DNA of 64,000 nt, from the NCBI GenBank assembly GCA_950097015.1, contig CATNEN010000001.1, positions 620,001 through 684,000 on the forward strand. The letters are read 5' to 3'. This DNA comes from Macrostomum hystrix. Its lineage: Eukaryota; Animalia; Platyhelminthes. Shown here in pieces: positions 1 to 64,000 of this stretch; the first letter of the stretch is position 1; every line of letters begins with the position of its first letter. The position numbers and the translations under genes are program-made. The notes under the pieces were generated by a model, which was not told where the DNA came from, ran no database searches, and saw nothing but the letters and a program-made list of their open reading frames with translations.

Positions 1-376
1 CATGACTACTGGTTGTTGCTGCGGTTGCTCTGGCGAGCCTGATTTGCTCTTGTGCTTGCTCCGTCCAAGGAATGACGTGCGTCTAACTGTACCACTGTCG
101 GCGTGACCCCCACCACCACCGCCACCGCCGCCTCCGCCTACTCCTGGACTGCTCCCCTTGTCTGAGCCTGGCTTACCAGACTTTTTTTGCGCACTACCCT
201 TCTCAGAACTAATGTCCGACTGCTGCCTCGCCTGCTGCTGCTGCTGCGCTTGCTGCTGCTGCTGCTGGCTGTTTTGTTGTCCCTGCTGCGTCGGCAAAGT
301 GGCGCTATTCGATATGTGTAGCTTAGATTGCTTGCTAGTGATGGGCCCAATCTTGCAACTGGCGAAATACAGGCTT
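1..376 (-). CDS. Internal exon of an unidentified host gene, low-complexity Q/G/S-rich, running off the window start
   Basis: Minus-strand acceptor ttatttcag| at 379-377 is followed by a frame open to position 1 (SLYFASCKIGPITSKQ...QQQQQQAQQQQQARQQ...GGGGGGGGGGGHADSGTVRRTSFLGRSKHKSKSG). GC-rich against AT-rich flank. Confidence 0.6.
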
Positions 377-3286
377 CTGAAATAAAAGTTAAGAATAATT
401 GTAAATATAAATCAGAAATATAATGTGACAACTTTAGAATAAAAATATAGTAAATTCATGCAACTCTTAATGTAAAATTGTTTTTTTATTTGCCAGTTAA
501 AAATTAATTAAAAATATTAAGTACTGTGTATAGTGACTAAAATGGGAATACTTCATTAGAGTTATTTACATGAAAACTTATTCAACAATATTGGACATAA
601 CATTTAGCACTAGCTACTTTGATTACACACTAGAAAAATTGCAAGAAAATATTATTGTTTATTTAGCAGAAAATGCAATGGCTGATTGTAACTAAGTGTT
701 CATTATGATTTTTTATATTGACTCACTAAAAAGATCTAAAATAGCTATTATAAGTTAATTACAAAAAGCAGTTATACATCTATATTAAAATAAATTTATT
801 TTTATACTATTAATACACCTATGAGATTTTATAGTTTGGACTTGAATTGGAATCTATTTACCAAAAACAGAATAAGTAATATTGAAAATAGAATGTAAGA
901 GCATCTAGCTAAATAAATTTGATCTCATTGATGAATGGTTGTCATTGAAGAACCTGATCATCTGCTATCTAGCCTCACCTCATTCCAATCTAGCATGTGC
1001 ATTTTACAATGCATTATACTGTTTAATTTGGTTCAATAGAGCTTCATAACTGAGAGTATATTTCATTAAAGAATAAATTATAACAGACTTAAGGCTAATG
1101 TTGCAGAATGTAGAAAGCCTGTGATTGGCTAGCTTTTTTCAATTGTTACACAATATATTGTTTTTATAACAAAAGAAACTATAGATAAAAAAATAAATAT
1201 GCACAAACAATATTTCTATAAATTATGACTTGACTTTTAACTTATAACTACATAGGCCTAGCTATACTATTTTACTCAATTCTGAAGTTGTGCAATAGGC
1301 CTAGTCATATTTGCAATAGATAGTAATTTGATTAGGTTGAAATGATATTTGAATTGCATCAAATCATGGTGAAAAAGGTTAATAGAGAGACTTTATCTCA
1401 CATATGACAAAGTGACCATGATGTTTTCAGACATTGTTATCCTATTGAATATCTACTAATCAATAGGCCTATATCTGGCAAACATAATTGATACATATCA
1501 GAGAAGTGATACATTTGTAATTACATAAATATAAATACTTGAGGTCATACATGCGCAACCTCCCAAATCTTAGCCAGTCGTGTGACTTAGTTTTTGCTCT
1601 CATTTGTGACTTAGTTCATTTCATTGCTCAATTTACAACTTAGTTTGCTCTCATTTTTCTCTCCCTTCTTTCCTTTTCTTCACGCCTTCCTTTTTTGTCC
1701 CTTGGTCCCCCCTTTGATTTTTTTGCCCTTGGTCGATTGGTTTTTGCAACTTACCTTGCTTGGACCTCGTTTCACCCGGCCGGGTGTTGCGCATGTATGG
1801 TCCAATATACATAGCAAATGACATGACAAAATATCTAAAAACATAGTTAGATGACAAAAGTAACATTTGTAGCATGACAAAGTGTCTAAGAACCATAAGT
1901 TCACTTGCCATGCCTAGCTAGGCCTAGGCCTAGTTTAGGCCAGACATTATAACTTACATAAAAATAAAAATATTAGGCTTACTAAACTATTAAATAAACT
2001 AGTATCACAAAGCTAGCTATACAATTGAATATAGTATAGGCCTAGCTCAGCATATGCTAATTAGATAGGCTACATGGAAAGAAATGCCTAAGCCCCCCTA
2101 TGACTATGAGCTAGGCGGCTATGCCTAGTATAGGCCTAGGACCCAAAGCCTGCCCTGCCCAGAATTTAAAATTGTAAACTTTTTTAAGCATTTGCTTTTT
2201 ATTCTATCTAGAAGTAGTTATTAAATGGGCCCAGTTATATTACTTTCAAAATGACAAGTACGGTGAGGTGAGAAGCAAGTTAGGGAAAGGTCGAAAAGCA
2301 AGATCGGGCCGATATATAGTAGCTGAGCTCTTGAACTGTGCACAGGCTATAATACTAGGCGAAACATAAAATATGTGCTCAGAAATTCATGAAGCAGAAC
2401 GTATATATGTACAAAGCCAACAAGATATTATTTAGTACATTTCACATAAATTTTCTGATTAAGTTTTAATATTCGATATTTGATTCTTTACTTCCAATAT
2501 AAAGTTGATCAACTAAAAGCCTGTGATTTCTATTTCTATTTTGTTTTTTTAACATACTTATTAGACATTTGTAAAGCGGATTAATAGTATTTCAATATGA
2601 CGTTTTGAAAAGCTTTTACTTTGTTTTTTATTTTTAAACATTTTAAACGTCAGAATTTCCTAAAATTCAGAACTTATTGAATGATAAATACAGAAGTTCA
2701 GAACTTCGTCATACTGGTTATTCTAGGCCTACTATTTAAGCGATCGCTGATCAGCTTATTTTCATCGCGTTTATAATGAATACCCATGAACCAGAATATT
2801 AAATATCGTTAGGCCTACCTGCATCCTAATAATTGCAGGTAATTGTTTTTGCAATCTCTTTCAAAAACTTCCTATGAATCGACAGATATCGTTAACATTT
2901 TCTTTCTTTGTTCAGCAGTTTTTGCTAGGCCTAGTGGGTGAAAAACAAAAACTTAAAAAGACTGAGACTCTCTCAAAATTCTATAGCTGCATTTGACAGA
3001 TTTAGTAGCAGTCTTCTTCAATCAAGTCAAGATCTTTCATGTGATCTTTCAGGCCATTGCTGTCACAGATCTCAAGGCCTCTAGAGTCTATACCTTGGCA
3101 TATTCCTGATGTCATTTTTCTACACTTGAATTTATACACCCACCTGTTCACTGTCCACTTGCTGACAGAGTTATCATAATGGTTGCCATGTATAGCAGGG
3201 ATGCCTGTTGCTACCTATCAAAATAAATGTTGAAAACCCATTGATGCTAGCTCTAGAATTAGGAAAGATTGAGAAGGATGCACTGT

Positions 3287-3605
3287 GGGGGTCGGTGGCA
3301 GAGCAGTTAACACATTTGCCTCTCGCACCATGGTCCCAAGTTTGATTCCACAGCAAAGCCACATTTATTTGGGGCACAGCTGCGGAGAGAAGGCTTGTGG
3401 CTTATCATGCGATTTATGCCCTTGAGGGCCAACCTCCAAGGCACAGTGAAATGTACACTGCCTGACAATGAGCAAGTCAGAGCAGATGTACACACCTGTG
3501 TGAGCGTATGCCTGCATACAGTATCAGTGTGCATGTGTGCTCAAGAGTCAGCAAAATGGCCAGAATTGCCTCCTTGTTGGCTGTGGGGTCTAGTGTCACA
3601 ACACA
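3287..3605 (+). mobile_element. tRNA-derived SINE family A, diverged copy
   Basis: Similar to the 30385-30746 copy; head GGGGTCGGTGGCAGAGCAGTTAAC. Confidence 0.8.
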
Positions 3606-4771
3606 ATATGTTTGAAAGTTTGTGCCTATCTTTGGGGCCATTTCTTGCCTCTGCTAGCTGCCAATAAGTGTTTTTGAGCAGCGGTTTAGTCAGAAAAGTA
3701 CTTGTGTAAGCATTGCACACTGTGCATTTGAAAAACCAAATTCTAAAACCATGCCAGATGCTATCCACTGATGTAATGTCAACTTTTCCCATAGCTGACT
3801 TAGTGCCTTGAGCTCTAAAGTATAATGATGACATGCTAATTGCCTAGTGTTTGAATGTCTATCCATTTGCAAGCCCAGAGTAAACTATAGGCCTAGCATA
3901 TCTAATATAGCTGTAGTCTTCTGGTAGAGCCTCAGTCATTTCTTGCTCTTCTTTTTTGAGTTTTGAGTAACCATAAAAACTAATGCATAAAAGAAAAGCA
4001 ATTGATTGTCATTTAGTAGAATTTTAGTCTTAGCAAATCTTTGAAGTTCTCCAACTTTATGGCTGATTATTGTCTCATTAACTGTGCATATGTATCGAAA
4101 TATTTCCATGCAGCAAAAGTCATTTTAAAGAAGAGACTTTCATCATTGAAGTAAAACCAAATTAGTTTCAATGCAATTTACTAGACATCCCTAACAAGTT
4201 GTAGTAACATTACTTTCCGGAAACCTCTTGTATGTTTTTTTAGATTTAGATAACCAACTTCAAAAATATTTTCTGCTTATTCAATCTTGCACTTTGTTTA
4301 GTCTGTTTGATATGGGTGACAGGTTGAATGCAATAAAAAAGACACTAGAAAGGACAAAATATCAAAATACTAACTTGATTTTTAGAGTGTCTTATTAATT
4401 AAGTACGCATATATAGTTACAATGTGAAGGCTAATAGTGTTCGTAATCTATACTCAATGCATATAAGCTTTAGTTGCAAAGTTGCAATGTTGTATTTGTT
4501 CTGTGATATGTTTTTTAAAACATTGATAGAAAAGAACAACAAGGAGTTATAATTCTAGGTAAATTTGTCACTCATCATAGCTAATGATAATGTGCAATGC
4601 AACCAAAAGAGCACTGCACTTAAGATGTCATTTGAGTCAATTTTACCTATCAATCAACTGGGGACTGGGGGATTTTCTATTATCAAAGATTTTTCAAAGT
4701 GTAATATTCTAAATAAGTTTTAAGCAATGCGTGCTTGCAGCTGCACAACAATCTCCCAGCGCCAGCCTGCA

Positions 4772-5770
4772 ATGGGACTGAGCTCGAGCCGTTTGCCACC
4801 GGATTCTCATCCCGGCTATCCAGTTGTTGGCCATAGTGCTGCAGCATCAGCTGCTGCCAGCTCCACCGCCGGCCTAGTAGTTGTTGGCGGCAGTGTCTCA
4901 TCTGCCAGCTCTTCTACAGCCGCACGTCGTCCGCTGCCTCCCCGACCTCGGGTTCATTCGCATCTGCAGGCTTCGACATCATCAGCTGCTGGCAGTTCTT
5001 CGAATACCACTTCGGCTGCTGCTGCTGCTGCTGCCGCCGTTGCCGAGTTTTACGCCGACGAGCGAAATCGAACCAGCCGAAATCGGAGTCGATCCTTGGA
5101 CTTTTTAGCTCCTTCGATGATGCATCCCGCGTCGTCATCTTCATCAGCGGCTGCACGCGGCGGCGCTTCAGTGTCAGTCATTGGCGAAGCCGATGACAAT
5201 GAAGAAGATGAAGACGAACTCGACGATGAAGTCGACGAGGCCGCCGAAGATGGACAGCCGCGTGAGAGGAGACCGCATCATCGTCGGCATCGTTTGCCGC
5301 CGCCTCCACCGCCGAGACATTCGCGGGCGCATCACGCTCTGATGCTGCGACATCTGGGCCTTCCAGCCAGCTTCTACCGGGCCGACATTCGCTGTCCTGT
5401 CTGCGGCAAAACTATCCCGCACGATGACACAGAGATTCACCTGGTCATGTGCCTGACTAAGCCGAGAATTGTTTATAACGAAGATGTCCTAGCTGAAGAT
5501 CGAGACGCGGAGTGTGCCATCTGTTTAGACGATTTGTCTCAGGGCGACACTATTGCCAGACTGCCCTGTCTGTGCATCTATCACAAGGGGTGAGGATGTA
5601 ATAGATTGATTAATAGAAATGTTGATACCATACTACTTATCCATTATCATAAGTAGTACAGCTGGGTAAATTGCTTATTGCTATTTTTAACCCCAAATTC
5701 GCATTGCAGCTGCATCGACGATTGGTTTAAGCGAAGTCGCACTTGCCCGCAACACCCCGACGACGCGTGA
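4772..5770 (+). CDS. ZNRF1/2: ZNRF1/2-family E3 ubiquitin ligase (zinc finger + RING-H2); join(4772..5589,5710..5770), 292 aa
   Basis: N-terminal MGLSSS (myristoylation-like). CPVCGK...HLVMCLTKPRIVYNEDVL zinc finger. RING ECAICLDDLSQGDTIARLPCLCIYHKG|CIDDWFKRSRTCPQHPDD is completed by a GT-AG phase-2 intron at 5590-5709. Confidence 0.93.
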
Positions 5771-6229
5771 CAGCAGTTTAAAGAATTATGATATAGTTAT
5801 ACTAGCTGCTTATCTATTAATTATGACTTTATCAGTACACTATTGCTTGGCTTCTTAACCTGATTAAGCTTGGATTAGCCTGTTAATAAGCAAATATGCT
5901 GTCTGTCTAAATGTTCAATATTAGAACTAATTATTTTTAGCGCCTTACACATATTATTGCCCGCAATCAAATCTATTTCGCTTTCCTATCTGCTTGTTCA
6001 TTCAATTTTTTATGTTTTCTTATTTGCTAGCTATGAAGGACTGTCTATGAAAACAGTAATTATAATTCTTTATGCAGCTTTGTACGGTGCTAAACATGTA
6101 TTGCATGAACGCTTACCCCCCTAGTTTGGTCTGTGGGTTAAAAGTCTTTCTTCTGGCTGCTGTCTACATTTGTGTACATAGGTGGGTGTATTCTCCATTT
6201 CTATTGTAACACCTTCATTATCTGCTTCT

Positions 6230-7262
6230 CTCCAACCCTCTCTGCCTGCCCTCTCTCTCCTACCCTCCCTCTCCTACCCTCTCTGTCCTTTCATATCTCC
6301 TACCTCCCTCTCCTACCCTCTCTCTCCTACCCTCCCTCTCCTACCCTCTCTGTCCTTCCATATCTCCTACCCTCCCTCTCCTACCCTCTCTGCCTACCCT
6401 CTCTCTCCTACCCTCTCTCTCCTACCCTCCCTCTCCTACCCTCTCTGCCTGCCCTCTCTCTCCTACACTCCCTCTCCTACCCTCTCTGTCCTTCCATATC
6501 TACTACCCTCCCTCTCCTACCCTCTCTGCCTGCCCTCTCTCTCCTACCCTCCCTCTCCTACCCTCTCTGTCCTTCCATATCTACTACCCTCCCTCTCCTA
6601 CCCTCTCTGCCTGCCCTCTCTCTCCTACCCTCCCTCTCCTACCCTCTCTGTCCTTCCATATCTACTACCCTCCCTCTCCTACCCTCTCTGCCTACCCTCT
6701 CTCTCCTACCCTCTCTCTCCTACCCTCCCTCTCCTACCCTCTCTGCCTGCCCTCTCTCTCCTACACTCCCTCTCCTACCCTCTCTGTCCTTCCATATCTA
6801 CTACCCTCCCTCTCCTACCCTCTCTGCCTGCCCTCTCTCTCCTACCCTCCCTCTCCTACCCTCTCTGTCCTTCCATATCTACTACCCTCCCTCTCCTACC
6901 CTCTCTGCCTACCCTCTCTCTCCTACCCTCTCTCTCCTACCCTCCCTCTCCTACCCTCTCTGCCTGCCCTCTCTCTCCTACCCTCCCTCTCCTACCCTCT
7001 CTCTCCTACCCTCTCTCCCCCACCCTCTCTCCCCCACCCTCTCTGCCCTACCCACTCTCTCCTATCCACTCTCTTCTACCCTCTCTCCCCCACCCTCTCT
7101 GCCCTACCCACTCTCTCCTACCCACTCTCTTCTACCCTCTCTCTCCTACCCTCTCTCCCTACCCTCCCTCTCCTACCCCCTCTCTCCTAGCCTCCCTCTT
7201 CTACCCTCTCTCTCCTACCCTCTCTGTCCTACCCTCTCTCTCCTACCCTCTCTCCCCTGACC
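6230..7262. repeat. Pyrimidine-rich degenerate minisatellite (CCTACCCTCTCT-type units)
   Basis: About 1 kb that is mostly C/T on the + strand, with recurring cctaccctc(c/t)ct units. Confidence 0.9.
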
Positions 7263-7718
7263 CTATCCTGATCTATCTTTCAATTAACTCTTTCTAAAGC
7301 GCATACAATAATGTGTAATAAAATTCACGATAATCTAATTAAACGATAGAGCAGGCTAGTGCCTTCCTTGTTATGGGGTTCCTGATTTCAAATAGCATTG
7401 TCTAAGTTCTTAAAATTTCAGTCCAATATGCGGCAATACGCTTTTTACTTTATTGTGGCATATGCTCGTTCTTTCTTGTTACTTTTTTTCGCAATTTATA
7501 AATATATAATTTTTGTTTTATGGCTTTGGCTATCGCCTTGTGTGTGTTAATAATCTTAACTCTCAATCACCTTTCATTTATGATTCTACTGCCTAACTTT
7601 TTAATTTATTTTGCTTTGTTTTAATAAGCATTACTAATATGCAAAACATTAAGGCAGATGTCATCGCACCATCTAACACTTGAGAACTAATAAGGCTTGT
7701 TTTTTATGTCAGATGTCA

Positions 7719-8474
7719 GAATTCCCTTCAACTCGATGAGAATCCCTACAACTCCATGAGAATCCCTTCAACTCCATGAGAGTCCCTTCAACTCCATGAG
7801 AATCCCTTCAACTCCCTGAAAATACCTTAAACTCCATAAGAGTCCCTTCAACTCCATGAGAATCCCTTCAACTCCATGAGAATCCCTTCAACTCCATGAG
7901 AATCCCTTCAACTCCATGAGAATCCCTTCAACTCCATGAGAGTCCCTTCAACTCCATGAGAGTCCCTTCTTCAACTCCATGAGAATCCCTTCAACTCCAT
8001 GAGAGTTCCTTCTTCAACTCCATGAGAATCCCTTCAACTCCCTGAAAATACCTTAAACTCCATAAGAGTCCCTTCAACTCGATGAGAATCCCTTCAACTC
8101 CATGAGAATCCCTTCAACTCCATGAGAGTCCCTTCTTCAACTCCATGAGAATCCCTTCAACTCCCTGAGAATACCTTAAACTCCATGAGAGTCCCTTCAA
8201 CTCCCTGAAAATACCTTAAACTCCATAAGAGTCCCTTCAACTCCATAAGAGTCCCTTCAACTCCATGAGAATCCCTTCAACTCCATAAGAGTCCCTTCAA
8301 CTCCATGAGAATCCCTTCAACTCCATGAGAATCCCTTCAAGTCCATGAGAATCCCTTCAAGTCCATGAGAGTCCCTTCAACTCCATGAGAATCCCTTCAA
8401 CTCCCTGAGAATCCCTTCAAGTCCATGAGAATCCCTTCAAGTCCATGAGAGTCCCTTCAACTCCATGAGAATCC
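7719..8474. repeat. 20-bp minisatellite GAATCCCTTCAACTCCATGA
   Basis: Direct tandem copies with minor variants. Confidence 0.95.
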
Positions 8475-9046
8475 GGCAATCACTCAAGGATTGTTAAGCG
8501 AACTGATAAAAGAAAAAACATATTTTAGATTTTTGCATAACAAAGTGTTTTATTCTAGATTGTAAATCTATTTTGTTTTTAACTGTTTTTATTCGGTTTG
8601 TGCAATTGTACTAAAAAGCGCATCTTGTGTTTTCAAATCCGATGATTCGTAACAGTTTAAAAAACCGGCTTTGTTTCACTTTAATTATAATATTAATTTT
8701 ATTACATATAAAATTGTATGTGAGATTTGTGAAATAACCTTGGAAACTAGTTAATTTTAATATTATAGTAGTTCCTAGACATGGACTAAGTAGTTTAGAT
8801 ACTCTATAGTGGCTTTAACGATTTTATACAGATTTATCTTAGCTACCCGTATAGTTCGGTCACAGATAAAAGCTACAACAATTAATTTATTTCTTTAATA
8901 AATTTAAATTTTCGTATTTCGGCGTTTAATAAATAAATAATCTTGTTAATTTGTTTAAACAATCAAACAAGAAACATGCTACCTAAATTTCATGCAATTA
9001 TTGCACATGGAAAAAATTATTTTAAATGTATCTGATTTCTGTAGAC

Positions 9047-11340
9047 AGTGTGTTTATCTGACTGCCTAGGTGTGTTTATCTGACTGCCTAGGTGTGTTTA
9101 TCTGACTGCCTAGGTGTGTTTATCTGACTGACTAGGTGTGTTTATCTGACTGACTAGGTGTGTTTATCTGACTGACTAGGTGTGTTTATCTGACTGACTG
9201 GGTGTGTTTATCTGACTGACTAGGTGTGTTTATCTGACTGACTAGGTGTGTTTATCTGACTGACTGGGTGTGTTTATCTGACTGACTAGGTGTGTTTATC
9301 TGACTGACTAGGTGTGTTTATCTGACTGACTAGGTGTGTTTATCTGCCTGACTAGGTGTGTTTATCTGACTGACTAGGTGTGTTTATCTGACTGACTAGG
9401 TGTGTTTATCTGACTGACTAGGTGTGTTTATCTGACTGACTAGGTGTGTTTATCTGACTGTCTAAGTGTGTTTATCTGAATGACTAGGTGTGTTTATCTG
9501 ACTGACTGGGTGTGTTTATCTGACTGACTAGGTGTGTTTATCTGAATGACTAGGTGTGTTTATCTGAATGACTAGGTGTGTTTATCTGACTGACTAGGTG
9601 TGTTTATCTGACTGACTAGGTGTGTTTATCTGACTGACTAGGTGTGTTTATCTGAATGACTAGGTGTGTTTATCTGAATGACTGGGTGTGTTTCTCTGAC
9701 TGACTAGGTGTGTTTATCTGAATGACTGGGTGTGTTTATCTGACTGACTGGGTGTGTTTATCTGACTGACTAGGTGTGTTTATCTGAATGACTGGGTGTG
9801 TTTATCTGACTGACTGGGTGTGTTTATCTGACTGACTAGGTGTGTTTATCTTACTGACTAGGTGTGTTTATCTGAATGACTAGGTGTGTTTATCTGACTG
9901 ACTAGGTGTGTTTATCTGAATGACTGGGTGTGTTTATCTGACTGACTAGGTGTGTTTATCTGACTGACTAGGTGTGTTTATCTGAATGACTAGGTGTGTT
10001 TATCTGAATGACTAGGTGTGTTTATCTGAATGACTAGGTGTGTTTATCTGAATGACTAGGTGTGTTTATCTGACTGACTAGGTGTGTTTATCTGAATGAC
10101 TGGGTGTGTTTATCTGACTGACTGGGTGTGTTTATCTGACTGACTAGGTGTGTTTATCTGAATGACTAGGTGTGTTTATCTGACTGACTAGGTGTGTTTA
10201 TCTGACTAACTAGGTGTGTTTATCTGACTGATTGTGTGTGTTTATGTGACTTACTGGGTGTGTTTCTCTGGCTAACTAGGTGTGTTTATCTGACTGATTC
10301 TGTGTGTTTATGTGACTTACTGGGTATGCTTATGTGACTTACTTGGTGTGTTTATCTGACTGACTAGGTGTGTTTGGGACTGACTAGGTGTGTTTTGGGA
10401 CTGACTGGGTGTGTTTATCTGACTGACTGGGTGTGTTTATCTGACTGACTAGGTGTGTTTATCTGACTGACTAGGTGTGTTTATCTGAATGACTGGGTGT
10501 GTTTATCTGACTGACTGGGTGTGTTTATCTGACTGACTAGGTGTGTTTATCTGACTGACTGGGTGTGTTTATCTGACTGACTAGGTGTGTTTATCTGACT
10601 AACTAGGTGTGTTTATCTGACTGATTGTGTGTGTTTATGTGACTTACTGGGTGTGTTTCTCTGGCTAACTATGTGTGTTTATCTGACTGATTCTGTGTGT
10701 TTATGTGACTTACTGGGTATGCTTATGTGACTTACTTGGTGTGTTTATCTGACTGACTAGGTGTGTTTATCTGACTGACTTGGTGTGTTTGGGACTGACT
10801 GGGTGTGTTTTGGGACTGACTGGGTGTGTTAATCTGGCTAACTATGTGTGTTTATCTGACTGATTGTGTGTGTTTATGTGACTTACTGGGTGTGTTTCTC
10901 TGGCTAACTAGGTGTGTTTATCTGACTGATTCTGTGTGTTTATGTGACTTACTGGGTATGCTTATGTGACTTACTTGGTGTGTTTATCTGACTGACTAGG
11001 TGTGTTTGGGACTGACTGGGTGTGTTTTGGGACTGACTGGGTGTGTTTATCTGGCTAACTAGGTGTGTTTATCTGACTGACTAGGTGTGTTTGGGACTGA
11101 CTGGGTGTGTTTGGGACTGACTGGGTGTGTTAATCTGGCTAACTAGGTGTGTTTATCTGACTGATTCTGTGTGTTTATGTGACTTACTGGGTATGTTTAT
11201 GTAACTGACTAGGTGTGTTTATCTGGCTAATTAGGTGTGTTTATGTGACTTAATGGGTGTGTTTATCTGCCTGACTATGTGTGTTTATCTGACTGACTTA
11301 TGATGTTTATCTGACTAACTAGGTGTGTTTATGTGACTGT
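9047..11340. repeat. 22-bp minisatellite TAGGTGTGTTTATCTGACTGAC, ~2.3 kb
   Basis: Period 22 (e.g. 9067 to 9089). Homogeneous 5' part, and a 3' part with recurring blocks of variant units. Confidence 0.95.
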
Positions 11341-12029
11341 TCAAAGAGTGTTTTATCTTGCCTAGAACTGTAGTCACTCGTAAGCATGTAGCAAGTCACG
11401 AATCGAGCAGCGGCACTGCATTAAGAATTTGAGAAGCAACCGTTAATTACATGCCTCTTATTTGTAATTTCCTCTAGTGTGTGTGGGGTATTTGGAAACC
11501 CGACTCCGCTGTTTATCTGGCGCTATGGGCAATTGAAGTACTTGGCGTTGTTACTGTGCCGCAAAAGTAGCCAATTCTGTAATTGGAAGCTTAATTCCAT
11601 ACGGCCTCATCATCATTTGTTGCCACCGCCGCTGCTGCTGCTGCTGCTGAGTTTGTTGGAAATGTTTATTTCTAGGAAAAGGCGACGGTTCTCGGAAATA
11701 AAATAGACAGTGTTAGGCTAACAGGTTAATTAGGGACATTAGATAACAGTATTGAATGACCGTCATTAAACTTGGATAAATTATTGAGGGGCTTCAAATT
11801 CAAGGACGCCTAGAAAATTAATAAGCTGATTAATTAAGGTGAAATTGATTGTTATCAGACTTCAGATGCGCTAGTTTTTAATTACGAGCTAGATGATATG
11901 AAATACAGGAAAGTTATTCAGTGCGACGCGTGACATTCAGATAAACCGGTGAGAACCAAGTAATAGACTATTCGAATTTGAAATTAGCATAGAGAGCTTC
12001 CGTTAGACAGTGTGATTCATCTGGTACAG

Positions 12030-12636
12030 GGTGAGATTCATATGTTTAGTAAAAATGCGATTCAGATCGATAGGGTGAGATTCAGATGGATAGGGTGAGA
12101 TTCAGATAGATAGGGTGAGATTCATATGTTTAGGAAAAATGCGATTCAGATCGATAGGGTGAGATTCAGATAGATAAGGTGAGATTCAGATAGATAGGGT
12201 GAGATTCAGATAGATAGGGTGAGATTCAGATAGATAGGGTGAGATTCAGATAGATAGGGTGAGATTCAGATAGATAGGGTGAGATTCAGATAGATCAGGT
12301 GAGATTCAGATAGATAGAGTGAGATTCAGATAGATAGGGTGAGATTCAGATAGATAGGGTGAGATTCAGATAGATAGGGTGAGATTCAGATAGATAGGGT
12401 GAGATTCAGATAGATAGGGTGAGATTCAGATGGATAGGGTGAGATTCAGATGGATAGGGTGAGATTCAGATAGATAGGGTGAGATTCAGATAGATAGGGT
12501 GAGATTCAGATGGACAGGGTGAGATTCAGATAGATAGGGTGAGATTCAGATAGATAGGGTGAGATTCAGATAGATAGGGTGAGATTCAGATGGACAGGGT
12601 GAGATTCAGATAGATAGGGTGAGATTCAGATAGATA
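12030..12636. repeat. 20-bp minisatellite GAGATTCAGATAGATAGGGT
   Basis: Direct tandem copies with period 20. Confidence 0.95.
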
Positions 12637-13450
12637 GTGGAAGAGTTAACACAAATCGTAGCTGAATCGTACAGACTCCACACAATGGCTGCTACTGTAT
12701 TGTATGCAGCTTCGCGCATGTGAACCACTGCAAATGGCCAGCAAATGAAGATAAATGCCAGCAGCGGCAGTGCGACCCGCCCCGCAAAGCTGTAATTGGA
12801 TATACTGGTAGGCATGACAACATACTTTTTTAGTTCTGGCGGTCCCGAGTGGAGTCCGACTGTGTGGACCCGGGGAGGGGGTGGGCGCGGGGACAGTTGG
12901 GCGGGATTTAGTGGGAGGGCATCTTTGGCTCAGTGTGAGTGCGGCGGAGAGGCTGGATGCACGGCAGCTTCTCTCTTCCTCTCCGCTCTTTCCCCTCCTC
13001 TAATTTCTCCTCATCTGTCTGTCTTTCTGCCTATATTTGCCTCCCCAATCCGCAGAAACTCCCATCTCAGGCCTAATGCATCACTCCCACCGGCCTCTCC
13101 CCCTGCGTCTGTTGGCTCACAGGCGAAGCTGTTATAGCTGGACAAGAGCTCACAGCCACCACTCACTGCAGCCAGGCACCGAGGACCAGCTGCTTCCGCA
13201 ACTCCCCGCTGATCCTCAATCTAGCCCCCGGCTTTTCTCCTCCCGAGGCCGACTGTATTTTTCTTCCCATCCTTAGCCGACATCCGGTGGCGAATCGGCA
13301 GTTTAGAATTAGCGAAGGCCGCTTGTCTAATTCTTTTCCGTTCTGTCTAGTAGCGGCCATCTCAAACTCTCCCTCTTACTGGCCCGGCGGAGGTCCCCAG
13401 CTGCTCTTCTCTACCACTGCTCCGCTCCACCCTATCGGGCTGCCCCACCA

Positions 13451-13947
13451 ATGGGTCAGAAACAGCCGCGCTCGGCTGCCGCGGCGGCTGCTGCGGCGGC
13501 TGCGGCGGCGTCAGCCAACAACGGAGGAGGCGCGGACGGCGCATCAACAGCCAGCCAGAGACGGGGCGCTTTCCGCACGGGCAAATTGCACTTTTCAATG
13601 GGCGACGAGCCGGCCACGTCCAGAGTCTATTCGGGCGGCGGCAACAGCAGCATCGGCGGCGGAGTGAATGACAGCGGCGGGGGCGCCGGCGGCGGCGGCC
13701 CCAGCGGCAGCGGCAGCCGCCCGATCGGCACAGCGGCTCCGATGCGGTCGCAGCGTCCCGGGCTTGAGCGGGCCTACTCCCTGGACCATCCCGGATGCGA
13801 TCGCGGCGCCGGTGGCAGCAGCGCTAGCAGTACTGGCGAAGAGGACTTCGCGTCCTACTATCATCAGCACTATCGCTATCATCAGCAGCAGCTGCAGCCT
13901 CCGCCGCCGTCGCCCCTGTCGCAGTCGCCAAGTGGATCCCACTTGCC

Positions 13948-13992
<45 letters not shown>

Positions 13993-16900
13993 GTTGGCCT
14001 TGCAGCAGGTGCAATATTCGCAACCTTTGTCAATGTTTCCAGTCCAGCCTGTTCAGTATCAGCAGCTGCAGCAGCAGCAGCAGCAGCCATCTGTTCATCA
14101 TTATCCGCTGCAGAGATCTAGCGTGCATTTGTCGCACCATCAGCAGCAGCAGCAGCAGCAGCAGCATCAGCAGCATCAGCTAAGTGGCGGGTCGCCTCGT
14201 CGTCGTCTGCCCTACAAAATGTCGCCGACGCCCAGTGAGCAAGAATTCGCCGACATGCACGAGCCGCCGTGTCTGGGCATTCCCCAACAGGCTGGGCCGG
14301 CATTCTTAACCTCGCATCACCTGGCCAGAGCTGCCTCTCGTGGCGCCGAATCGCCGCACATTCTGACGACGCCTCAGTCGACGCCTCCATCAGGAGCAGC
14401 TCTACCAGCCGGACCATCCGGTGGACCGCTGCGACGCGCGGTTCTGGTCAAGGCCAACACCATCGATCAGCCGGGAAATCGGCAGCAGCAGGCCGACTTT
14501 CCGGCATTCGCGCCGCCAGATAGTCGACGAAAATTCTCCGATACCTATGTGCTCCGTAGGAACTCGCCGCAGTTGCTGCCACCTCCGGCTAACGTGTCGC
14601 CTCACCAGAACCAGCACCACTATCACTATCACCAGCAGCAGCAGCACTACTCTTATCAGCAGCAGTACCAACTTCCTCAGCAGGATCCATTGAATCCGGC
14701 AATGCTAGCGCGTCAGAGTCTGGTCGCAGCTCTACTGACGGCCGCTGATCAAACTTCGCCGAAGCCTCGTAGATCTAGCGGCGGCGGTGGTGGCGGCGCG
14801 GGTTCGCCCTCGCCGAAACTGTCGCCTTACAATCTGAGTCCACGTAGTCTGTCCCCAGCTCACCGTGGCCACAGTCGTGCCGGCTCTCTGTCAACATTTG
14901 GCGCGGCCAGTGGCTTCGCCTCGGGAGTGGGGGGCTCCTCTTTGGCAGACAATAACAATGCCTCTAGCGGCTTTTTCCTACCGCGAACCAGCATGGAGGC
15001 TCTGGGCTCTCTGCCTCGCATTACCATCAGTCCGCACGTGCCCGAAGCAGACGAGGAGCCTTCAGCGTCGGCGTCCCAGAAAGAAAATTCGCAGCAATCG
15101 CAGCAGCAGCAGCAGTTGCAGCCGTACAGGCTGGATGGAGTTCGCAGCGAGCTTGGCAGTCCGGTAGGCTTGCAGATTGATCAGAGTCACTCCAAGTCGG
15201 ATACATCGCTGGTTTCCATGCGATTCGCTAGCGGCAGTTCCATTGGAGCCGCATCCAGCGGCGCAGAAGGCAGCGCCGAAGGCAGCGCCGTCGTTAAAGG
15301 AACCTCGACAGCTGCCGGGACGTCAAATATCTCGACGACGATGACTCGCTCCTGGTCCTCTATGGAGAATCTCAGCGCTCTGGCGTCCAACTCAAATCGC
15401 AATCAGGCGCATCACCAGCAGCCGCATCAGCTGTCGCCCCTCCGTCACGTTGACGTCACAATCCCGTCAATGATTGACGAACTATCTGGCGCGGTTGCGC
15501 CGTCTCCGTCGATGCTTCAGGTGCCAACGGACGCTGTGGTTGGTGAGACAATTAACGGGTCGGCTGGCGTCCCGGGCGAAAATCTTCACCCGACGTCGCG
15601 CTCGCGCAGCATACTTCGCGCTCAGACTGTGGACGATGCTGATTCCGGCTTCGTCAGTCGCAGGCCGCAGCGAGCGTCTCTGGTTGACTTTGTCAGCTGG
15701 CCGCACTTCATTCCCGAGACAGTCAATCCCAGGGCTGGTTGCACTTTTCAAGGTAAGCCGGATGCTGTGTCTATAATAGTTCTACTCCTAGCTGACCCCG
15801 GGGACAGCAAAAGTCACACGGGGGAAAAACGTCGAAACTTTTCACTGATTAAAAATTGCGTGTTTAACAACAATGGGCCTTTTATTATTACTAGTAATTA
15901 ATGTTTTTTTCATTTATCCAATTGGCTACAGTCCGGTGAGATAACTGTAACTGAATTAAGGTCCGAATAATCGTGCCGCCGGCTGCAAAGTCAATTAGAT
16001 GATTGAAGCTTCAGATGGTGCACGACCTGTCAAGATTCGTGTACAATATTCGTGTACTTTTCGTGGCTCATGAGACGAACTCATAATTTTTTATCCGCTA
16101 AAAACTGTGCCGTCAGGTAAAGATAAAATAGGTCTATCTATTCCTGTTTCCTTCGAGGAAACAGGGGAAGGGGGCAAGGGGAGAAAGAGACGGGGCAAGG
16201 GGAGAAAGAGACGGGGCAAGGGGAGAAAGAGACGGGGCAAGGGGAGAAAGAGACGGGGCAAGGGGAGAAAGAGACGGGGCAAGGGGAGAAAGAGACGGGG
16301 CAAGGGGAGAAAGAGACGGGGCAAGGGGAGAAAGAGACGGGGCAAGGGGCATTGCTGTCCTTGATTTGAAATATTAGTTTTTCTACTACACACCAAACTG
16401 TCGCCGGCTGGCCCAATTGCCCAGTCGCATACTCGGTCGAGTGTATTCCGAGTGGCGCTAGACAATTTCCTGAAACAGAGTGACTAGGTACAGAGAGCTT
16501 GGGAGATACAATGGGAACGGGAGTTGCAACGATTCAAGTGGAAATTTTTGCCAAGGTTGCCTGTTTCGTGTGGGCGGAGATTTGAAGGCTCGGGAGAGCT
16601 TTAAAAAATTATGCACTTAAAATTGCGCTCTCAATCTGTCGTCTAGCAGACATTTGTTTTTTTAAATCGAATTATGAAATCAACCTCTTGGACCAAAACG
16701 CGGCTGGTAGATGACAATCCTTAGATACTGCAGAATCTAAACAAGGGTATGTCATGATTTCAATCTCCTAAACACGTGTACATTTTTCATCTAATGTACT
16801 TTTGCGAGCAGATCGTGCAAAGTATTCTGCGGTGACCACAAAACCCTTCAATTAATATTTATACCCGCAGCCAGCGAGGAGGCAATTCTGCCCGTTTCAT

Positions 16901-19900
16901 TGACTCCTGAGCACACACTCACACACGTGTGTACATCTGCTCTGACTTTCTCATCGTCAGACAGTGTACACTCTCACTGTGCCTTGGAGGTTGGCCCTCA
17001 AGGGCGTAAATTTCACGACAAGCCCCCAGAGCCTTCTCTCCGCGGCTGCGACCCAAATGAATGTGGCCTCGCCGCGAAATCGAGCTCAGGGACCTTGGTG
17101 CGAGAGTACAATGCGTTAGACCGATTAAAAAATTTTTATCGTTGCTTTTTTCGATTTAACGGAATAAGGACAGAGCGACAATCGTTAAATGAACGAAGTT
17201 GGTAGAAAATGTTAACTAGATTACCCACCAAAGTAAAATACCTGTTCCAATAGATGACAAAAGTTTTGTCGATTTAATGGCTGCAGCGATGTAGATAATA
17301 CAGTACAACCCGGTTGACAGACAGGTGGTGTTAAGACACAACGCCATCAGTGGTTTTTCCTGTCGCAGAAGCTTTGCCTAAGGATTCACTACTAGGCAAC
17401 GCAGGCAGTTTTTTTCAGTTTTTTTTCTTTGAGCTTGTTTGCCACCGGCTCATTTTTATTTGACTAAGAGAAAGCCGTACACTACTGCTCACTGCTTTCT
17501 AGCCAAGTCTGTCCTGTGTGAAGCATTCGCGCCACAAGAAAACTATTCAGACACTGCGGCTTGCCACCTCGCAGCGGATGCTGCTGCTGTTGCTGCTGCT
17601 GCTTTTTCATCTACAGTCCCTTGAAAAGACAATACAAAGGCTTAGCTATATTGTCTTCCCCCTTTGTCACCTTCTAACTAATGCTACAGCTGCGAGGCAG
17701 ACTCTCGGAAGAAAAATCGTGTGCATTCAGCCTTCTAACAAATAATGAACATTTATTTGTTTGTAGCAGCAAAAAATGTGACGTGAAGTTTTATTTCTGC
17801 TTTGTTGCATGAAAAATGTTTGACAATTTGAGCAAGCAATCAAACCAGCTGCACAGGATCAAATTGCGATTCGGTTTTGCTAAATATTAATAACTCACCT
17901 GCCCTACGCCTTAGCAATAGCACGATTGACTTGTTTTCCAATCAGAATTTCATCAGCAGGCTATCATATGTTTGGTGGCTTAATCAGCAATATGGCTTGC
18001 AATTTTATTTAAACTTACAACTTGCTTTTTTCCCACGCCCGGGTGTGACGTCCCCCCATGTGGTGTCCATGGACTGAACAGCCGTACGCAGCCTTCAGAT
18101 GCGCCGCGCAATAGCTGCTGCTGTGCTGTCGGCTGCCTAATTGGGGCAGGTGTAATCCATTAATAACATAGGGAAAGTCTGAAATTAATATATCCACTGA
18201 GGTCAATTATTCAGGCAGTGAGACAGGAGGAGAGAGACTGAGAGAAAGGAGAAAGGACTCAAACCCCACAGGCACTAAGGATTTTAATAAAAAACTGAAT
18301 CTTCTAATTCACTATTTTCGCCAGTTCAGCGACTGACGGAGACAGAGAAACAGTTGGGGTGAATAGAAAGACACGATCATAATATATTAATGTGTGACTA
18401 CAGCTCATTCTCTCAGCTCTGCTGCTGACATCTTTGTGCCAAAAAGACCGAATTAAAACCCTGATGGCTGCAGTTCTCAAACTGATATTCTTCTGCAAAT
18501 TGCTTTGTTAAAACACGCACACGCTCCAGGGACAGCTATATATTGAGATCAAAGACAAGCCTCTAAATCATCCATTAACTCGCATAGGAGACTACTGGTT
18601 AGTTAGTTATTACTTCGCCATTAAAATTTACAATTAATCAACCATATATAAATGTGAATAAGCTGCTTGCTATAATGTTAATAATAGTAACAATAATTGC
18701 AGGAGGGCTGCGGGCAGTAGAAAATCATTTGGTGACACTAGACCCGCAGCCAGCGAGGAGGCAATTCTGCCCATTTCGCTGACTCCTGAGCGCACACGTA
18801 CACAGATACTGTACGCAGGCACACGCTCACACAGGTGGGTACATCTGCCCTGACTTTCTCATCGTCAGGCAGTGTACACTCCCACTGTGCCTTGGGGGTT
18901 GGCCCTCAAGGGCGTAAATTGCACGACAAGCCCCCAAGCCTTCTCTCCGCGGCTGCGCCCCAAATAAATGTGGCCTCGCCGTGGAATCGAACTTAGGGAC
19001 CGGGTTGCGAGAGGCAAACGCGTTAACCGCTCTGCCACCGACCCCATTTTGCTATACTGTTAAGATTATAGTATTTTCTTCCAGTATGAAATACACTCAG
19101 CAACATTAACCGCCACCCTAGAGCGAGGGAAACGATTCATCTCAACTCACTACCACAAATGACGCAATGTGCACCTGAGAGAGAGGTGAAAAACCGCGAA
19201 TGACGCAATGCACTCTGCTCACCCACCCCGACTCCGTAAGCAGAGAAACGAAAGAGAGTCAAACTACCTGACAGTAGCATGGAAATTCGGGTGTGTTATT
19301 AAATAACTGCTGCCTCCAGTGAATTCGCTGCATCGCCCACAGCTCTCGTGTGGCGCAGTTAGCAGGCGTCAGTCGGGGGCGCTTGCGCTTCTTCCGGCAG
19401 CGCAGCCCAGCCGCCCAAATTCTCCGTCGAATTGTTTGGGCGCTCAAGATGTTCCCGCGCCTGCTTCTTTCACCCCAGATGAGTCGAAGCAATGTGGCAG
19501 GCAAGGTGGGGTTTCCCCTCACAATTCGCAGCAGTCGCCGATCAGCCCTTGCTGTGCTGCGCAGATGACCACGCTGGACTCCACGACTTGCGTGCGCGAC
19601 ACTGCCAGTGTCTCTGGACTTCTGCAGAAGGCTGCGAATCGTCGAGCGTGATCTGCCGAATTGACGGGCTACTGCTCGGATGGACATTCCGGCCTCAAGC
19701 ATGCCTATGGCTCGCCATCGTTCACCATCGGTCATGTGGCGGACCATTTTGGAGATAACGAGTAGTACTGGTTACTGTTAGCTGCATTTTGACTGAGTGT
19801 GCTAAATCATCCATTTTGAACTTCGCCATAACAATTTTACCCACCCCCACTCTCCCACGGTAGCTCTCCTTGCAGTCAGGTGCACATTACGTAATTTGCG

Positions 19901-22900
19901 GCAGTGAGCTGAGATCAACCGTTCCCCTCGCTCTAGGGTGGCGGTTTTTAAAGTTGCTGAGTATATATTGCTAGACTGGACACTGGTGTTAAGTCTTGTA
20001 GTTAAGCGCTTGGCCAAGCGCTTGGTTAAGCGTAAGACCATGGTCTTTCTTTTATTACATTGTACCCTTCACTTGGAATTCTAGTCCCAGAGATCGGCCG
20101 CCTCTCTCTCTGTCTCTCTCTCTTCCTCTCTCGTGATGGAAGTGCAAAGGAGTGGCAAAGGGTTTCTCGAAAATGGTTCTGGTTATGTTGTTTGAGGGGA
20201 ACTGTAGATAGGGCTGTGGACTGAACTAGAGGCGTTGTGGGATAGAATGGAGGAGGCTATGGGAGACCTCAATATCGTCAGCCTGATGAATTATGCATTT
20301 CATTCACCCTTCTCTCTCTAGCTCCATCTCGCTTAGTCTATCCTGCTGTAAACGAGATCTAGCTATAGGGCATTGCAATCGGGTTTAAGAGCTAATTCAG
20401 CCTTTAGCTGTATGACTTGATGGGAGAAAACACTGCAGTGTGCAGGTCCCAGTCATGGACCGATTCCACTTAGATCAGCCCTTCTGAAATCGGTTGAGCG
20501 TATGCAACATAACTTGACAGACTTTTTCACTGTACTGCAACTCAGGCATCTGAAATCAAATAATTTCTAACTAGGCTTTGAGCAACTCCGCGTCTAACTT
20601 GTAAGGTCGCCTAGTGTCTGCTTAAAAAGTGCAACAGGAACCCTGCCCGACTTCTTGATAAAGTTTTTAGTGCACGGAAAGCAAGCCAATCTAACAAATG
20701 GACACAGAAGAAATGACAGATTCCTCAACCAATCTACCAAAGATGACAAACTGCAAGAATGGCAGATTCCTCAACCGATCTACCAAAGATGACAAACTGC
20801 AAGAGTGACAGATTCCTCAACCGATCTACCAAAGATGACAAACTGCAAGAATGGCAGATTCCTCAACCGATCTACCAAAGATGACAAACTGCAAGAGTGA
20901 CAGATTCCTCAACCGATCTACCAAAGATGACAAACTGCAAGAATGGCAGATTCCTCAACCGATCTACCAAAGATGACAAACTGCAAGAATGGCAGATTCC
21001 TCAACCGATCTACCAAAGATGACAAACTGCAAGAGTGACAGATTCCTCAACCGATCTACCAAAGATGACAAACTGCAAGAATGACAGAACCAAAGATGAC
21101 AAACTACAAGAGTGATAGATTCCTCAACCAATCTACCAAAGATCTACCAACTAACTACAAGAGTGACAGATTCCTCAACCAATTTACCAAAGATGACAAA
21201 CTGCAAGAGTGACAGATTCCTCAACCAATTTACCAAAGATGACAAACTGCAAGAATGGCAGATTCCGCAACCAATCTACCAAAGATGACAAACTGCAAGA
21301 GTGACAGATTCCTCAACCAATCTATCAAAGATGACAAACTGCAAGAATGGCAGATTCCTCAACCAATCTACCAAATATTACAAACTGCAAGAGTGACAGA
21401 ACCAAAGATGACAAACTTCAAGAATGACGGAACCAAAGATGACAAACTACAAGAATGACAGAACCAAAGATGACAAACTACAAGAATGACAGAACCAAAG
21501 ATGACAAACTGCAAGAATGGCAGATTCCTCAACCAATCTACCAAAGATGACAAACTACAAGAGTGACAGAACCAAATATTACAAACTACAAGAGTGACAG
21601 AACCAAATATTACAAACTACAAGAATGACAGAACCAAAGATGACAAACTACAAGAGTGACAGAACCAAATATGACAAACTACAAGAATGACAGAACCAAA
21701 GATGACAAACTACAAGAATGACAGAACCAAAGATGACAAACTACAAGAATGACAGAACCAAAGATGACAAACTTCAAGAATGACAGAACCAAAGATGACA
21801 AACTACAAGAATGACAGAACCAAATATGACAAACTTCAAGAATGACAGAACCAAAGATGACAAACTACAAGAGTGACAGAACCAAAGATGACAAACTACA
21901 AGAGTGACAGAACCAAATATGACAAACTACAAGAATGACAGAACCAAAGATGACAAACTACAAGAATGACAGAACCAAAGTTGACAAACTTCAAGAATGA
22001 CAGAACCAAAGATGACAAACTACAAGAATGACAGAACCAAATATGACAAACTTCAAGAATGACAGAACCAAAGATGACAAACTACAAGAATGACAGAACC
22101 AAAGATGACAAACTTCAAGAGTGACAGAACCAAAGATGACAAACTACAAGAATGACAGAACCAAAGATGACAAACTACAAGAATGACAGAACCAAAGATG
22201 ACAAACTACAAGAGTGACAGAACCGAAGATGACAAACTACAAGAATTACAGAACCGAAGATGACAAACTAGAAGAATGACAGAACCAAAGATGACAAACT
22301 AGAAGAATGACTGAACCAATGATGACAAACTACAAGAACGGCAGATTCGACAAACAATGTACCAAAGACTGCAAAGACTACAATGTTGACAGATTCGCAA
22401 ACCAAACTAACACTCGGAAAAAAGTCCATCTGTTGATTTTCTTGTATCGGACATTGCTAGGCACAAGTCTCTTGTCGATTTTTTCTCTAAAATAAATGTA
22501 CCCTTACACCGCACGAATTAAATCAATATCACCAAAACAGTTTGAGGCTGATGCCCGGTTGAGCAGCATTGTGAAAAAGTGCCATTGTGATTCAGTCTAG
22601 AGCTCGCCTCGAGCAAGTTTCGGAAATTCAATTTATTTTTTTCAGTGCTTTTTTTTATCGATCCGGTTTTATTAAGCCATCGTTTGGAACATGACAAACC
22701 AAGCGGACAGCATGACCGGGTTAGAAGGTAGATTAAATCGAAAGTTAAAAGTACATGGAATGATTCGACTCCATTTTTTTATTTTCAGGCCAGAGTCTGC
22801 TCTCCTGGTTGACCAGTTCGGCTCATTTTCTCAACGTCAAAGCTCGTGGCGAATTGTATCTATTTGTTAATCAGGTTTGCACCTGCCTATTGGCATTGGG

Positions 22901-25900
22901 CGTGATTCGGCATCTGCAGGGCGATGCGCCGAATTCAGTTTTTAGAGTGAGTTCCCATTGCGGATATTATTTTCTGTCGGAAATGGGAAATGCAAAACTT
23001 ATATTACATTTTTATCGTTAATTTCTGTTGTCTCGCTTCTTTGACTTCACACATCCTTGATCTGTAACTCCGTAGTGTATTTTTAGGCAAAACCCAGCCT
23101 TCTCCCGTTATTCTGTTCCTAAGTAATCTTTGAATGCATGTTGCGATAAATAATAATAATAATAATAATAATTGATTACACCTGCCCTAATCGGGTCAGA
23201 TGTGCAGCCGACAGCACAGCCGCAGCCATTGCGCGGCGCATCTGAAGGCTGCGTACAGCTGTTCAGTCCATGGACTGGGGGGACGCCACGCCCACCTTCA
23301 ATTATCCCAGCTAATGCTGGTACCCATTTAACAGCTGGGTGAACTGAAACAATGCAGAGTTAAGTGTCTTGCTAAAGGACACAAATTGTTTAAGTGGAGA
23401 CGGGAATCGAACCCCCGACCTTCAAGTCGTGAGTCCGACGCCCTAACCACTAGGCTACAACCTCTTCTCCCCTGGCGATAAAACAAAGATGAAACCTTAA
23501 TTAAGTCCTTAACTTCCTCACTATGACTAGGTGCTTATTTTTAGTCCTATAAAAGTCTCCCACAGGGTCATGTCTATGGTGAAAAGTCGATCTAATTATA
23601 AACAAATACCTTGTAGTCTACGAGTTTGAAACATTAGAAACTTTGCATTAGAAAAACCCAGAGTACTTTGACCACTTGGATACTAGCGGTTCCAAAATTG
23701 GTTTCCCAATCGGAAAACATGTCCCACGACACGCCCAACATGAGTCCTAAGTAAATAGTATCCTACAAGTGGCTCTCAAGCATGAACTACAATCTGAAGG
23801 CGCAGTGCCCAGAGTTCTACTTCGCTGATCGTATCTCAATCACGGTTCTTTATCCCGTACTGCCAGGGGAGCTGAAAGCAAATCCATTAGCCTCTACCGA
23901 ATTGCAGCCCCACGAGTTCTACGAATGGTGCACTGTACCGCCAGCTCAGCAGCAGCAACAGCAGGCGCAGCAGCAGCAGCAACAACAACAGCAGCAGCAG
24001 CCGCAGCAGCACCTGTCGCCTTCAAGACGTCAGCAACGCCAGCTTCAGCAGCAGCAAACTATTAGTGAAAGTGTCGACGATGCGTATCCAACACCAGCCA
24101 CTACGGCCGCCGCCGCTTCAGCCGCCTATGCCCAAGCCAAAAAGGAGTTTGAGGAGCGTTTAAATCGACTCCGACTCGAGCACAAGGAGGAACTGGAGCG
24201 GCAGCGACAAGATGCCGACTTGAGAATTTTTCAAGCCAAAAATGAAAGCGTCATGAAAGTCTGCAGCCTGCGCGACAAGATCGAACAGTTGGAACAGCGA
24301 GTTGAGAAGTACAGAATTCTCGCTGGCATTGAGGGCCTACTGAGTGGACAAGATGCTGCAGCGGTTGCTGCAGCGGCCGCCGCAGCCGTCTCAAGCACAT
24401 CCACAACTGTGAGATCTGCCGGTACGGCTTACGCGTTGGGATCTATATCCTTGCTAGGTGGAAACGGATCGACTTTGAATTCTACATCCGTCGCCGGACC
24501 AGTAGCTCAAATTGTCTGCTTCGAAAAGTCGGTTGACACCAGCGACATTCAACAGGTTCTCGGCGATCTCAGCAGCAGCAGCCCGGAATCGCGCAGTCCT
24601 CTAGCCAGCGCGTCTGATTGTCCCATTGTCACTACTGACGCTCAAACACAGACGGACGCTTCCAGCTTCGCGGCACCTTCACCACCGCCTCCTCCGCCGC
24701 CCCCGCCACCGCCTCCGCCACCGCCTCCGCCACCACCTCCACCGCCGCCGCCACCTCGACCCAGCAGTCTATGCGGCGCCTCCAAGACTGAGCACAACCA
24801 GCATGGTCAGCAGCAGTCGGGCTCTCATGTTCGCGTTAAAGACCAGATCCTTCACTGGCAGGAGCAATCCGTAGAGCCTTCGCGTCGAGCCTGCCTAAAT
24901 CTAAAGACTCTCTACTGGGCGCCAATCTATTTGAACCGACTACCGCCAGGCAAGGCCGGTGTTTGGGAGTCGGTCGAGCGGCTGGCCCTGCCAAACTCGC
25001 GCGACCTTGAGCGCCTATTCGCTCGGCCGCAACACGAGCTGGTCAAAGCTCGTCACAGCAGCGCCGGCAGTGGCCAGATCAGCTCCAGCCCTACGGTATT
25101 GACAGATGCTTGCAAATCGGCTCCGCTTGCGAAATTGTTAAACCCTAAACGCGCCCAGAATCTTGGTATCTTCATCGCTGCCACCCAGATAGACAAGGAG
25201 GCTCTCTACTCGTGTCTAGTTGCCTTCGAGACTGGTGGCATTTCCATGGAGAAGCTCAAACAGCTACGCGACCTCACGCCGAGCCAGGAAGAGATGGCGC
25301 AGATTAAAGAGTTTGTTGCAGCGAATCCTGTCTCGGTTTTAGATCGACCTGAAAGGTGAGTTTTTGTGGGGTCGGTGGCAGAGCGAGGTCCCTGAGCTCG
25401 ATTCCGCGTTGACGCCACATTGATTGGGGCGCAACCGGCGAGAGAAGGCTTTGGGCCTTGTCGTGCAATTTACGACCCTAAGGCTGCGGGCCATGGCACA
25501 TAACTTGGTGACACTAGACCCAAAGCCAGCGAGGAGGCAATTTTCCTGACCTCACACTCACACAGATACTGTACGCAGGCACACGCTCACACACAGGTGT
25601 GTACATCTGCCCTGACTTTCTCATTGTCATGCAGTGTACATGTACAATTCACTGTGCGTTGGAGGTTGGCCCTCAATGGCGTAAATTGCACGACAAGCCC
25701 CCAAGCAATCTCACCGCGGCTGCGCCCCAAATAAATGTGACCTCGACATGGAATCGAACTTATGGACCGTGGTGCTCTGCCACCGACCCACCCGCACGGC
25801 AGATGTACACACCTGTGTGAGCGTGTGCCTGCGTACAGTATCTGTGTGCGTGCGTGCTCAGGAGTCATGCTCAGGGTTTCAGGCCTCCAGCAATTATTAC

Positions 25901-28900
25901 TATTAGTTATTAAGGTCTGCTCAGTATTTCTGTCCTAGTTACGATCAGCATGTGTCCGTTAATCCAACAAACTACATGAACCACAGATTTCTGCTGTCAA
26001 TCTCGGAGATTCCGTTCTTCTCCGAGCGGCTGCACTGTATGCTGTTTCAGCTTGAACACGAGGACTGCGTCACTGCTCTCGAGTCTCGCGTCACAGCCCT
26101 CATCTCAGTTTGTCGTCAGCTGTACGAGAGTCGAGCAGTGAGACGCGTCCTTAGTCTGGTCCTGGCGTTGGGCAATCTGCTCAACTATGGCACCAGTCGC
26201 GGTCGAGCGGACGGCTTTGGCTTGGAGATTCTGGGCAAGCTCAAGGATTTGCGATCTTCCGTGAGTTCTTTAGAATGCCATCAGAATATCGGAACTGTTT
26301 TAACTGCCTGACAACTGAGTTCCCTGGAATTAAATCGGGTTTCTTTTCAGGCTGAGCACACGAAAATTTCACAGCGTTACTTCAAGGTTAATCGTATTAA
26401 TTTTTCTGATACAATGCGGCCCAGTAAAATGTTTCTGTGCTGTTAATTTTCTAAAAAAACTTGACATCTCTGTTACGATTTGTTAATTTCTACTTTCGAT
26501 TTTAGATTTTGTTAGTAGTATGTTTCGAGTTATTTTCAATTGTTTTTCAACCTTCTTTCATGAACCATGAAGTTAGGGAGCTTGTAAGCTTGGTTTGGGG
26601 GTCGCTGGCAGAGCGGTTAACGCGTTTGCCTCTCGCACCAAGGTCCCTAAGTTCGATTCCACGGCGAAGCCACATTTATTTGGGGTGCAGCCGCGGAGAG
26701 AAGGCTTGGGGGCTTGTCGTGCAATTTACGCCCTTGAGGGCCAACCTCCAAGGCACAGTGGGAGTGTACACTGCCTGACGATGAGAAAGTCAGGGCAGAT
26801 GTACACACCTGTGTGAGCGTATGCCTGCGTACAGTATTTGTGTGCGTGTGTGCTCAGGAGTCAGCGAAATGGGCAGAATTGCCTCCTCGCTGGCTGCGGG
26901 TCTAGTGTCACTAAGTGATGTGCCACTGCCCGTAGCCCTCCTGCAATTTTTATTATTATTATTATTATGCCTGTGGTTCGATTCTCAGTCTAAACGATGA
27001 AGCTTGTGTCCTCAAACAACAGTCACCTTCATGAGTTGCAAACTATCATTCTGCAGGAAAACACATGCACCCTGTTCCAAGTTCTCGTCAGCATGTACAT
27101 CGACGAACACTGGGAGAGTGGAGGTCCGGAGCTCGGTACGGTGATCCCATTTCCCCTGCCAGATCCAGAGGAGGTTAAACAGGCCGCAGAGGTGGATTTG
27201 CCTGGTCTTAGAGGCGAAATTCGGCACCTGTCGGCTAGACTACTGGCTAATGAGAAAATTGTTAGAAAAGTGGCTAGCTCGTCGACGCCAGACGAACGAG
27301 AACCGTTTGCTAGCAAGATGATCGCCTTCTTGGATAGAGGTGAGTTTTGCAACTGCGATTATTAAATTCTTCCTGCCAGAAATAACTAGTTTTTCGTCAC
27401 ATTTTCTACCACCATTTTCCAGCCAAGCAAGATCTTAGCGACTTTCGCGAAACTGTGACAGACGCCGAGACTTGTTATTCGAATATTCTCATGTACTTTT
27501 GCCAGCCACCGGCCACAACGCCGAAAGATTTTTTTAGTCATTGGGCGGCATTTTGCACAGACTTCAAAGAGCAGCTAAGGCGGCAGGTTAATCTCAGACA
27601 GCGTGGAATAACGTGAGTCAACACCTTCACGATGACCTTCACGAGTACCTTGCACAATGACCCACTGCTACAAACCCTAGTACAATTAACAATGACCCAC
27701 TGCTACAAACCCTAGTACCATTAACACTGACCCACTGCTACAAACCCTAGTACCATTAACAATGACCCACTGCTACAAACCCTTGTACCATTAACAATGA
27801 CCCACTGCTACAAACCCTAGTACCATTCAGAATGACCCACTGCTACAAACCCTAGTACCATTCACAATGACCCACTGCTACAAACCCTAGTACCACTCAC
27901 AATGACCCACTGCTATAACGCTATAATCATTCACAATGACCCAACTGCTACAAACCCTAGTACCATTCACAATGACCCTCTGCTTTAACGCTATAATCAT
28001 TCACAATGACCCACTGCTACAAACCCTAGTACCATTCACAATGACCCACTGCTTTAACGCTATAATCATTCACAATGACCCACTGCTACAAACCCTAGTA
28101 CCATTCACAATGACCCTCTGCTTTAACGCTATAATCATTCACAATGACCCACTGCTACAAACCCTAGTACCATTCACAATGACCCACTGCTACAAACCCT
28201 AGTACCATTCACAATGACCCACTGCTACAAACCCTAGTACCATTCACAATGACCCACTGCTACAAACCCTAGTACCATTCACAATGACCCTCTGCTTTAA
28301 CGCTATAATCATTCACAATGACCCACTGCTACAAACCCTAGTACCATTCACAATGACCCACTGCTACAAACCCTAGTACCATTCACAATGACCCACTGCT
28401 ACAAACCCTAGTACCATTCACAATGACCCACTGCTACAAACCCTAGTACCATTCACAATGACCCACTGCTACAAACCCTAGTACCATTCACAATGACCCT
28501 CTGCTTTAACGCTATAATCATTCACAATGACCCACTGCTACAAACCCTAGTACCATTCACAATGACCCACTGCTACAAACCCTAGTACCATTCACAATGA
28601 CCCACTGCTACAAACCCTAGTACCATTCACAATGACCCACTGCTACAAACCCTAGTACCATTCACAATGACCCACTGCTACAAACCCTAGTACCATTCAC
28701 AATGACCCTCTGCTACAAACCCTAGTTACCATTCACAATGACCCACTGCTACAAACCCTAGTACCATTCACAATGACCCACTGCTTTAACGCTATAATCA
28801 TTCACAATGACCCACTGCTACAAACCCTAGTACCATTCACAATGACCCTCTGCTTTAACGCTATAATCATTCACAATGACCCACTGCTACAAACCCTAGT

Positions 28901-29524
28901 TACCATTCACAATGACCCACTGCTACAAACCCTAGTACCATTAACAATGACCCACTGCTACAAACCCTAGTACCATTCACAATGACCCTCTGCTTTAACG
29001 CTATAATCATTCACAATGACCCACTGCTACAAACCCTAGTTACCATTCACAATGACCCACTGCTACAAACCCTAGTACCATTCACAATGACCCACTGCTA
29101 CAAACCCTAGTACCATTAACACTGACCCACTGCTACAAACCCTAGTACCATTAACACTGACCCACTGCTACAAACCCTAGTACCATTCACAATGACCCTC
29201 TGCTTTAACGCTATAATCATTCACAATGACCCACTGCTACAAACCCTAGTTACCATTCACAATGACCCACTGCTACAAACCCTAGTACCATTCACAATGA
29301 CCCACTGCTACAAACCCTAGTTACCATTCACAATGACCCACTGCTACAAACCCTAGTTACCATTCACAATGACCCACTGCTACAAACCCTAGTACCATTC
29401 ACAATGACCCACTGCTGTAACGCTATAATCATTCACAATAAATGAATAAATAATCTTATTATTTAACCTCCTGATTTTTTCCAGGAAATTCAACATCAGC
29501 TCATCGGTAGAGTCAAACAGCTGA
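13451..29524 (+). CDS. FMN: Formin, FMN/cappuccino subtype. Predicted exons: 13451-15752, 22789-22946, 23908-25355, 25987-26260, 27057-27339, 27423-27612, 29485-29524 (last exon frame uncertain)
   Basis: FH1 polyproline at ~24680-24760. FH2 motifs [62 protein letters not shown] and PKDFFSHWAAFCTDFK. GT-AG junction phases are consistent across exons. The N-terminal MGQKQ exon is joined by inference from phase. Confidence 0.85.
16170..16350. repeat. 21-bp purine-rich minisatellite GGGGCAAGGGGAGAAAGAGAC
   Basis: About 8 tandem copies in formin intron 1. Confidence 0.95.
16862..17120 (-). mobile_element. SINE family A copy (partial)
   Basis: Reverse-complement match to the 30385-30746 copy. Confidence 0.8.
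18040..18162 (+). mobile_element. SINE family B 3' fragment
   Basis: gtccatggactgaacagc..tacgcagccttcagatgcgccgcgca is shared with the 23151-23465 and 60598-60897 copies. Confidence 0.7.
18682..19045 (-). mobile_element. SINE family A, full-length copy
   Basis: Reverse complement of the head GGGGTCGGTGGCAGAGCGGTTAACGCG. (ATT)n-like tail. Imperfect flanking duplication ttgctata.tgttaa. Confidence 0.88.
19094..19963 (-). mobile_element. Internally deleted Tc1/IS630-like DNA transposon retaining the N-terminal HTH region of the transposase (ORF 19259..19747)
   Basis: TA at both flanks. Imperfect TIRs CACTCAGCAAC...AACCGCCACCCTAGAGCGAGGG. The ORF has a paired-like HTH (AIGMLEAGMSIRAVARQFGRSRSTI), SAQTIRRRI and RKKRKRPRLT, and stops before the DDE domain. 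Confidence 0.85.
20713..22335. repeat. Compound minisatellite: a 46-bp unit grading into a 31-bp deletion derivative
   Basis: GACAGATTCCTCAACCGATCTACCAAAGATGACAAACTGCAAGAGT (46 bp) then GACAGAACCAAAGATGACAAACTACAAGAAT (31 bp). Confidence 0.95.
23151..23465 (-). mobile_element. tRNA-derived SINE family B
   Basis: Minus-strand head GTAGCCTAGTGGTTAGGGCGTCGGAC...GGTTCGATTCCC (pol III A and B boxes), central ...AAATGGGTACCAGC, (ATT)n tail. Confidence 0.85.
25367..25867. mobile_element. Cluster of rearranged SINE family A fragments in both orientations
   Basis: Head on + (25367-~25480), body on - (~25505-25790), tail piece on + (~25797-25867). Confidence 0.75.
26597..26968 (+). mobile_element. 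SINE family A, full-length copy
   Basis: A box TGGCAGAGCGG, B box GTTCGATTCC, (ATT)n tail. Confidence 0.9.
27655..29438. repeat. 35/34-bp two-variant minisatellite filling the last predicted formin intron
   Basis: CAATGACCCACTGCTACAAACCCTAGTACCATTCA interspersed with CAATGACCCTCTGCTTTAACGCTATAATCATTCA. Confidence 0.95.
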
Positions 29525-30384
29525 ACCGGCGTTCGGCTGACTTTGCCAGCGGAGTTCTGAGTGCATGATAAGTGTGCACGAATCTACTTGAAATTTAATC
29601 TAGCACTAATTGCACTCAATATCAGCAACACAATTTCAACAAACCTGTTGTGTACATGACTAGGTATTAGTCCCTGTCATAATGATTTTATAAAGAGTAT
29701 AAAAAGTGGCCCACATCTTGTCACATTGTTTAGTAGTCGTAGACAAATCATTCATTGAAGATGTACATGAACAGCCAATTCATTGGCCGTAGTTTCAATT
29801 CGCTATTTTGAGTTTATTTATCTTAAAAAAACCAATTATCTAGCTGCTTGATTAGCTTATTTGTGCTATTAGGCAACATTGTTGTTGTCAAGCACCAGTC
29901 CCGTGCACTTTCAATTGAATCCGAAATTTCTATTCAAATAAAATCAATAATATAATTTGAATTGCTGTAACGCAAGCACCATAAAAACATGGAGTTGTTG
30001 TTAATTTTTAATTGTTAATTAAATTAAAATTGTTCTTCAGGTTAATGAGTACTCACGTGAACCTTTTATATAGACTAACTAAACATTTCGTCTGGTCAAT
30101 TAGGGTATTGTGCGAGAAATAGTACAATCTGTATCGCCGTCTTTTAAACAAAACTATTCGAGTATTTTAATTCAACTTCATACATTTCGGAGATAACTAA
30201 GGAAAAACAATAAAAACACGAATTCGATTTTGTAAAATTTGTTGTAAAGCACAAACAAACAGAAGGATTTGATGCAGTTTTAGAGAAATCGAATTAACGG
30301 ATCAGTTTAACTTACTTACAGTCGACTTATTAAAAAGTTCTTTCAAATAAGACTATTTTTTCTCAATTCACTAAAGCTACACAA

Positions 30385-30746
30385 GGGGTCGGTGGCAGAG
30401 CGGTTAACGCGTTTGCCACTCGCACCACGGTCCCTAAGTTCGATTCCACGGCGAGGCCACATTTATTTGGGGCGCAGCCGCGGAGAGAAGGCTTGGGGGC
30501 TTGTCGTGCAATTTACGCCCTTGAGGGCCAACCTCCAAGGCACAGTGGGAGTGTACACTGCCTGACGATGAGAAAGTCAGGGCAGATGTACACACCTGTG
30601 TAAGCGTATGCCTGCGTACGGTATCTGTGTGCGTGTGTGCTCAGGAGTCAGCAAAATGGGCAGAATTGCCTCCTCGATGGCTGCGGGTCTAGTGTCACCA
30701 AATTATGTGTCATTGCCCGTAGCCCTCCTGCAATTATTATTATTAT
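30385..30746 (+). mobile_element. SINE family A, full-length, with 13-bp TSD TAAAGCTACACAA
   Basis: TSD at 30372-30384 and 30747-30759; pol III A and B boxes; (ATT)n tail. Confidence 0.93.
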
Positions 30747-30865
30747 TAAAGCTACACAAAGGGAGCTTTAGTTCAATCGTATTACCAAAATAATTTGATT
30801 AATAGGTTTTTACTTTTCTGGCTCGTCCACTTCTAAAGCTTAACAGAAGTTCAGGCGAAACTTCT

Positions 30866-32622
30866 TCAGCACGCGGTTCCTGGCGGCGACAGCAGCGTCA
30901 GGGAGACAGCGCCGTGTCCCTCTGTCCAGTGGCTGAAGGTGCAGCCGCTGTCTGAGCAGAACGACCCGCCGCCTCCGCCTGAGTTGGTTTTGTCGAGACC
31001 CGCGCCGCCTCCGCTGTAGCCGCCGCCGCCAGCACCGGCGTTGTCGTCGCCTCCGCCGGCGCCTCCGAACCATCCACCGGCGGCGCCGCCGATCCAGCCG
31101 AACTGACGACCTCCGCCGGTTCCTCCGTCACGATCCGTCAGACGATGGTCGAGCTGGCCGCCGAGCCAACCGGCTCCGCAGCCGCCGGCGAAGTGGCTGG
31201 TCTTCGTGCCGTTCAGGTTGCTGAAGCCCGGCTGACCGTTCGCTCCGCCGAATCCGGTAAAGTCGGTTGATGCGGTGAACGGGTACGAGTTGGTGCCGTT
31301 CACGCTCTGCACAGCGTTTCGACCTGAAATGTATGTCCGGATTTAAGGCGCAGCTGTTGTCTTACCCACTCAAGCGGCGACAGATACCGCTGGCTGACAT
31401 TTCATTAATGCTTCCCTTGGGCGCGTCACTCGTCAGTCTTTTGTCTTTGTTGTTTTTGTTTTCTGTGTTGTTAACGTCTCAAATTCCGATACGTCACTAT
31501 AATGACAGTCTACAGGCACTAGGCAGGCACTAAATCACGCAATTTCGTTCATCTAAACTGACTTTCTTATTGCCTGGCTGTGTAAACTCCCACTGTGCCA
31601 CAGAGTTCGGCCCTAAGACGGACATTGTACGACACGTCCCAAATGAATCCGTGTCAAACTTGAGGACCTAATGCGAGACTCGACCCGCCCAATGCTGCTC
31701 TGCCATTCAACATTAAAATTAAGTCTAAAAACTTCTAATAATATTTCTGCTCGCAACTTGTCATGAAATTCACGTCCGTCAGACCGTCGCTGCAGTCTCA
31801 AACCAGATGGGACTCCGTGGAAGCTTTCCCATCATTGATTTATTGTTAGCGAACAGGATCGCGACAGTTATTCATGACAGGTCGCGTCAGTCAGACCAGA
31901 ACAATACCATATTGTTGTAGCCAGACGCAACGCTTTCATTTAGCGTAATTGACAGTTTTATCGAATGCGAATCTAGTGTGATTGATTGCAGCTCACCTGG
32001 ATACCAGGACGAGGCACCACCTCCGCCACCGGCAGCAACGTAAAGCATTGTCTTGTTGAACACAAAACTGCCACCGCCTGCACCAGCGCCGCCTTGAATA
32101 GCGGCACTGTTCAGACCCATCTGACCAACCACAATGAACAGTTGGTTGCCCTTGACTTACTTGACTTAAGAACTGAAGCACAGAGAGACTACAAATTTCA
32201 AAACCAACACAGCTTAATTACCAGAACACTTCTCGCTAAAATTGCTCGAAAAGCGCCTTCGCTGCAGAAACTGCTCAAAGTCGGCTGCCTTCCAGCCACT
32301 TCCAGCCGCAAGCGCCACCGACCTTCGCCGATGGCTGCCTAAAGGACCCGGCCTCTGCGACGCATCGTTGACCATCACAATCTGGCACACTCCGTCAGCT
32401 CTCTGACTTGTCAGAGCACAGCCTCTGATCCGACAGCGAACCAGACACTCGGCTGACGATGTCACTCCAGTGAGGTTGACAAGCTCGCTGCTCACTGCGG
32501 TGTCCAGCTCGATGCTCAACTCTTCGGCCCGAATGAAGGAGGTCACCAAGTAAGTCAGCAGCCTGGACTGCAGACACAACAAGCCGCTGGACGAGGCACA
32601 CTTTGAGAACTGCTGACTGCAT
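30866..32622 (-). pseudogene. Copy A: signal-like peptide + PAN/apple-like domain + ALK/LTK-type glycine-rich domain, disrupted
   Basis: MQSAVLKVCLVQRLVVSAVQAAD is out of frame with YLVTSFIRAEE..ECLVRCRIRGC (1-nt insertion near 32553 relative to copy C). The middle segment is missing. Retains VVGQMG..GAGAGGGSFVFN..YVAAGGGGG and a last exon with GGCGAGW..GGYSGG..GGGGGSFC. Confidence 0.7.
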
Positions 32623-33104
32623 TGTGTTTAAAGTTTTTCTCAAGAAACAGTTTTGATTATACTGACGTTCTGTGAGGCTTTCAATGCATGCAATATTTCA
32701 ATACTGTAATATTGATATTGCTCTGTCATCTTTATGTTAGGCTCTTAAATATATTTCTGATTAGTGATTTTCTTTTTCAAATAAATTTTCAATGATTGGG
32801 TTCGCAACGACCAGGGGCAGGCAGTAAAAGAGATAATAAGGTAGCACAAGCATTCAGATGAAACTCATTCAGTCAGGACTATGCAGAACTAAACTGATCA
32901 TCATAAACAGCTTGACACAGCCTACACAAACTCAGCCAGCCCATCATGTCACTGCGGTTTTGTTACTCAAGCTGCTAATTTTTACCCTCGTACAAACACC
33001 GTTTACTAGAACTCGATAGTAACAAAATCCTGTTTGCATAGTGGTTTGGTGTCGATGCTTCTGTCTTCAATCTGTGCAGCAACAAGCGATCGATCTCTTC
33101 AAAA

Positions 33105-34779
33105 TCAGCAAGTGTCCTCAAGAAGGCGAATTAGAATGTTGCTTAGCGGGCTGTCGGAGTTTCTACCGTTTAAGTACACGCAGCTGACTCCACCGCAGAG
33201 TGAGCCGCCACCGCCACCAGCGTGTCCGAAACCTACACCGGCGCCACCGCCGCTGAAGCCTCCGCCTGCACCTGGAGCTCCCTTGGTGTTGCTGCTGCTG
33301 CTGTAAGCGCCGCCACCGCCGCCGCCACCGAAGCCGCCATCGCCAGTGTTGCCGTCACCGGCTCTGCCGCCAACCCAGCCGTCAGCCAGACTGCCGCCGC
33401 GCTCGCCGTCAAATGAGTTGCGTCTCGGGTTCAGAGCCTTTGCCAGCCAGCCGGCACCGCAGCCGCCGTGATTTGAGATCGAGCTGGTGTTTCGCGGTTC
33501 GTTGAACCCCGGCTGGCCGTCAGCGCCTCCGAAGCCGCCGTATTCGGGATTCATTCCGAGAGAATCGCTGCCTCTGGTTCCAGCTTCTCCTGGGAGACCT
33601 GGATTGAAAGATGTTTTCGAATCACCTTGTTACATTGATTGGCCTTGATGCAATAGCAGAAATAATACTTGCACAGAGTGTTAATACGGGCATATCACTG
33701 AGTGACAGTCGGCAAGCTGCCAACCAGAAGGAAATTCTTCAGTGTGCACTTTTACGATGTCGTAGAGGTTGGCCCTCATGGGCGCAGATCGAAAAGCCTA
33801 AAAGCTAAAATGGATCCGAGCTTAAGAACTCATGAGTTACAGACGGAAGCACAAGTGGAAGAAATATTTAGGGAAAACATAATATTTATGGCTGCACTAC
33901 CGTCGCGAGAGACGTTTGAAAATGAGTTGGAGCTGACTCCGCCTCCTCCGCCGGCTGCCAGGAGCAGCTGACTGGCCATTGTGCGCCATACGAAGCTGCC
34001 TCCGCCTCCTCCTCCACCGCAGTTTTCATTCGCAGCATCGCCGCCGGCCTGTCCGACAACGACTGACAGCTGGGTGTCACGTGACAGGTTGAAGCTGCCA
34101 GCGATGAAGGCGCCTCTGCCGCCAACCTTGCTTAGAGATTTGAATCCTCCGCCAGCAGCTCCTGAGGCTTCGATTCGGTAGCAGCCGCTCACGGGGATCA
34201 CCAGGTGCTGGATGGAGCCGTTGCTGCCCCAGCTCGAGTCTGAAATGACCGACACGAGCGTCAAGGATTTGAAGTCACTCGATCCAACTGGCGGTAGAGA
34301 CTCACTTCCAAACTGGACAGTGAAGTTCGTCAGGCGTCTTGCCCGAAGCAGCTCCTCGAAGTTGTCCGCCTTCCACACTGTCACACCGGCCTCTGATCCC
34401 ACAGCTCTGGCCGCGTGAGTTCCGTTCGGTCCCGGAGTCCTAGACGCATCATTGATAAGCAGCAGTTGGCAGACACCTGAGCTGAGTGACACACTGGCTG
34501 TAGCGCAGTCCCTCAGGTGGCACCTGTACAGACAGTCCCTCACGGACCAGCAGTTGGTCTCGTTGATGACCTCACTGCTGACAGAGTCGTTGATTAAGAG
34601 AGGTCGTGCAGGGGATTCTACATATTTTGCACCGGTCGCCGCTATCCTAGCTGAAGAGGAATTTGTTATTGGCGTGTAAATTTTTCCACCAAAGAGACAT
34701 CAAAGCAGACAGGACGAGATTACCGGTAAGACCGTAAAAGAACAGCAGTTTCAAACCGAAAATTAGTATTGGTCATCAT
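33105..34779 (-). CDS. Copy B: putative secreted PAN/apple + ALK/LTK-like glycine-rich domain protein. Exons ~34650-33901 and 33598-33105; first exon uncertain
   Basis: SVRDCLYRCHLRDC..GVCQL (PAN-like). YRIEASGAAGG..GRGAFIAGSFNL..LSVVVGQAG..GGGGGSFV..LLLAAGGGGG and GGCGAGW..GGFGGGGGG..GAGGGFSGG. Phase-1 GT-AG intron at 33900-33599. No TM segment or kinase. The nearest ATG is out of frame with the hydrophobic leader PILIFGLKLLFFYGLT. Confidence 0.7.
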
Positions 34780-35184
34780 ATTTTTATATATTATATGTCA
34801 CAGTGGACAGATTAGAGCCGCAGCGAAATTTAATTTGTGATAGCTGACTCCTCAAGGTAAACAGCTTTATAATCTGAATTCGCTAGTTCAACTGGATTTT
34901 TATATATTTATTCGCAATTAAAATACACAAAGCTTCGTGTGAAACTTTGAGTCTGGACACATGCTGAAACAAAGACTTCTCAACACTCGTAATCATACTC
35001 GAAAAAATGCAGAAAAATTTTTACTACGCATTCGTAAAATCTCAACTGTGACAACAGCACGGCTTATTCGTGTATCAACGACCATAGACACTCGTGCTCT
35101 TCGGCACGTGAAGATATTCAAGATACACTCGAACTCCAAGTTAAGTATAATGTACAAACACCCATTTACTAGAACTTGATCGCC

Positions 35185-37494
35185 TACAAAATCCTGTTTG
35201 CTTAGTAAGTTTGGTGTCGATGCTTCTGTCTTCAATCTGTGCAGCAGCAAGCGATCGATCTCTTCAAAATCAGCAAGTGGCCTCAAGAAGGCCAGTCAGA
35301 ATTTCGGTTAGCGAGCTGCTGGAATTTCAACCTTCAAGAACAGAAATTAACTAAGAGGGGCCCGATCTAAGTCCTACATGGCGTAGCTCTCCAGTCATGT
35401 CATCCCAACGACTGCGAGTGTAGGTTTTGTGGACGTTCAGGATCAATGTAAGTAGTGGTGTGGTGGTCTTTAAAGACGTGAGTCTTAACGGAATATTACT
35501 TTAAGCGACAGTTTTAATAAGTGATTTGAGATGCTAATGGAACTGCTCTCTTGAGTCAAATCTTGGCAACTTCTATGCGTTTAAGCTTTTACACTAGAAC
35601 TGAAGAATTGAAACTGAAGAACTAAAATAATTGAACGTACCAAAGATGGCTGCAAACAGCACCGCTGCAGGTAGCTTGGCCGGCAGTTTCATCATTGAGC
35701 TGGTTATTTCTGCAAGTGTTGAATCTGCTTTGTAAAGCGCTTTGTTTTTAAAGCTACACAAATGCGTTTTGCTGGGTTCATTAAAACAAAACTTTTGCAG
35801 TTTTGCATTCTGCCTCTGTCAGTGTGCTTTTTAGCAATAAACACGCAAGATTTTCATGCCTAGTATAGTGGATTTTTTAATTAATTTGCTGAATATTATT
35901 TCATTCCAACACTGGGGTATATCTGCCTCATTAATTCTAGCTGACTTGCTGTTTGAACCGCTCCTATGTCCGATCGAGAATTTGATGCATCCGCGTTTTT
36001 ATGAGCAATATTTTTAGGCCTATAATTTTTGGACCAATAGAATTGAATACTTTCTGCTTTGGTACTGCAGGTTGAGGGGTCTGAACTGTTAACTGTCCCA
36101 GTGGAGTGGGCAAGACAGTGATGCAGCTACCATTGCGGCTACATTTCAAGCGATACACTCACAGTCTTTAAATGTACAGATGCTGCTAACTGCCGCTCCG
36201 CCGAATCCGGTAAAGTTGGTTGATGCGGTGAACGGGTACGTGTCGGAGCCGTTCATGCTCTCCACCGCGTTTCGACCTGAAATTAGCGTCAAACTGTATA
36301 GAGCACATTGTGTACCAGTGTGCTTAATTTCACATGTGCTCTCTTTGTTCATACACTAATTGAAACGGCTCCGAGTACAACATTAATCAGGTTTTTTTGT
36401 TTTTTTACTTGTATTGACTCAAGACTGTAGTTTTCCTAATTAAAACTTTGATAGACACTTAATAAGCAATATCTGTCGCATCCGCTTTCTAAACCATCAC
36501 AAGACTTCATTAGTATAGTAAAGTAGCACTTTGAAGCACCTGAAACTCAGAGCGTCAGTCCTAAATGTATAGTTTTACAATAAACGGTGTATTAAAAAGA
36601 CTGCACTGTGTTTTATAAATAGGTAGACAATAATTTCTTATAAAGCAATAAGCAGACTGATCACCTGAATACCATGAAGATGCCCCACCTCCACCTCTAG
36701 CCGCAATGTACAGCATTGTCTGGTTGTAAACAAAGGTGGCACCACCTCCGCCGGCTCCTGCGTAAGGTAGAGTGCTGTTGCCGCCTATCTGACCAACCAC
36801 CATGCACGGACAGCTGATCGCCCTCCTTGAGACTGAAGCTGCCGCTGGCTTTGATGGCTCGTCCACTCATCTTTGACGGAACAAGTTGGTTGGCGCCACC
36901 TAGAGCTCCAGATGCTTCAATACGATAACAGGCCGTCACTCCGGCGGTTGTCGTCTGCACTGAGCCGTTCCTTCCCGAGCCATTGGCTAAAAAATGTGAT
37001 TTATTATTGGTGTCGGAATATTGTCTCCAGCCTCCAGGTATTTAATGTGAAAAGAGCCTTCGGTGCCTCTCAAAAAACGCTCTGAGGCACGCTCAATCAA
37101 CGCGCCCACCTGAAAACGGTTCGCTGTAGTTGCTGGGCAGCCGCCTTCGCTGCAGAAGCTGCTCAAAGTCGGCTGCCTTCCAGCCACTTCCAGCCTCAAG
37201 CACCACCGACCTCCGCCGATGGTTGCCCAAAGGACCCGGCCTCTGCGACGCATCGTTGACCATCACAATCTGGCACACTCTGTCAGCCTCTGATCCGACA
37301 GCGAACCAGACACTCGGCTGACGATGTCACTAGCTCCAGTGAGGTTGACAAGCTCGCTGCTCACTGCGGTGTCCAGCTCGATGCTCGACTCTTCGGCCCG
37401 AATGAAGGAGGTCACCAAGTAATCAGCAGCCTGGACTGCAGACACAACAAGCAGCTGAACGAGGCACCTGCAGTTTGAGAACTGCTGACTGCAT
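35185..37494 (-). pseudogene. Copy C of the PAN + glycine-rich gene, with multiple frameshifts and a truncated last exon
   Basis: Close to copy A at 37140-37494 and 36190-36280, with several indels (e.g. CTAG insertion near 37331). A 3' remnant at 35185-35335 matches the 3' end of copy B. Confidence 0.75.
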
Positions 37495-38999
37495 TTTCTA
37501 TCGCTTGAATTTGCTTTTCTTTGAAATTGAAGTTTTCCAATAAACTCAGATAAATGTTGATCGTTTATTCCCTGACCACAATGCTTGGTCACTTCATTGT
37601 CGGAGGCCTGGGGTAGCTGCAGAAGCTACTTATTTTAGCATAGCAACAGTATACAAATAAGGTGGAAATGTTGCGACAACAAAACGCATGGAGAGAGAAG
37701 ACATGAAACGCTGGTGGCATCAGTTAGTTTGCCAGTGCTGCTCCTGATAGAACCGCCTCTAACAAGCTTAGATCATAGCTGCATCAAGCAAAATTATGGA
37801 CTGGGCAGCGATATACCGAAGTATTGTGGTTTTAATAACAAATCAATGGGGTTAACATTCGCATGTATGGGAATGAGGTCGTCTGGGTTGCAATATGGAT
37901 GGCCAATTAATTGGATTTCTGTTAACTTGAATTTTTATTATTCTATCCTAATTTTTTTTATGAAAGTTAGCTTTTATACAATAATCGTCAGTTGACAACT
38001 ATATTGCTTACAGTAGCGAGGAGCTAATGTTTTGCAATATAGTCATTGTGTATTGCAATTAGACGTTATTTTATTTATCTATTTAGCCAGTCGCTGACGG
38101 AGTAAAGCGTCAGCGACGCTGGTCTGAACGGACCAAGCAGCGGGCTGTGACTTTTTGAGTTTGATAGCTTAAAAGTGCGCTCTCTGACCTCCCCCACTTT
38201 CTAGCAACGGCATGGTACTTTGTTGTTTTTGTTGTTGTTGATCACGACTGTCCACGCCCAGCACGCCCCGCTAGAGGAAGATGATGGGCGCGGAACCCAG
38301 ACCTGCGGGCACGAAACTGGTTCATCTTGCTGCGTCTGATTGAGACAGTGAAGCCGTCGAGCTGCTAGCCAAAAACGTTTGCTTTGCACACCAGCTGAGT
38401 CAGAAGGCTAACTGGTTGGATGCTCTACAATGGAGCTTGATAGGGATCAATCCACGAACCAGACAAACTGAAATCAGTATCTGCATGGTCGATCCAGTAG
38501 ACTAGAAACGCAGGTACATCTCACCCCAGTATTTCACGCGGTTTCGACCAGTTACTGCAGATTTAAGTCGGTTTGGTTAGAGGACGTCGGGCTCCAATCT
38601 AGAGCCGTTAGTTCACTAAAAATCCAGCATTTTATCCTATTTATCACCGGTACCATCGGAAGGACTGGATTGAGATGTCTTGGCTATGAGATATATAACT
38701 TAATTTAACAATTTATAGCGGAATTTTAAAATGTGTAGTTGCTGCGCAAATACCGATTCCAAAAAGAGCTAATTTGTGATTTGTTGATTTTACTAGTCTT
38801 TTAACCATTTATTTCCTTCTTGTTCTCTCTCATAAAGTTCTCTTCTCGCTTATGTTGTTTGCTGTGACAGCTTTTTCTATCACTGTCAACTAATGCTCGA
38901 AGCCACAGCTTAAATGGAAGTAAGCAAGATTTTTTAAAGTTTGTTAATCAAAACGTACATTCAACCTTAATAACATTATACTTACTTCAATTCTTACAT

Positions 39000-39970
39000 A
39001 GTAGTATGCAAGAGGGGGCTTCTAGGACAAAAATAATCGCAGCCTCCATTATCCACAAACCATTACTTTTATTATTCCCGAAGAGATCAGGAAAAAAAGG
39101 GTCCCCGCCTCTCTCTAAAAAACTCCGTCTCCATATTCTAAATTCTCTACTTTTAATATCCCACATCAGTTTGTAAGTTGAATATCTAGGACAAAAATTA
39201 TCGCAGCCTCCTTAATGCACAAACCATTACCTTTCCTGAAGGAACAAGGTTCCCCCGCCAAAAAAAAATACTTTCCAGTTTGTGAGTTGCACATCTTGGA
39301 CAAAACAAATTATCGCAGCCACTCCCTAAGAGATCATGCACAAAATAGCGAAGCTGCAAAAAGCGTGCCAAGACAATCAAATTAGCACTAAAATCCCAAT
39401 CAAGACCCCAAACCTTGGGTGCTCATCCTCCGAAAAAAAATTAAATTCTTATTAAAAATGCTCCCAATCGTCTCTCCAGGATCTTATTACAAAAGTCATG
39501 AGCCTAATTACAAGAGTAAGTACCAATGCAAACAAGAATGCAGCGAGTACATGAAGAAATATTGTCCCAACGTCGATATCAATGTCCCTAATATTAATCT
39601 AGCAGTTAAGAGTCACTGGTTTCATAAGTATGGAGTAACCTACGTCAAGGACTACGACAGCTACTATAACTTTGCAGAAATCATTAGGCAGCTTACATTC
39701 TCTCAATGATCAACGTCAATACAAACTCTTCACCGTTGAAATCAACGCCAACACCATCTTCAGTCTCAAACTGCAGCTCAATCTCGTGAATCTCCTTATT
39801 ACTTAGCACAACTCTTTTCACTGGATTTGGTTTCTCTACCAGCATCTGTCCTCCAGCAACAGAGTTTGAGATGTTGTACAAAATATTCGTTCGCTTTCCC
39901 TTAAACACCCAATCAAGACTGAGATTACTTCTGATTAGAATATTCAAACCCTTTACAATGTCTGCGATAT
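39000..39970 (+). repeat. Left terminal inverted repeat of the Polinton
   Basis: Reverse complement of 53414-54381 with only a few differences. Confidence 0.96.
39458..39709 (+). CDS. 83-aa TIR-encoded hypothetical protein (left copy)
   Basis: ATG in the AAAAATG context shared by most element genes. MLPIVSPGSYYKSHEPNY...CKQEC...KSHWFHKY. Identical translation in the right TIR. Confidence 0.6.
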   Translation: MLPIVSPGSYYKSHEPNYKSKYQCKQECSEYMKKYCPNVDINVPNINLAVKSHWFHKYGVTYVKDYDSYYNFAEIIRQLTFSQ

Positions 39971-40063
39971 ATTTAGTCTTTCAGCAATCGCTTTAAGAGT
40001 CAGTAGTTAAGAGTTAAGAGTTAAGAGTAAGAGTAAGAGTTTAACAGTTAAGAGTCACTGGTT

Positions 40064-41049
40064 TCACAAGAGTATCAAAGGATCGTCTTCAGCCGCTGCT
40101 TGACCGTCTCCAGCACCAGCAGGCTGGCAAGCTTCAGCATCTGCAGCAAAAGTTTAGTGGTAGTATTTACATTAGAGTGCTATAGTTTTATAAAAGAGAG
40201 ACACAGAGGAGAGAGCGTAGCACACATATTGGGTGGGCCAATAATACACACGGTTTTTCCTTCAATTCACACATATTGGGTGGGCCAATAATACACACGG
40301 TTTTTCCTTCAATTCACACATATTGGGTGGGCCAATAATACACACGGTTTTTCCTTCAATTCACACATATTGGGTGGGCCAATAATACACACGGTTTTTC
40401 CTTCAATTCACACATATTGGGTGGGCCAATAATACACACGGTTTTTCCTTCAATTCACACATATTGGGTGGGCCAATAATACACACGGTTTTTCCTTCAA
40501 TTCACACATATTGGGTGGGCCAATAATACACACGGTTTTTCCTTCAATTCACACATATTGGGTGGGCCAATAATACACACGGTTTTTCCTTCAATTCACA
40601 CATTTTAATTTTTCTAGTAGACTCACAATGCTCATATAGAAGGCCCTGAAGTTCAGCCGCTGATGGAGGTCTTGTTGGGGGAGTCGGATCTTGCCAATCT
40701 TCTGCATCCGTTTGCCACCACCTTTCGCTCCGAATTGTCCTAGAGTTTTCATGCAGGAATGTAGCCGAAACAGAGCAAAAGCGGAGCCGCGGAAGCTCGG
40801 TCACCAAAGTATAGATGTTATGGCGGGATTGCACGTGGTAGTAACTCACACTGAACAGTTCTGCCAGGCTTGTTAAAGTATGCTGATGCCTTGTCATAAA
40901 TTGGTCATTCCTTGTAGCGAAGCACGAGCTCACCCTTTGAAGGCATGATCGCTTGGTATACAATAGTAAGCTGACAAGGAGCACAGCGATGCGAGCGAAA
41001 TGCTCTTTGCTCCTTGTCTTCTCTCAGTATTTAAAAGCTCAATACTCAT
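40064..41049 (-). CDS. Possible 3-exon spliced small acidic/Pro-rich viral gene: 41049-40934, 40739-40627, 40140-40064 (101 aa)
   Basis: GTGAGC and GTGAGT donors, CTAG and TTTTGCTGCAG acceptors, all phases in frame. No homology recognised. Confidence 0.3.
40221..40603. repeat. Eight identical 47-bp tandem repeats inside the Polinton
   Basis: CACACATATTGGGTGGGCCAATAATACACACGGTTTTTCCTTCAATT starting at 40221, 40268, ... 40550. Confidence 0.97.
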
Positions 41050-41188
41050 GCAGTCAGCAAATCGATTTTTTAGTCCGTTCCTATGATCAGACAAATGCCC
41101 TCCAATTGGCGCGCTTTCTGCCAAAAAAGTCTCGGCGGCGCTTTTTGTGCCAGCTGGCAGACTTTTTGGCAGAATTTTTTTGCTTGAA

Positions 41189-41632
41189 TCATTCTGCTCT
41201 CTCAACCCCCAGCTCTTTCAGCAGTCTTCCTAGTTCTTTACTTGGAGCATGCAATACAAAGCCCACCCCACCAATCCCCAACCCCAACTTTGTCTTACCA
41301 AAAATAACAGCTTTAACTAGCTTCCGAGCGATCGATTCCCTCCACCCGCTTGAAGCCGCCATATTGTCTAGCATTCTGAGCATTTCTTTGTCCCAGCGAG
41401 TCTTCTCCTCTGGAAAATCCCTATACTTAATATCATGCCACATACAGACAGAGTCTAGCTCGTTCACAGGCTCATGCCCAGGATTTGGATTATTGTTTTT
41501 ATCTAGCTGTATTTCAAGCGGATTCAAAGGCCCGCAATATTTGTAGCCGGGAATTGTCCAGCCTTTGTTTGGATGAGGAAGCTTTTCTACCAGTCCATGT
41601 GAATCTAGTTTACCACCAGAGCGTTGCATCAT
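41189..41632 (-). CDS. Parvovirus VP1u-like phospholipase A2 (Polinton PLA2), 147 aa
   Basis: TIPGYKYCGPLNPL (Ca-binding loop) and PVNELDSVCMWHDIKY (HD catalytic motif). Start at AAAAATGATG, 41632. Confidence 0.88.
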   Translation of the reverse strand: MMQRSGGKLDSHGLVEKLPHPNKGWTIPGYKYCGPLNPLEIQLDKNNNPNPGHEPVNELDSVCMWHDIKYRDFPEEKTRWDKEMLRMLDNMAASSGWRESIARKLVKAVIFGKTKLGLGIGGVGFVLHAPSKELGRLLKELGVERAE

Positions 41633-41659
41633 TTTTATAAAAAAATTAAATAAAAAATA

Positions 41660-42649
41660 ATGACAGATCAGAAACTTCAAAAGCTCTACTACAGCGACAA
41701 AGGATTCTTTGTAGGAAAAAATGCAGTCACCAAACTCGCAGAACTAAGTAATGAATCAAAACAAACAGTTGAAAGATGGCTCTCCAAGCAAGCAGTTTAC
41801 CAAGTCTATTTCCCACCTGTTAAATTTACAAGACCTCACTTTAACATCTATAAACCTAATGAAGCGCACCAAGCAGATCTTCTGTTTCTCCCCAATGACT
41901 CAGGCTACAAGTATGCGCTCACTGTTATAGACATTGCCTCCAGATATAAAGAAGCCAGACCGCTTAAGACTAAGAAGTCAGAAGCAGTTGCAGCTGCCCT
42001 CCAAGACATTTACAAAAACTCACCGCTCACATACCCCCAAACCTTTATGACTGATCCTGGCAAAGAATTCATGGGGGCAGTCAAATCCCTTATGGAAAAG
42101 AACAATACGAAAATGCGCTACGGAAGAACTGAGCTCCATAGAGACCAGGCTTTTGTTGAAAGATTCAATCTAACTCTAGCAAAGAGACTTTTCACAAAGC
42201 AGACAGCTGAAGAGCTGAAACTAAAAAGTGGCCAATACTATACCAAGTGGACAGAAAGACTCCCCGCAGTAATAAGTCAACTGAACAATGAAGTATCTCG
42301 AATGACAAACCTGAAACCAAATACTGCCATCAAACAAGACACAGTTGAATCAAAACATCCGATCGCCAATTTCAACTATCCAAAGCTCCCTGGCGTTTAT
42401 TCTCCGGAAATTCTTACTAACTCTGAATTCGTTCGCTTCCTTTACTTACCAGGAGAGCTAGAAAAGGACACAAAGAGAAGAGCAACAGACCCATACTTTA
42501 GTCTTGATGTACATAAGATAAACAGGCATTTCACATCAGCATCCGGCGATTACTATTTTCTATCCCAAGACTTTAATTCAAAAGCCCCCACACGATCATT
42601 CACAAGGGCTGAGCTTCTAGTGATTCCACATGACACAGAAATAAATTAA
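41660..42649 (+). CDS. Retroviral-like (rve) DDE integrase
   Basis: HQADLLF, LTVIDIASRY, FMTDPGKEF, QAFVERFNLTL motifs. Confidence 0.95.
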   Translation: MTDQKLQKLYYSDKGFFVGKNAVTKLAELSNESKQTVERWLSKQAVYQVYFPPVKFTRPHFNIYKPNEAHQADLLFLPNDSGYKYALTVIDIASRYKEARPLKTKKSEAVAAALQDIYKNSPLTYPQTFMTDPGKEFMGAVKSLMEKNNTKMRYGRTELHRDQAFVERFNLTLAKRLFTKQTAEELKLKSGQYYTKWTERLPAVISQLNNEVSRMTNLKPNTAIKQDTVESKHPIANFNYPKLPGVYSPEILTNSEFVRFLYLPGELEKDTKRRATDPYFSLDVHKINRHFTSASGDYYFLSQDFNSKAPTRSFTRAELLVIPHDTEIN

Positions 42650-42666
42650 ATTTTTTTTTAAATAAA

Positions 42667-43095
42667 ATGATTGAAACCAGAACCGTGAATAAAATCAGCA
42701 GAATTATCGACTCTAAGAAGCCAGGAGTTGTATCAATTAAAGGTGTCAAAGTCAAAGTAGATCCAATCCAGCAAATGATCCATTGTAACAATCAAACGCA
42801 CAATATCACTGATGAGAAGACAGGTGGGATTCTTCCTTTGCTAACTCTTATCCCCATCATCGCAGGTGCTCTTGGTGCTGCAGGAGGTGTAGCCGGCGGA
42901 GTTGCATCAGCTGTGAAGGCTGGCAATGACAGAGCACATCAACAAGAGATGGAGAAAATCGCTAGAGAAAAAGGAGTCAGAATCGGGGGTAGTTGTGAAT
43001 CTGATGAATCAGCTGATGAATCAGTCAGCAAATCAGAAATCGTTAAAGCCATCATGACACTGCACAAAGCAGGATTTACAATACTCCGGATGTGA
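42667..43095 (+). CDS. Putative virion core/membrane-active precursor with an adenovirus pX-like segment, 142 aa
   Basis: KTGG-ILPLLTLIPIIAGALGAAGGVAGGVASAV resembles adenovirus pX GG-ILPLLIPLIAAAIGA. A second GG site occurs at VRIGGS. Confidence 0.7.
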   Translation: MIETRTVNKISRIIDSKKPGVVSIKGVKVKVDPIQQMIHCNNQTHNITDEKTGGILPLLTLIPIIAGALGAAGGVAGGVASAVKAGNDRAHQQEMEKIAREKGVRIGGSCESDESADESVSKSEIVKAIMTLHKAGFTILRM

Positions 43096-43219
43096 AAACA
43101 GAACAGAACAGAATCTGCTCTCATAACTATATTTAGCACTGTTGGTAGTAGTTTGCCATACTTTACACTTCACTTGAGGGTGACCACCCTAAAATTTTTT
43201 TATAAAATTTTCATTAAAA

Positions 43220-46200
43220 ATGCCTAAAGCAATTCCAGAAAAAAAATTTGTCGAATCTTTCTTTCAAAATTATTGTCCTCAAGCCTCTTCTTTTCAGCAG
43301 AAAAGTAAAGTTTTGCAAGAGCTTTGCAGGCAGAAATTCAATACAGATCCAGGCTACCTCGGGAGCTATGCAAAGATGCAAGAAATTATTAATCAGCTTC
43401 TGCATTCAGAGCAGTACACACCCGTGATGAACCCTGCAGCTGAGCATCAACAAAAGAGCCGCAGCTTAGTCAATAAGTATGAGACACTCACAGGTCAAAA
43501 TGTGTTGAAATACCCACAGAATAAGCAAGAGCAAGAAGATCTAGAACGTACAATCCACCAGGTTGAAGCAGAGCTACAAGTAGAGCTACAAACTGAAGAC
43601 CTTAAATTTGCACAGAGAAAATTCACAGAGTATTATATTGAGTACACAATCCAGGAAGACACCACAAATTCCCAATCCGACATTTACGACTTCAAAGACA
43701 GAATTCAATCAGTAATTGATCACACACTGAAGTCACGTAAGACCTTCAAGCTTCAGTTATCATTCAAGATTGAATTTTACATGCCTGCAAAACCCACTGA
43801 GCGTCTTGAATACTACATGACTACTAAAGCTCTACCCTTTACTCCCACTGACACACAGGATCCCTTTCTTCAAGAGATCAGTAAAAAGATTGACGCCTTT
43901 ACTTCCAGAGGATCAGGTTGGGTTGTCAATGGCATTCAAAAAGCTACAGTAATGATCATGAAATATGACCCTCTCAAAGCTTCATCATATATTGTGCTCC
44001 CGAAAAAGTTAGCGGATAAAAAAGCTTGCATCAATGTGCAAAATGATGACCAATGCTGCGCACTATGGGCAGTTTGGTCTGCAATATTGTATGAGAAAGA
44101 TCGAGCCCACCCAGAGAGAACTTCTCATTATAAAATGTATTTTGACGCAAAACTTTTAGAATGCCATGCTAAAGGAATTTCCTTCAATAGAGGTGGCTTG
44201 GCAATCGATCAAATCCCAAAGCTAGAGGAAGTATTTAACAATAAAATCAGAATCACAGTCTTTGAATGGAATGAGAAGAGCGAAAAAGTACAGTTAGTCA
44301 GAGCCAGTAAAAACACGCTAGATCCTGAAGGTAGGCGTCGCATAGATGTCGATCTTCTAATCATAGGTGATTTGCGAGAAAATGCCCACTACGTTTGGAT
44401 TAAAGATCTTTCCAGGCTCCTCCACAAGCAAATGAACAATCATCATGAATCGGTAGCAATCTGTCGTCTTTGTCTGAAGCATTATAGTGGACCCGATCGT
44501 GATGAAAAACTTAAAGAGCATGAACTGACCTGTGAAGATCATCCAACCAACTGCACACTTCCAACGGATAAGCATCTCAGATTTAAGAGTTATCACAAGA
44601 TGGAGAAGCTCCCGTTTATAGTATACGCTGACTTTGAATGCACTATAAACCCTGAAACCAATAAGCATGTCCCAAATTCTGTTGCATATCTCTTTATTGG
44701 AAGAGACTCTTTTATTGACTCAAAGTATTTCTTAGGTGACCAGTGTGTTGAACAATTCATTTACTCGATGATGGAATTACAGAAAAATGTTGCTGCCATT
44801 CAGCCTGTTCGAATAATTATGTCCGATCAAGATGAAATCGACTTCGGATCTGCAACTCATTGTCACATTTGCCGAAAGCTATTAACACCCTGCGACGTCA
44901 AAAACCACACAGTCAGAGACCACGATCACTTCACAGGAAAATTTAGAGGGGCAGCTCATAACACCTGTAATCTGAAACTTCAGAAAAACATCCGCGACCT
45001 TACCATTTTCTTCCATAACGGAAGGGGATATGATTATCACTTATTGGTTGAGAAGCTGGGTATGATACCAGGCATTAAACTAGATTGCATCGCAGAGAAC
45101 AAAGAAAAGTTCAAGTGCATTGATATTAAGCGAGATTCAGGCAAGATTAAGATCAAAGATTCATTCCAGTTTCTGGCCGCCAGTCTCGATGCTTTGAGTA
45201 AAAATCTCACCGATGACCAATGTACTTATACCAAGATGCTGGCAGATTCCCTCAATCCTAGAACCCCAGATTCATTTAAGCTTCTTAGAAAGAAAGGTGT
45301 CTACCCTTATGAATGTAATCACGTCTTTGCAGAACCACTACCACCCAAGGACAAGTTCTTTTCAAAGCTAACAAACTCTGGGATTTCTGATGAAGATTAT
45401 GAGCATGCTCAGACTGTTTACAAACATTTTAACTGTCGAAACTTTCTTGATTATCACATGCTTTACCTTTGGACTGATGTCTTTCTTCTAGCTGATGTAT
45501 TTGAAACCTTTAGAAAGACCTGGTACTCTGCTTATGGTCTTGACCCTGCTCATTATGTGTCTTTGCCTGCTACCAGTTGGGAATCATTGCTTAAAATGAA
45601 ATGGGATCAAAATCCCAACTGGTACATCGAGCTGCTTACAGACATAGACATGTACAACTTTATAGATTCATCTAAGAGAGGGGGCATCTCAATTTGTGTC
45701 CATAGGCATGCAAAGGCGAACAATCCGTATCTAGAAGACTATGATAAAGAAAAGCCTTCAAACTACATCATTTATCTGGATGCCAACAACCTCTATGGTT
45801 GGGCTATGAGCCAAGATTTACCTGTTAGAGATTTTAGGTGGCTAGATACTTATAAACTCGACTTTTCAATACCTGCGATCTATGAAGTTGATGTTGAAAT
45901 CCCAAGGGAACTTCACGACGATTTCTCTGACTTTGCCCCCTTCCCTGAGAACATTAACTGTCCAAAGATAATCCAGTACAATGATGGAAGCTGGCAGCTA
46001 TCTGAAAAAGAAAAAGAGCGTGTGAAAAAGTTAACACAAAATCTCATGAACAAGACACGCTATAAAATCCACTTCAAACTGTTGCAGTATTTTATCTCCC
46101 TAGGCTGTAGGGTCACGAAAGTTCACAGAGCTCTCGCATTCACAGAAGAAGCGTGGATGAAGCCATACATAGAAAAAAACACCCAGTTTAGAACTAAAGC

Positions 46201-47026
46201 AACAAACAGCTTTGACAAGGACCTGTTCAAGCTTGCAAACAACTCTGTCTATGGCAAGACCCTAGAAAACGAACGCAACCGCACGAACCTGAAGCTCGTT
46301 ACCTGTTATGAGCCTGGTACTATTCAGACAAGTTTATCAAAGCCCACTTTCAAAGAGCTTCATATCTTTAATGATTACTTGGGTGCCATACTGTTCTATA
46401 AGACTAAAGTTACCCTATGCAAGCCGATATTCACAGGTGTGACTGTACTCGATGAGTCGAAGCGTCTGATGTATAAATTCTTCTATGACATGAAGCGGCA
46501 ATATGGTGAACAACTGAAACTTCTATATACTGACACAGACTCCCTAATTCTAAACATACAGACTGAGGATGTCTATCAGGACATGTTGAATCAAAAACAT
46601 CTGTATGACCTATCCGAATATCCAGAGTCCTTCAAGACTTTGAAAGGTGATCAAGTACGCGACACTGGAAATCAAAAAGTTGTAGGAAAAATGAAGGATG
46701 AAACGGCTGGCACCCTCATTACAGAGTTTATCGGTTTGAGGGCAAAGTCCTATTTTGTAAAAAGTTGTAAGTCTACCATTAAAAAATCAAAAGGAATCCC
46801 AAAACATGTTGTTAAAAACGATCTCCATGAAGCTTCATACAAGGACGCATTGATCAATAATAAAAGTACTACTCATGAATTTATGAAACTGCAGTCTAAG
46901 AACCACAACATTCACACAATTCAACAGAAGAAGATAGGCCTCTCAGGTGCCGATAACAAACGACATATCTTTGATGACAACATTAACAGCCTACCATTTG
47001 GACACTATAGATTAAATAATTTGTAA
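43220..47026 (+). CDS. polB: Protein-primed family B DNA polymerase, 1268 aa
   Basis: Exonuclease motifs IVYADFEC, FFHNGRGYD and YLWTDV. Polymerase motifs YLDANNLYGWAM, KLANNSVYGK and YTDTDS. Inserted CHIC..RDHDHFTGKFRGAAHNTCN (EndoVII/HNH-like). Confidence 0.97.
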   Translation: MPKAIPEKKFVESFFQNYCPQASSFQQKSKVLQELCRQKFNTDPGYLGSYAKMQEIINQLLHSEQYTPVMNPAAEHQQKSRSLVNKYETLTGQNVLKYPQNKQEQEDLERTIHQVEAELQVELQTEDLKFAQRKFTEYYIEYTIQEDTTNSQSDIYDFKDRIQSVIDHTLKSRKTFKLQLSFKIEFYMPAKPTERLEYYMTTKALPFTPTDTQDPFLQEISKKIDAFTSRGSGWVVNGIQKATVMIMKYDPLKASSYIVLPKKLADKKACINVQNDDQCCALWAVWSAILYEKDRAHPERTSHYKMYFDAKLLECHAKGISFNRGGLAIDQIPKLEEVFNNKIRITVFEWNEKSEKVQLVRASKNTLDPEGRRRIDVDLLIIGDLRENAHYVWIKDLSRLLHKQMNNHHESVAICRLCLKHYSGPDRDEKLKEHELTCEDHPTNCTLPTDKHLRFKSYHKMEKLPFIVYADFECTINPETNKHVPNSVAYLFIGRDSFIDSKYFLGDQCVEQFIYSMMELQKNVAAIQPVRIIMSDQDEIDFGSATHCHICRKLLTPCDVKNHTVRDHDHFTGKFRGAAHNTCNLKLQKNIRDLTIFFHNGRGYDYHLLVEKLGMIPGIKLDCIAENKEKFKCIDIKRDSGKIKIKDSFQFLAASLDALSKNLTDDQCTYTKMLADSLNPRTPDSFKLLRKKGVYPYECNHVFAEPLPPKDKFFSKLTNSGISDEDYEHAQTVYKHFNCRNFLDYHMLYLWTDVFLLADVFETFRKTWYSAYGLDPAHYVSLPATSWESLLKMKWDQNPNWYIELLTDIDMYNFIDSSKRGGISICVHRHAKANNPYLEDYDKEKPSNYIIYLDANNLYGWAMSQDLPVRDFRWLDTYKLDFSIPAIYEVDVEIPRELHDDFSDFAPFPENINCPKIIQYNDGSWQLSEKEKERVKKLTQNLMNKTRYKIHFKLLQYFISLGCRVTKVHRALAFTEEAWMKPYIEKNTQFRTKATNSFDKDLFKLANNSVYGKTLENERNRTNLKLVTCYEPGTIQTSLSKPTFKELHIFNDYLGAILFYKTKVTLCKPIFTGVTVLDESKRLMYKFFYDMKRQYGEQLKLLYTDTDSLILNIQTEDVYQDMLNQKHLYDLSEYPESFKTLKGDQVRDTGNQKVVGKMKDETAGTLITEFIGLRAKSYFVKSCKSTIKKSKGIPKHVVKNDLHEASYKDALINNKSTTHEFMKLQSKNHNIHTIQQKKIGLSGADNKRHIFDDNINSLPFGHYRLNNL

Positions 47027-47057
47027 CAAAATTTGTTACAAAAAATTTGTAAAAAAA

Positions 47058-47468
47058 ATGACAACCAATATTTTTTTAGAAGATCTAGCTCAGCAATTAA
47101 AAATCCCAAACTTCAGAGGCGTCTTTATGAAGGATACACTGCCAGAAACCCCACTAGAAAAAGAATGTGGAATCATGAACTTTGACCCTGCAGAAAAGCC
47201 AGGTTCTCATTGGGTTTGTTGGGTAATTGATCCGAACCGTAAACACAAGTACTATTACTTTGATAGCTATGGAACTGCTGTACCCGAACAACTGAGAAAT
47301 TATATGACTCATATGAGACATAAAATGAGACATAAAATATACCGCTCAGATTTTATACTCCAGGGTATTAACAGTGATATTTGTGGTGAGCTATGTATGA
47401 CTGTTTTGTATGCAATGACCCACACCCGAAAGAGTTACAAAGAAATCATTTTAGGGCTGAAAAAATAA
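47058..47468 (+). CDS. Adenain-like cysteine maturation protease
   Basis: GSHWVCW (His), YFDSYG (Asp), LQGINSDICGELC (Gln, Cys). Confidence 0.92.
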   Translation: MTTNIFLEDLAQQLKIPNFRGVFMKDTLPETPLEKECGIMNFDPAEKPGSHWVCWVIDPNRKHKYYYFDSYGTAVPEQLRNYMTHMRHKMRHKIYRSDFILQGINSDICGELCMTVLYAMTHTRKSYKEIILGLKK

Positions 47469-47493
47469 TTTTTTTAGGTCCCGTTAGGTCCTG

Positions 47494-48129
47494 TTAGGTC
47501 TTGTTCATTTTCGCTGCTTTCGCCACATGCTGTTTGAACACATTCTCCAGATCATTTCTTAGCTGGCTCATTTCATCAATGGTATTTAGATTAAGCCTAA
47601 CTCGTTGCTCATAGAGGTCTTGAATGTTTTTAAACTCATCCTCTGAAATGAACTTGTCTTCAATCGCCTTTGAGATGTACCCGATGATAGAGCTTTGTAC
47701 TGATTTCTCATTTGTTTGCTTCGCATGTAGATGCTTTAGCTTTTGTCGTCTGTTCCGTGATAGTGCTCCTGTAACTGCTGAAATCAGACCACATGTGGCA
47801 CCAGCAGCTCCGAGTGGAATGGCGATTGGTACAGTGATTACAGGAAGTGTTGAAACAGCAGCTGCTGATCCCGATAGAACAGATACAGATCCAAGAAACA
47901 TATTAAGGTAATCGAAGACCTTGCACTCTCTATTATAGCGCTTCAGTTTCTTGGTATTATGATCAATTTGCCGTTTAATATCATCTCGCATCTTTTGAAT
48001 CTCCACCAATCTGAATTGCTGCGAGTTACAAGTGAAAGTAACTGGGGTTGGGTAGATGGGTTGGTAAGGAGCACTAGGTTGGCTTGGAGGCGCACTAGGT
48101 TCATATAGAGAGTTAATTTTTTCAGACAT
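47494..48129 (-). CDS. Putative membrane protein with two N-terminal PSAP motifs and a central hydrophobic hairpin, 211 aa
   Basis: LYEPSAPPSQPSAPYQPIYP, then a helical basic segment, then ~50 uncharged residues YLNMFLGSVSV...ISAVTGALS, then RNRRQKLK. Confidence 0.8.
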   Translation of the reverse strand: MSEKINSLYEPSAPPSQPSAPYQPIYPTPVTFTCNSQQFRLVEIQKMRDDIKRQIDHNTKKLKRYNRECKVFDYLNMFLGSVSVLSGSAAAVSTLPVITVPIAIPLGAAGATCGLISAVTGALSRNRRQKLKHLHAKQTNEKSVQSSIIGYISKAIEDKFISEDEFKNIQDLYEQRVRLNLNTIDEMSQLRNDLENVFKQHVAKAAKMNKT

Positions 48130-48160
48130 TTATTGAACGAAAAAAAATTATATAAATTTT

Positions 48161-48889
48161 TTATGACCTTTCTCGCAAATCTGTTGCACGCCTTGCCGCC
48201 TCCCTTGATGCCTCTTCTGATGGTCCATCAGATACTCTTGCTTCTTCAATGTCAATGTCTGGCAGATTGTGCAGTCTCTCTAGTCGGCCGAGTCTTCTTT
48301 TCGTTTTCCCCCAGTCGTTGTATATCCTATTCAAATACTCAGTGTGTCTTGTTACGTTTAGCCCCATGGGTCTTAGTGTTTCCTTTGTTTCATTTGCTAG
48401 TCTCTGAAGAGCTGTTATATCTGACTCTGCTGCTGTGAGTCGCGAACTCAATCTATCATGCACAGTGCTTGATCTTAGCATAAAGGCTTCTAAATTTCGA
48501 ACTTTATTTGAATTTTCTGTTACTCTTTCTTCCACCAAGTTTGCTCGATTATTAACGGCAGTTCTCAGAGTGGCGATGTCTGATCTTAGAGTGGCGATGT
48601 CTGATCTCAGAGTGGGTATCGCTGCAACAAGAGTATCCCGATCATGAACAAACTGTACATATAGTATGTCAATCTCTTCCTTCCGTTTTGCTACGCTCAA
48701 CCGCAGGTCTTCCATGTTTATTTGTTGTTGGTGTGTTGCCCGCTCTAGGGCTTTCAAGCGATCTTTATTGAGTTTGATTTCTGGAATTTTTTCGTCAACA
48801 TTTATATAACGCCTGTCAAGGTAAGAAACTTGAGCACTAGTGAGTGTGCTTCCGCGATCCAACGATTCACCTGCAAAATTAATAGACAT
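48161..48889 (-). CDS. Coiled-coil, possibly fibre-like protein, 242 aa (start MSINFAG)
   Basis: Heptad repeats LRSDIAT-LRSDIAT-LRTAVN and LSSRLTAAESDITALQ. AAAAAAATG start context. Confidence 0.7.
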   Translation of the reverse strand: MSINFAGESLDRGSTLTSAQVSYLDRRYINVDEKIPEIKLNKDRLKALERATHQQQINMEDLRLSVAKRKEEIDILYVQFVHDRDTLVAAIPTLRSDIATLRSDIATLRTAVNNRANLVEERVTENSNKVRNLEAFMLRSSTVHDRLSSRLTAAESDITALQRLANETKETLRPMGLNVTRHTEYLNRIYNDWGKTKRRLGRLERLHNLPDIDIEEARVSDGPSEEASREAARRATDLRERS

Positions 48890-48906
48890 TTTTTTAATAA
48901 CAAAAT

Positions 48907-49707
48907 TTAAATTACAGTTCTTTTTTCTTTGTTGATCATCACAAACTGGTAAGGTTGATTCCACTTTTCATAGCAAAGATTAACGAATTCCTCCTGTGAA
49001 ATCTTTCTGTTGGAGTTTTTTGTTGGATTTGCAAAATTGGCAGGCGCAATGACCTCATTGTAAAATCTTTTTAGCCTGTCCTGTGGAATTGTTGGAAACA
49101 GGAGGATCAGATTGCAGTTCCCGCGAATTGTTTTGTTCGGGAGCTCGAACCAGTTCTGGGCAATGTAAATCACGTTACAATTGTTGTGCCGTCCTCTTGT
49201 AAAATAGTTTTCTATCTGCTTCTGTGGGCCTGTCATGCAATCATCAAAGACAATCAAATGTTTTCTCCCCTTTTCTAGCTCATCTGGTTGGGGTAGAAGT
49301 TTGGTCTTAGGATCAACCTGCGGATCTCCGTATGTGAACACTTTAATGTTCTGCCATTTTTCATTGTCTTTGAGGTGCTTTGCAAATTCGGCAGCTACAA
49401 TTTCTGGGTTACTGGGAAGGCTCTTTTGGTTATTAAAACATTGAATAATGTGTTCTTTGTGCAGTCTGTTTTGAAGTCCAGAGATCAACATTTTATACTC
49501 ATCTTGATACAGGGTGGGAGAGTAGATGTGTAGAGTGTCATAGTCGATAAAGCCAGGTCTAAGAAGCATGTTAAAGACTCTGAATGTTTTGCCTGAACCT
49601 GACGAACCAACAACAATGCATCTGAAGTGACTCGGGATTGACTCATGATGAGAAAACTTAATCTGATTACGTGTCCAGTGAGGATTGAAGTCGTTTGAAA
49701 AGTCCAT
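48907..49707 (-). CDS. A32/FtsK-like genome packaging ATPase, 266 aa
   Basis: Walker A GSSGSGKT, Walker B LIVFDD, and RGRHNNCNVIYIAQ. Confidence 0.95.
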   Translation of the reverse strand: MDFSNDFNPHWTRNQIKFSHHESIPSHFRCIVVGSSGSGKTFRVFNMLLRPGFIDYDTLHIYSPTLYQDEYKMLISGLQNRLHKEHIIQCFNNQKSLPSNPEIVAAEFAKHLKDNEKWQNIKVFTYGDPQVDPKTKLLPQPDELEKGRKHLIVFDDCMTGPQKQIENYFTRGRHNNCNVIYIAQNWFELPNKTIRGNCNLILLFPTIPQDRLKRFYNEVIAPANFANPTKNSNRKISQEEFVNLCYEKWNQPYQFVMINKEKRTVI

Positions 49708-49752
49708 TTTTCTATGATTAAAAAAAATTAAAAAAAAGTAAATCATTTAGAA

Positions 49753-49891
49753 TATGTGTCTAGGACTTAGATGTGTCTAGGACTTAGATGTGTCTATTTG
49801 GGACTTAGATGTGTCTATTTGGGACTTAGATGTGTCTATTTGGGACTTAGATGTGTCTATTTGGGACTTAGATGTGTCTTTTTGGGACTAG
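49753..49891. repeat. 21-bp tandem repeat GGGACTTAGATGTGTCTATTT (with shorter variants) upstream of the ATPase gene
   Basis: About 6-7 copies between the ATPase start and the stop of the 139-aa ORF. Confidence 0.9.
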
Positions 49892-49932
49892 TCTTGTACC
49901 CTTACATGTCTTGTACCCTCGAAAAGCACCCT

Positions 49933-50352
49933 TTAGTCAAATTTGAAACCACTTCCTTTTTTAATGCTAGCTATGCTGGCTCTCATCTTCTCGTAGATTG
50001 CAGGGTCCACACTGTCTGGATTCGGGGCCAGCGGAGCCAGCGGAGCCAGCGGAGCCAGCGGAGCCAGCGGAGCCATTGGTGGCTGAATATCTTGTGTTAC
50101 AGTATCCTTTATCTTTTTAGCCGCAGTGACAACGCTTCCCACAGATTCAGCCACGTTCTTAATATTATCTTTGTTCTCACTAATGACTTTAAAGACCCGA
50201 GCACCCTGTGCAATTATATCAGCAAGACCATTCCCGGAGCGTTCTTTCCTCGGATAGTGGCCTGCCGGGAAAAGTCCGGATCCACGCTTAATTAGATTAA
50301 GTTCCTCCTTGTCATAGTATTTGTCCACGTCTTTTTCGAAAATAATCGGCAT
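49933..50352 (-). CDS. Hypothetical virion-associated precursor with GxG motifs, 139 aa
   Basis: KRGSG-LF, RSGNG-LADIIAQGARVF (amphipathic), C-terminal KKGSG-FKFD, and an (APL)n repeat. Confidence 0.7.
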   Translation of the reverse strand: MPIIFEKDVDKYYDKEELNLIKRGSGLFPAGHYPRKERSGNGLADIIAQGARVFKVISENKDNIKNVAESVGSVVTAAKKIKDTVTQDIQPPMAPLAPLAPLAPLAPLAPNPDSVDPAIYEKMRASIASIKKGSGFKFD

Positions 50353-50369
50353 TTTTATTAGGGAAGAAA

Positions 50370-51551
50370 TTATTTTTTGTTAAAACGTGAAAGCAGAAGC
50401 TCTCTTGCCCGTTTGTCGATATACTTCTTTTCCATCATTTTGTCCAGGATGTTGACAAATTCTTTTCTATTTTCGTCTTTCATGCCAGTCTTTGCAGCTC
50501 CAAGAAGAACAGCCACTCGCTTATAGATGTCAGAAATTCCTTTTCCTTGAAATGATTGGTCGGCAGAGGACTGGTCGGTGGAGGACTGGGGTGAACTCTC
50601 AACTGCTCTTTGTTGTGGTGTGAACACTCTTGCTTTGATTTTATTCATTTGAGCTGGGGAGAAATTTTCTAGTTGTTGCCAGGCATCTGGGTGATCATTT
50701 TTATATTTAGCTACTTGAGTCGGATCTGCATTTTCAAGGGCACTGAGTATGTCTTCGGGTTTGATTGTTTGTTGCTGCTGTGGCGGTTGCTGCTGGGGCG
50801 GTTGCTGCTGGGGCGGTTGCTGCTGTGGCGGTTGCTGTTCTAGATATTTTATGGCATCTTCTTGATCTGGCAAACCAAACCATTGTTTAAAATGCTTGTA
50901 CTTTTTGAATCTAGTCAGGATGACACCGTTGTCATGCATTATTTTCAGAACTTGTGGGACCTTTAGTATTTCTATATCTCTTGCAAGAGCAAAACTCACT
51001 AGATCTCTATAGTTCTTTAGCTGCTTGTCCGAAATTTTCTCTTGGTTTTTAGTCATAAAATTCAGTAAGGTTTCTGTGTAAATTATTCTCTTAGTTTCTG
51101 AGCCTTTGACAACAGAAATATGGTTCTTGTTTATGTCGATATAATATTCCACTGGTTCATTATAAATGTTTTTTCTCCACATACTTATTCCAAATACATA
51201 TTTCCCATCATGTTCTACACGTTCTACTGGTCCAAAAATGTTATCTGTCACTTTTAGTTGTGACTGTTGTGGGACTTGGACTTGCGGATCTGCAGATTGT
51301 TGTATCTGCGGTGCTTCTGGAATTTTGCCCAAAGCCTTTTGCACCTGGGTTTCCTGTATGTCGTCAATAGTTTCTTTGACTTGATCAATATTTTTCTTAG
51401 CTTCTCCATACCCGGGTTTATGAAACTCTGTGGCTGCTTGGACAAACTCATTGTAGGATTGTTGCTCCTTATTGATTAGCCCGGTAACTCTCTTTTCTGC
51501 TTGTGCTAGCTTCTCCAATTCAGATATTTGGTGCGCATTTTTTCGCTTCAT
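50370..51551 (-). CDS. Polinton hypothetical protein, 393 aa
   Basis: Long ORF divergent from the MCP gene. N-terminal helical region, (QQQPP)n repeat, C-terminal GKG-ISDIYKRVAVLLGAAKTG...EFVNILDKM. Confidence 0.75.
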   Translation of the reverse strand: MKRKNAHQISELEKLAQAEKRVTGLINKEQQSYNEFVQAATEFHKPGYGEAKKNIDQVKETIDDIQETQVQKALGKIPEAPQIQQSADPQVQVPQQSQLKVTDNIFGPVERVEHDGKYVFGISMWRKNIYNEPVEYYIDINKNHISVVKGSETKRIIYTETLLNFMTKNQEKISDKQLKNYRDLVSFALARDIEILKVPQVLKIMHDNGVILTRFKKYKHFKQWFGLPDQEDAIKYLEQQPPQQQPPQQQPPQQQPPQQQQTIKPEDILSALENADPTQVAKYKNDHPDAWQQLENFSPAQMNKIKARVFTPQQRAVESSPQSSTDQSSADQSFQGKGISDIYKRVAVLLGAAKTGMKDENRKEFVNILDKMMEKKYIDKRARELLLSRFNKK

Positions 51552-51580
51552 TTCTTATTTTATTTTTTTAGTTTAAAAAA

Positions 51581-52867
51581 ATGAACGACCCACTGACACC
51601 AGTTTTCTACAAAATTAACAAGCCTATTTTGAGTGATGATAGCACAATCAAAGCGACTCAAGTAAGAGTTCCCAGTCAGGAAAATCAGAATGAAACTAAT
51701 CTTGGTCCTGGTCAAACACTGACATTCACCTACAATGGATGTTCGTCTCTGGTTAGTGTGCACAGTCTTAAGAGCGGCTTCCATATGACATTTCAATTCA
51801 AGACAAAGGGAGGTGCGGATGCAGCTCATGCTAACGTTGACAAGCATGATGCAGATGTGGCTCTGATCAGTAACTTTTGGGCGTACATGTTCAAGGAGTT
51901 TAGTGTATCGAATGGGAGCACAGAGTTGGAGCGAATCGCCAACTTTGGAGTTGTCTATGACGCTCATTGTTTGATCGAGAATCCAGATTTTATTCAGTTG
52001 GGGAGTGGTGCAGGTTTCGTTGCAGATGAAAAAGAAGGAGATATCAATGACAGTGGCTATAAAAAGAGGAAGAAGAGATACAACTATGCATTGCAAGGTG
52101 CTGATGATGCTGCTAAGAACCCGCTGTATCGGTCTGTTGATGTATTCGTACCACTGAGATTCATGAGTGGATTCTGTAATACATTTAATCGACTGACTAG
52201 TAACTTCAGCTACACCTTTAAGATGACTAGAGATGATCGCAGTAGAGCGTTGTGGACTGGGGCGGACCACACTAGGATGGAGGTGAAGCTAACCGGAATC
52301 GAGCTGTATTTGGAAGTCATTGAGCCAAAGACCGCACTAAAAGCAGACTATCTCAAGGCAATAGAGAAGGACATTGATGTCGCCTACACGGCCTACATGT
52401 GTCGAGATGAGCGAAACGAAACCAGAACAAACATCTGCATTAAAGAGGGATCATGCAGCAATCCTAGGTATATTATTATTAACATGAGAAACCCAAATAA
52501 CATTATACGCTACATGCATGGAGATGTGCGGTCCATTCAGCATGAAATCAGTGATAATCTTTACCCCGCACTGCCACAAAATGGAAATTTCAGTCAGAAC
52601 AAGATTAGCAAATTTTACAGCGAGTTGGTCGACTTGGCTGTGAAAGAGAACAATGGAATTGCTATCACTGCTCTTCAATATGGAACTCTTTATCCGATGT
52701 TTGGCGCTGATGTGTCTGCCAGACAAATGCCTACTGACAACAGCCCTGTGAATATCGTGACTAACATTGAGAGGACTGCCGCAACTGCTGTTGACCTGTA
52801 CATTATCTATGCGTTCGAGAGGAAGGTGAAGCTTAACATGATCAACAATTCATCCAGTAAAGTTTAA
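51581..52867 (+). CDS. Major capsid protein (double jelly-roll), 428 aa
   Basis: Size, beta-rich pattern, VFVPLRFMSGFC motif, and position immediately upstream of the minor capsid gene. Fold inferred, not computed. Confidence 0.8.
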   Translation: MNDPLTPVFYKINKPILSDDSTIKATQVRVPSQENQNETNLGPGQTLTFTYNGCSSLVSVHSLKSGFHMTFQFKTKGGADAAHANVDKHDADVALISNFWAYMFKEFSVSNGSTELERIANFGVVYDAHCLIENPDFIQLGSGAGFVADEKEGDINDSGYKKRKKRYNYALQGADDAAKNPLYRSVDVFVPLRFMSGFCNTFNRLTSNFSYTFKMTRDDRSRALWTGADHTRMEVKLTGIELYLEVIEPKTALKADYLKAIEKDIDVAYTAYMCRDERNETRTNICIKEGSCSNPRYIIINMRNPNNIIRYMHGDVRSIQHEISDNLYPALPQNGNFSQNKISKFYSELVDLAVKENNGIAITALQYGTLYPMFGADVSARQMPTDNSPVNIVTNIERTAATAVDLYIIYAFERKVKLNMINNSSSKV

Positions 52868-52890
52868 ATATTTTTTTTCGGGGCTGAAAA

Positions 52891-53691
52891 ATGGAAGCGA
52901 TTGCTGAAAGACTAAATAATATTATTTCTCACTCTAAGGAGAGCATTCCTATTACAATAGCTGGGCGAATTAATGACGCAAACGGGATATTTGTTGAAAA
53001 ATTAGAGCAGGCGATTCGTCTGGATCCAGGTGCTAATTACCATGTATATCTTAACGACTTCACTGGTTGGTCAAACGTTCCCAATGTGACAGCAGCAAAT
53101 AATAAGTTTCATTACAAATGGAAAGGTGTAGCAGCAGCAGAAACTGTGGTATTCCCTGTGAGCACGCAAAGTGTGGATACCTACAATTACTTTCTAGAAA
53201 GTGTTTTTACTAAAAGAGGCCATTTTGAGACACCCAATGCGAGTAAGCCAGAGCAGAAACTGTTCCCTGTCAAACTATCCTATGATCTCACTGTAATGAG
53301 AGTGGTCATGCAAGTTCACAAAGATGCTGAGGTTGAATTTAAAGATGACACATGGTATAGGGAATTGGGATTCGAGAAGAAAGTGTATAAAAGCGGTCTG
53401 TTCTTAGCACCTAATATCGCAGACATTGTAAAGGGTTTGAATATTCTAATCAGAAGTAATCTCAGTCTTGATTGGGTGTTTAAGGGAAAGCGAACGAATA
53501 TTTTGTACAACATCTCAAACTCTGTTGCTGGAGGACAGATGCTGGTAGAGAAACCAAATCCAGTGAAAAGAGTTGTGCTAAGTAATAAGGAGATTCACGA
53601 GATTGAGCTGCAGTTTGAGACTGAAGATGGTGTTGGCGTTGATTTCAACGGTGAAGAGTTTGTATTGACGTTGATCATTGAGAGAATGTAA
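52891..53691 (+). CDS. Minor capsid protein (penton, single jelly-roll), 266 aa
   Basis: WSNVPNVTAANNKF, ILIRSNL..ILY..GGQMLVEKPNPV and C-terminal IELQF...VDFNGEEFVLTLII, as recalled for Polinton pentons. Confidence 0.82.
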   Translation: MEAIAERLNNIISHSKESIPITIAGRINDANGIFVEKLEQAIRLDPGANYHVYLNDFTGWSNVPNVTAANNKFHYKWKGVAAAETVVFPVSTQSVDTYNYFLESVFTKRGHFETPNASKPEQKLFPVKLSYDLTVMRVVMQVHKDAEVEFKDDTWYRELGFEKKVYKSGLFLAPNIADIVKGLNILIRSNLSLDWVFKGKRTNILYNISNSVAGGQMLVEKPNPVKRVVLSNKEIHEIELQFETEDGVGVDFNGEEFVLTLIIERM

Positions 53692-54381
53692 GCTGCCTAA
53701 TGATTTCTGCAAAGTTATAGTAGCTGTCGTAGTCCTTGACGTAGGTTACTCCATACTTATGAAACCAGTGACTCTTAACTGCTAGATTAATATTAGGGAC
53801 ATTGATATCGACGTTGGGACAATATTTCTTCATGTACTCGCTGCATTCTTGTTTGCATTGGTACTTACTCTTGTAATTAGGCTCATGACTTTTGTAATAA
53901 GATCCTGGAGAGACGATTGGGAGCATTTTTAATAAGAATTTAATTTTTTTTCGGAGGATGAGCACCCAAGGTTTGGGGTCTTGATTGGGATTTTAGTGCT
54001 AATTTGATTGTCTTGGCACGCTTTTTGCAGCTTCGCTATTTTGTGCATGATCTCTTAGGGAGTGGCTGCGATAATTTTTTTTGTCCAAGATGTGCAACTC
54101 ACAAACTGGAAAGTATTTTTTTTTGGCGGGGGAACCTTGTTCCTTCAGGAAAGGTAATGGTTTGTGCATTAAGGAGGCTGCGATAATTTTTGTCCTAGAT
54201 ATTCAACTTACAAACTGATGTGGGATATTAAAAGTAGAGAATTTAGAATATGGAGACGGAGTTTTTAGAGGGGCGAGGACCCTTTTTTTCCTGATCTCTT
54301 CGGGAATAATAAAAGTAATGGTTTGTGGATAATGGAGGCTGCGATTATTTTTGTCCTAGAAGCCCCCTCTTGCATACTACT
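53414..54381 (-). repeat. Right terminal inverted repeat of the Polinton
   Basis: Reverse complement of 39000-39970; includes the 3' third of the minor capsid gene. Confidence 0.96.
53675..53926 (-). CDS. 83-aa TIR-encoded hypothetical protein (right copy)
   Basis: Mirror of 39458-39709. Convergent with the minor capsid gene and overlaps its 3' end by 17 nt. Confidence 0.6.
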   Translation of the reverse strand: MLPIVSPGSYYKSHEPNYKSKYQCKQECSEYMKKYCPNVDINVPNINLAVKSHWFHKYGVTYVKDYDSYYNFAEIIRQLTFSQ

Positions 54382-54510
54382 TTACATTCTCTTCTGAGAT
54401 CTTATTGCTTTATTATTAACATTTAGGTGTTAAAAAGAATAATTTTGTTTTATAACATTTTCACGAAAATACACAATTCCTCTCTTTTCCAAGAAAATAG
54501 TGACTCCGTA

Positions 54511-57281
54511 GGGTGTGTATAAAGCCAGGGCTCGGCTGGAGGTCAGTGGCATTAAAACAAAGTTTTTTTTATAGTTAGTCTAGCATTTAAAATAAAGAAC
54601 CAAATTTGCAATATTGTCTCCATTGTACAAAAAATCTAAAAATTACACTCTTTGGTTATATTTTGACTTTTTAGATATTGTTACGAGAAAAAATTTAACT
54701 TCTTAGCTTACCGTAAGATTTAGCTAATGTTTTCTTTAACTAGAAGCACAATTAAGCACATCTGTTTCCGACTCTTTGATAATATCACGAAGGTGTCCTA
54801 AAACAGAAGCAGTGCTTGACTCTGTGCATAATTTTGTGTCCCAAGTCATCATTAATTAATTGTTTTATGTTCTTTAAAAGTCGAATTGCAGTTAAAAGTA
54901 ACATTAAACGACAGTGAGACATATATAGTGATTTTATATGACGTTTATTTGTCGTCAGCTGTTTTTTTCAAAAGAAAAAATAATTTAACGAACGGAAGTA
55001 AAATATTGCCTGAAATTGTGCACACAAAAAAATTTTAATTTTCATGGAGGCTTTTATTTAGTATCAAAGTTAATTTGTAAACTTTGAAAAAATCGGTACA
55101 GTTGGACAGCTTAGTGCTAGAATAGTGTTAAGGATCTTAATTTATCAAATAAATTCATAAGGAAAAATGTAGCGAATGATATGGCTGTATTCCAGAAATT
55201 TTCTTGAAAAAAAATTCATATTGAACATTAGAAACATTATAGAACCTTAAGGAGCAGGTGGGTTGATTCACATCATAGAATCTTAGTGCAATAAAAACTT
55301 CAAGCCACAAGCCATACATATATATAACATACATAACTTTTTGTTTATAATGCTTCAAAACTGAAAAAGAGAGGAACACATGTTTAGTTGAAGTAAGGTC
55401 GATATGCAAAAAATCAAGACTAATTTGTGAAACGACTTTTGTGTTCTTGTGGTTTGCTACTGGGCGTGAGAATTATGCAAAGAAACGATAGGAAAAGAAT
55501 TGTTAGTATTATACAATTTTAAGCACGTTTCAAGCAACAAGAATACAAAAAGAATTAACGGATTCAGCGAAATATGTTTTGCGCAGATTTTTTACAATTA
55601 CTGCCGGTTGAACGAACGCTACACTTGCAGTCACTTGGCATCACTTGCAACTTGCAAATAAGTAAAATTGCAAATGCATATCAATATTGAAGTAACTTTT
55701 GAAATACGTTTCCTGTCTAGCTTTGACCTTTAACCTTTAGATTTCACATTTCAGTATAAAATCGACCAAATTGTTCCTTATTACTGACAATACTTTCACA
55801 CAATAAGCAAAGTTTTAAGTTTGTAGTTCTTGATACATAATCCGCCAGCAATCACTTTTCTGACTATTATGGCATAAAACTGGTTAGAGCAACTAAAATC
55901 AAAGCAAAAAAACAACACAACATTTATTTTTTCTACTAAATAGCTTGTGTTTCAGAAACGAATGAAATCCATGATGAATACTTTTGAATTTTACAAAAGT
56001 TTAAAATTTTTGTGTGCGCAATTTCATTACGTAATTTTTAAGTGCATATGCATAGAAACAATGTTAAAAACATTGAAAAAAACATATTGAGGTTTGCAAA
56101 TAATAAATTATTAGCAAAATAAATGTTTCTTTGTTATAACCTTGCTGATCTATCCAATCAGATTAAATTCCATCGACGCATGAAATTTTAGTTTTAGCTT
56201 TTTCTAAACATATCGGTTACCTTTTTCGTGACAAATTCAGTCAACATACGCTAATAAGTACGAGTATAAAAAGTTCAATTATTTAGAGAAATGGTTAGAA
56301 GTTATATTAAAAAACATATATTGGTGTTGTTAGACGATTGCAGCTGGTCAGTGTAAACTTTGATCGAAAACACTCTCAGACAAAAATGCTTGCCGACAGA
56401 TTCGAACCAAAATGTCTTGTAACAAGTCAAGCGTCCCAGAAGATAGGCTAGCGGATATTAGCAAGCTGGACGCCACTATAACTATTTTAAGACTTTACTT
56501 TCAGCTGCACTTTAAGTTTGTATCTTAAAGATTCACGGTTGAAGTTATAGATTTTAAAGACATCTTTTAAGAAATGGCTCCAATTTTACTCGAAATGAGA
56601 GCTGTTCAGTTCTCGCTTAATCATGTCGTGTCGGTTAAACAATTATACCGATATGATAACTTGTAAAAAGTGAAAAAATCGTTGTAAAAATTATTATTGG
56701 AGGTTCGAACCAGTAGATCCCCATTTAGATCCCCATATCGATGCGAATGGCTAAGACCAATAAGCGATTGTCGTAACTCTTTCAGACATAATATTTTTAC
56801 TTTTATACAATATCCTAGAGTGAGTCCCAGAGAGCTTCGAGTTGTTTTCTATTTATGTGTGATAATTTTTGTCTCATTGTCGTTTAATGTTACTTTTTTG
56901 CTGCAATTCGACTTTTAAAGAACATAAAACAATTAATTAATGATGACTTGAGACACAAAATTATGCACAGAGTCAAGCACTGCTTCTGTTTTAGGACACT
57001 TTCGTGATATTATCAAAGAGTCGGAAACAGATGTGCTTAATTGTGCTTCTAGTTAAAGAAAACATTAGCTAAATCTTACGGTAAGCTAAGAAGTTAAATT
57101 TTTTCTCGTAACAATATCTAAAAAGTCAAAATATAACCAAAGAGTGTAATTTTTAGATTTTTTGTACAATGGAGACAATATTGCAAATTTGGTTCTTTAT
57201 TTTAAATGCTAGACTAACTATAAAAAAAACTTTGTTTTAATGCCACTGACCTCCAGCCGAGCCCTGGCTTTATACACACCC
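54511..57281. mobile_element. Non-autonomous DNA transposon, 2771 bp, with ~410-bp TIRs and 8-bp TSD ACTCCGTA
   Basis: GGGTGTGTATAAAGCCAGGG... (54511-~54921) is inverted at ~56870-57281. TSD at 54503-54510 and 57282-57289. AT-rich non-coding interior. Confidence 0.9.
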
Positions 57282-58500
57282 ACTCCGTAGGACTTCTACG
57301 ATATTGCGAATGCATTCGTATTCGTATGTATTCAGATAAGGATAATTAAACTTAGGACCTAAATTAATGTATCTAAATTTTTATATGATATCCAAATAGT
57401 GTTATTATCATCAAAAATTAATAATTGCGATTTTTCTCGTAGTTTTCAATGAAAGTTTCTCAGTGAATCATCTCGATTCTTGCATCGCAGCATGTTTTGC
57501 TTTTGTCTTTTGCTTTTAAGTACTTCAAGAGCGAAATTAACTATTCTGATTTGGAAATTTTCTTTGTTTATATGTTGCATTATTGTTTAGGTAACAAATT
57601 ACTTTTACTTCGGTTTAATCGCTAGATGTGATGGTTAACTAGTTGGAAACAAAAAGCTAATTGGTTTAAAACAGATTGGGTGAATGTCTCTTGTGACAAA
57701 TAATAGAAATCTCAGACATATTTTTAAAAAACATTATCAAATCCTGAGACTAGAGTTATATTTAAAGTCAACATTACTAGTTATTTATGAATATTATACT
57801 TTCTGAGCATATCCTTCTTTTGTCTCTATAATTTTAAGACAACAAATTACAAATTCTATATAAATTCCATAAAATATTTGTTGAAATCATATTTGATGCA
57901 CTTTTGACTTACTTGAATGACTTACTCATTTTTACTTACTTTTGACTTGACCATCTTGTGATCAGATTAACCTCTTTTTACTAACAAGACTATACTATTT
58001 GTCTCATTCAAATGCTCATTTTCACTTTTGTTTTCACTTTCTTTCCTATTTATAGTGCCCTAATTGTATATAATTTTGAACAGCTATTTAAATTATCCAA
58101 ACAAACATGTAATAACATTGGCAAAAAGGATTTGCCTGAGCCAAATTTACTACTACTTCAATCCTGTGCACCCAAAATGTTTGCAGTTTGCTGTCAGCCA
58201 GGGTAAGAAAATATGTGATTAATAGTGGATTAGTCACTTTTTATAAATCAGTTTAAGTAAGTGAGTTTAGCTAAAAATGGCTATTGGTACCATTATCTTT
58301 CAATGTGTTGTATTCTTTTTGTTATTTTGACTTGTTTATTAACAGATAAATAGTGATTGTTGATTCTAATAACTTCAGTCTCAAGTAATCAGAAAACAAG
58401 TAGCAGAAAAATTCAAAAAGCAATACAGGGTGCCTTTTGAACTTTATTTGCATGTTAAATAAGCTTAATTATCTTACACTTTTTCACTTACAGATGCCAC

Positions 58501-61500
58501 ATGGCCACTTCGAATGAACCCAGTGGCAGCAATGGTAGGACTTTGTTGTCTCCACCACTAGTGGATGACACTGAAAATATGAAAGAATGCAGTGAGAATG
58601 ATGACTTTAATGATGAAACAAAGTTTAATGTTGGACCTGAAGATCAAGACTGTAATGATGAGGATCCTGAAGTCTGGTGCCTAGTGGATAGAGTTGGTAG
58701 ACGGCATTGGCTTAACATTGATGGCCTTCTGCTTATTGGTCGCGAGGACTGCAGTCTGATGTTAAAGGTTTGTGACATTTTCACCTAACAGTTTGAGTAT
58801 TATCTTATAAATAAATTTACTAGTTTACTACTATTTATAAAGTGAATAGTAGTCTATTAATGACTAATTCACTTGATTAGTGGATTAGTGAATTACTGTG
58901 GAACTTAATGATTTGTTAACTAGATTAGTGGTGTTAAGGATTATTTATCTGGATTTGTAGTGTATTAACGATTGCTTAACTGGATTAGTGGTGGATAAAT
59001 AACTGCTTACTGGATTACTGGTGGCTCAATGATTGGTTAACTGGATTAGTGGTGGATCAATGATTGGTTAACTGGATTAGTGGTGGATTAATGATTGGTT
59101 AACTGGATTAGTGGTGGATAAATAACTGCTTACTGGATTACTGGTGGCTCAATGATTGGTTAACTGGATTAGTGGTGGATCAATGATTGGTTAACTGGAT
59201 TAGTGGTGGATTAATGATTGGTTAACTGGATTAGTGGTGGATCAATGATTGCTTACTGGATTAGTGGTGGATTAATGATTGGTTAACTGGATTAGTGGTG
59301 GATTAATGATTGGTTAACTGGATTAGTGGTGGATTAATGATTGGTTAACTGGATTAGTGGTGGATCAATGATTGGTTAACTGGATTAGTGGTGGATCAAT
59401 GATTGGTTAACTGGATTAGTGGTGGATTAATGATTGGTTAACTGGATTAGTGGTGGATTAATGATTGATTAACTGGGTTAGTGATTGAAACGTGATCAAC
59501 TAAATGGATTATCGGTTTATTAAAGTTGTGTTAATTGGATTAGTGGTGGTTTAATGATTTATTGAATAGATTAGTGGATGAAGCGTAATCGGTTCAGTGG
59601 ATTATCGGTGGATTAACGAATTGTTTTTGGAATACTGTTAGAGTAACACTCGATAAATAGATTTATGGATTGAATTAGCTTTAGAAATGAGTCGGTGCAG
59701 TGGATTATCCGTTGATTATCAGTAAAAAATCGAATGACTTCAAAATAGTTATCCGTACACCGGATTAACTGGATTATTGATGTATTAGTGATAAAGCCAA
59801 TTAAAAAGGTAAAATGCTAATGTACTTTTCAATTTTCAGTCACATAGCGTCGATCCGCAGCACGCTGTCATGACTTTTGATGCCGAATTTAAACTGTATC
59901 GCGTCAAAGACCTGGGTACTGTTAACGGGGTAAGTTTAATGCTAAATGTTTCAATCCTAAATTGAAATCACTAGTAAGAATAAAATAAATAGCATATGAA
60001 TGTACTTTCTAACTATACCCATTGGTAAGAAAAGTACAGGGTGTCCTTAGAATATATATTTCGGTAGACAGACTCAGATATTTCTGTTCACTTAGTTTTA
60101 CTGTCTGCCTTGTTGCTATGCCGTTGTTTGGCCTAGTGTGATTGACACGAGTGCCTGGCAGTCATTTGTTAGCAGAATTTTACCAGAACTGGCAAGATTC
60201 GCCCAGCAGCTTTGGGGAGAACAGACAGACAGAACTACTTTTTGTTACTTTTTAACCCTCAGGCTAGCAAAATTCATTTGGGGCGCAGCCGCCGAGAGAA
60301 GGCTTGGGGGCTTGTCGTGCAATTTACGCCCTTGAGGGCCAACCTCCAAGGCACAGTGAGAGTGTACACTGCCTGACGATGAGAAAGTCAGGGCAGATGT
60401 ACCCACATGTGTACAGATGTACACAGATACGTACGGTATCTGTTTGAGTGTGTGCTCAGGAGTCAGCGGAATGGGCAGAATTGCCTCCTCGCTGGCTGCG
60501 GGTCTAGTGTCACCAAATGATGTGCCATTGCCCGCAGCCCTCCTGCAATTATTATTATATAATACTACTACTTACTACTTAGCCTAAGTTTCTAAGGATA
60601 TTGTAGCCTAGTGGTGAGAGTGTCGGATTCGCGGTTTGAAGGCCAGGGGTTCGACTCCCGACTCCACTGGAACAATTTGAGTCCTTTAGCATGACACTTT
60701 GACTCTGCATTGCTTCAGTTCACTCAGATGTTAAATGGGTACCAGCATCAGCTGGGGTAATTGAGGGTGGGTGTGGCGTCCCTCCAGTCCATGGACTGAA
60801 CAGCTGTACGCAGCCTTCAGATGCGCCGCGCATTAGCTGCGGCTGTGCTGTCGGCTGCACATCTGGGCCGATTGGGGAAGGTGTAATCAATTATCAATTA
60901 GTTCTACTTCTTAGCTTAATTAAATATTATCAGACATTTGTTAACGAGAGTCGCATTGCTGAAGACACCTACGTCTATTTGGACAATGGCGACTCATTGA
61001 GATTTGGCTACGATTCCAATGTGTTCCGAGTGCAACGATTTTCACCTGTTGCTGCCGCTGCTGCTGCCGCCGCCGCTGTCCCAGCTACTGCTATTGCGAA
61101 ATCCAAGCAACAGCCTCAGATTTCTAGCGGGCCTAGAAAGTCTCTGTCTGGCCTACCTGTGTGGGCTAGCGGGGCCGCCAAGGTTGTGTCAGCAATGGCC
61201 GAGTGCCCGGTGAGTGCTGTGTTCTGAATATCTGACTGTCCGTAATTAGTTATAATACTCGTATTTGTAGGATAGTGCTGCATGCAATGGCACATCATTT
61301 GGTGACACTAGACCCGCAGCCAGCGAGGATGCAATTCTGCCCATTTCGCTGACTCCTGAGTACACTCTCTGACACAGGTGTGTATATCCTGTAAAAAATT
61401 CGGCTGCTTCTTCGGCGGGTTTTTTGTGCAAAATAGGAGTGGAATCTACCAAAATCCCCCCTATCTCGCAAGAGTTAAAGAAACCACCCAGGAAGCAGCC

Positions 61501-63982
61501 GATGTAACCGTAAATTGTGCGGAAACCGCCGAAAAATCACCCGAACCAGTGGCCCATGGGACAACCAGAGAATTATTTATGGGCGATTCCTCGGCGGTTT
61601 CTGAGCATGGAATCTTCCGAACTGGAGGATTCTTTGGGTGATTCCATTTCGCCACCAAGAAGCACCGAGAAAACGCCCAGTTGGGTAGATTCTAAGCATG
61701 GAATCATCCGATTGGTATGTTTCCAGCGTTCGGCTGTTTCTTTTTCTGGAAACACCGCAGATTCCAACTGGAATCACCCAAAGAAACATCCTATTTTTAG
61801 TGGGTATCTGCTCCGATTTTCTTATCGTCAGGCAGTGTACACGCTCACTGTGTCTTGGAGGTTGGCCTCAAGGGCGTAAATTGCACGACAAGCCCCCAAG
61901 CCTTCTCTCTGAGGCTGCGCACCAAAGTGTGTCTTCTTGGTAGACCAACCCTACTATTAACCAATTAATCATAATGTACTTTCTCTTATAAAGTACTAGT
62001 GCGTTAAGAAGCAAGCAAGAAATTTTAGAAGCTATTTCGTATTCGTACAAAGACTTTTTATGCATTCGCAGTATTTAATTTCGCAATTATTTTTTAACAG
62101 CGCAACATTTTTCGTCTACTAAAGTTGTTGTTCTGGTTAATACGAGCGTAATTGAGCTTATAGTTTTATTGCTTTTAGAAGTATTTGTAGCAAAACAGAA
62201 ACCTACATGTACGAGTACAGGTTTGCTGTGGTTGCTAGGTCAAGTGGATTGAATTAAATTTTAGAAATTAAGATCTAAGAAATATTCTCGGTAGGTCCTT
62301 CAAATCCTTCGAAATCTTTCAAATTGAGATCTAAGCTTTTTTGTTGCTTAGATCGAATCATCATGTTTTGTGATTAATGTTTTTTAAAGTAAAGTACGAG
62401 CGGTGTTTCAAAAGTTTCCGGACTGACGTCACCATTTTGAGTTGAAATGGCCAAATCACTTGAAATTTGATATGCAATTGCAATAAGATTATTTTTATTA
62501 TGTCCTAAAATTTCAGCGCAATCGGATTAACTGATCAAAAGTTGTAATGAATTTTGCATTAAACATCGAAAACAACAAATACGATTTTTGGATTTCAGTT
62601 TCAAGCGATCACTCCTAATCACTGTCAGAGTCACTGATACCGTCGGCTGTGTCGCGAGGCTGACAGCTTGCGCGCTCTACGTACTCGCCTTCGATGGAGA
62701 TGCACTTCTTGTAGCGCTCAATTAGCGCGTCGAAGCCAGCCTCCCAGAATTCAGCCTTCAGCTGACTAAGCGACTGATTGGTGGCATTGATGACTTCGTC
62801 ACGAGTTGAGAAGATCTGACCACGCAGAGGCATCTTCATCTTACCGAATAAATGAAAGTCAGCAATGGCGAGGTCAGGACTGTAGGCAGGATGATTTAGC
62901 AGGCGAAAGCCGAGCTCCTCCACCTTCGCCTTTGTGCTAGCGGCAGCATGAGGTCGCGCATTTGGCTGTGTTTTGACCCAAAGTCCGCGGAGTTGGTCGG
63001 TCGACTCATTTCAGAACGGTAGAGCGTAGTAGGCTGCTAAAAATCTTATTCGTTTTGATGCGGCTTTAAGCTGCTAAAGCCGCATCGCAGTTGTCTAATG
63101 TGTCTATGGCTAAAACTCATGTGTCATCGAGAGAAACTTGTAAGCTCGGTATCGATCAGTATCGATTCATTTATTCGGTAAGATGAAGATGCCTCTGCGT
63201 GGTCAGATCTTCTCAACTCGTGACGAAGTCATCAATGCCACCAATCAGTCGCTTAGTCAGCTGAAGGCTGAATTCTGGGAGGCTGGCTTCGACGCGCTAA
63301 TTGAGCGCTACAAGAAGTGCATCTCCATCGAAGGCGAGTACGTAGAGCGCGCAAGCTGTCAGCCTCGCGACACAGCCGACGGTATCAGTGACTCTGACAG
63401 TGATTAGGAGTGATCGCTTGAAACTGAAATCCAAAAATCGTATTTGTTGTTTTCGATGTTTAATGCAAAATTCATTACAACTTTTGATCAGTTAATCCGA
63501 TTGCGCTGAAATTTTAGGACATAATAAAAATAATCTTATTGCAATTGCATATCAAATTTCAAGTGATTTGGCCATTTCAACTCAAAATGGTGACGTCAGT
63601 CCGGAAACTTTTGAAACACCCCTCGTATTTCCATTTTTATGTGCTACTGTAAGTAGCGCATTAGTAGCATGCTGTTATAAATGACAAAAATAATTTATTT
63701 TGCAAAATTTCGCAGGCCTGCACCCGCGGCAGCGAAGAGTTTCGTCGTTCTAGCTCGGATCTGACACACCTGTGCGCCTTTCACCAGAGAGAGTTGGCCA
63801 GAGCCGCGACTGTTGCATCGAATTCTTCACCGCCATCTGCTCCTAATCCCACCCCAACTGCCCTTAGAGATTCACGATTCTCAAAGGACTCGCTCAATGT
63901 TAACAATAGTACAAATCATGACAGCGCAACTTTTTCGCGTGGATTCGAACGAAAGAAAATTAAAGGCATGTGTTGCATTTAG
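58501..63982 (+). CDS. CEP170: CEP170-like FHA-domain protein, 5' part. Exons 58501-58767, 59840-59929, 60934-61209, 63716->~63965 (3' end unresolved)
   Basis: Spliced translation WCLVDRVGRRHWL..LIGREDCSLMLK|SHSVDPQHAVMTFD..VKDLGTVNG|TFVNESRIAEDTYVYLDNGDSLRFGYDSNVF closely parallels the CEP170 N-terminal FHA domain. Phase-0 GT-AG introns. Confidence 0.85.
58975..59480. repeat. 31-bp minisatellite AACTGGATTAGTGGTGGATTAATGATTGGTT
   Basis: Tandem copies with degenerate flanks, intronic. Confidence 0.93.
60275..60560 (+). mobile_element. SINE family A, 5'-truncated
   Basis: Matches the body and tail of 30385-30746. Confidence 0.85.
60598..60897 (+). mobile_element. SINE family B
   Basis: TTGTAGCCTAGTGGTGAGAG...GGTTCGACTCCC head; homologous to 23151-23465. 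Confidence 0.85.
61285..61925 (-). mobile_element. SINE family A interrupted by a ~420-bp MITE-like insertion (~61387-61806)
   Basis: The SINE sequence stops at acaggtgtgta (~61384) and resumes at atctgc (~61807). The insert has imperfect inverted ends cctgtaaaaaattcggctgcttctt / aagaaacatcctatttttagtggg. Confidence 0.65.
62397..63625. mobile_element. Palindromic mariner derivative built from two inverted copies of the transposon 3' end (460-bp arms)
   Basis: TA TSD at 62395-62396 and 63626-63627. Arms 62397-62856 and 63166-63625. Transposase C-terminus NARPH...HPAYSPDLAIADFHLF on the minus strand. Confidence 0.92.
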
Positions 63983-64000
63983 CATCCGGAATTGTTTCTG

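What the first reader, a model, noticed from the sequence alone, without database searches (positions are those of the whole stretch)
39000..54381. Apparently intact endogenous Polinton/adintovirus-like virus with a full virion module
Seen in sequence: perfect 6-bp TSD, AGTAGT ends, nearly identical ~970-bp TIRs and at least 12 compact intron-free ORFs with no stops or frameshifts. Established knowledge: INT, pPolB, adenain-like protease, A32 ATPase and MCP/mCP define Polintons. Inference: this is a young insertion that may still excise, replicate and form particles. Its capsid proteins look divergent and could represent an undescribed lineage.
Basis: partly seen in the sequence, partly recalled or inferred. 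Interest (0 to 1): 0.85.

Follow-up and report, generated by a model that had tools for sequence, protein, structure and literature searches.

The report
Intact Polinton virus in flatworm genome
A 15-kb virus-like transposon (Polinton/Maverick) with unbroken genes for copying and integrating its DNA and for a capsid sits in what is likely a flatworm genome, likely as one of many young copies; it is a new member of a well-known kind, and whether it makes virus particles is untested.

Summary
Window 39000-54381 is a 15,382-bp Polinton/Maverick with a 6-bp target duplication (TTACAT), AGTAGT/ACTACT ends, 971/968-bp inverted repeats (99.4% alike) and 13 distinct open reading frames. Integrase, polymerase, protease and ATPase keep their catalytic motifs. 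The major capsid protein is a predicted double jelly-roll. The minor capsid protein is supported by homology only; its fold failed. The host is likely a Macrostomum-like flatworm (one gene). In one run, element contigs are roughly 10-30 times deeper than neighbouring DNA; in another, the end joins a different flank. New detail: the inverted repeat has taken in a small gene and the end of the minor-capsid gene, and its inner border varies between copies. A third organism holds the capsid side mostly 95-99+% alike at extreme depth but not the flank (unexplained). Excision, expression and particles were not shown. The capsid forms a small unnamed clade inside a family of thousands. Intact Polintons are well known, and M. 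lignano Polinton polymerases are already tabulated. Verdict: new member of a known kind; interest 0.45.

The parts
38994..38999 (.). Left target-site duplication TTACAT
39000..39970 (+). Left terminal inverted repeat (971 bp), starts AGTAGT, with internal 45-50-bp subrepeats
39458..39709 (+). 83-aa ORF inside the TIR, copy 1; no Pfam or PHROG family; AT-rich leader like the core genes
39693..39993 (-). Relic of the minor-capsid gene: 24 nt of its 5' part (52895-52918) joined to its last 278 nt; 496 nt deleted, out of frame, no start codon
   Evidence: same joint in run X1 at depth 275 (table 5)
40221..40603 (.). Perfect tandem array, 47 bp x 8.1, each unit with two inverted CCAAT boxes; possible enhancer (inference)
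41189..41632 (-). Parvovirus-VP1-like phospholipase A2 (147 aa), YCGP loop and DxxxxxHD motif present
   Evidence: PF08398 E = 9e-15; motif meaning recalled
41660..42649 (+). Retrovirus-like (rve) integrase, 329 aa, D-D-E residues present, no chromodomain
   Evidence: PF00665 E = 2e-9; alignment
42667..43095 (+). Adenovirus protein X-like core protein (142 aa)
   Evidence: PF05829 E = 1e-5
43220..47026 (+). [quoted passage not shown]
   Evidence: motif labels partly recalled
47058..47468 (+). Adenain-like maturation protease (136 aa); H51, D69, Q102, C109 invariant
   Evidence: PF00770 E = 3e-5
47494..48129 (-). 211-aa conserved polintovirus protein with a hydrophobic central stretch, unnamed
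   Evidence: homologues in L004 and L005, E = 3e-16 and 2e-14; profile E = 7e-21
48161..48889 (-). 242-aa likely coiled-coil protein; fibre role is a guess
   Evidence: only weak, sub-cutoff hits; no relative among 25 loci
48907..49746 (-). A32/FtsK-like packaging ATPase; Walker A and B intact; C-terminus shorter than in 8 of 8 homologues
   Evidence: PF04665 E = 3e-6
49933..50352 (-). 139-aa ORF, unknown
50370..51551 (-). 393-aa ORF; C-terminus weakly resembles a conserved polintovirus family (PZ-like; name recalled)
   Evidence: E = 0.018, below inclusion threshold
51581..52867 (+). Major capsid protein, predicted double jelly-roll (428 aa)
   Evidence: PF21738 E = 4e-5; Foldseek top 20 listed rows all double jelly-roll MCPs, best E = 8e-10; VIA-align top 9 all double jelly-roll capsid or scaffold proteins, Z 7.9-11.2; model pLDDT 54
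52891..53691 (+). Likely minor capsid protein (penton), 266 aa; last 278 nt lie inside the right TIR
   Evidence: homologues in 7 of 25 polintovirus loci; profile without the window row E = 6e-29; PDB penton E = 0.097; fold failed
53414..54381 (-). Right terminal inverted repeat (968 bp), ends ACTACT
53675..53926 (-). 83-aa ORF inside the TIR, copy 2, convergent with and overlapping the mCP stop by 17 nt
54382..54387 (.). Right target-site duplication TTACAT

Best explanation
This is a whole Polinton/Maverick with unbroken core genes, likely young and likely one of many near-identical copies in a likely Macrostomum-type flatworm, that likely spreads by leaving the chromosome, copying itself as a linear DNA with its own protein-primed polymerase and re-inserting with its own integrase, and that is predicted to be able to pack that DNA into an adenovirus-like capsid. 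Shown: the ends, the 6-bp duplication, open frames with catalytic residues, the double jelly-roll match of the MCP model, and a second flank at the same terminus in another run. Inferred from Polinton and adenovirus biology: (1) the integrase makes the 6-bp duplication; (2) the terminal-protein/vOTU/polymerase fusion primes at the AGTAGT ends and copies by strand displacement; (3) MCP, penton, ATPase, protease, pX and PLA2 build, fill, mature and deliver a particle. Also inferred: the TIR grew inward over an accessory gene and the mCP gene because a displaced single strand folds into a panhandle and one end is copied onto the other. That points to recent replication outside the chromosome.
For: Ends, TSD and 99.4% TIR identity. 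Six core genes with catalytic motifs and an MCP fold match. Single-contig depths in run X1 are 1045-1802 on the element against 58-110 on neighbouring DNA; in X2, 21-36 against 2 (table 8). A 2,515-nt contig in X4 joins the terminus to a different flank (tables 7, 8). Depth about doubles where mCP enters the TIR in X1, X2 and X4 (1212 vs 2543; 25 vs 44; 11.7 vs 26.8), so TIR capture is shared by many copies. The inner border differs between copies (loose ends at 53414 in X2 and 53700 in X4; the 496-nt joint in X1). Among listed differences between copies, 0 of 29 coding changes are nonsense, and the 3 listed coding indel rows add up to whole codons. Size, TIR length and end motif fall within the 'intact Maverick' definition of PMC8097293 (passages).
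Against: No evidence of expression, of an empty site or of free DNA was obtained. Purifying selection among copies is weak: 12 of 29 synonymous against 21-27% expected, p = 0.009 or 0.07 depending on the transition rate, from 40 of 138 listed rows. The ATPase lacks the C-terminal stretch of 8 of 8 homologues. The penton fold is unconfirmed. Contig depth is only a rough proxy for copy number, and the 'flank' contigs lie inside a second transposon. The host call rests on one gene: 81% to M. lignano over 90 aa, other animals up to 78% over shorter stretches. As of 2021, no Maverick particles had been observed (PMC8097293 abstract).
Confidence: 0.78

Rival explanations
1. The family moves only inside the genome as a self-synthesising transposon. 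The capsid module is intact only because the invasion is recent, and it is no longer used.
For: Many listed coding differences between copies are non-synonymous (17 of 29; MCP 9 of 14) and the selection signal is weak. The ATPase C-terminus is short. No IMG/VR contig is a close relative. CpG observed/expected is 0.59 in the element against 0.87-0.93 in the flanks, which could reflect host silencing.
Against: No nonsense change in 29 and frame-keeping indels. MCP homologues at 71-78% identity come from metagenome and sequencing-run assemblies, six of them full-length. A third organism holds the capsid side mostly 95-99+% alike.
Confidence: 0.3
2. It is a helper-dependent, virophage-like element whose genes are read by the transcription machinery of a large DNA virus, and it is activated only on co-infection.
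For: The 20 nt before the 13 start codons examined average 91% A+T against 60% for all ATGs in the element. 10 of 13 have AAA before ATG against 7% in the background. Spacers between most genes are only 17-31 nt. Related loci share the leader. Polinton-like viruses accompany entomopoxviruses (PMC11296320, passages).
Against: No helper was sought or seen. The word 'promoter' does not occur in PMC11296320. An A-rich leader may simply be a translation context. A CCAAT-box array (40221-40603) and a host-chromosome integrase fit nuclear transcription (inference).
Confidence: 0.12
3. Assembly artefact or contaminant: the element or its long TIRs were mis-joined into host DNA.
For: Long near-identical repeats are hard to assemble. 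No contig bridging this exact junction was among the rows shown (most rows were not displayed).
Against: Exact TSD at both ends. The arms differ at 6 columns. The relic joint in the left arm is seen in run X1. Element and neighbouring DNA occur together in X1 and X2.
Confidence: 0.03

Closest known systems
Intact Mavericks/Polintons of animals (PMC8097293, passages)
   Same: (AGT)2//(ACT)2 ends, 6-bp TSD, size within 12.7-24.6 kb, TIR within 46-1447 bp, intronless pPolB, INT, PRO, ATPase, MCP and mCP.
   Different: Gene order differs (INT, pX, pPolB and PRO together; MCP and mCP at the far end). It has a stand-alone PLA2. The TIR holds an ORF and part of mCP. PZ and PW were not securely identified.
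Adintoviruses, Beta-PolB class (PMC8502044, sections 3.1 and 3.2 read)
   Same: Divergent PolB with no PF03175 hit (6 of 12 aligned members hit, best E = 1e-19), putative OTU Cys/His, adenain, FtsK-like ATPase, rve, hexon, penton candidate and pX.
   Different: It carries PLA2, which that paper calls typical of Alpha virion modules, and PLA2 and pX are separate genes. No gasdermin or cupiennin homologue was identified (not specifically tested). The same Beta-PolB plus PLA2 mix occurs in L002, L004 and L005, so it is not unique.
Environmental polintoviruses L002, L004, L005 (IMG/VR)
   Same: All three share pPolB, PRO, ATPase, MCP, mCP and PLA2; two share INT and two the 211-aa gene; all have AT-rich leaders.
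   Different: Only 37% identity in pPolB, 22-25% in MCP and 21-23% in mCP; different gene order.
Polinton polymerases tabulated for Macrostomum lignano (PMC10748475, Supplementary Table 3; all 78 rows of assembly GCA_002269645.1 seen)
   Same: 8 of 78 rows have the integrase within 1 kb upstream of the polymerase start, as here; one has 1269 codons, the length of this gene.
   Different: The table gives coordinates only, so no sequence comparison was possible and integrase strand is not given. It does not describe capsid genes. The window's host appears to be another species.

Membership tests
Polinton/Maverick (Polintoviricetes) | Terminal inverted repeats with (AGT)2//(ACT)2 or (AG)3//(CT)3 ends | tested here: met
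   971/968 bp, AGTAGT/ACTACT; definition from PMC8097293
Polinton/Maverick (Polintoviricetes) | 6-bp target-site duplication | tested here: met
   TTACAT both sides; chance 6e-4
Polinton/Maverick (Polintoviricetes) | Protein-primed family-B polymerase with Exo and Pol motifs | tested here: met
   3,370 of 7,986 scored candidates at E <= 1e-20, listed hits 37-48% identity; motifs conserved in a 12-row alignment
Polinton/Maverick (Polintoviricetes) | rve integrase with DDE triad | tested here: met
   PF00665 above cut-off
Polinton/Maverick (Polintoviricetes) | Adenain-like protease | tested here: met
   PF00770 above cut-off; H, D, Q, C invariant in 8 rows
Polinton/Maverick (Polintoviricetes) | A32/FtsK packaging ATPase | tested here: met
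   PF04665 above cut-off; Walker motifs intact, C-terminus short
Polinton/Maverick (Polintoviricetes) | [quoted passage not shown] | tested here: met
   on a pLDDT-54 model; PF21738 in 9 of 12 aligned members
Polinton/Maverick (Polintoviricetes) | [quoted passage not shown] | tested here: inconclusive
   Conserved family next to MCP; PDB penton E = 0.097; fold failed; Atlas hits of a homologue were unnamed viral clusters
Polinton/Maverick (Polintoviricetes) | PZ and PW accessory core genes (vertebrate definition) | tested here: inconclusive
   393-aa ORF E = 0.018 to a 3-member profile; pX ORF E = 0.016 to a 3-member profile; the names are recalled
Beta adintovirus (PMC8502044) | Divergent OTU-PolB unlike pfam03175 | tested here: met
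   No PF03175 hit for the window protein at E <= 0.1; Cys and His of the putative OTU shared with 10 and 11 of 11 homologues; no named reference in the tree
Beta adintovirus (PMC8502044) | Hexon and penton clustering with Terrapene-class proteins | not testable with these tools
Beta adintovirus (PMC8502044) | GasderminX and Cupiennin accessory genes | not tested
   No profile held; a PLA2 (Alpha hallmark) is present instead
Bona fide virus | Particles that package the genome | not testable with these tools
   Needs EM, proteomics or nuclease-protection data

The most novel reading that the evidence does not exclude
A Polinton family that is replicating and moving between flatworm species now. 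Its capsid module travels as a near-identical cassette into another species, where it reaches very high copy number or expression, and its ends are actively remodelled by panhandle copying. It would be an animal polintovirus whose particles could be looked for directly in a small cultured animal.
Probability: 0.2. Interest if true: 0.82.

Novelty: new member of a known kind. Interest (0 to 1): 0.45.

Why it matters
Whether animal Polintons make infectious particles was still open in the papers read (PMC8097293, 2021, abstract: particles not observed; PMC11131425, 2024: expression in corals only). Intact copies alone do not settle it; 134 were described in vertebrates. What this family adds is a likely recent burst in a group of small worms kept in laboratories, an extreme and unexplained depth of a close relative in a third organism, and TIR borders caught in the act of moving. 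These make an observational search for free genomes and particles worthwhile. No paper in the held library describes Macrostomum Polintons (2 and 1 papers with passing co-occurrence, listings only), although their polymerases appear in a supplementary table.

Tried and rejected
- No whole genome is held, so copies, empty sites and orthologous loci could not be searched.
- No RNA holder was listed for 45400-55399; this is no evidence on expression.
- Only 50900-56800 was laid (4 of 20 runs), so the polymerase side and the left junction were not examined in reads.
- Single-sequence AlphaFold of the mCP gave pLDDT 32 and was not fold-searched.
- The Atlas does not hold the window's mCP. A homologue gave only unnamed or DUF5901 clusters.
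- PHROGs gave nothing useful for the unknown ORFs. Rfam found nothing in the element at E <= 0.5.
- MCP and mCP scans of IMG/VR and an MCP scan of JGI metagenomes found no relative; the terminal 20-mer had 0 matches in JGI metagenomes.
- The pPolB profile has no meaningful PDB match.
- A fibre role for the 242-aa ORF was not supported by a 7-member profile.
- ORFs at 40544-40897, 40989-41546 and 49771-50295 were set aside: they run into repeats or lie antisense to real genes, and have no Pfam family.
- An adenovirus NFI site in the 47-bp unit was considered; the spacing is 2 nt shorter than the recalled consensus.
- The IQ-TREE polymerase tree did not finish. The FastTree version (40 rows: 18 of 120 listed homologues plus 21 locus proteins) puts the window on a long branch (1.4) among animal-associated homologues, position unresolved.
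- Earlier-findings look-ups by place, by sequence and by six words were empty.
- The supplement of PMC8502044 (one file held, possibly cut) has no Macrostomum, Schmidtea or flatworm entry. RepBase and subscription papers could not be searched.
Full report
1. Observation. The element runs from 39000 to 54381 (15,382 bp). TTACAT flanks both ends, and the termini read AGTAGT and ACTACT; a 6-bp match by chance at local composition is 6e-4. The arms 39000-39970 and 53414-54381 align over 971 columns with 3 substitutions and one 3-nt indel. Thirteen distinct ORFs, each one unbroken frame, cover 81% of it. It matches nothing else in the window.

2. Genes. Pfam names a parvovirus-type PLA2, an rve integrase, an adenovirus pX-like protein, an adenain protease, an A32 ATPase and a double-jelly-roll-like domain. 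The 1268-aa polymerase hits only endonuclease VII in Pfam. It has 3,370 homologues among 7,986 scored candidates, with listed hits at 37-48% identity and named ones from corals, molluscs, an echinoderm and a snake. All exonuclease and polymerase motifs are intact in a 12-row alignment, as are a Cys and a His in the region that PMC11161782 (passages) assigns to the vOTU protease (motif labels partly recalled). Integrase D-D-E, protease H-D-Q-C and ATPase Walker A/B are present. The ATPase ends without the short C-terminal stretch of 8 of 8 homologues, which is the one possible lesion in a core gene. The MCP model is mediocre (pLDDT 54), but the 20 Foldseek rows listed are all double jelly-roll MCPs (best E = 8e-10), and so are the top 9 VIA-align rows, counting a poxvirus scaffold (Z 7.9-11.2, rmsd 5.9-6.9, 257-315 aligned). 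The 266-aa gene after it has homologues in 7 of 25 polintovirus loci. A profile of 8 locus proteins without the window row finds it at E = 6e-29; the rows had been aligned together, so this is slightly favourable. The family's best PDB hit is a penton at only E = 0.097, and single-sequence folding failed. It is likely the penton, not proven. PMC4028283 (passages) places pentons next to or one gene from MCP.

3. An unusual TIR. Each arm holds an 83-aa ORF and the last 278 nt of the mCP gene. Just inside the left arm, 24 nt (39970-39993) are an exact inverted copy of the mCP 5' region (52895-52918). The left end is therefore a relic of nearly the whole gene, with 496 nt deleted and out of frame, and the inverted duplication once reached about 1.49 kb. 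Reads agree. Run X1 shows the same joint at depth 275, in 1 of 4 runs laid. Single-contig depth about doubles inside the TIR part of mCP in X1, X2 and X4. Loose ends mark inner borders at 53414 (X2) and 53700 (X4). So the border moves between copies. I infer end-to-end copying through a panhandle during strand-displacement replication, as recalled for adenovirus; this was not tested.

4. Host and copies. A host RING-ligase exon is closest to Macrostomum lignano (73 of 90 identical), which suggests a related flatworm rather than that species. This rests on one gene. No genome is held. Of 20 runs listed, 8 (organisms A and B, two studies) hold 0.63-0.72 of the words and 11 (organism C) hold 0.08-0.11; none is on record as RNA. 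The best holder may be the source sample. Four runs were laid on 50900-56800. In X1, sole contigs on the element have depth 1045-1802 and contigs on the neighbouring DNA 58-110, roughly 10-30-fold; in X2, 21-36 against 2. The tool warns that depth is not copy number, and the neighbouring contigs lie in a second transposon. X4 has a contig that joins the terminus to another flank. No contig bridging this site or its empty form was among the rows shown. Of 40 listed substitutions (138 in all), 29 are coding: 12 synonymous, 17 missense, 0 nonsense. The excess of synonymous changes is weak (p = 0.009 with equal rates, 0.07 with transitions four times as likely). The 3 coding rows among 12 listed indels (33 in all) add up to whole codons.

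5. The third organism. In X10, 2,440 contigs were laid, 1,812 of them at least 95% alike. Summed depth is 1e4-2e5 over capsid-side coding DNA, far lower at non-coding spacers and the outer TIR, and 0-18 on the flank. An 89-kb longest record favours a DNA library (inference). The pattern fits a very high-copy or amplified relative with different non-coding DNA, or an RNA library. The low word share suggests that only part of the element is shared. Cross-species transfer is plausible, but host divergence was not measured. Unchecked earlier notes of split or capsid-only Polintons in other genomes are leads only.

6. Relatives. The MCP has 8 homologues in the word-index search (43-78%, all from metagenome or sequencing-run assemblies), and none of four window proteins looked up is in the collection. 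A broader profile finds 5,509 clusters at 50% identity. Among the best 150, 3 reach 30% identity over 200 aa or more. In a FastTree of 75 rows (the window, 4 close homologues and the first 70 near-full-length representatives), the window sits in nested clades of 5, 7 and 11 rows, each with support 100; an IQ-TREE of 14 rows gave 90/81 for the group. It is a real small branch in a very bushy family. IMG/VR loci L002, L004 and L005 carry largely the same gene set at 21-39% identity.

7. What is known. PMC8097293 (passages) defines intact Mavericks by these ends, TSDs and intronless genes, reports 134 in 17 vertebrates, and says particles have not been observed. PMC8502044 (sections 3.1 and 3.2) defines Alpha and Beta adintoviruses; this element has a Beta-like PolB with a PLA2 that the paper ties to Alpha virion modules. 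PMC11131425 (passages) reports expression of all core genes in corals. Jeong et al. (bioRxiv passages; supplement of PMC10748475) list 748 integrase-linked polymerases in 8 of 73 flatworm genomes, 78 of them in M. lignano Mlig_3_7 (accession confirmed in PMC12801592, passage). Eight of these 78 have this element's integrase-polymerase spacing and one its exact polymerase length; sequences were not compared. Searches for Macrostomum with Maverick or polinto- returned 2 and 1 papers, none on this topic by title and abstract start. RepBase, subscription papers and bioRxiv supplements were not seen and may hold the family.

8. Mechanism and verdict. Most likely (0.78) this is a young autonomous Polinton that integrates by rve, replicates by protein priming from its AGTAGT ends, and has a capsid module predicted to be usable. 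Ends, genes and multiple insertion contexts are shown; excision, replication, expression and particles are inferred. Rivals, which partly overlap with it: purely intragenomic spread with an idle capsid module (0.30), helper-virus dependence suggested by the AT-rich leaders (0.12), and artefact (0.03). It is a new member of a known kind. The moving TIR border and the third organism's depth lift it above routine. Interest 0.45; if active cross-species spread by particles were shown (probability about 0.2), 0.82.

Noticed in passing
run X10 (organism C) on window 50900-56800: Capsid-side coding DNA is covered by contigs mostly 95-99+% alike with summed depth 1e4-2e5. Depth drops at non-coding spacers (114 at 51562, 2192 at 52886), on the outer TIR (200-490) and on the flank (0-18). 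A word share of 0.11 would fit only about a third of the stretch being shared. Very high-copy DNA relative, amplification, or an RNA library: unresolved.
   Followed up: partly
run X4, contig at window 54218-54382: A 2,515-nt contig joins the element's terminus to other DNA at depth 36.7, deeper than the element body (about 12-16). The junction itself may sit in an amplified repeat.
   Followed up: no
window 54511-57281: A second transposon-like element with 387-bp inverted repeats (99%) begins 130 bp right of the Polinton; no long ORF.
   Followed up: no
window 40221-40603: Perfect 47-bp x 8.1 array with paired inverted CCAAT boxes, next to a patchwork (39993-40070) of short fragments resembling the TIR ORF.
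   Followed up: partly
window 39000-54381: CpG observed/expected is 0.59 in the element against 0.93 and 0.87 in the flanks.
   Followed up: no
window 30866-37625 (minus strand): Cluster of glycine-rich repeats left of the insertion; one ORF hits the ALK/LTK glycine-rich domain (PF12810, E = 5e-11).
   Followed up: partly
window 19259-19771 and 62615-63010 (minus strand): Tc1/mariner-type transposase remnants.
   Followed up: no
window 4724-5593 and 23755-27365 (plus strand): Host genes: a ZNRF-type RING ligase exon and formin FH2 exons, among long minisatellite arrays.
   Followed up: partly
L014:2740-4251 and P0022: A related locus has one 503-aa ORF matching both integrase and protease. A Stylophora protein model joins rve, endonuclease VII, PLA2 and chromo domains, probably a merged gene call over a similar element.
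   Followed up: no
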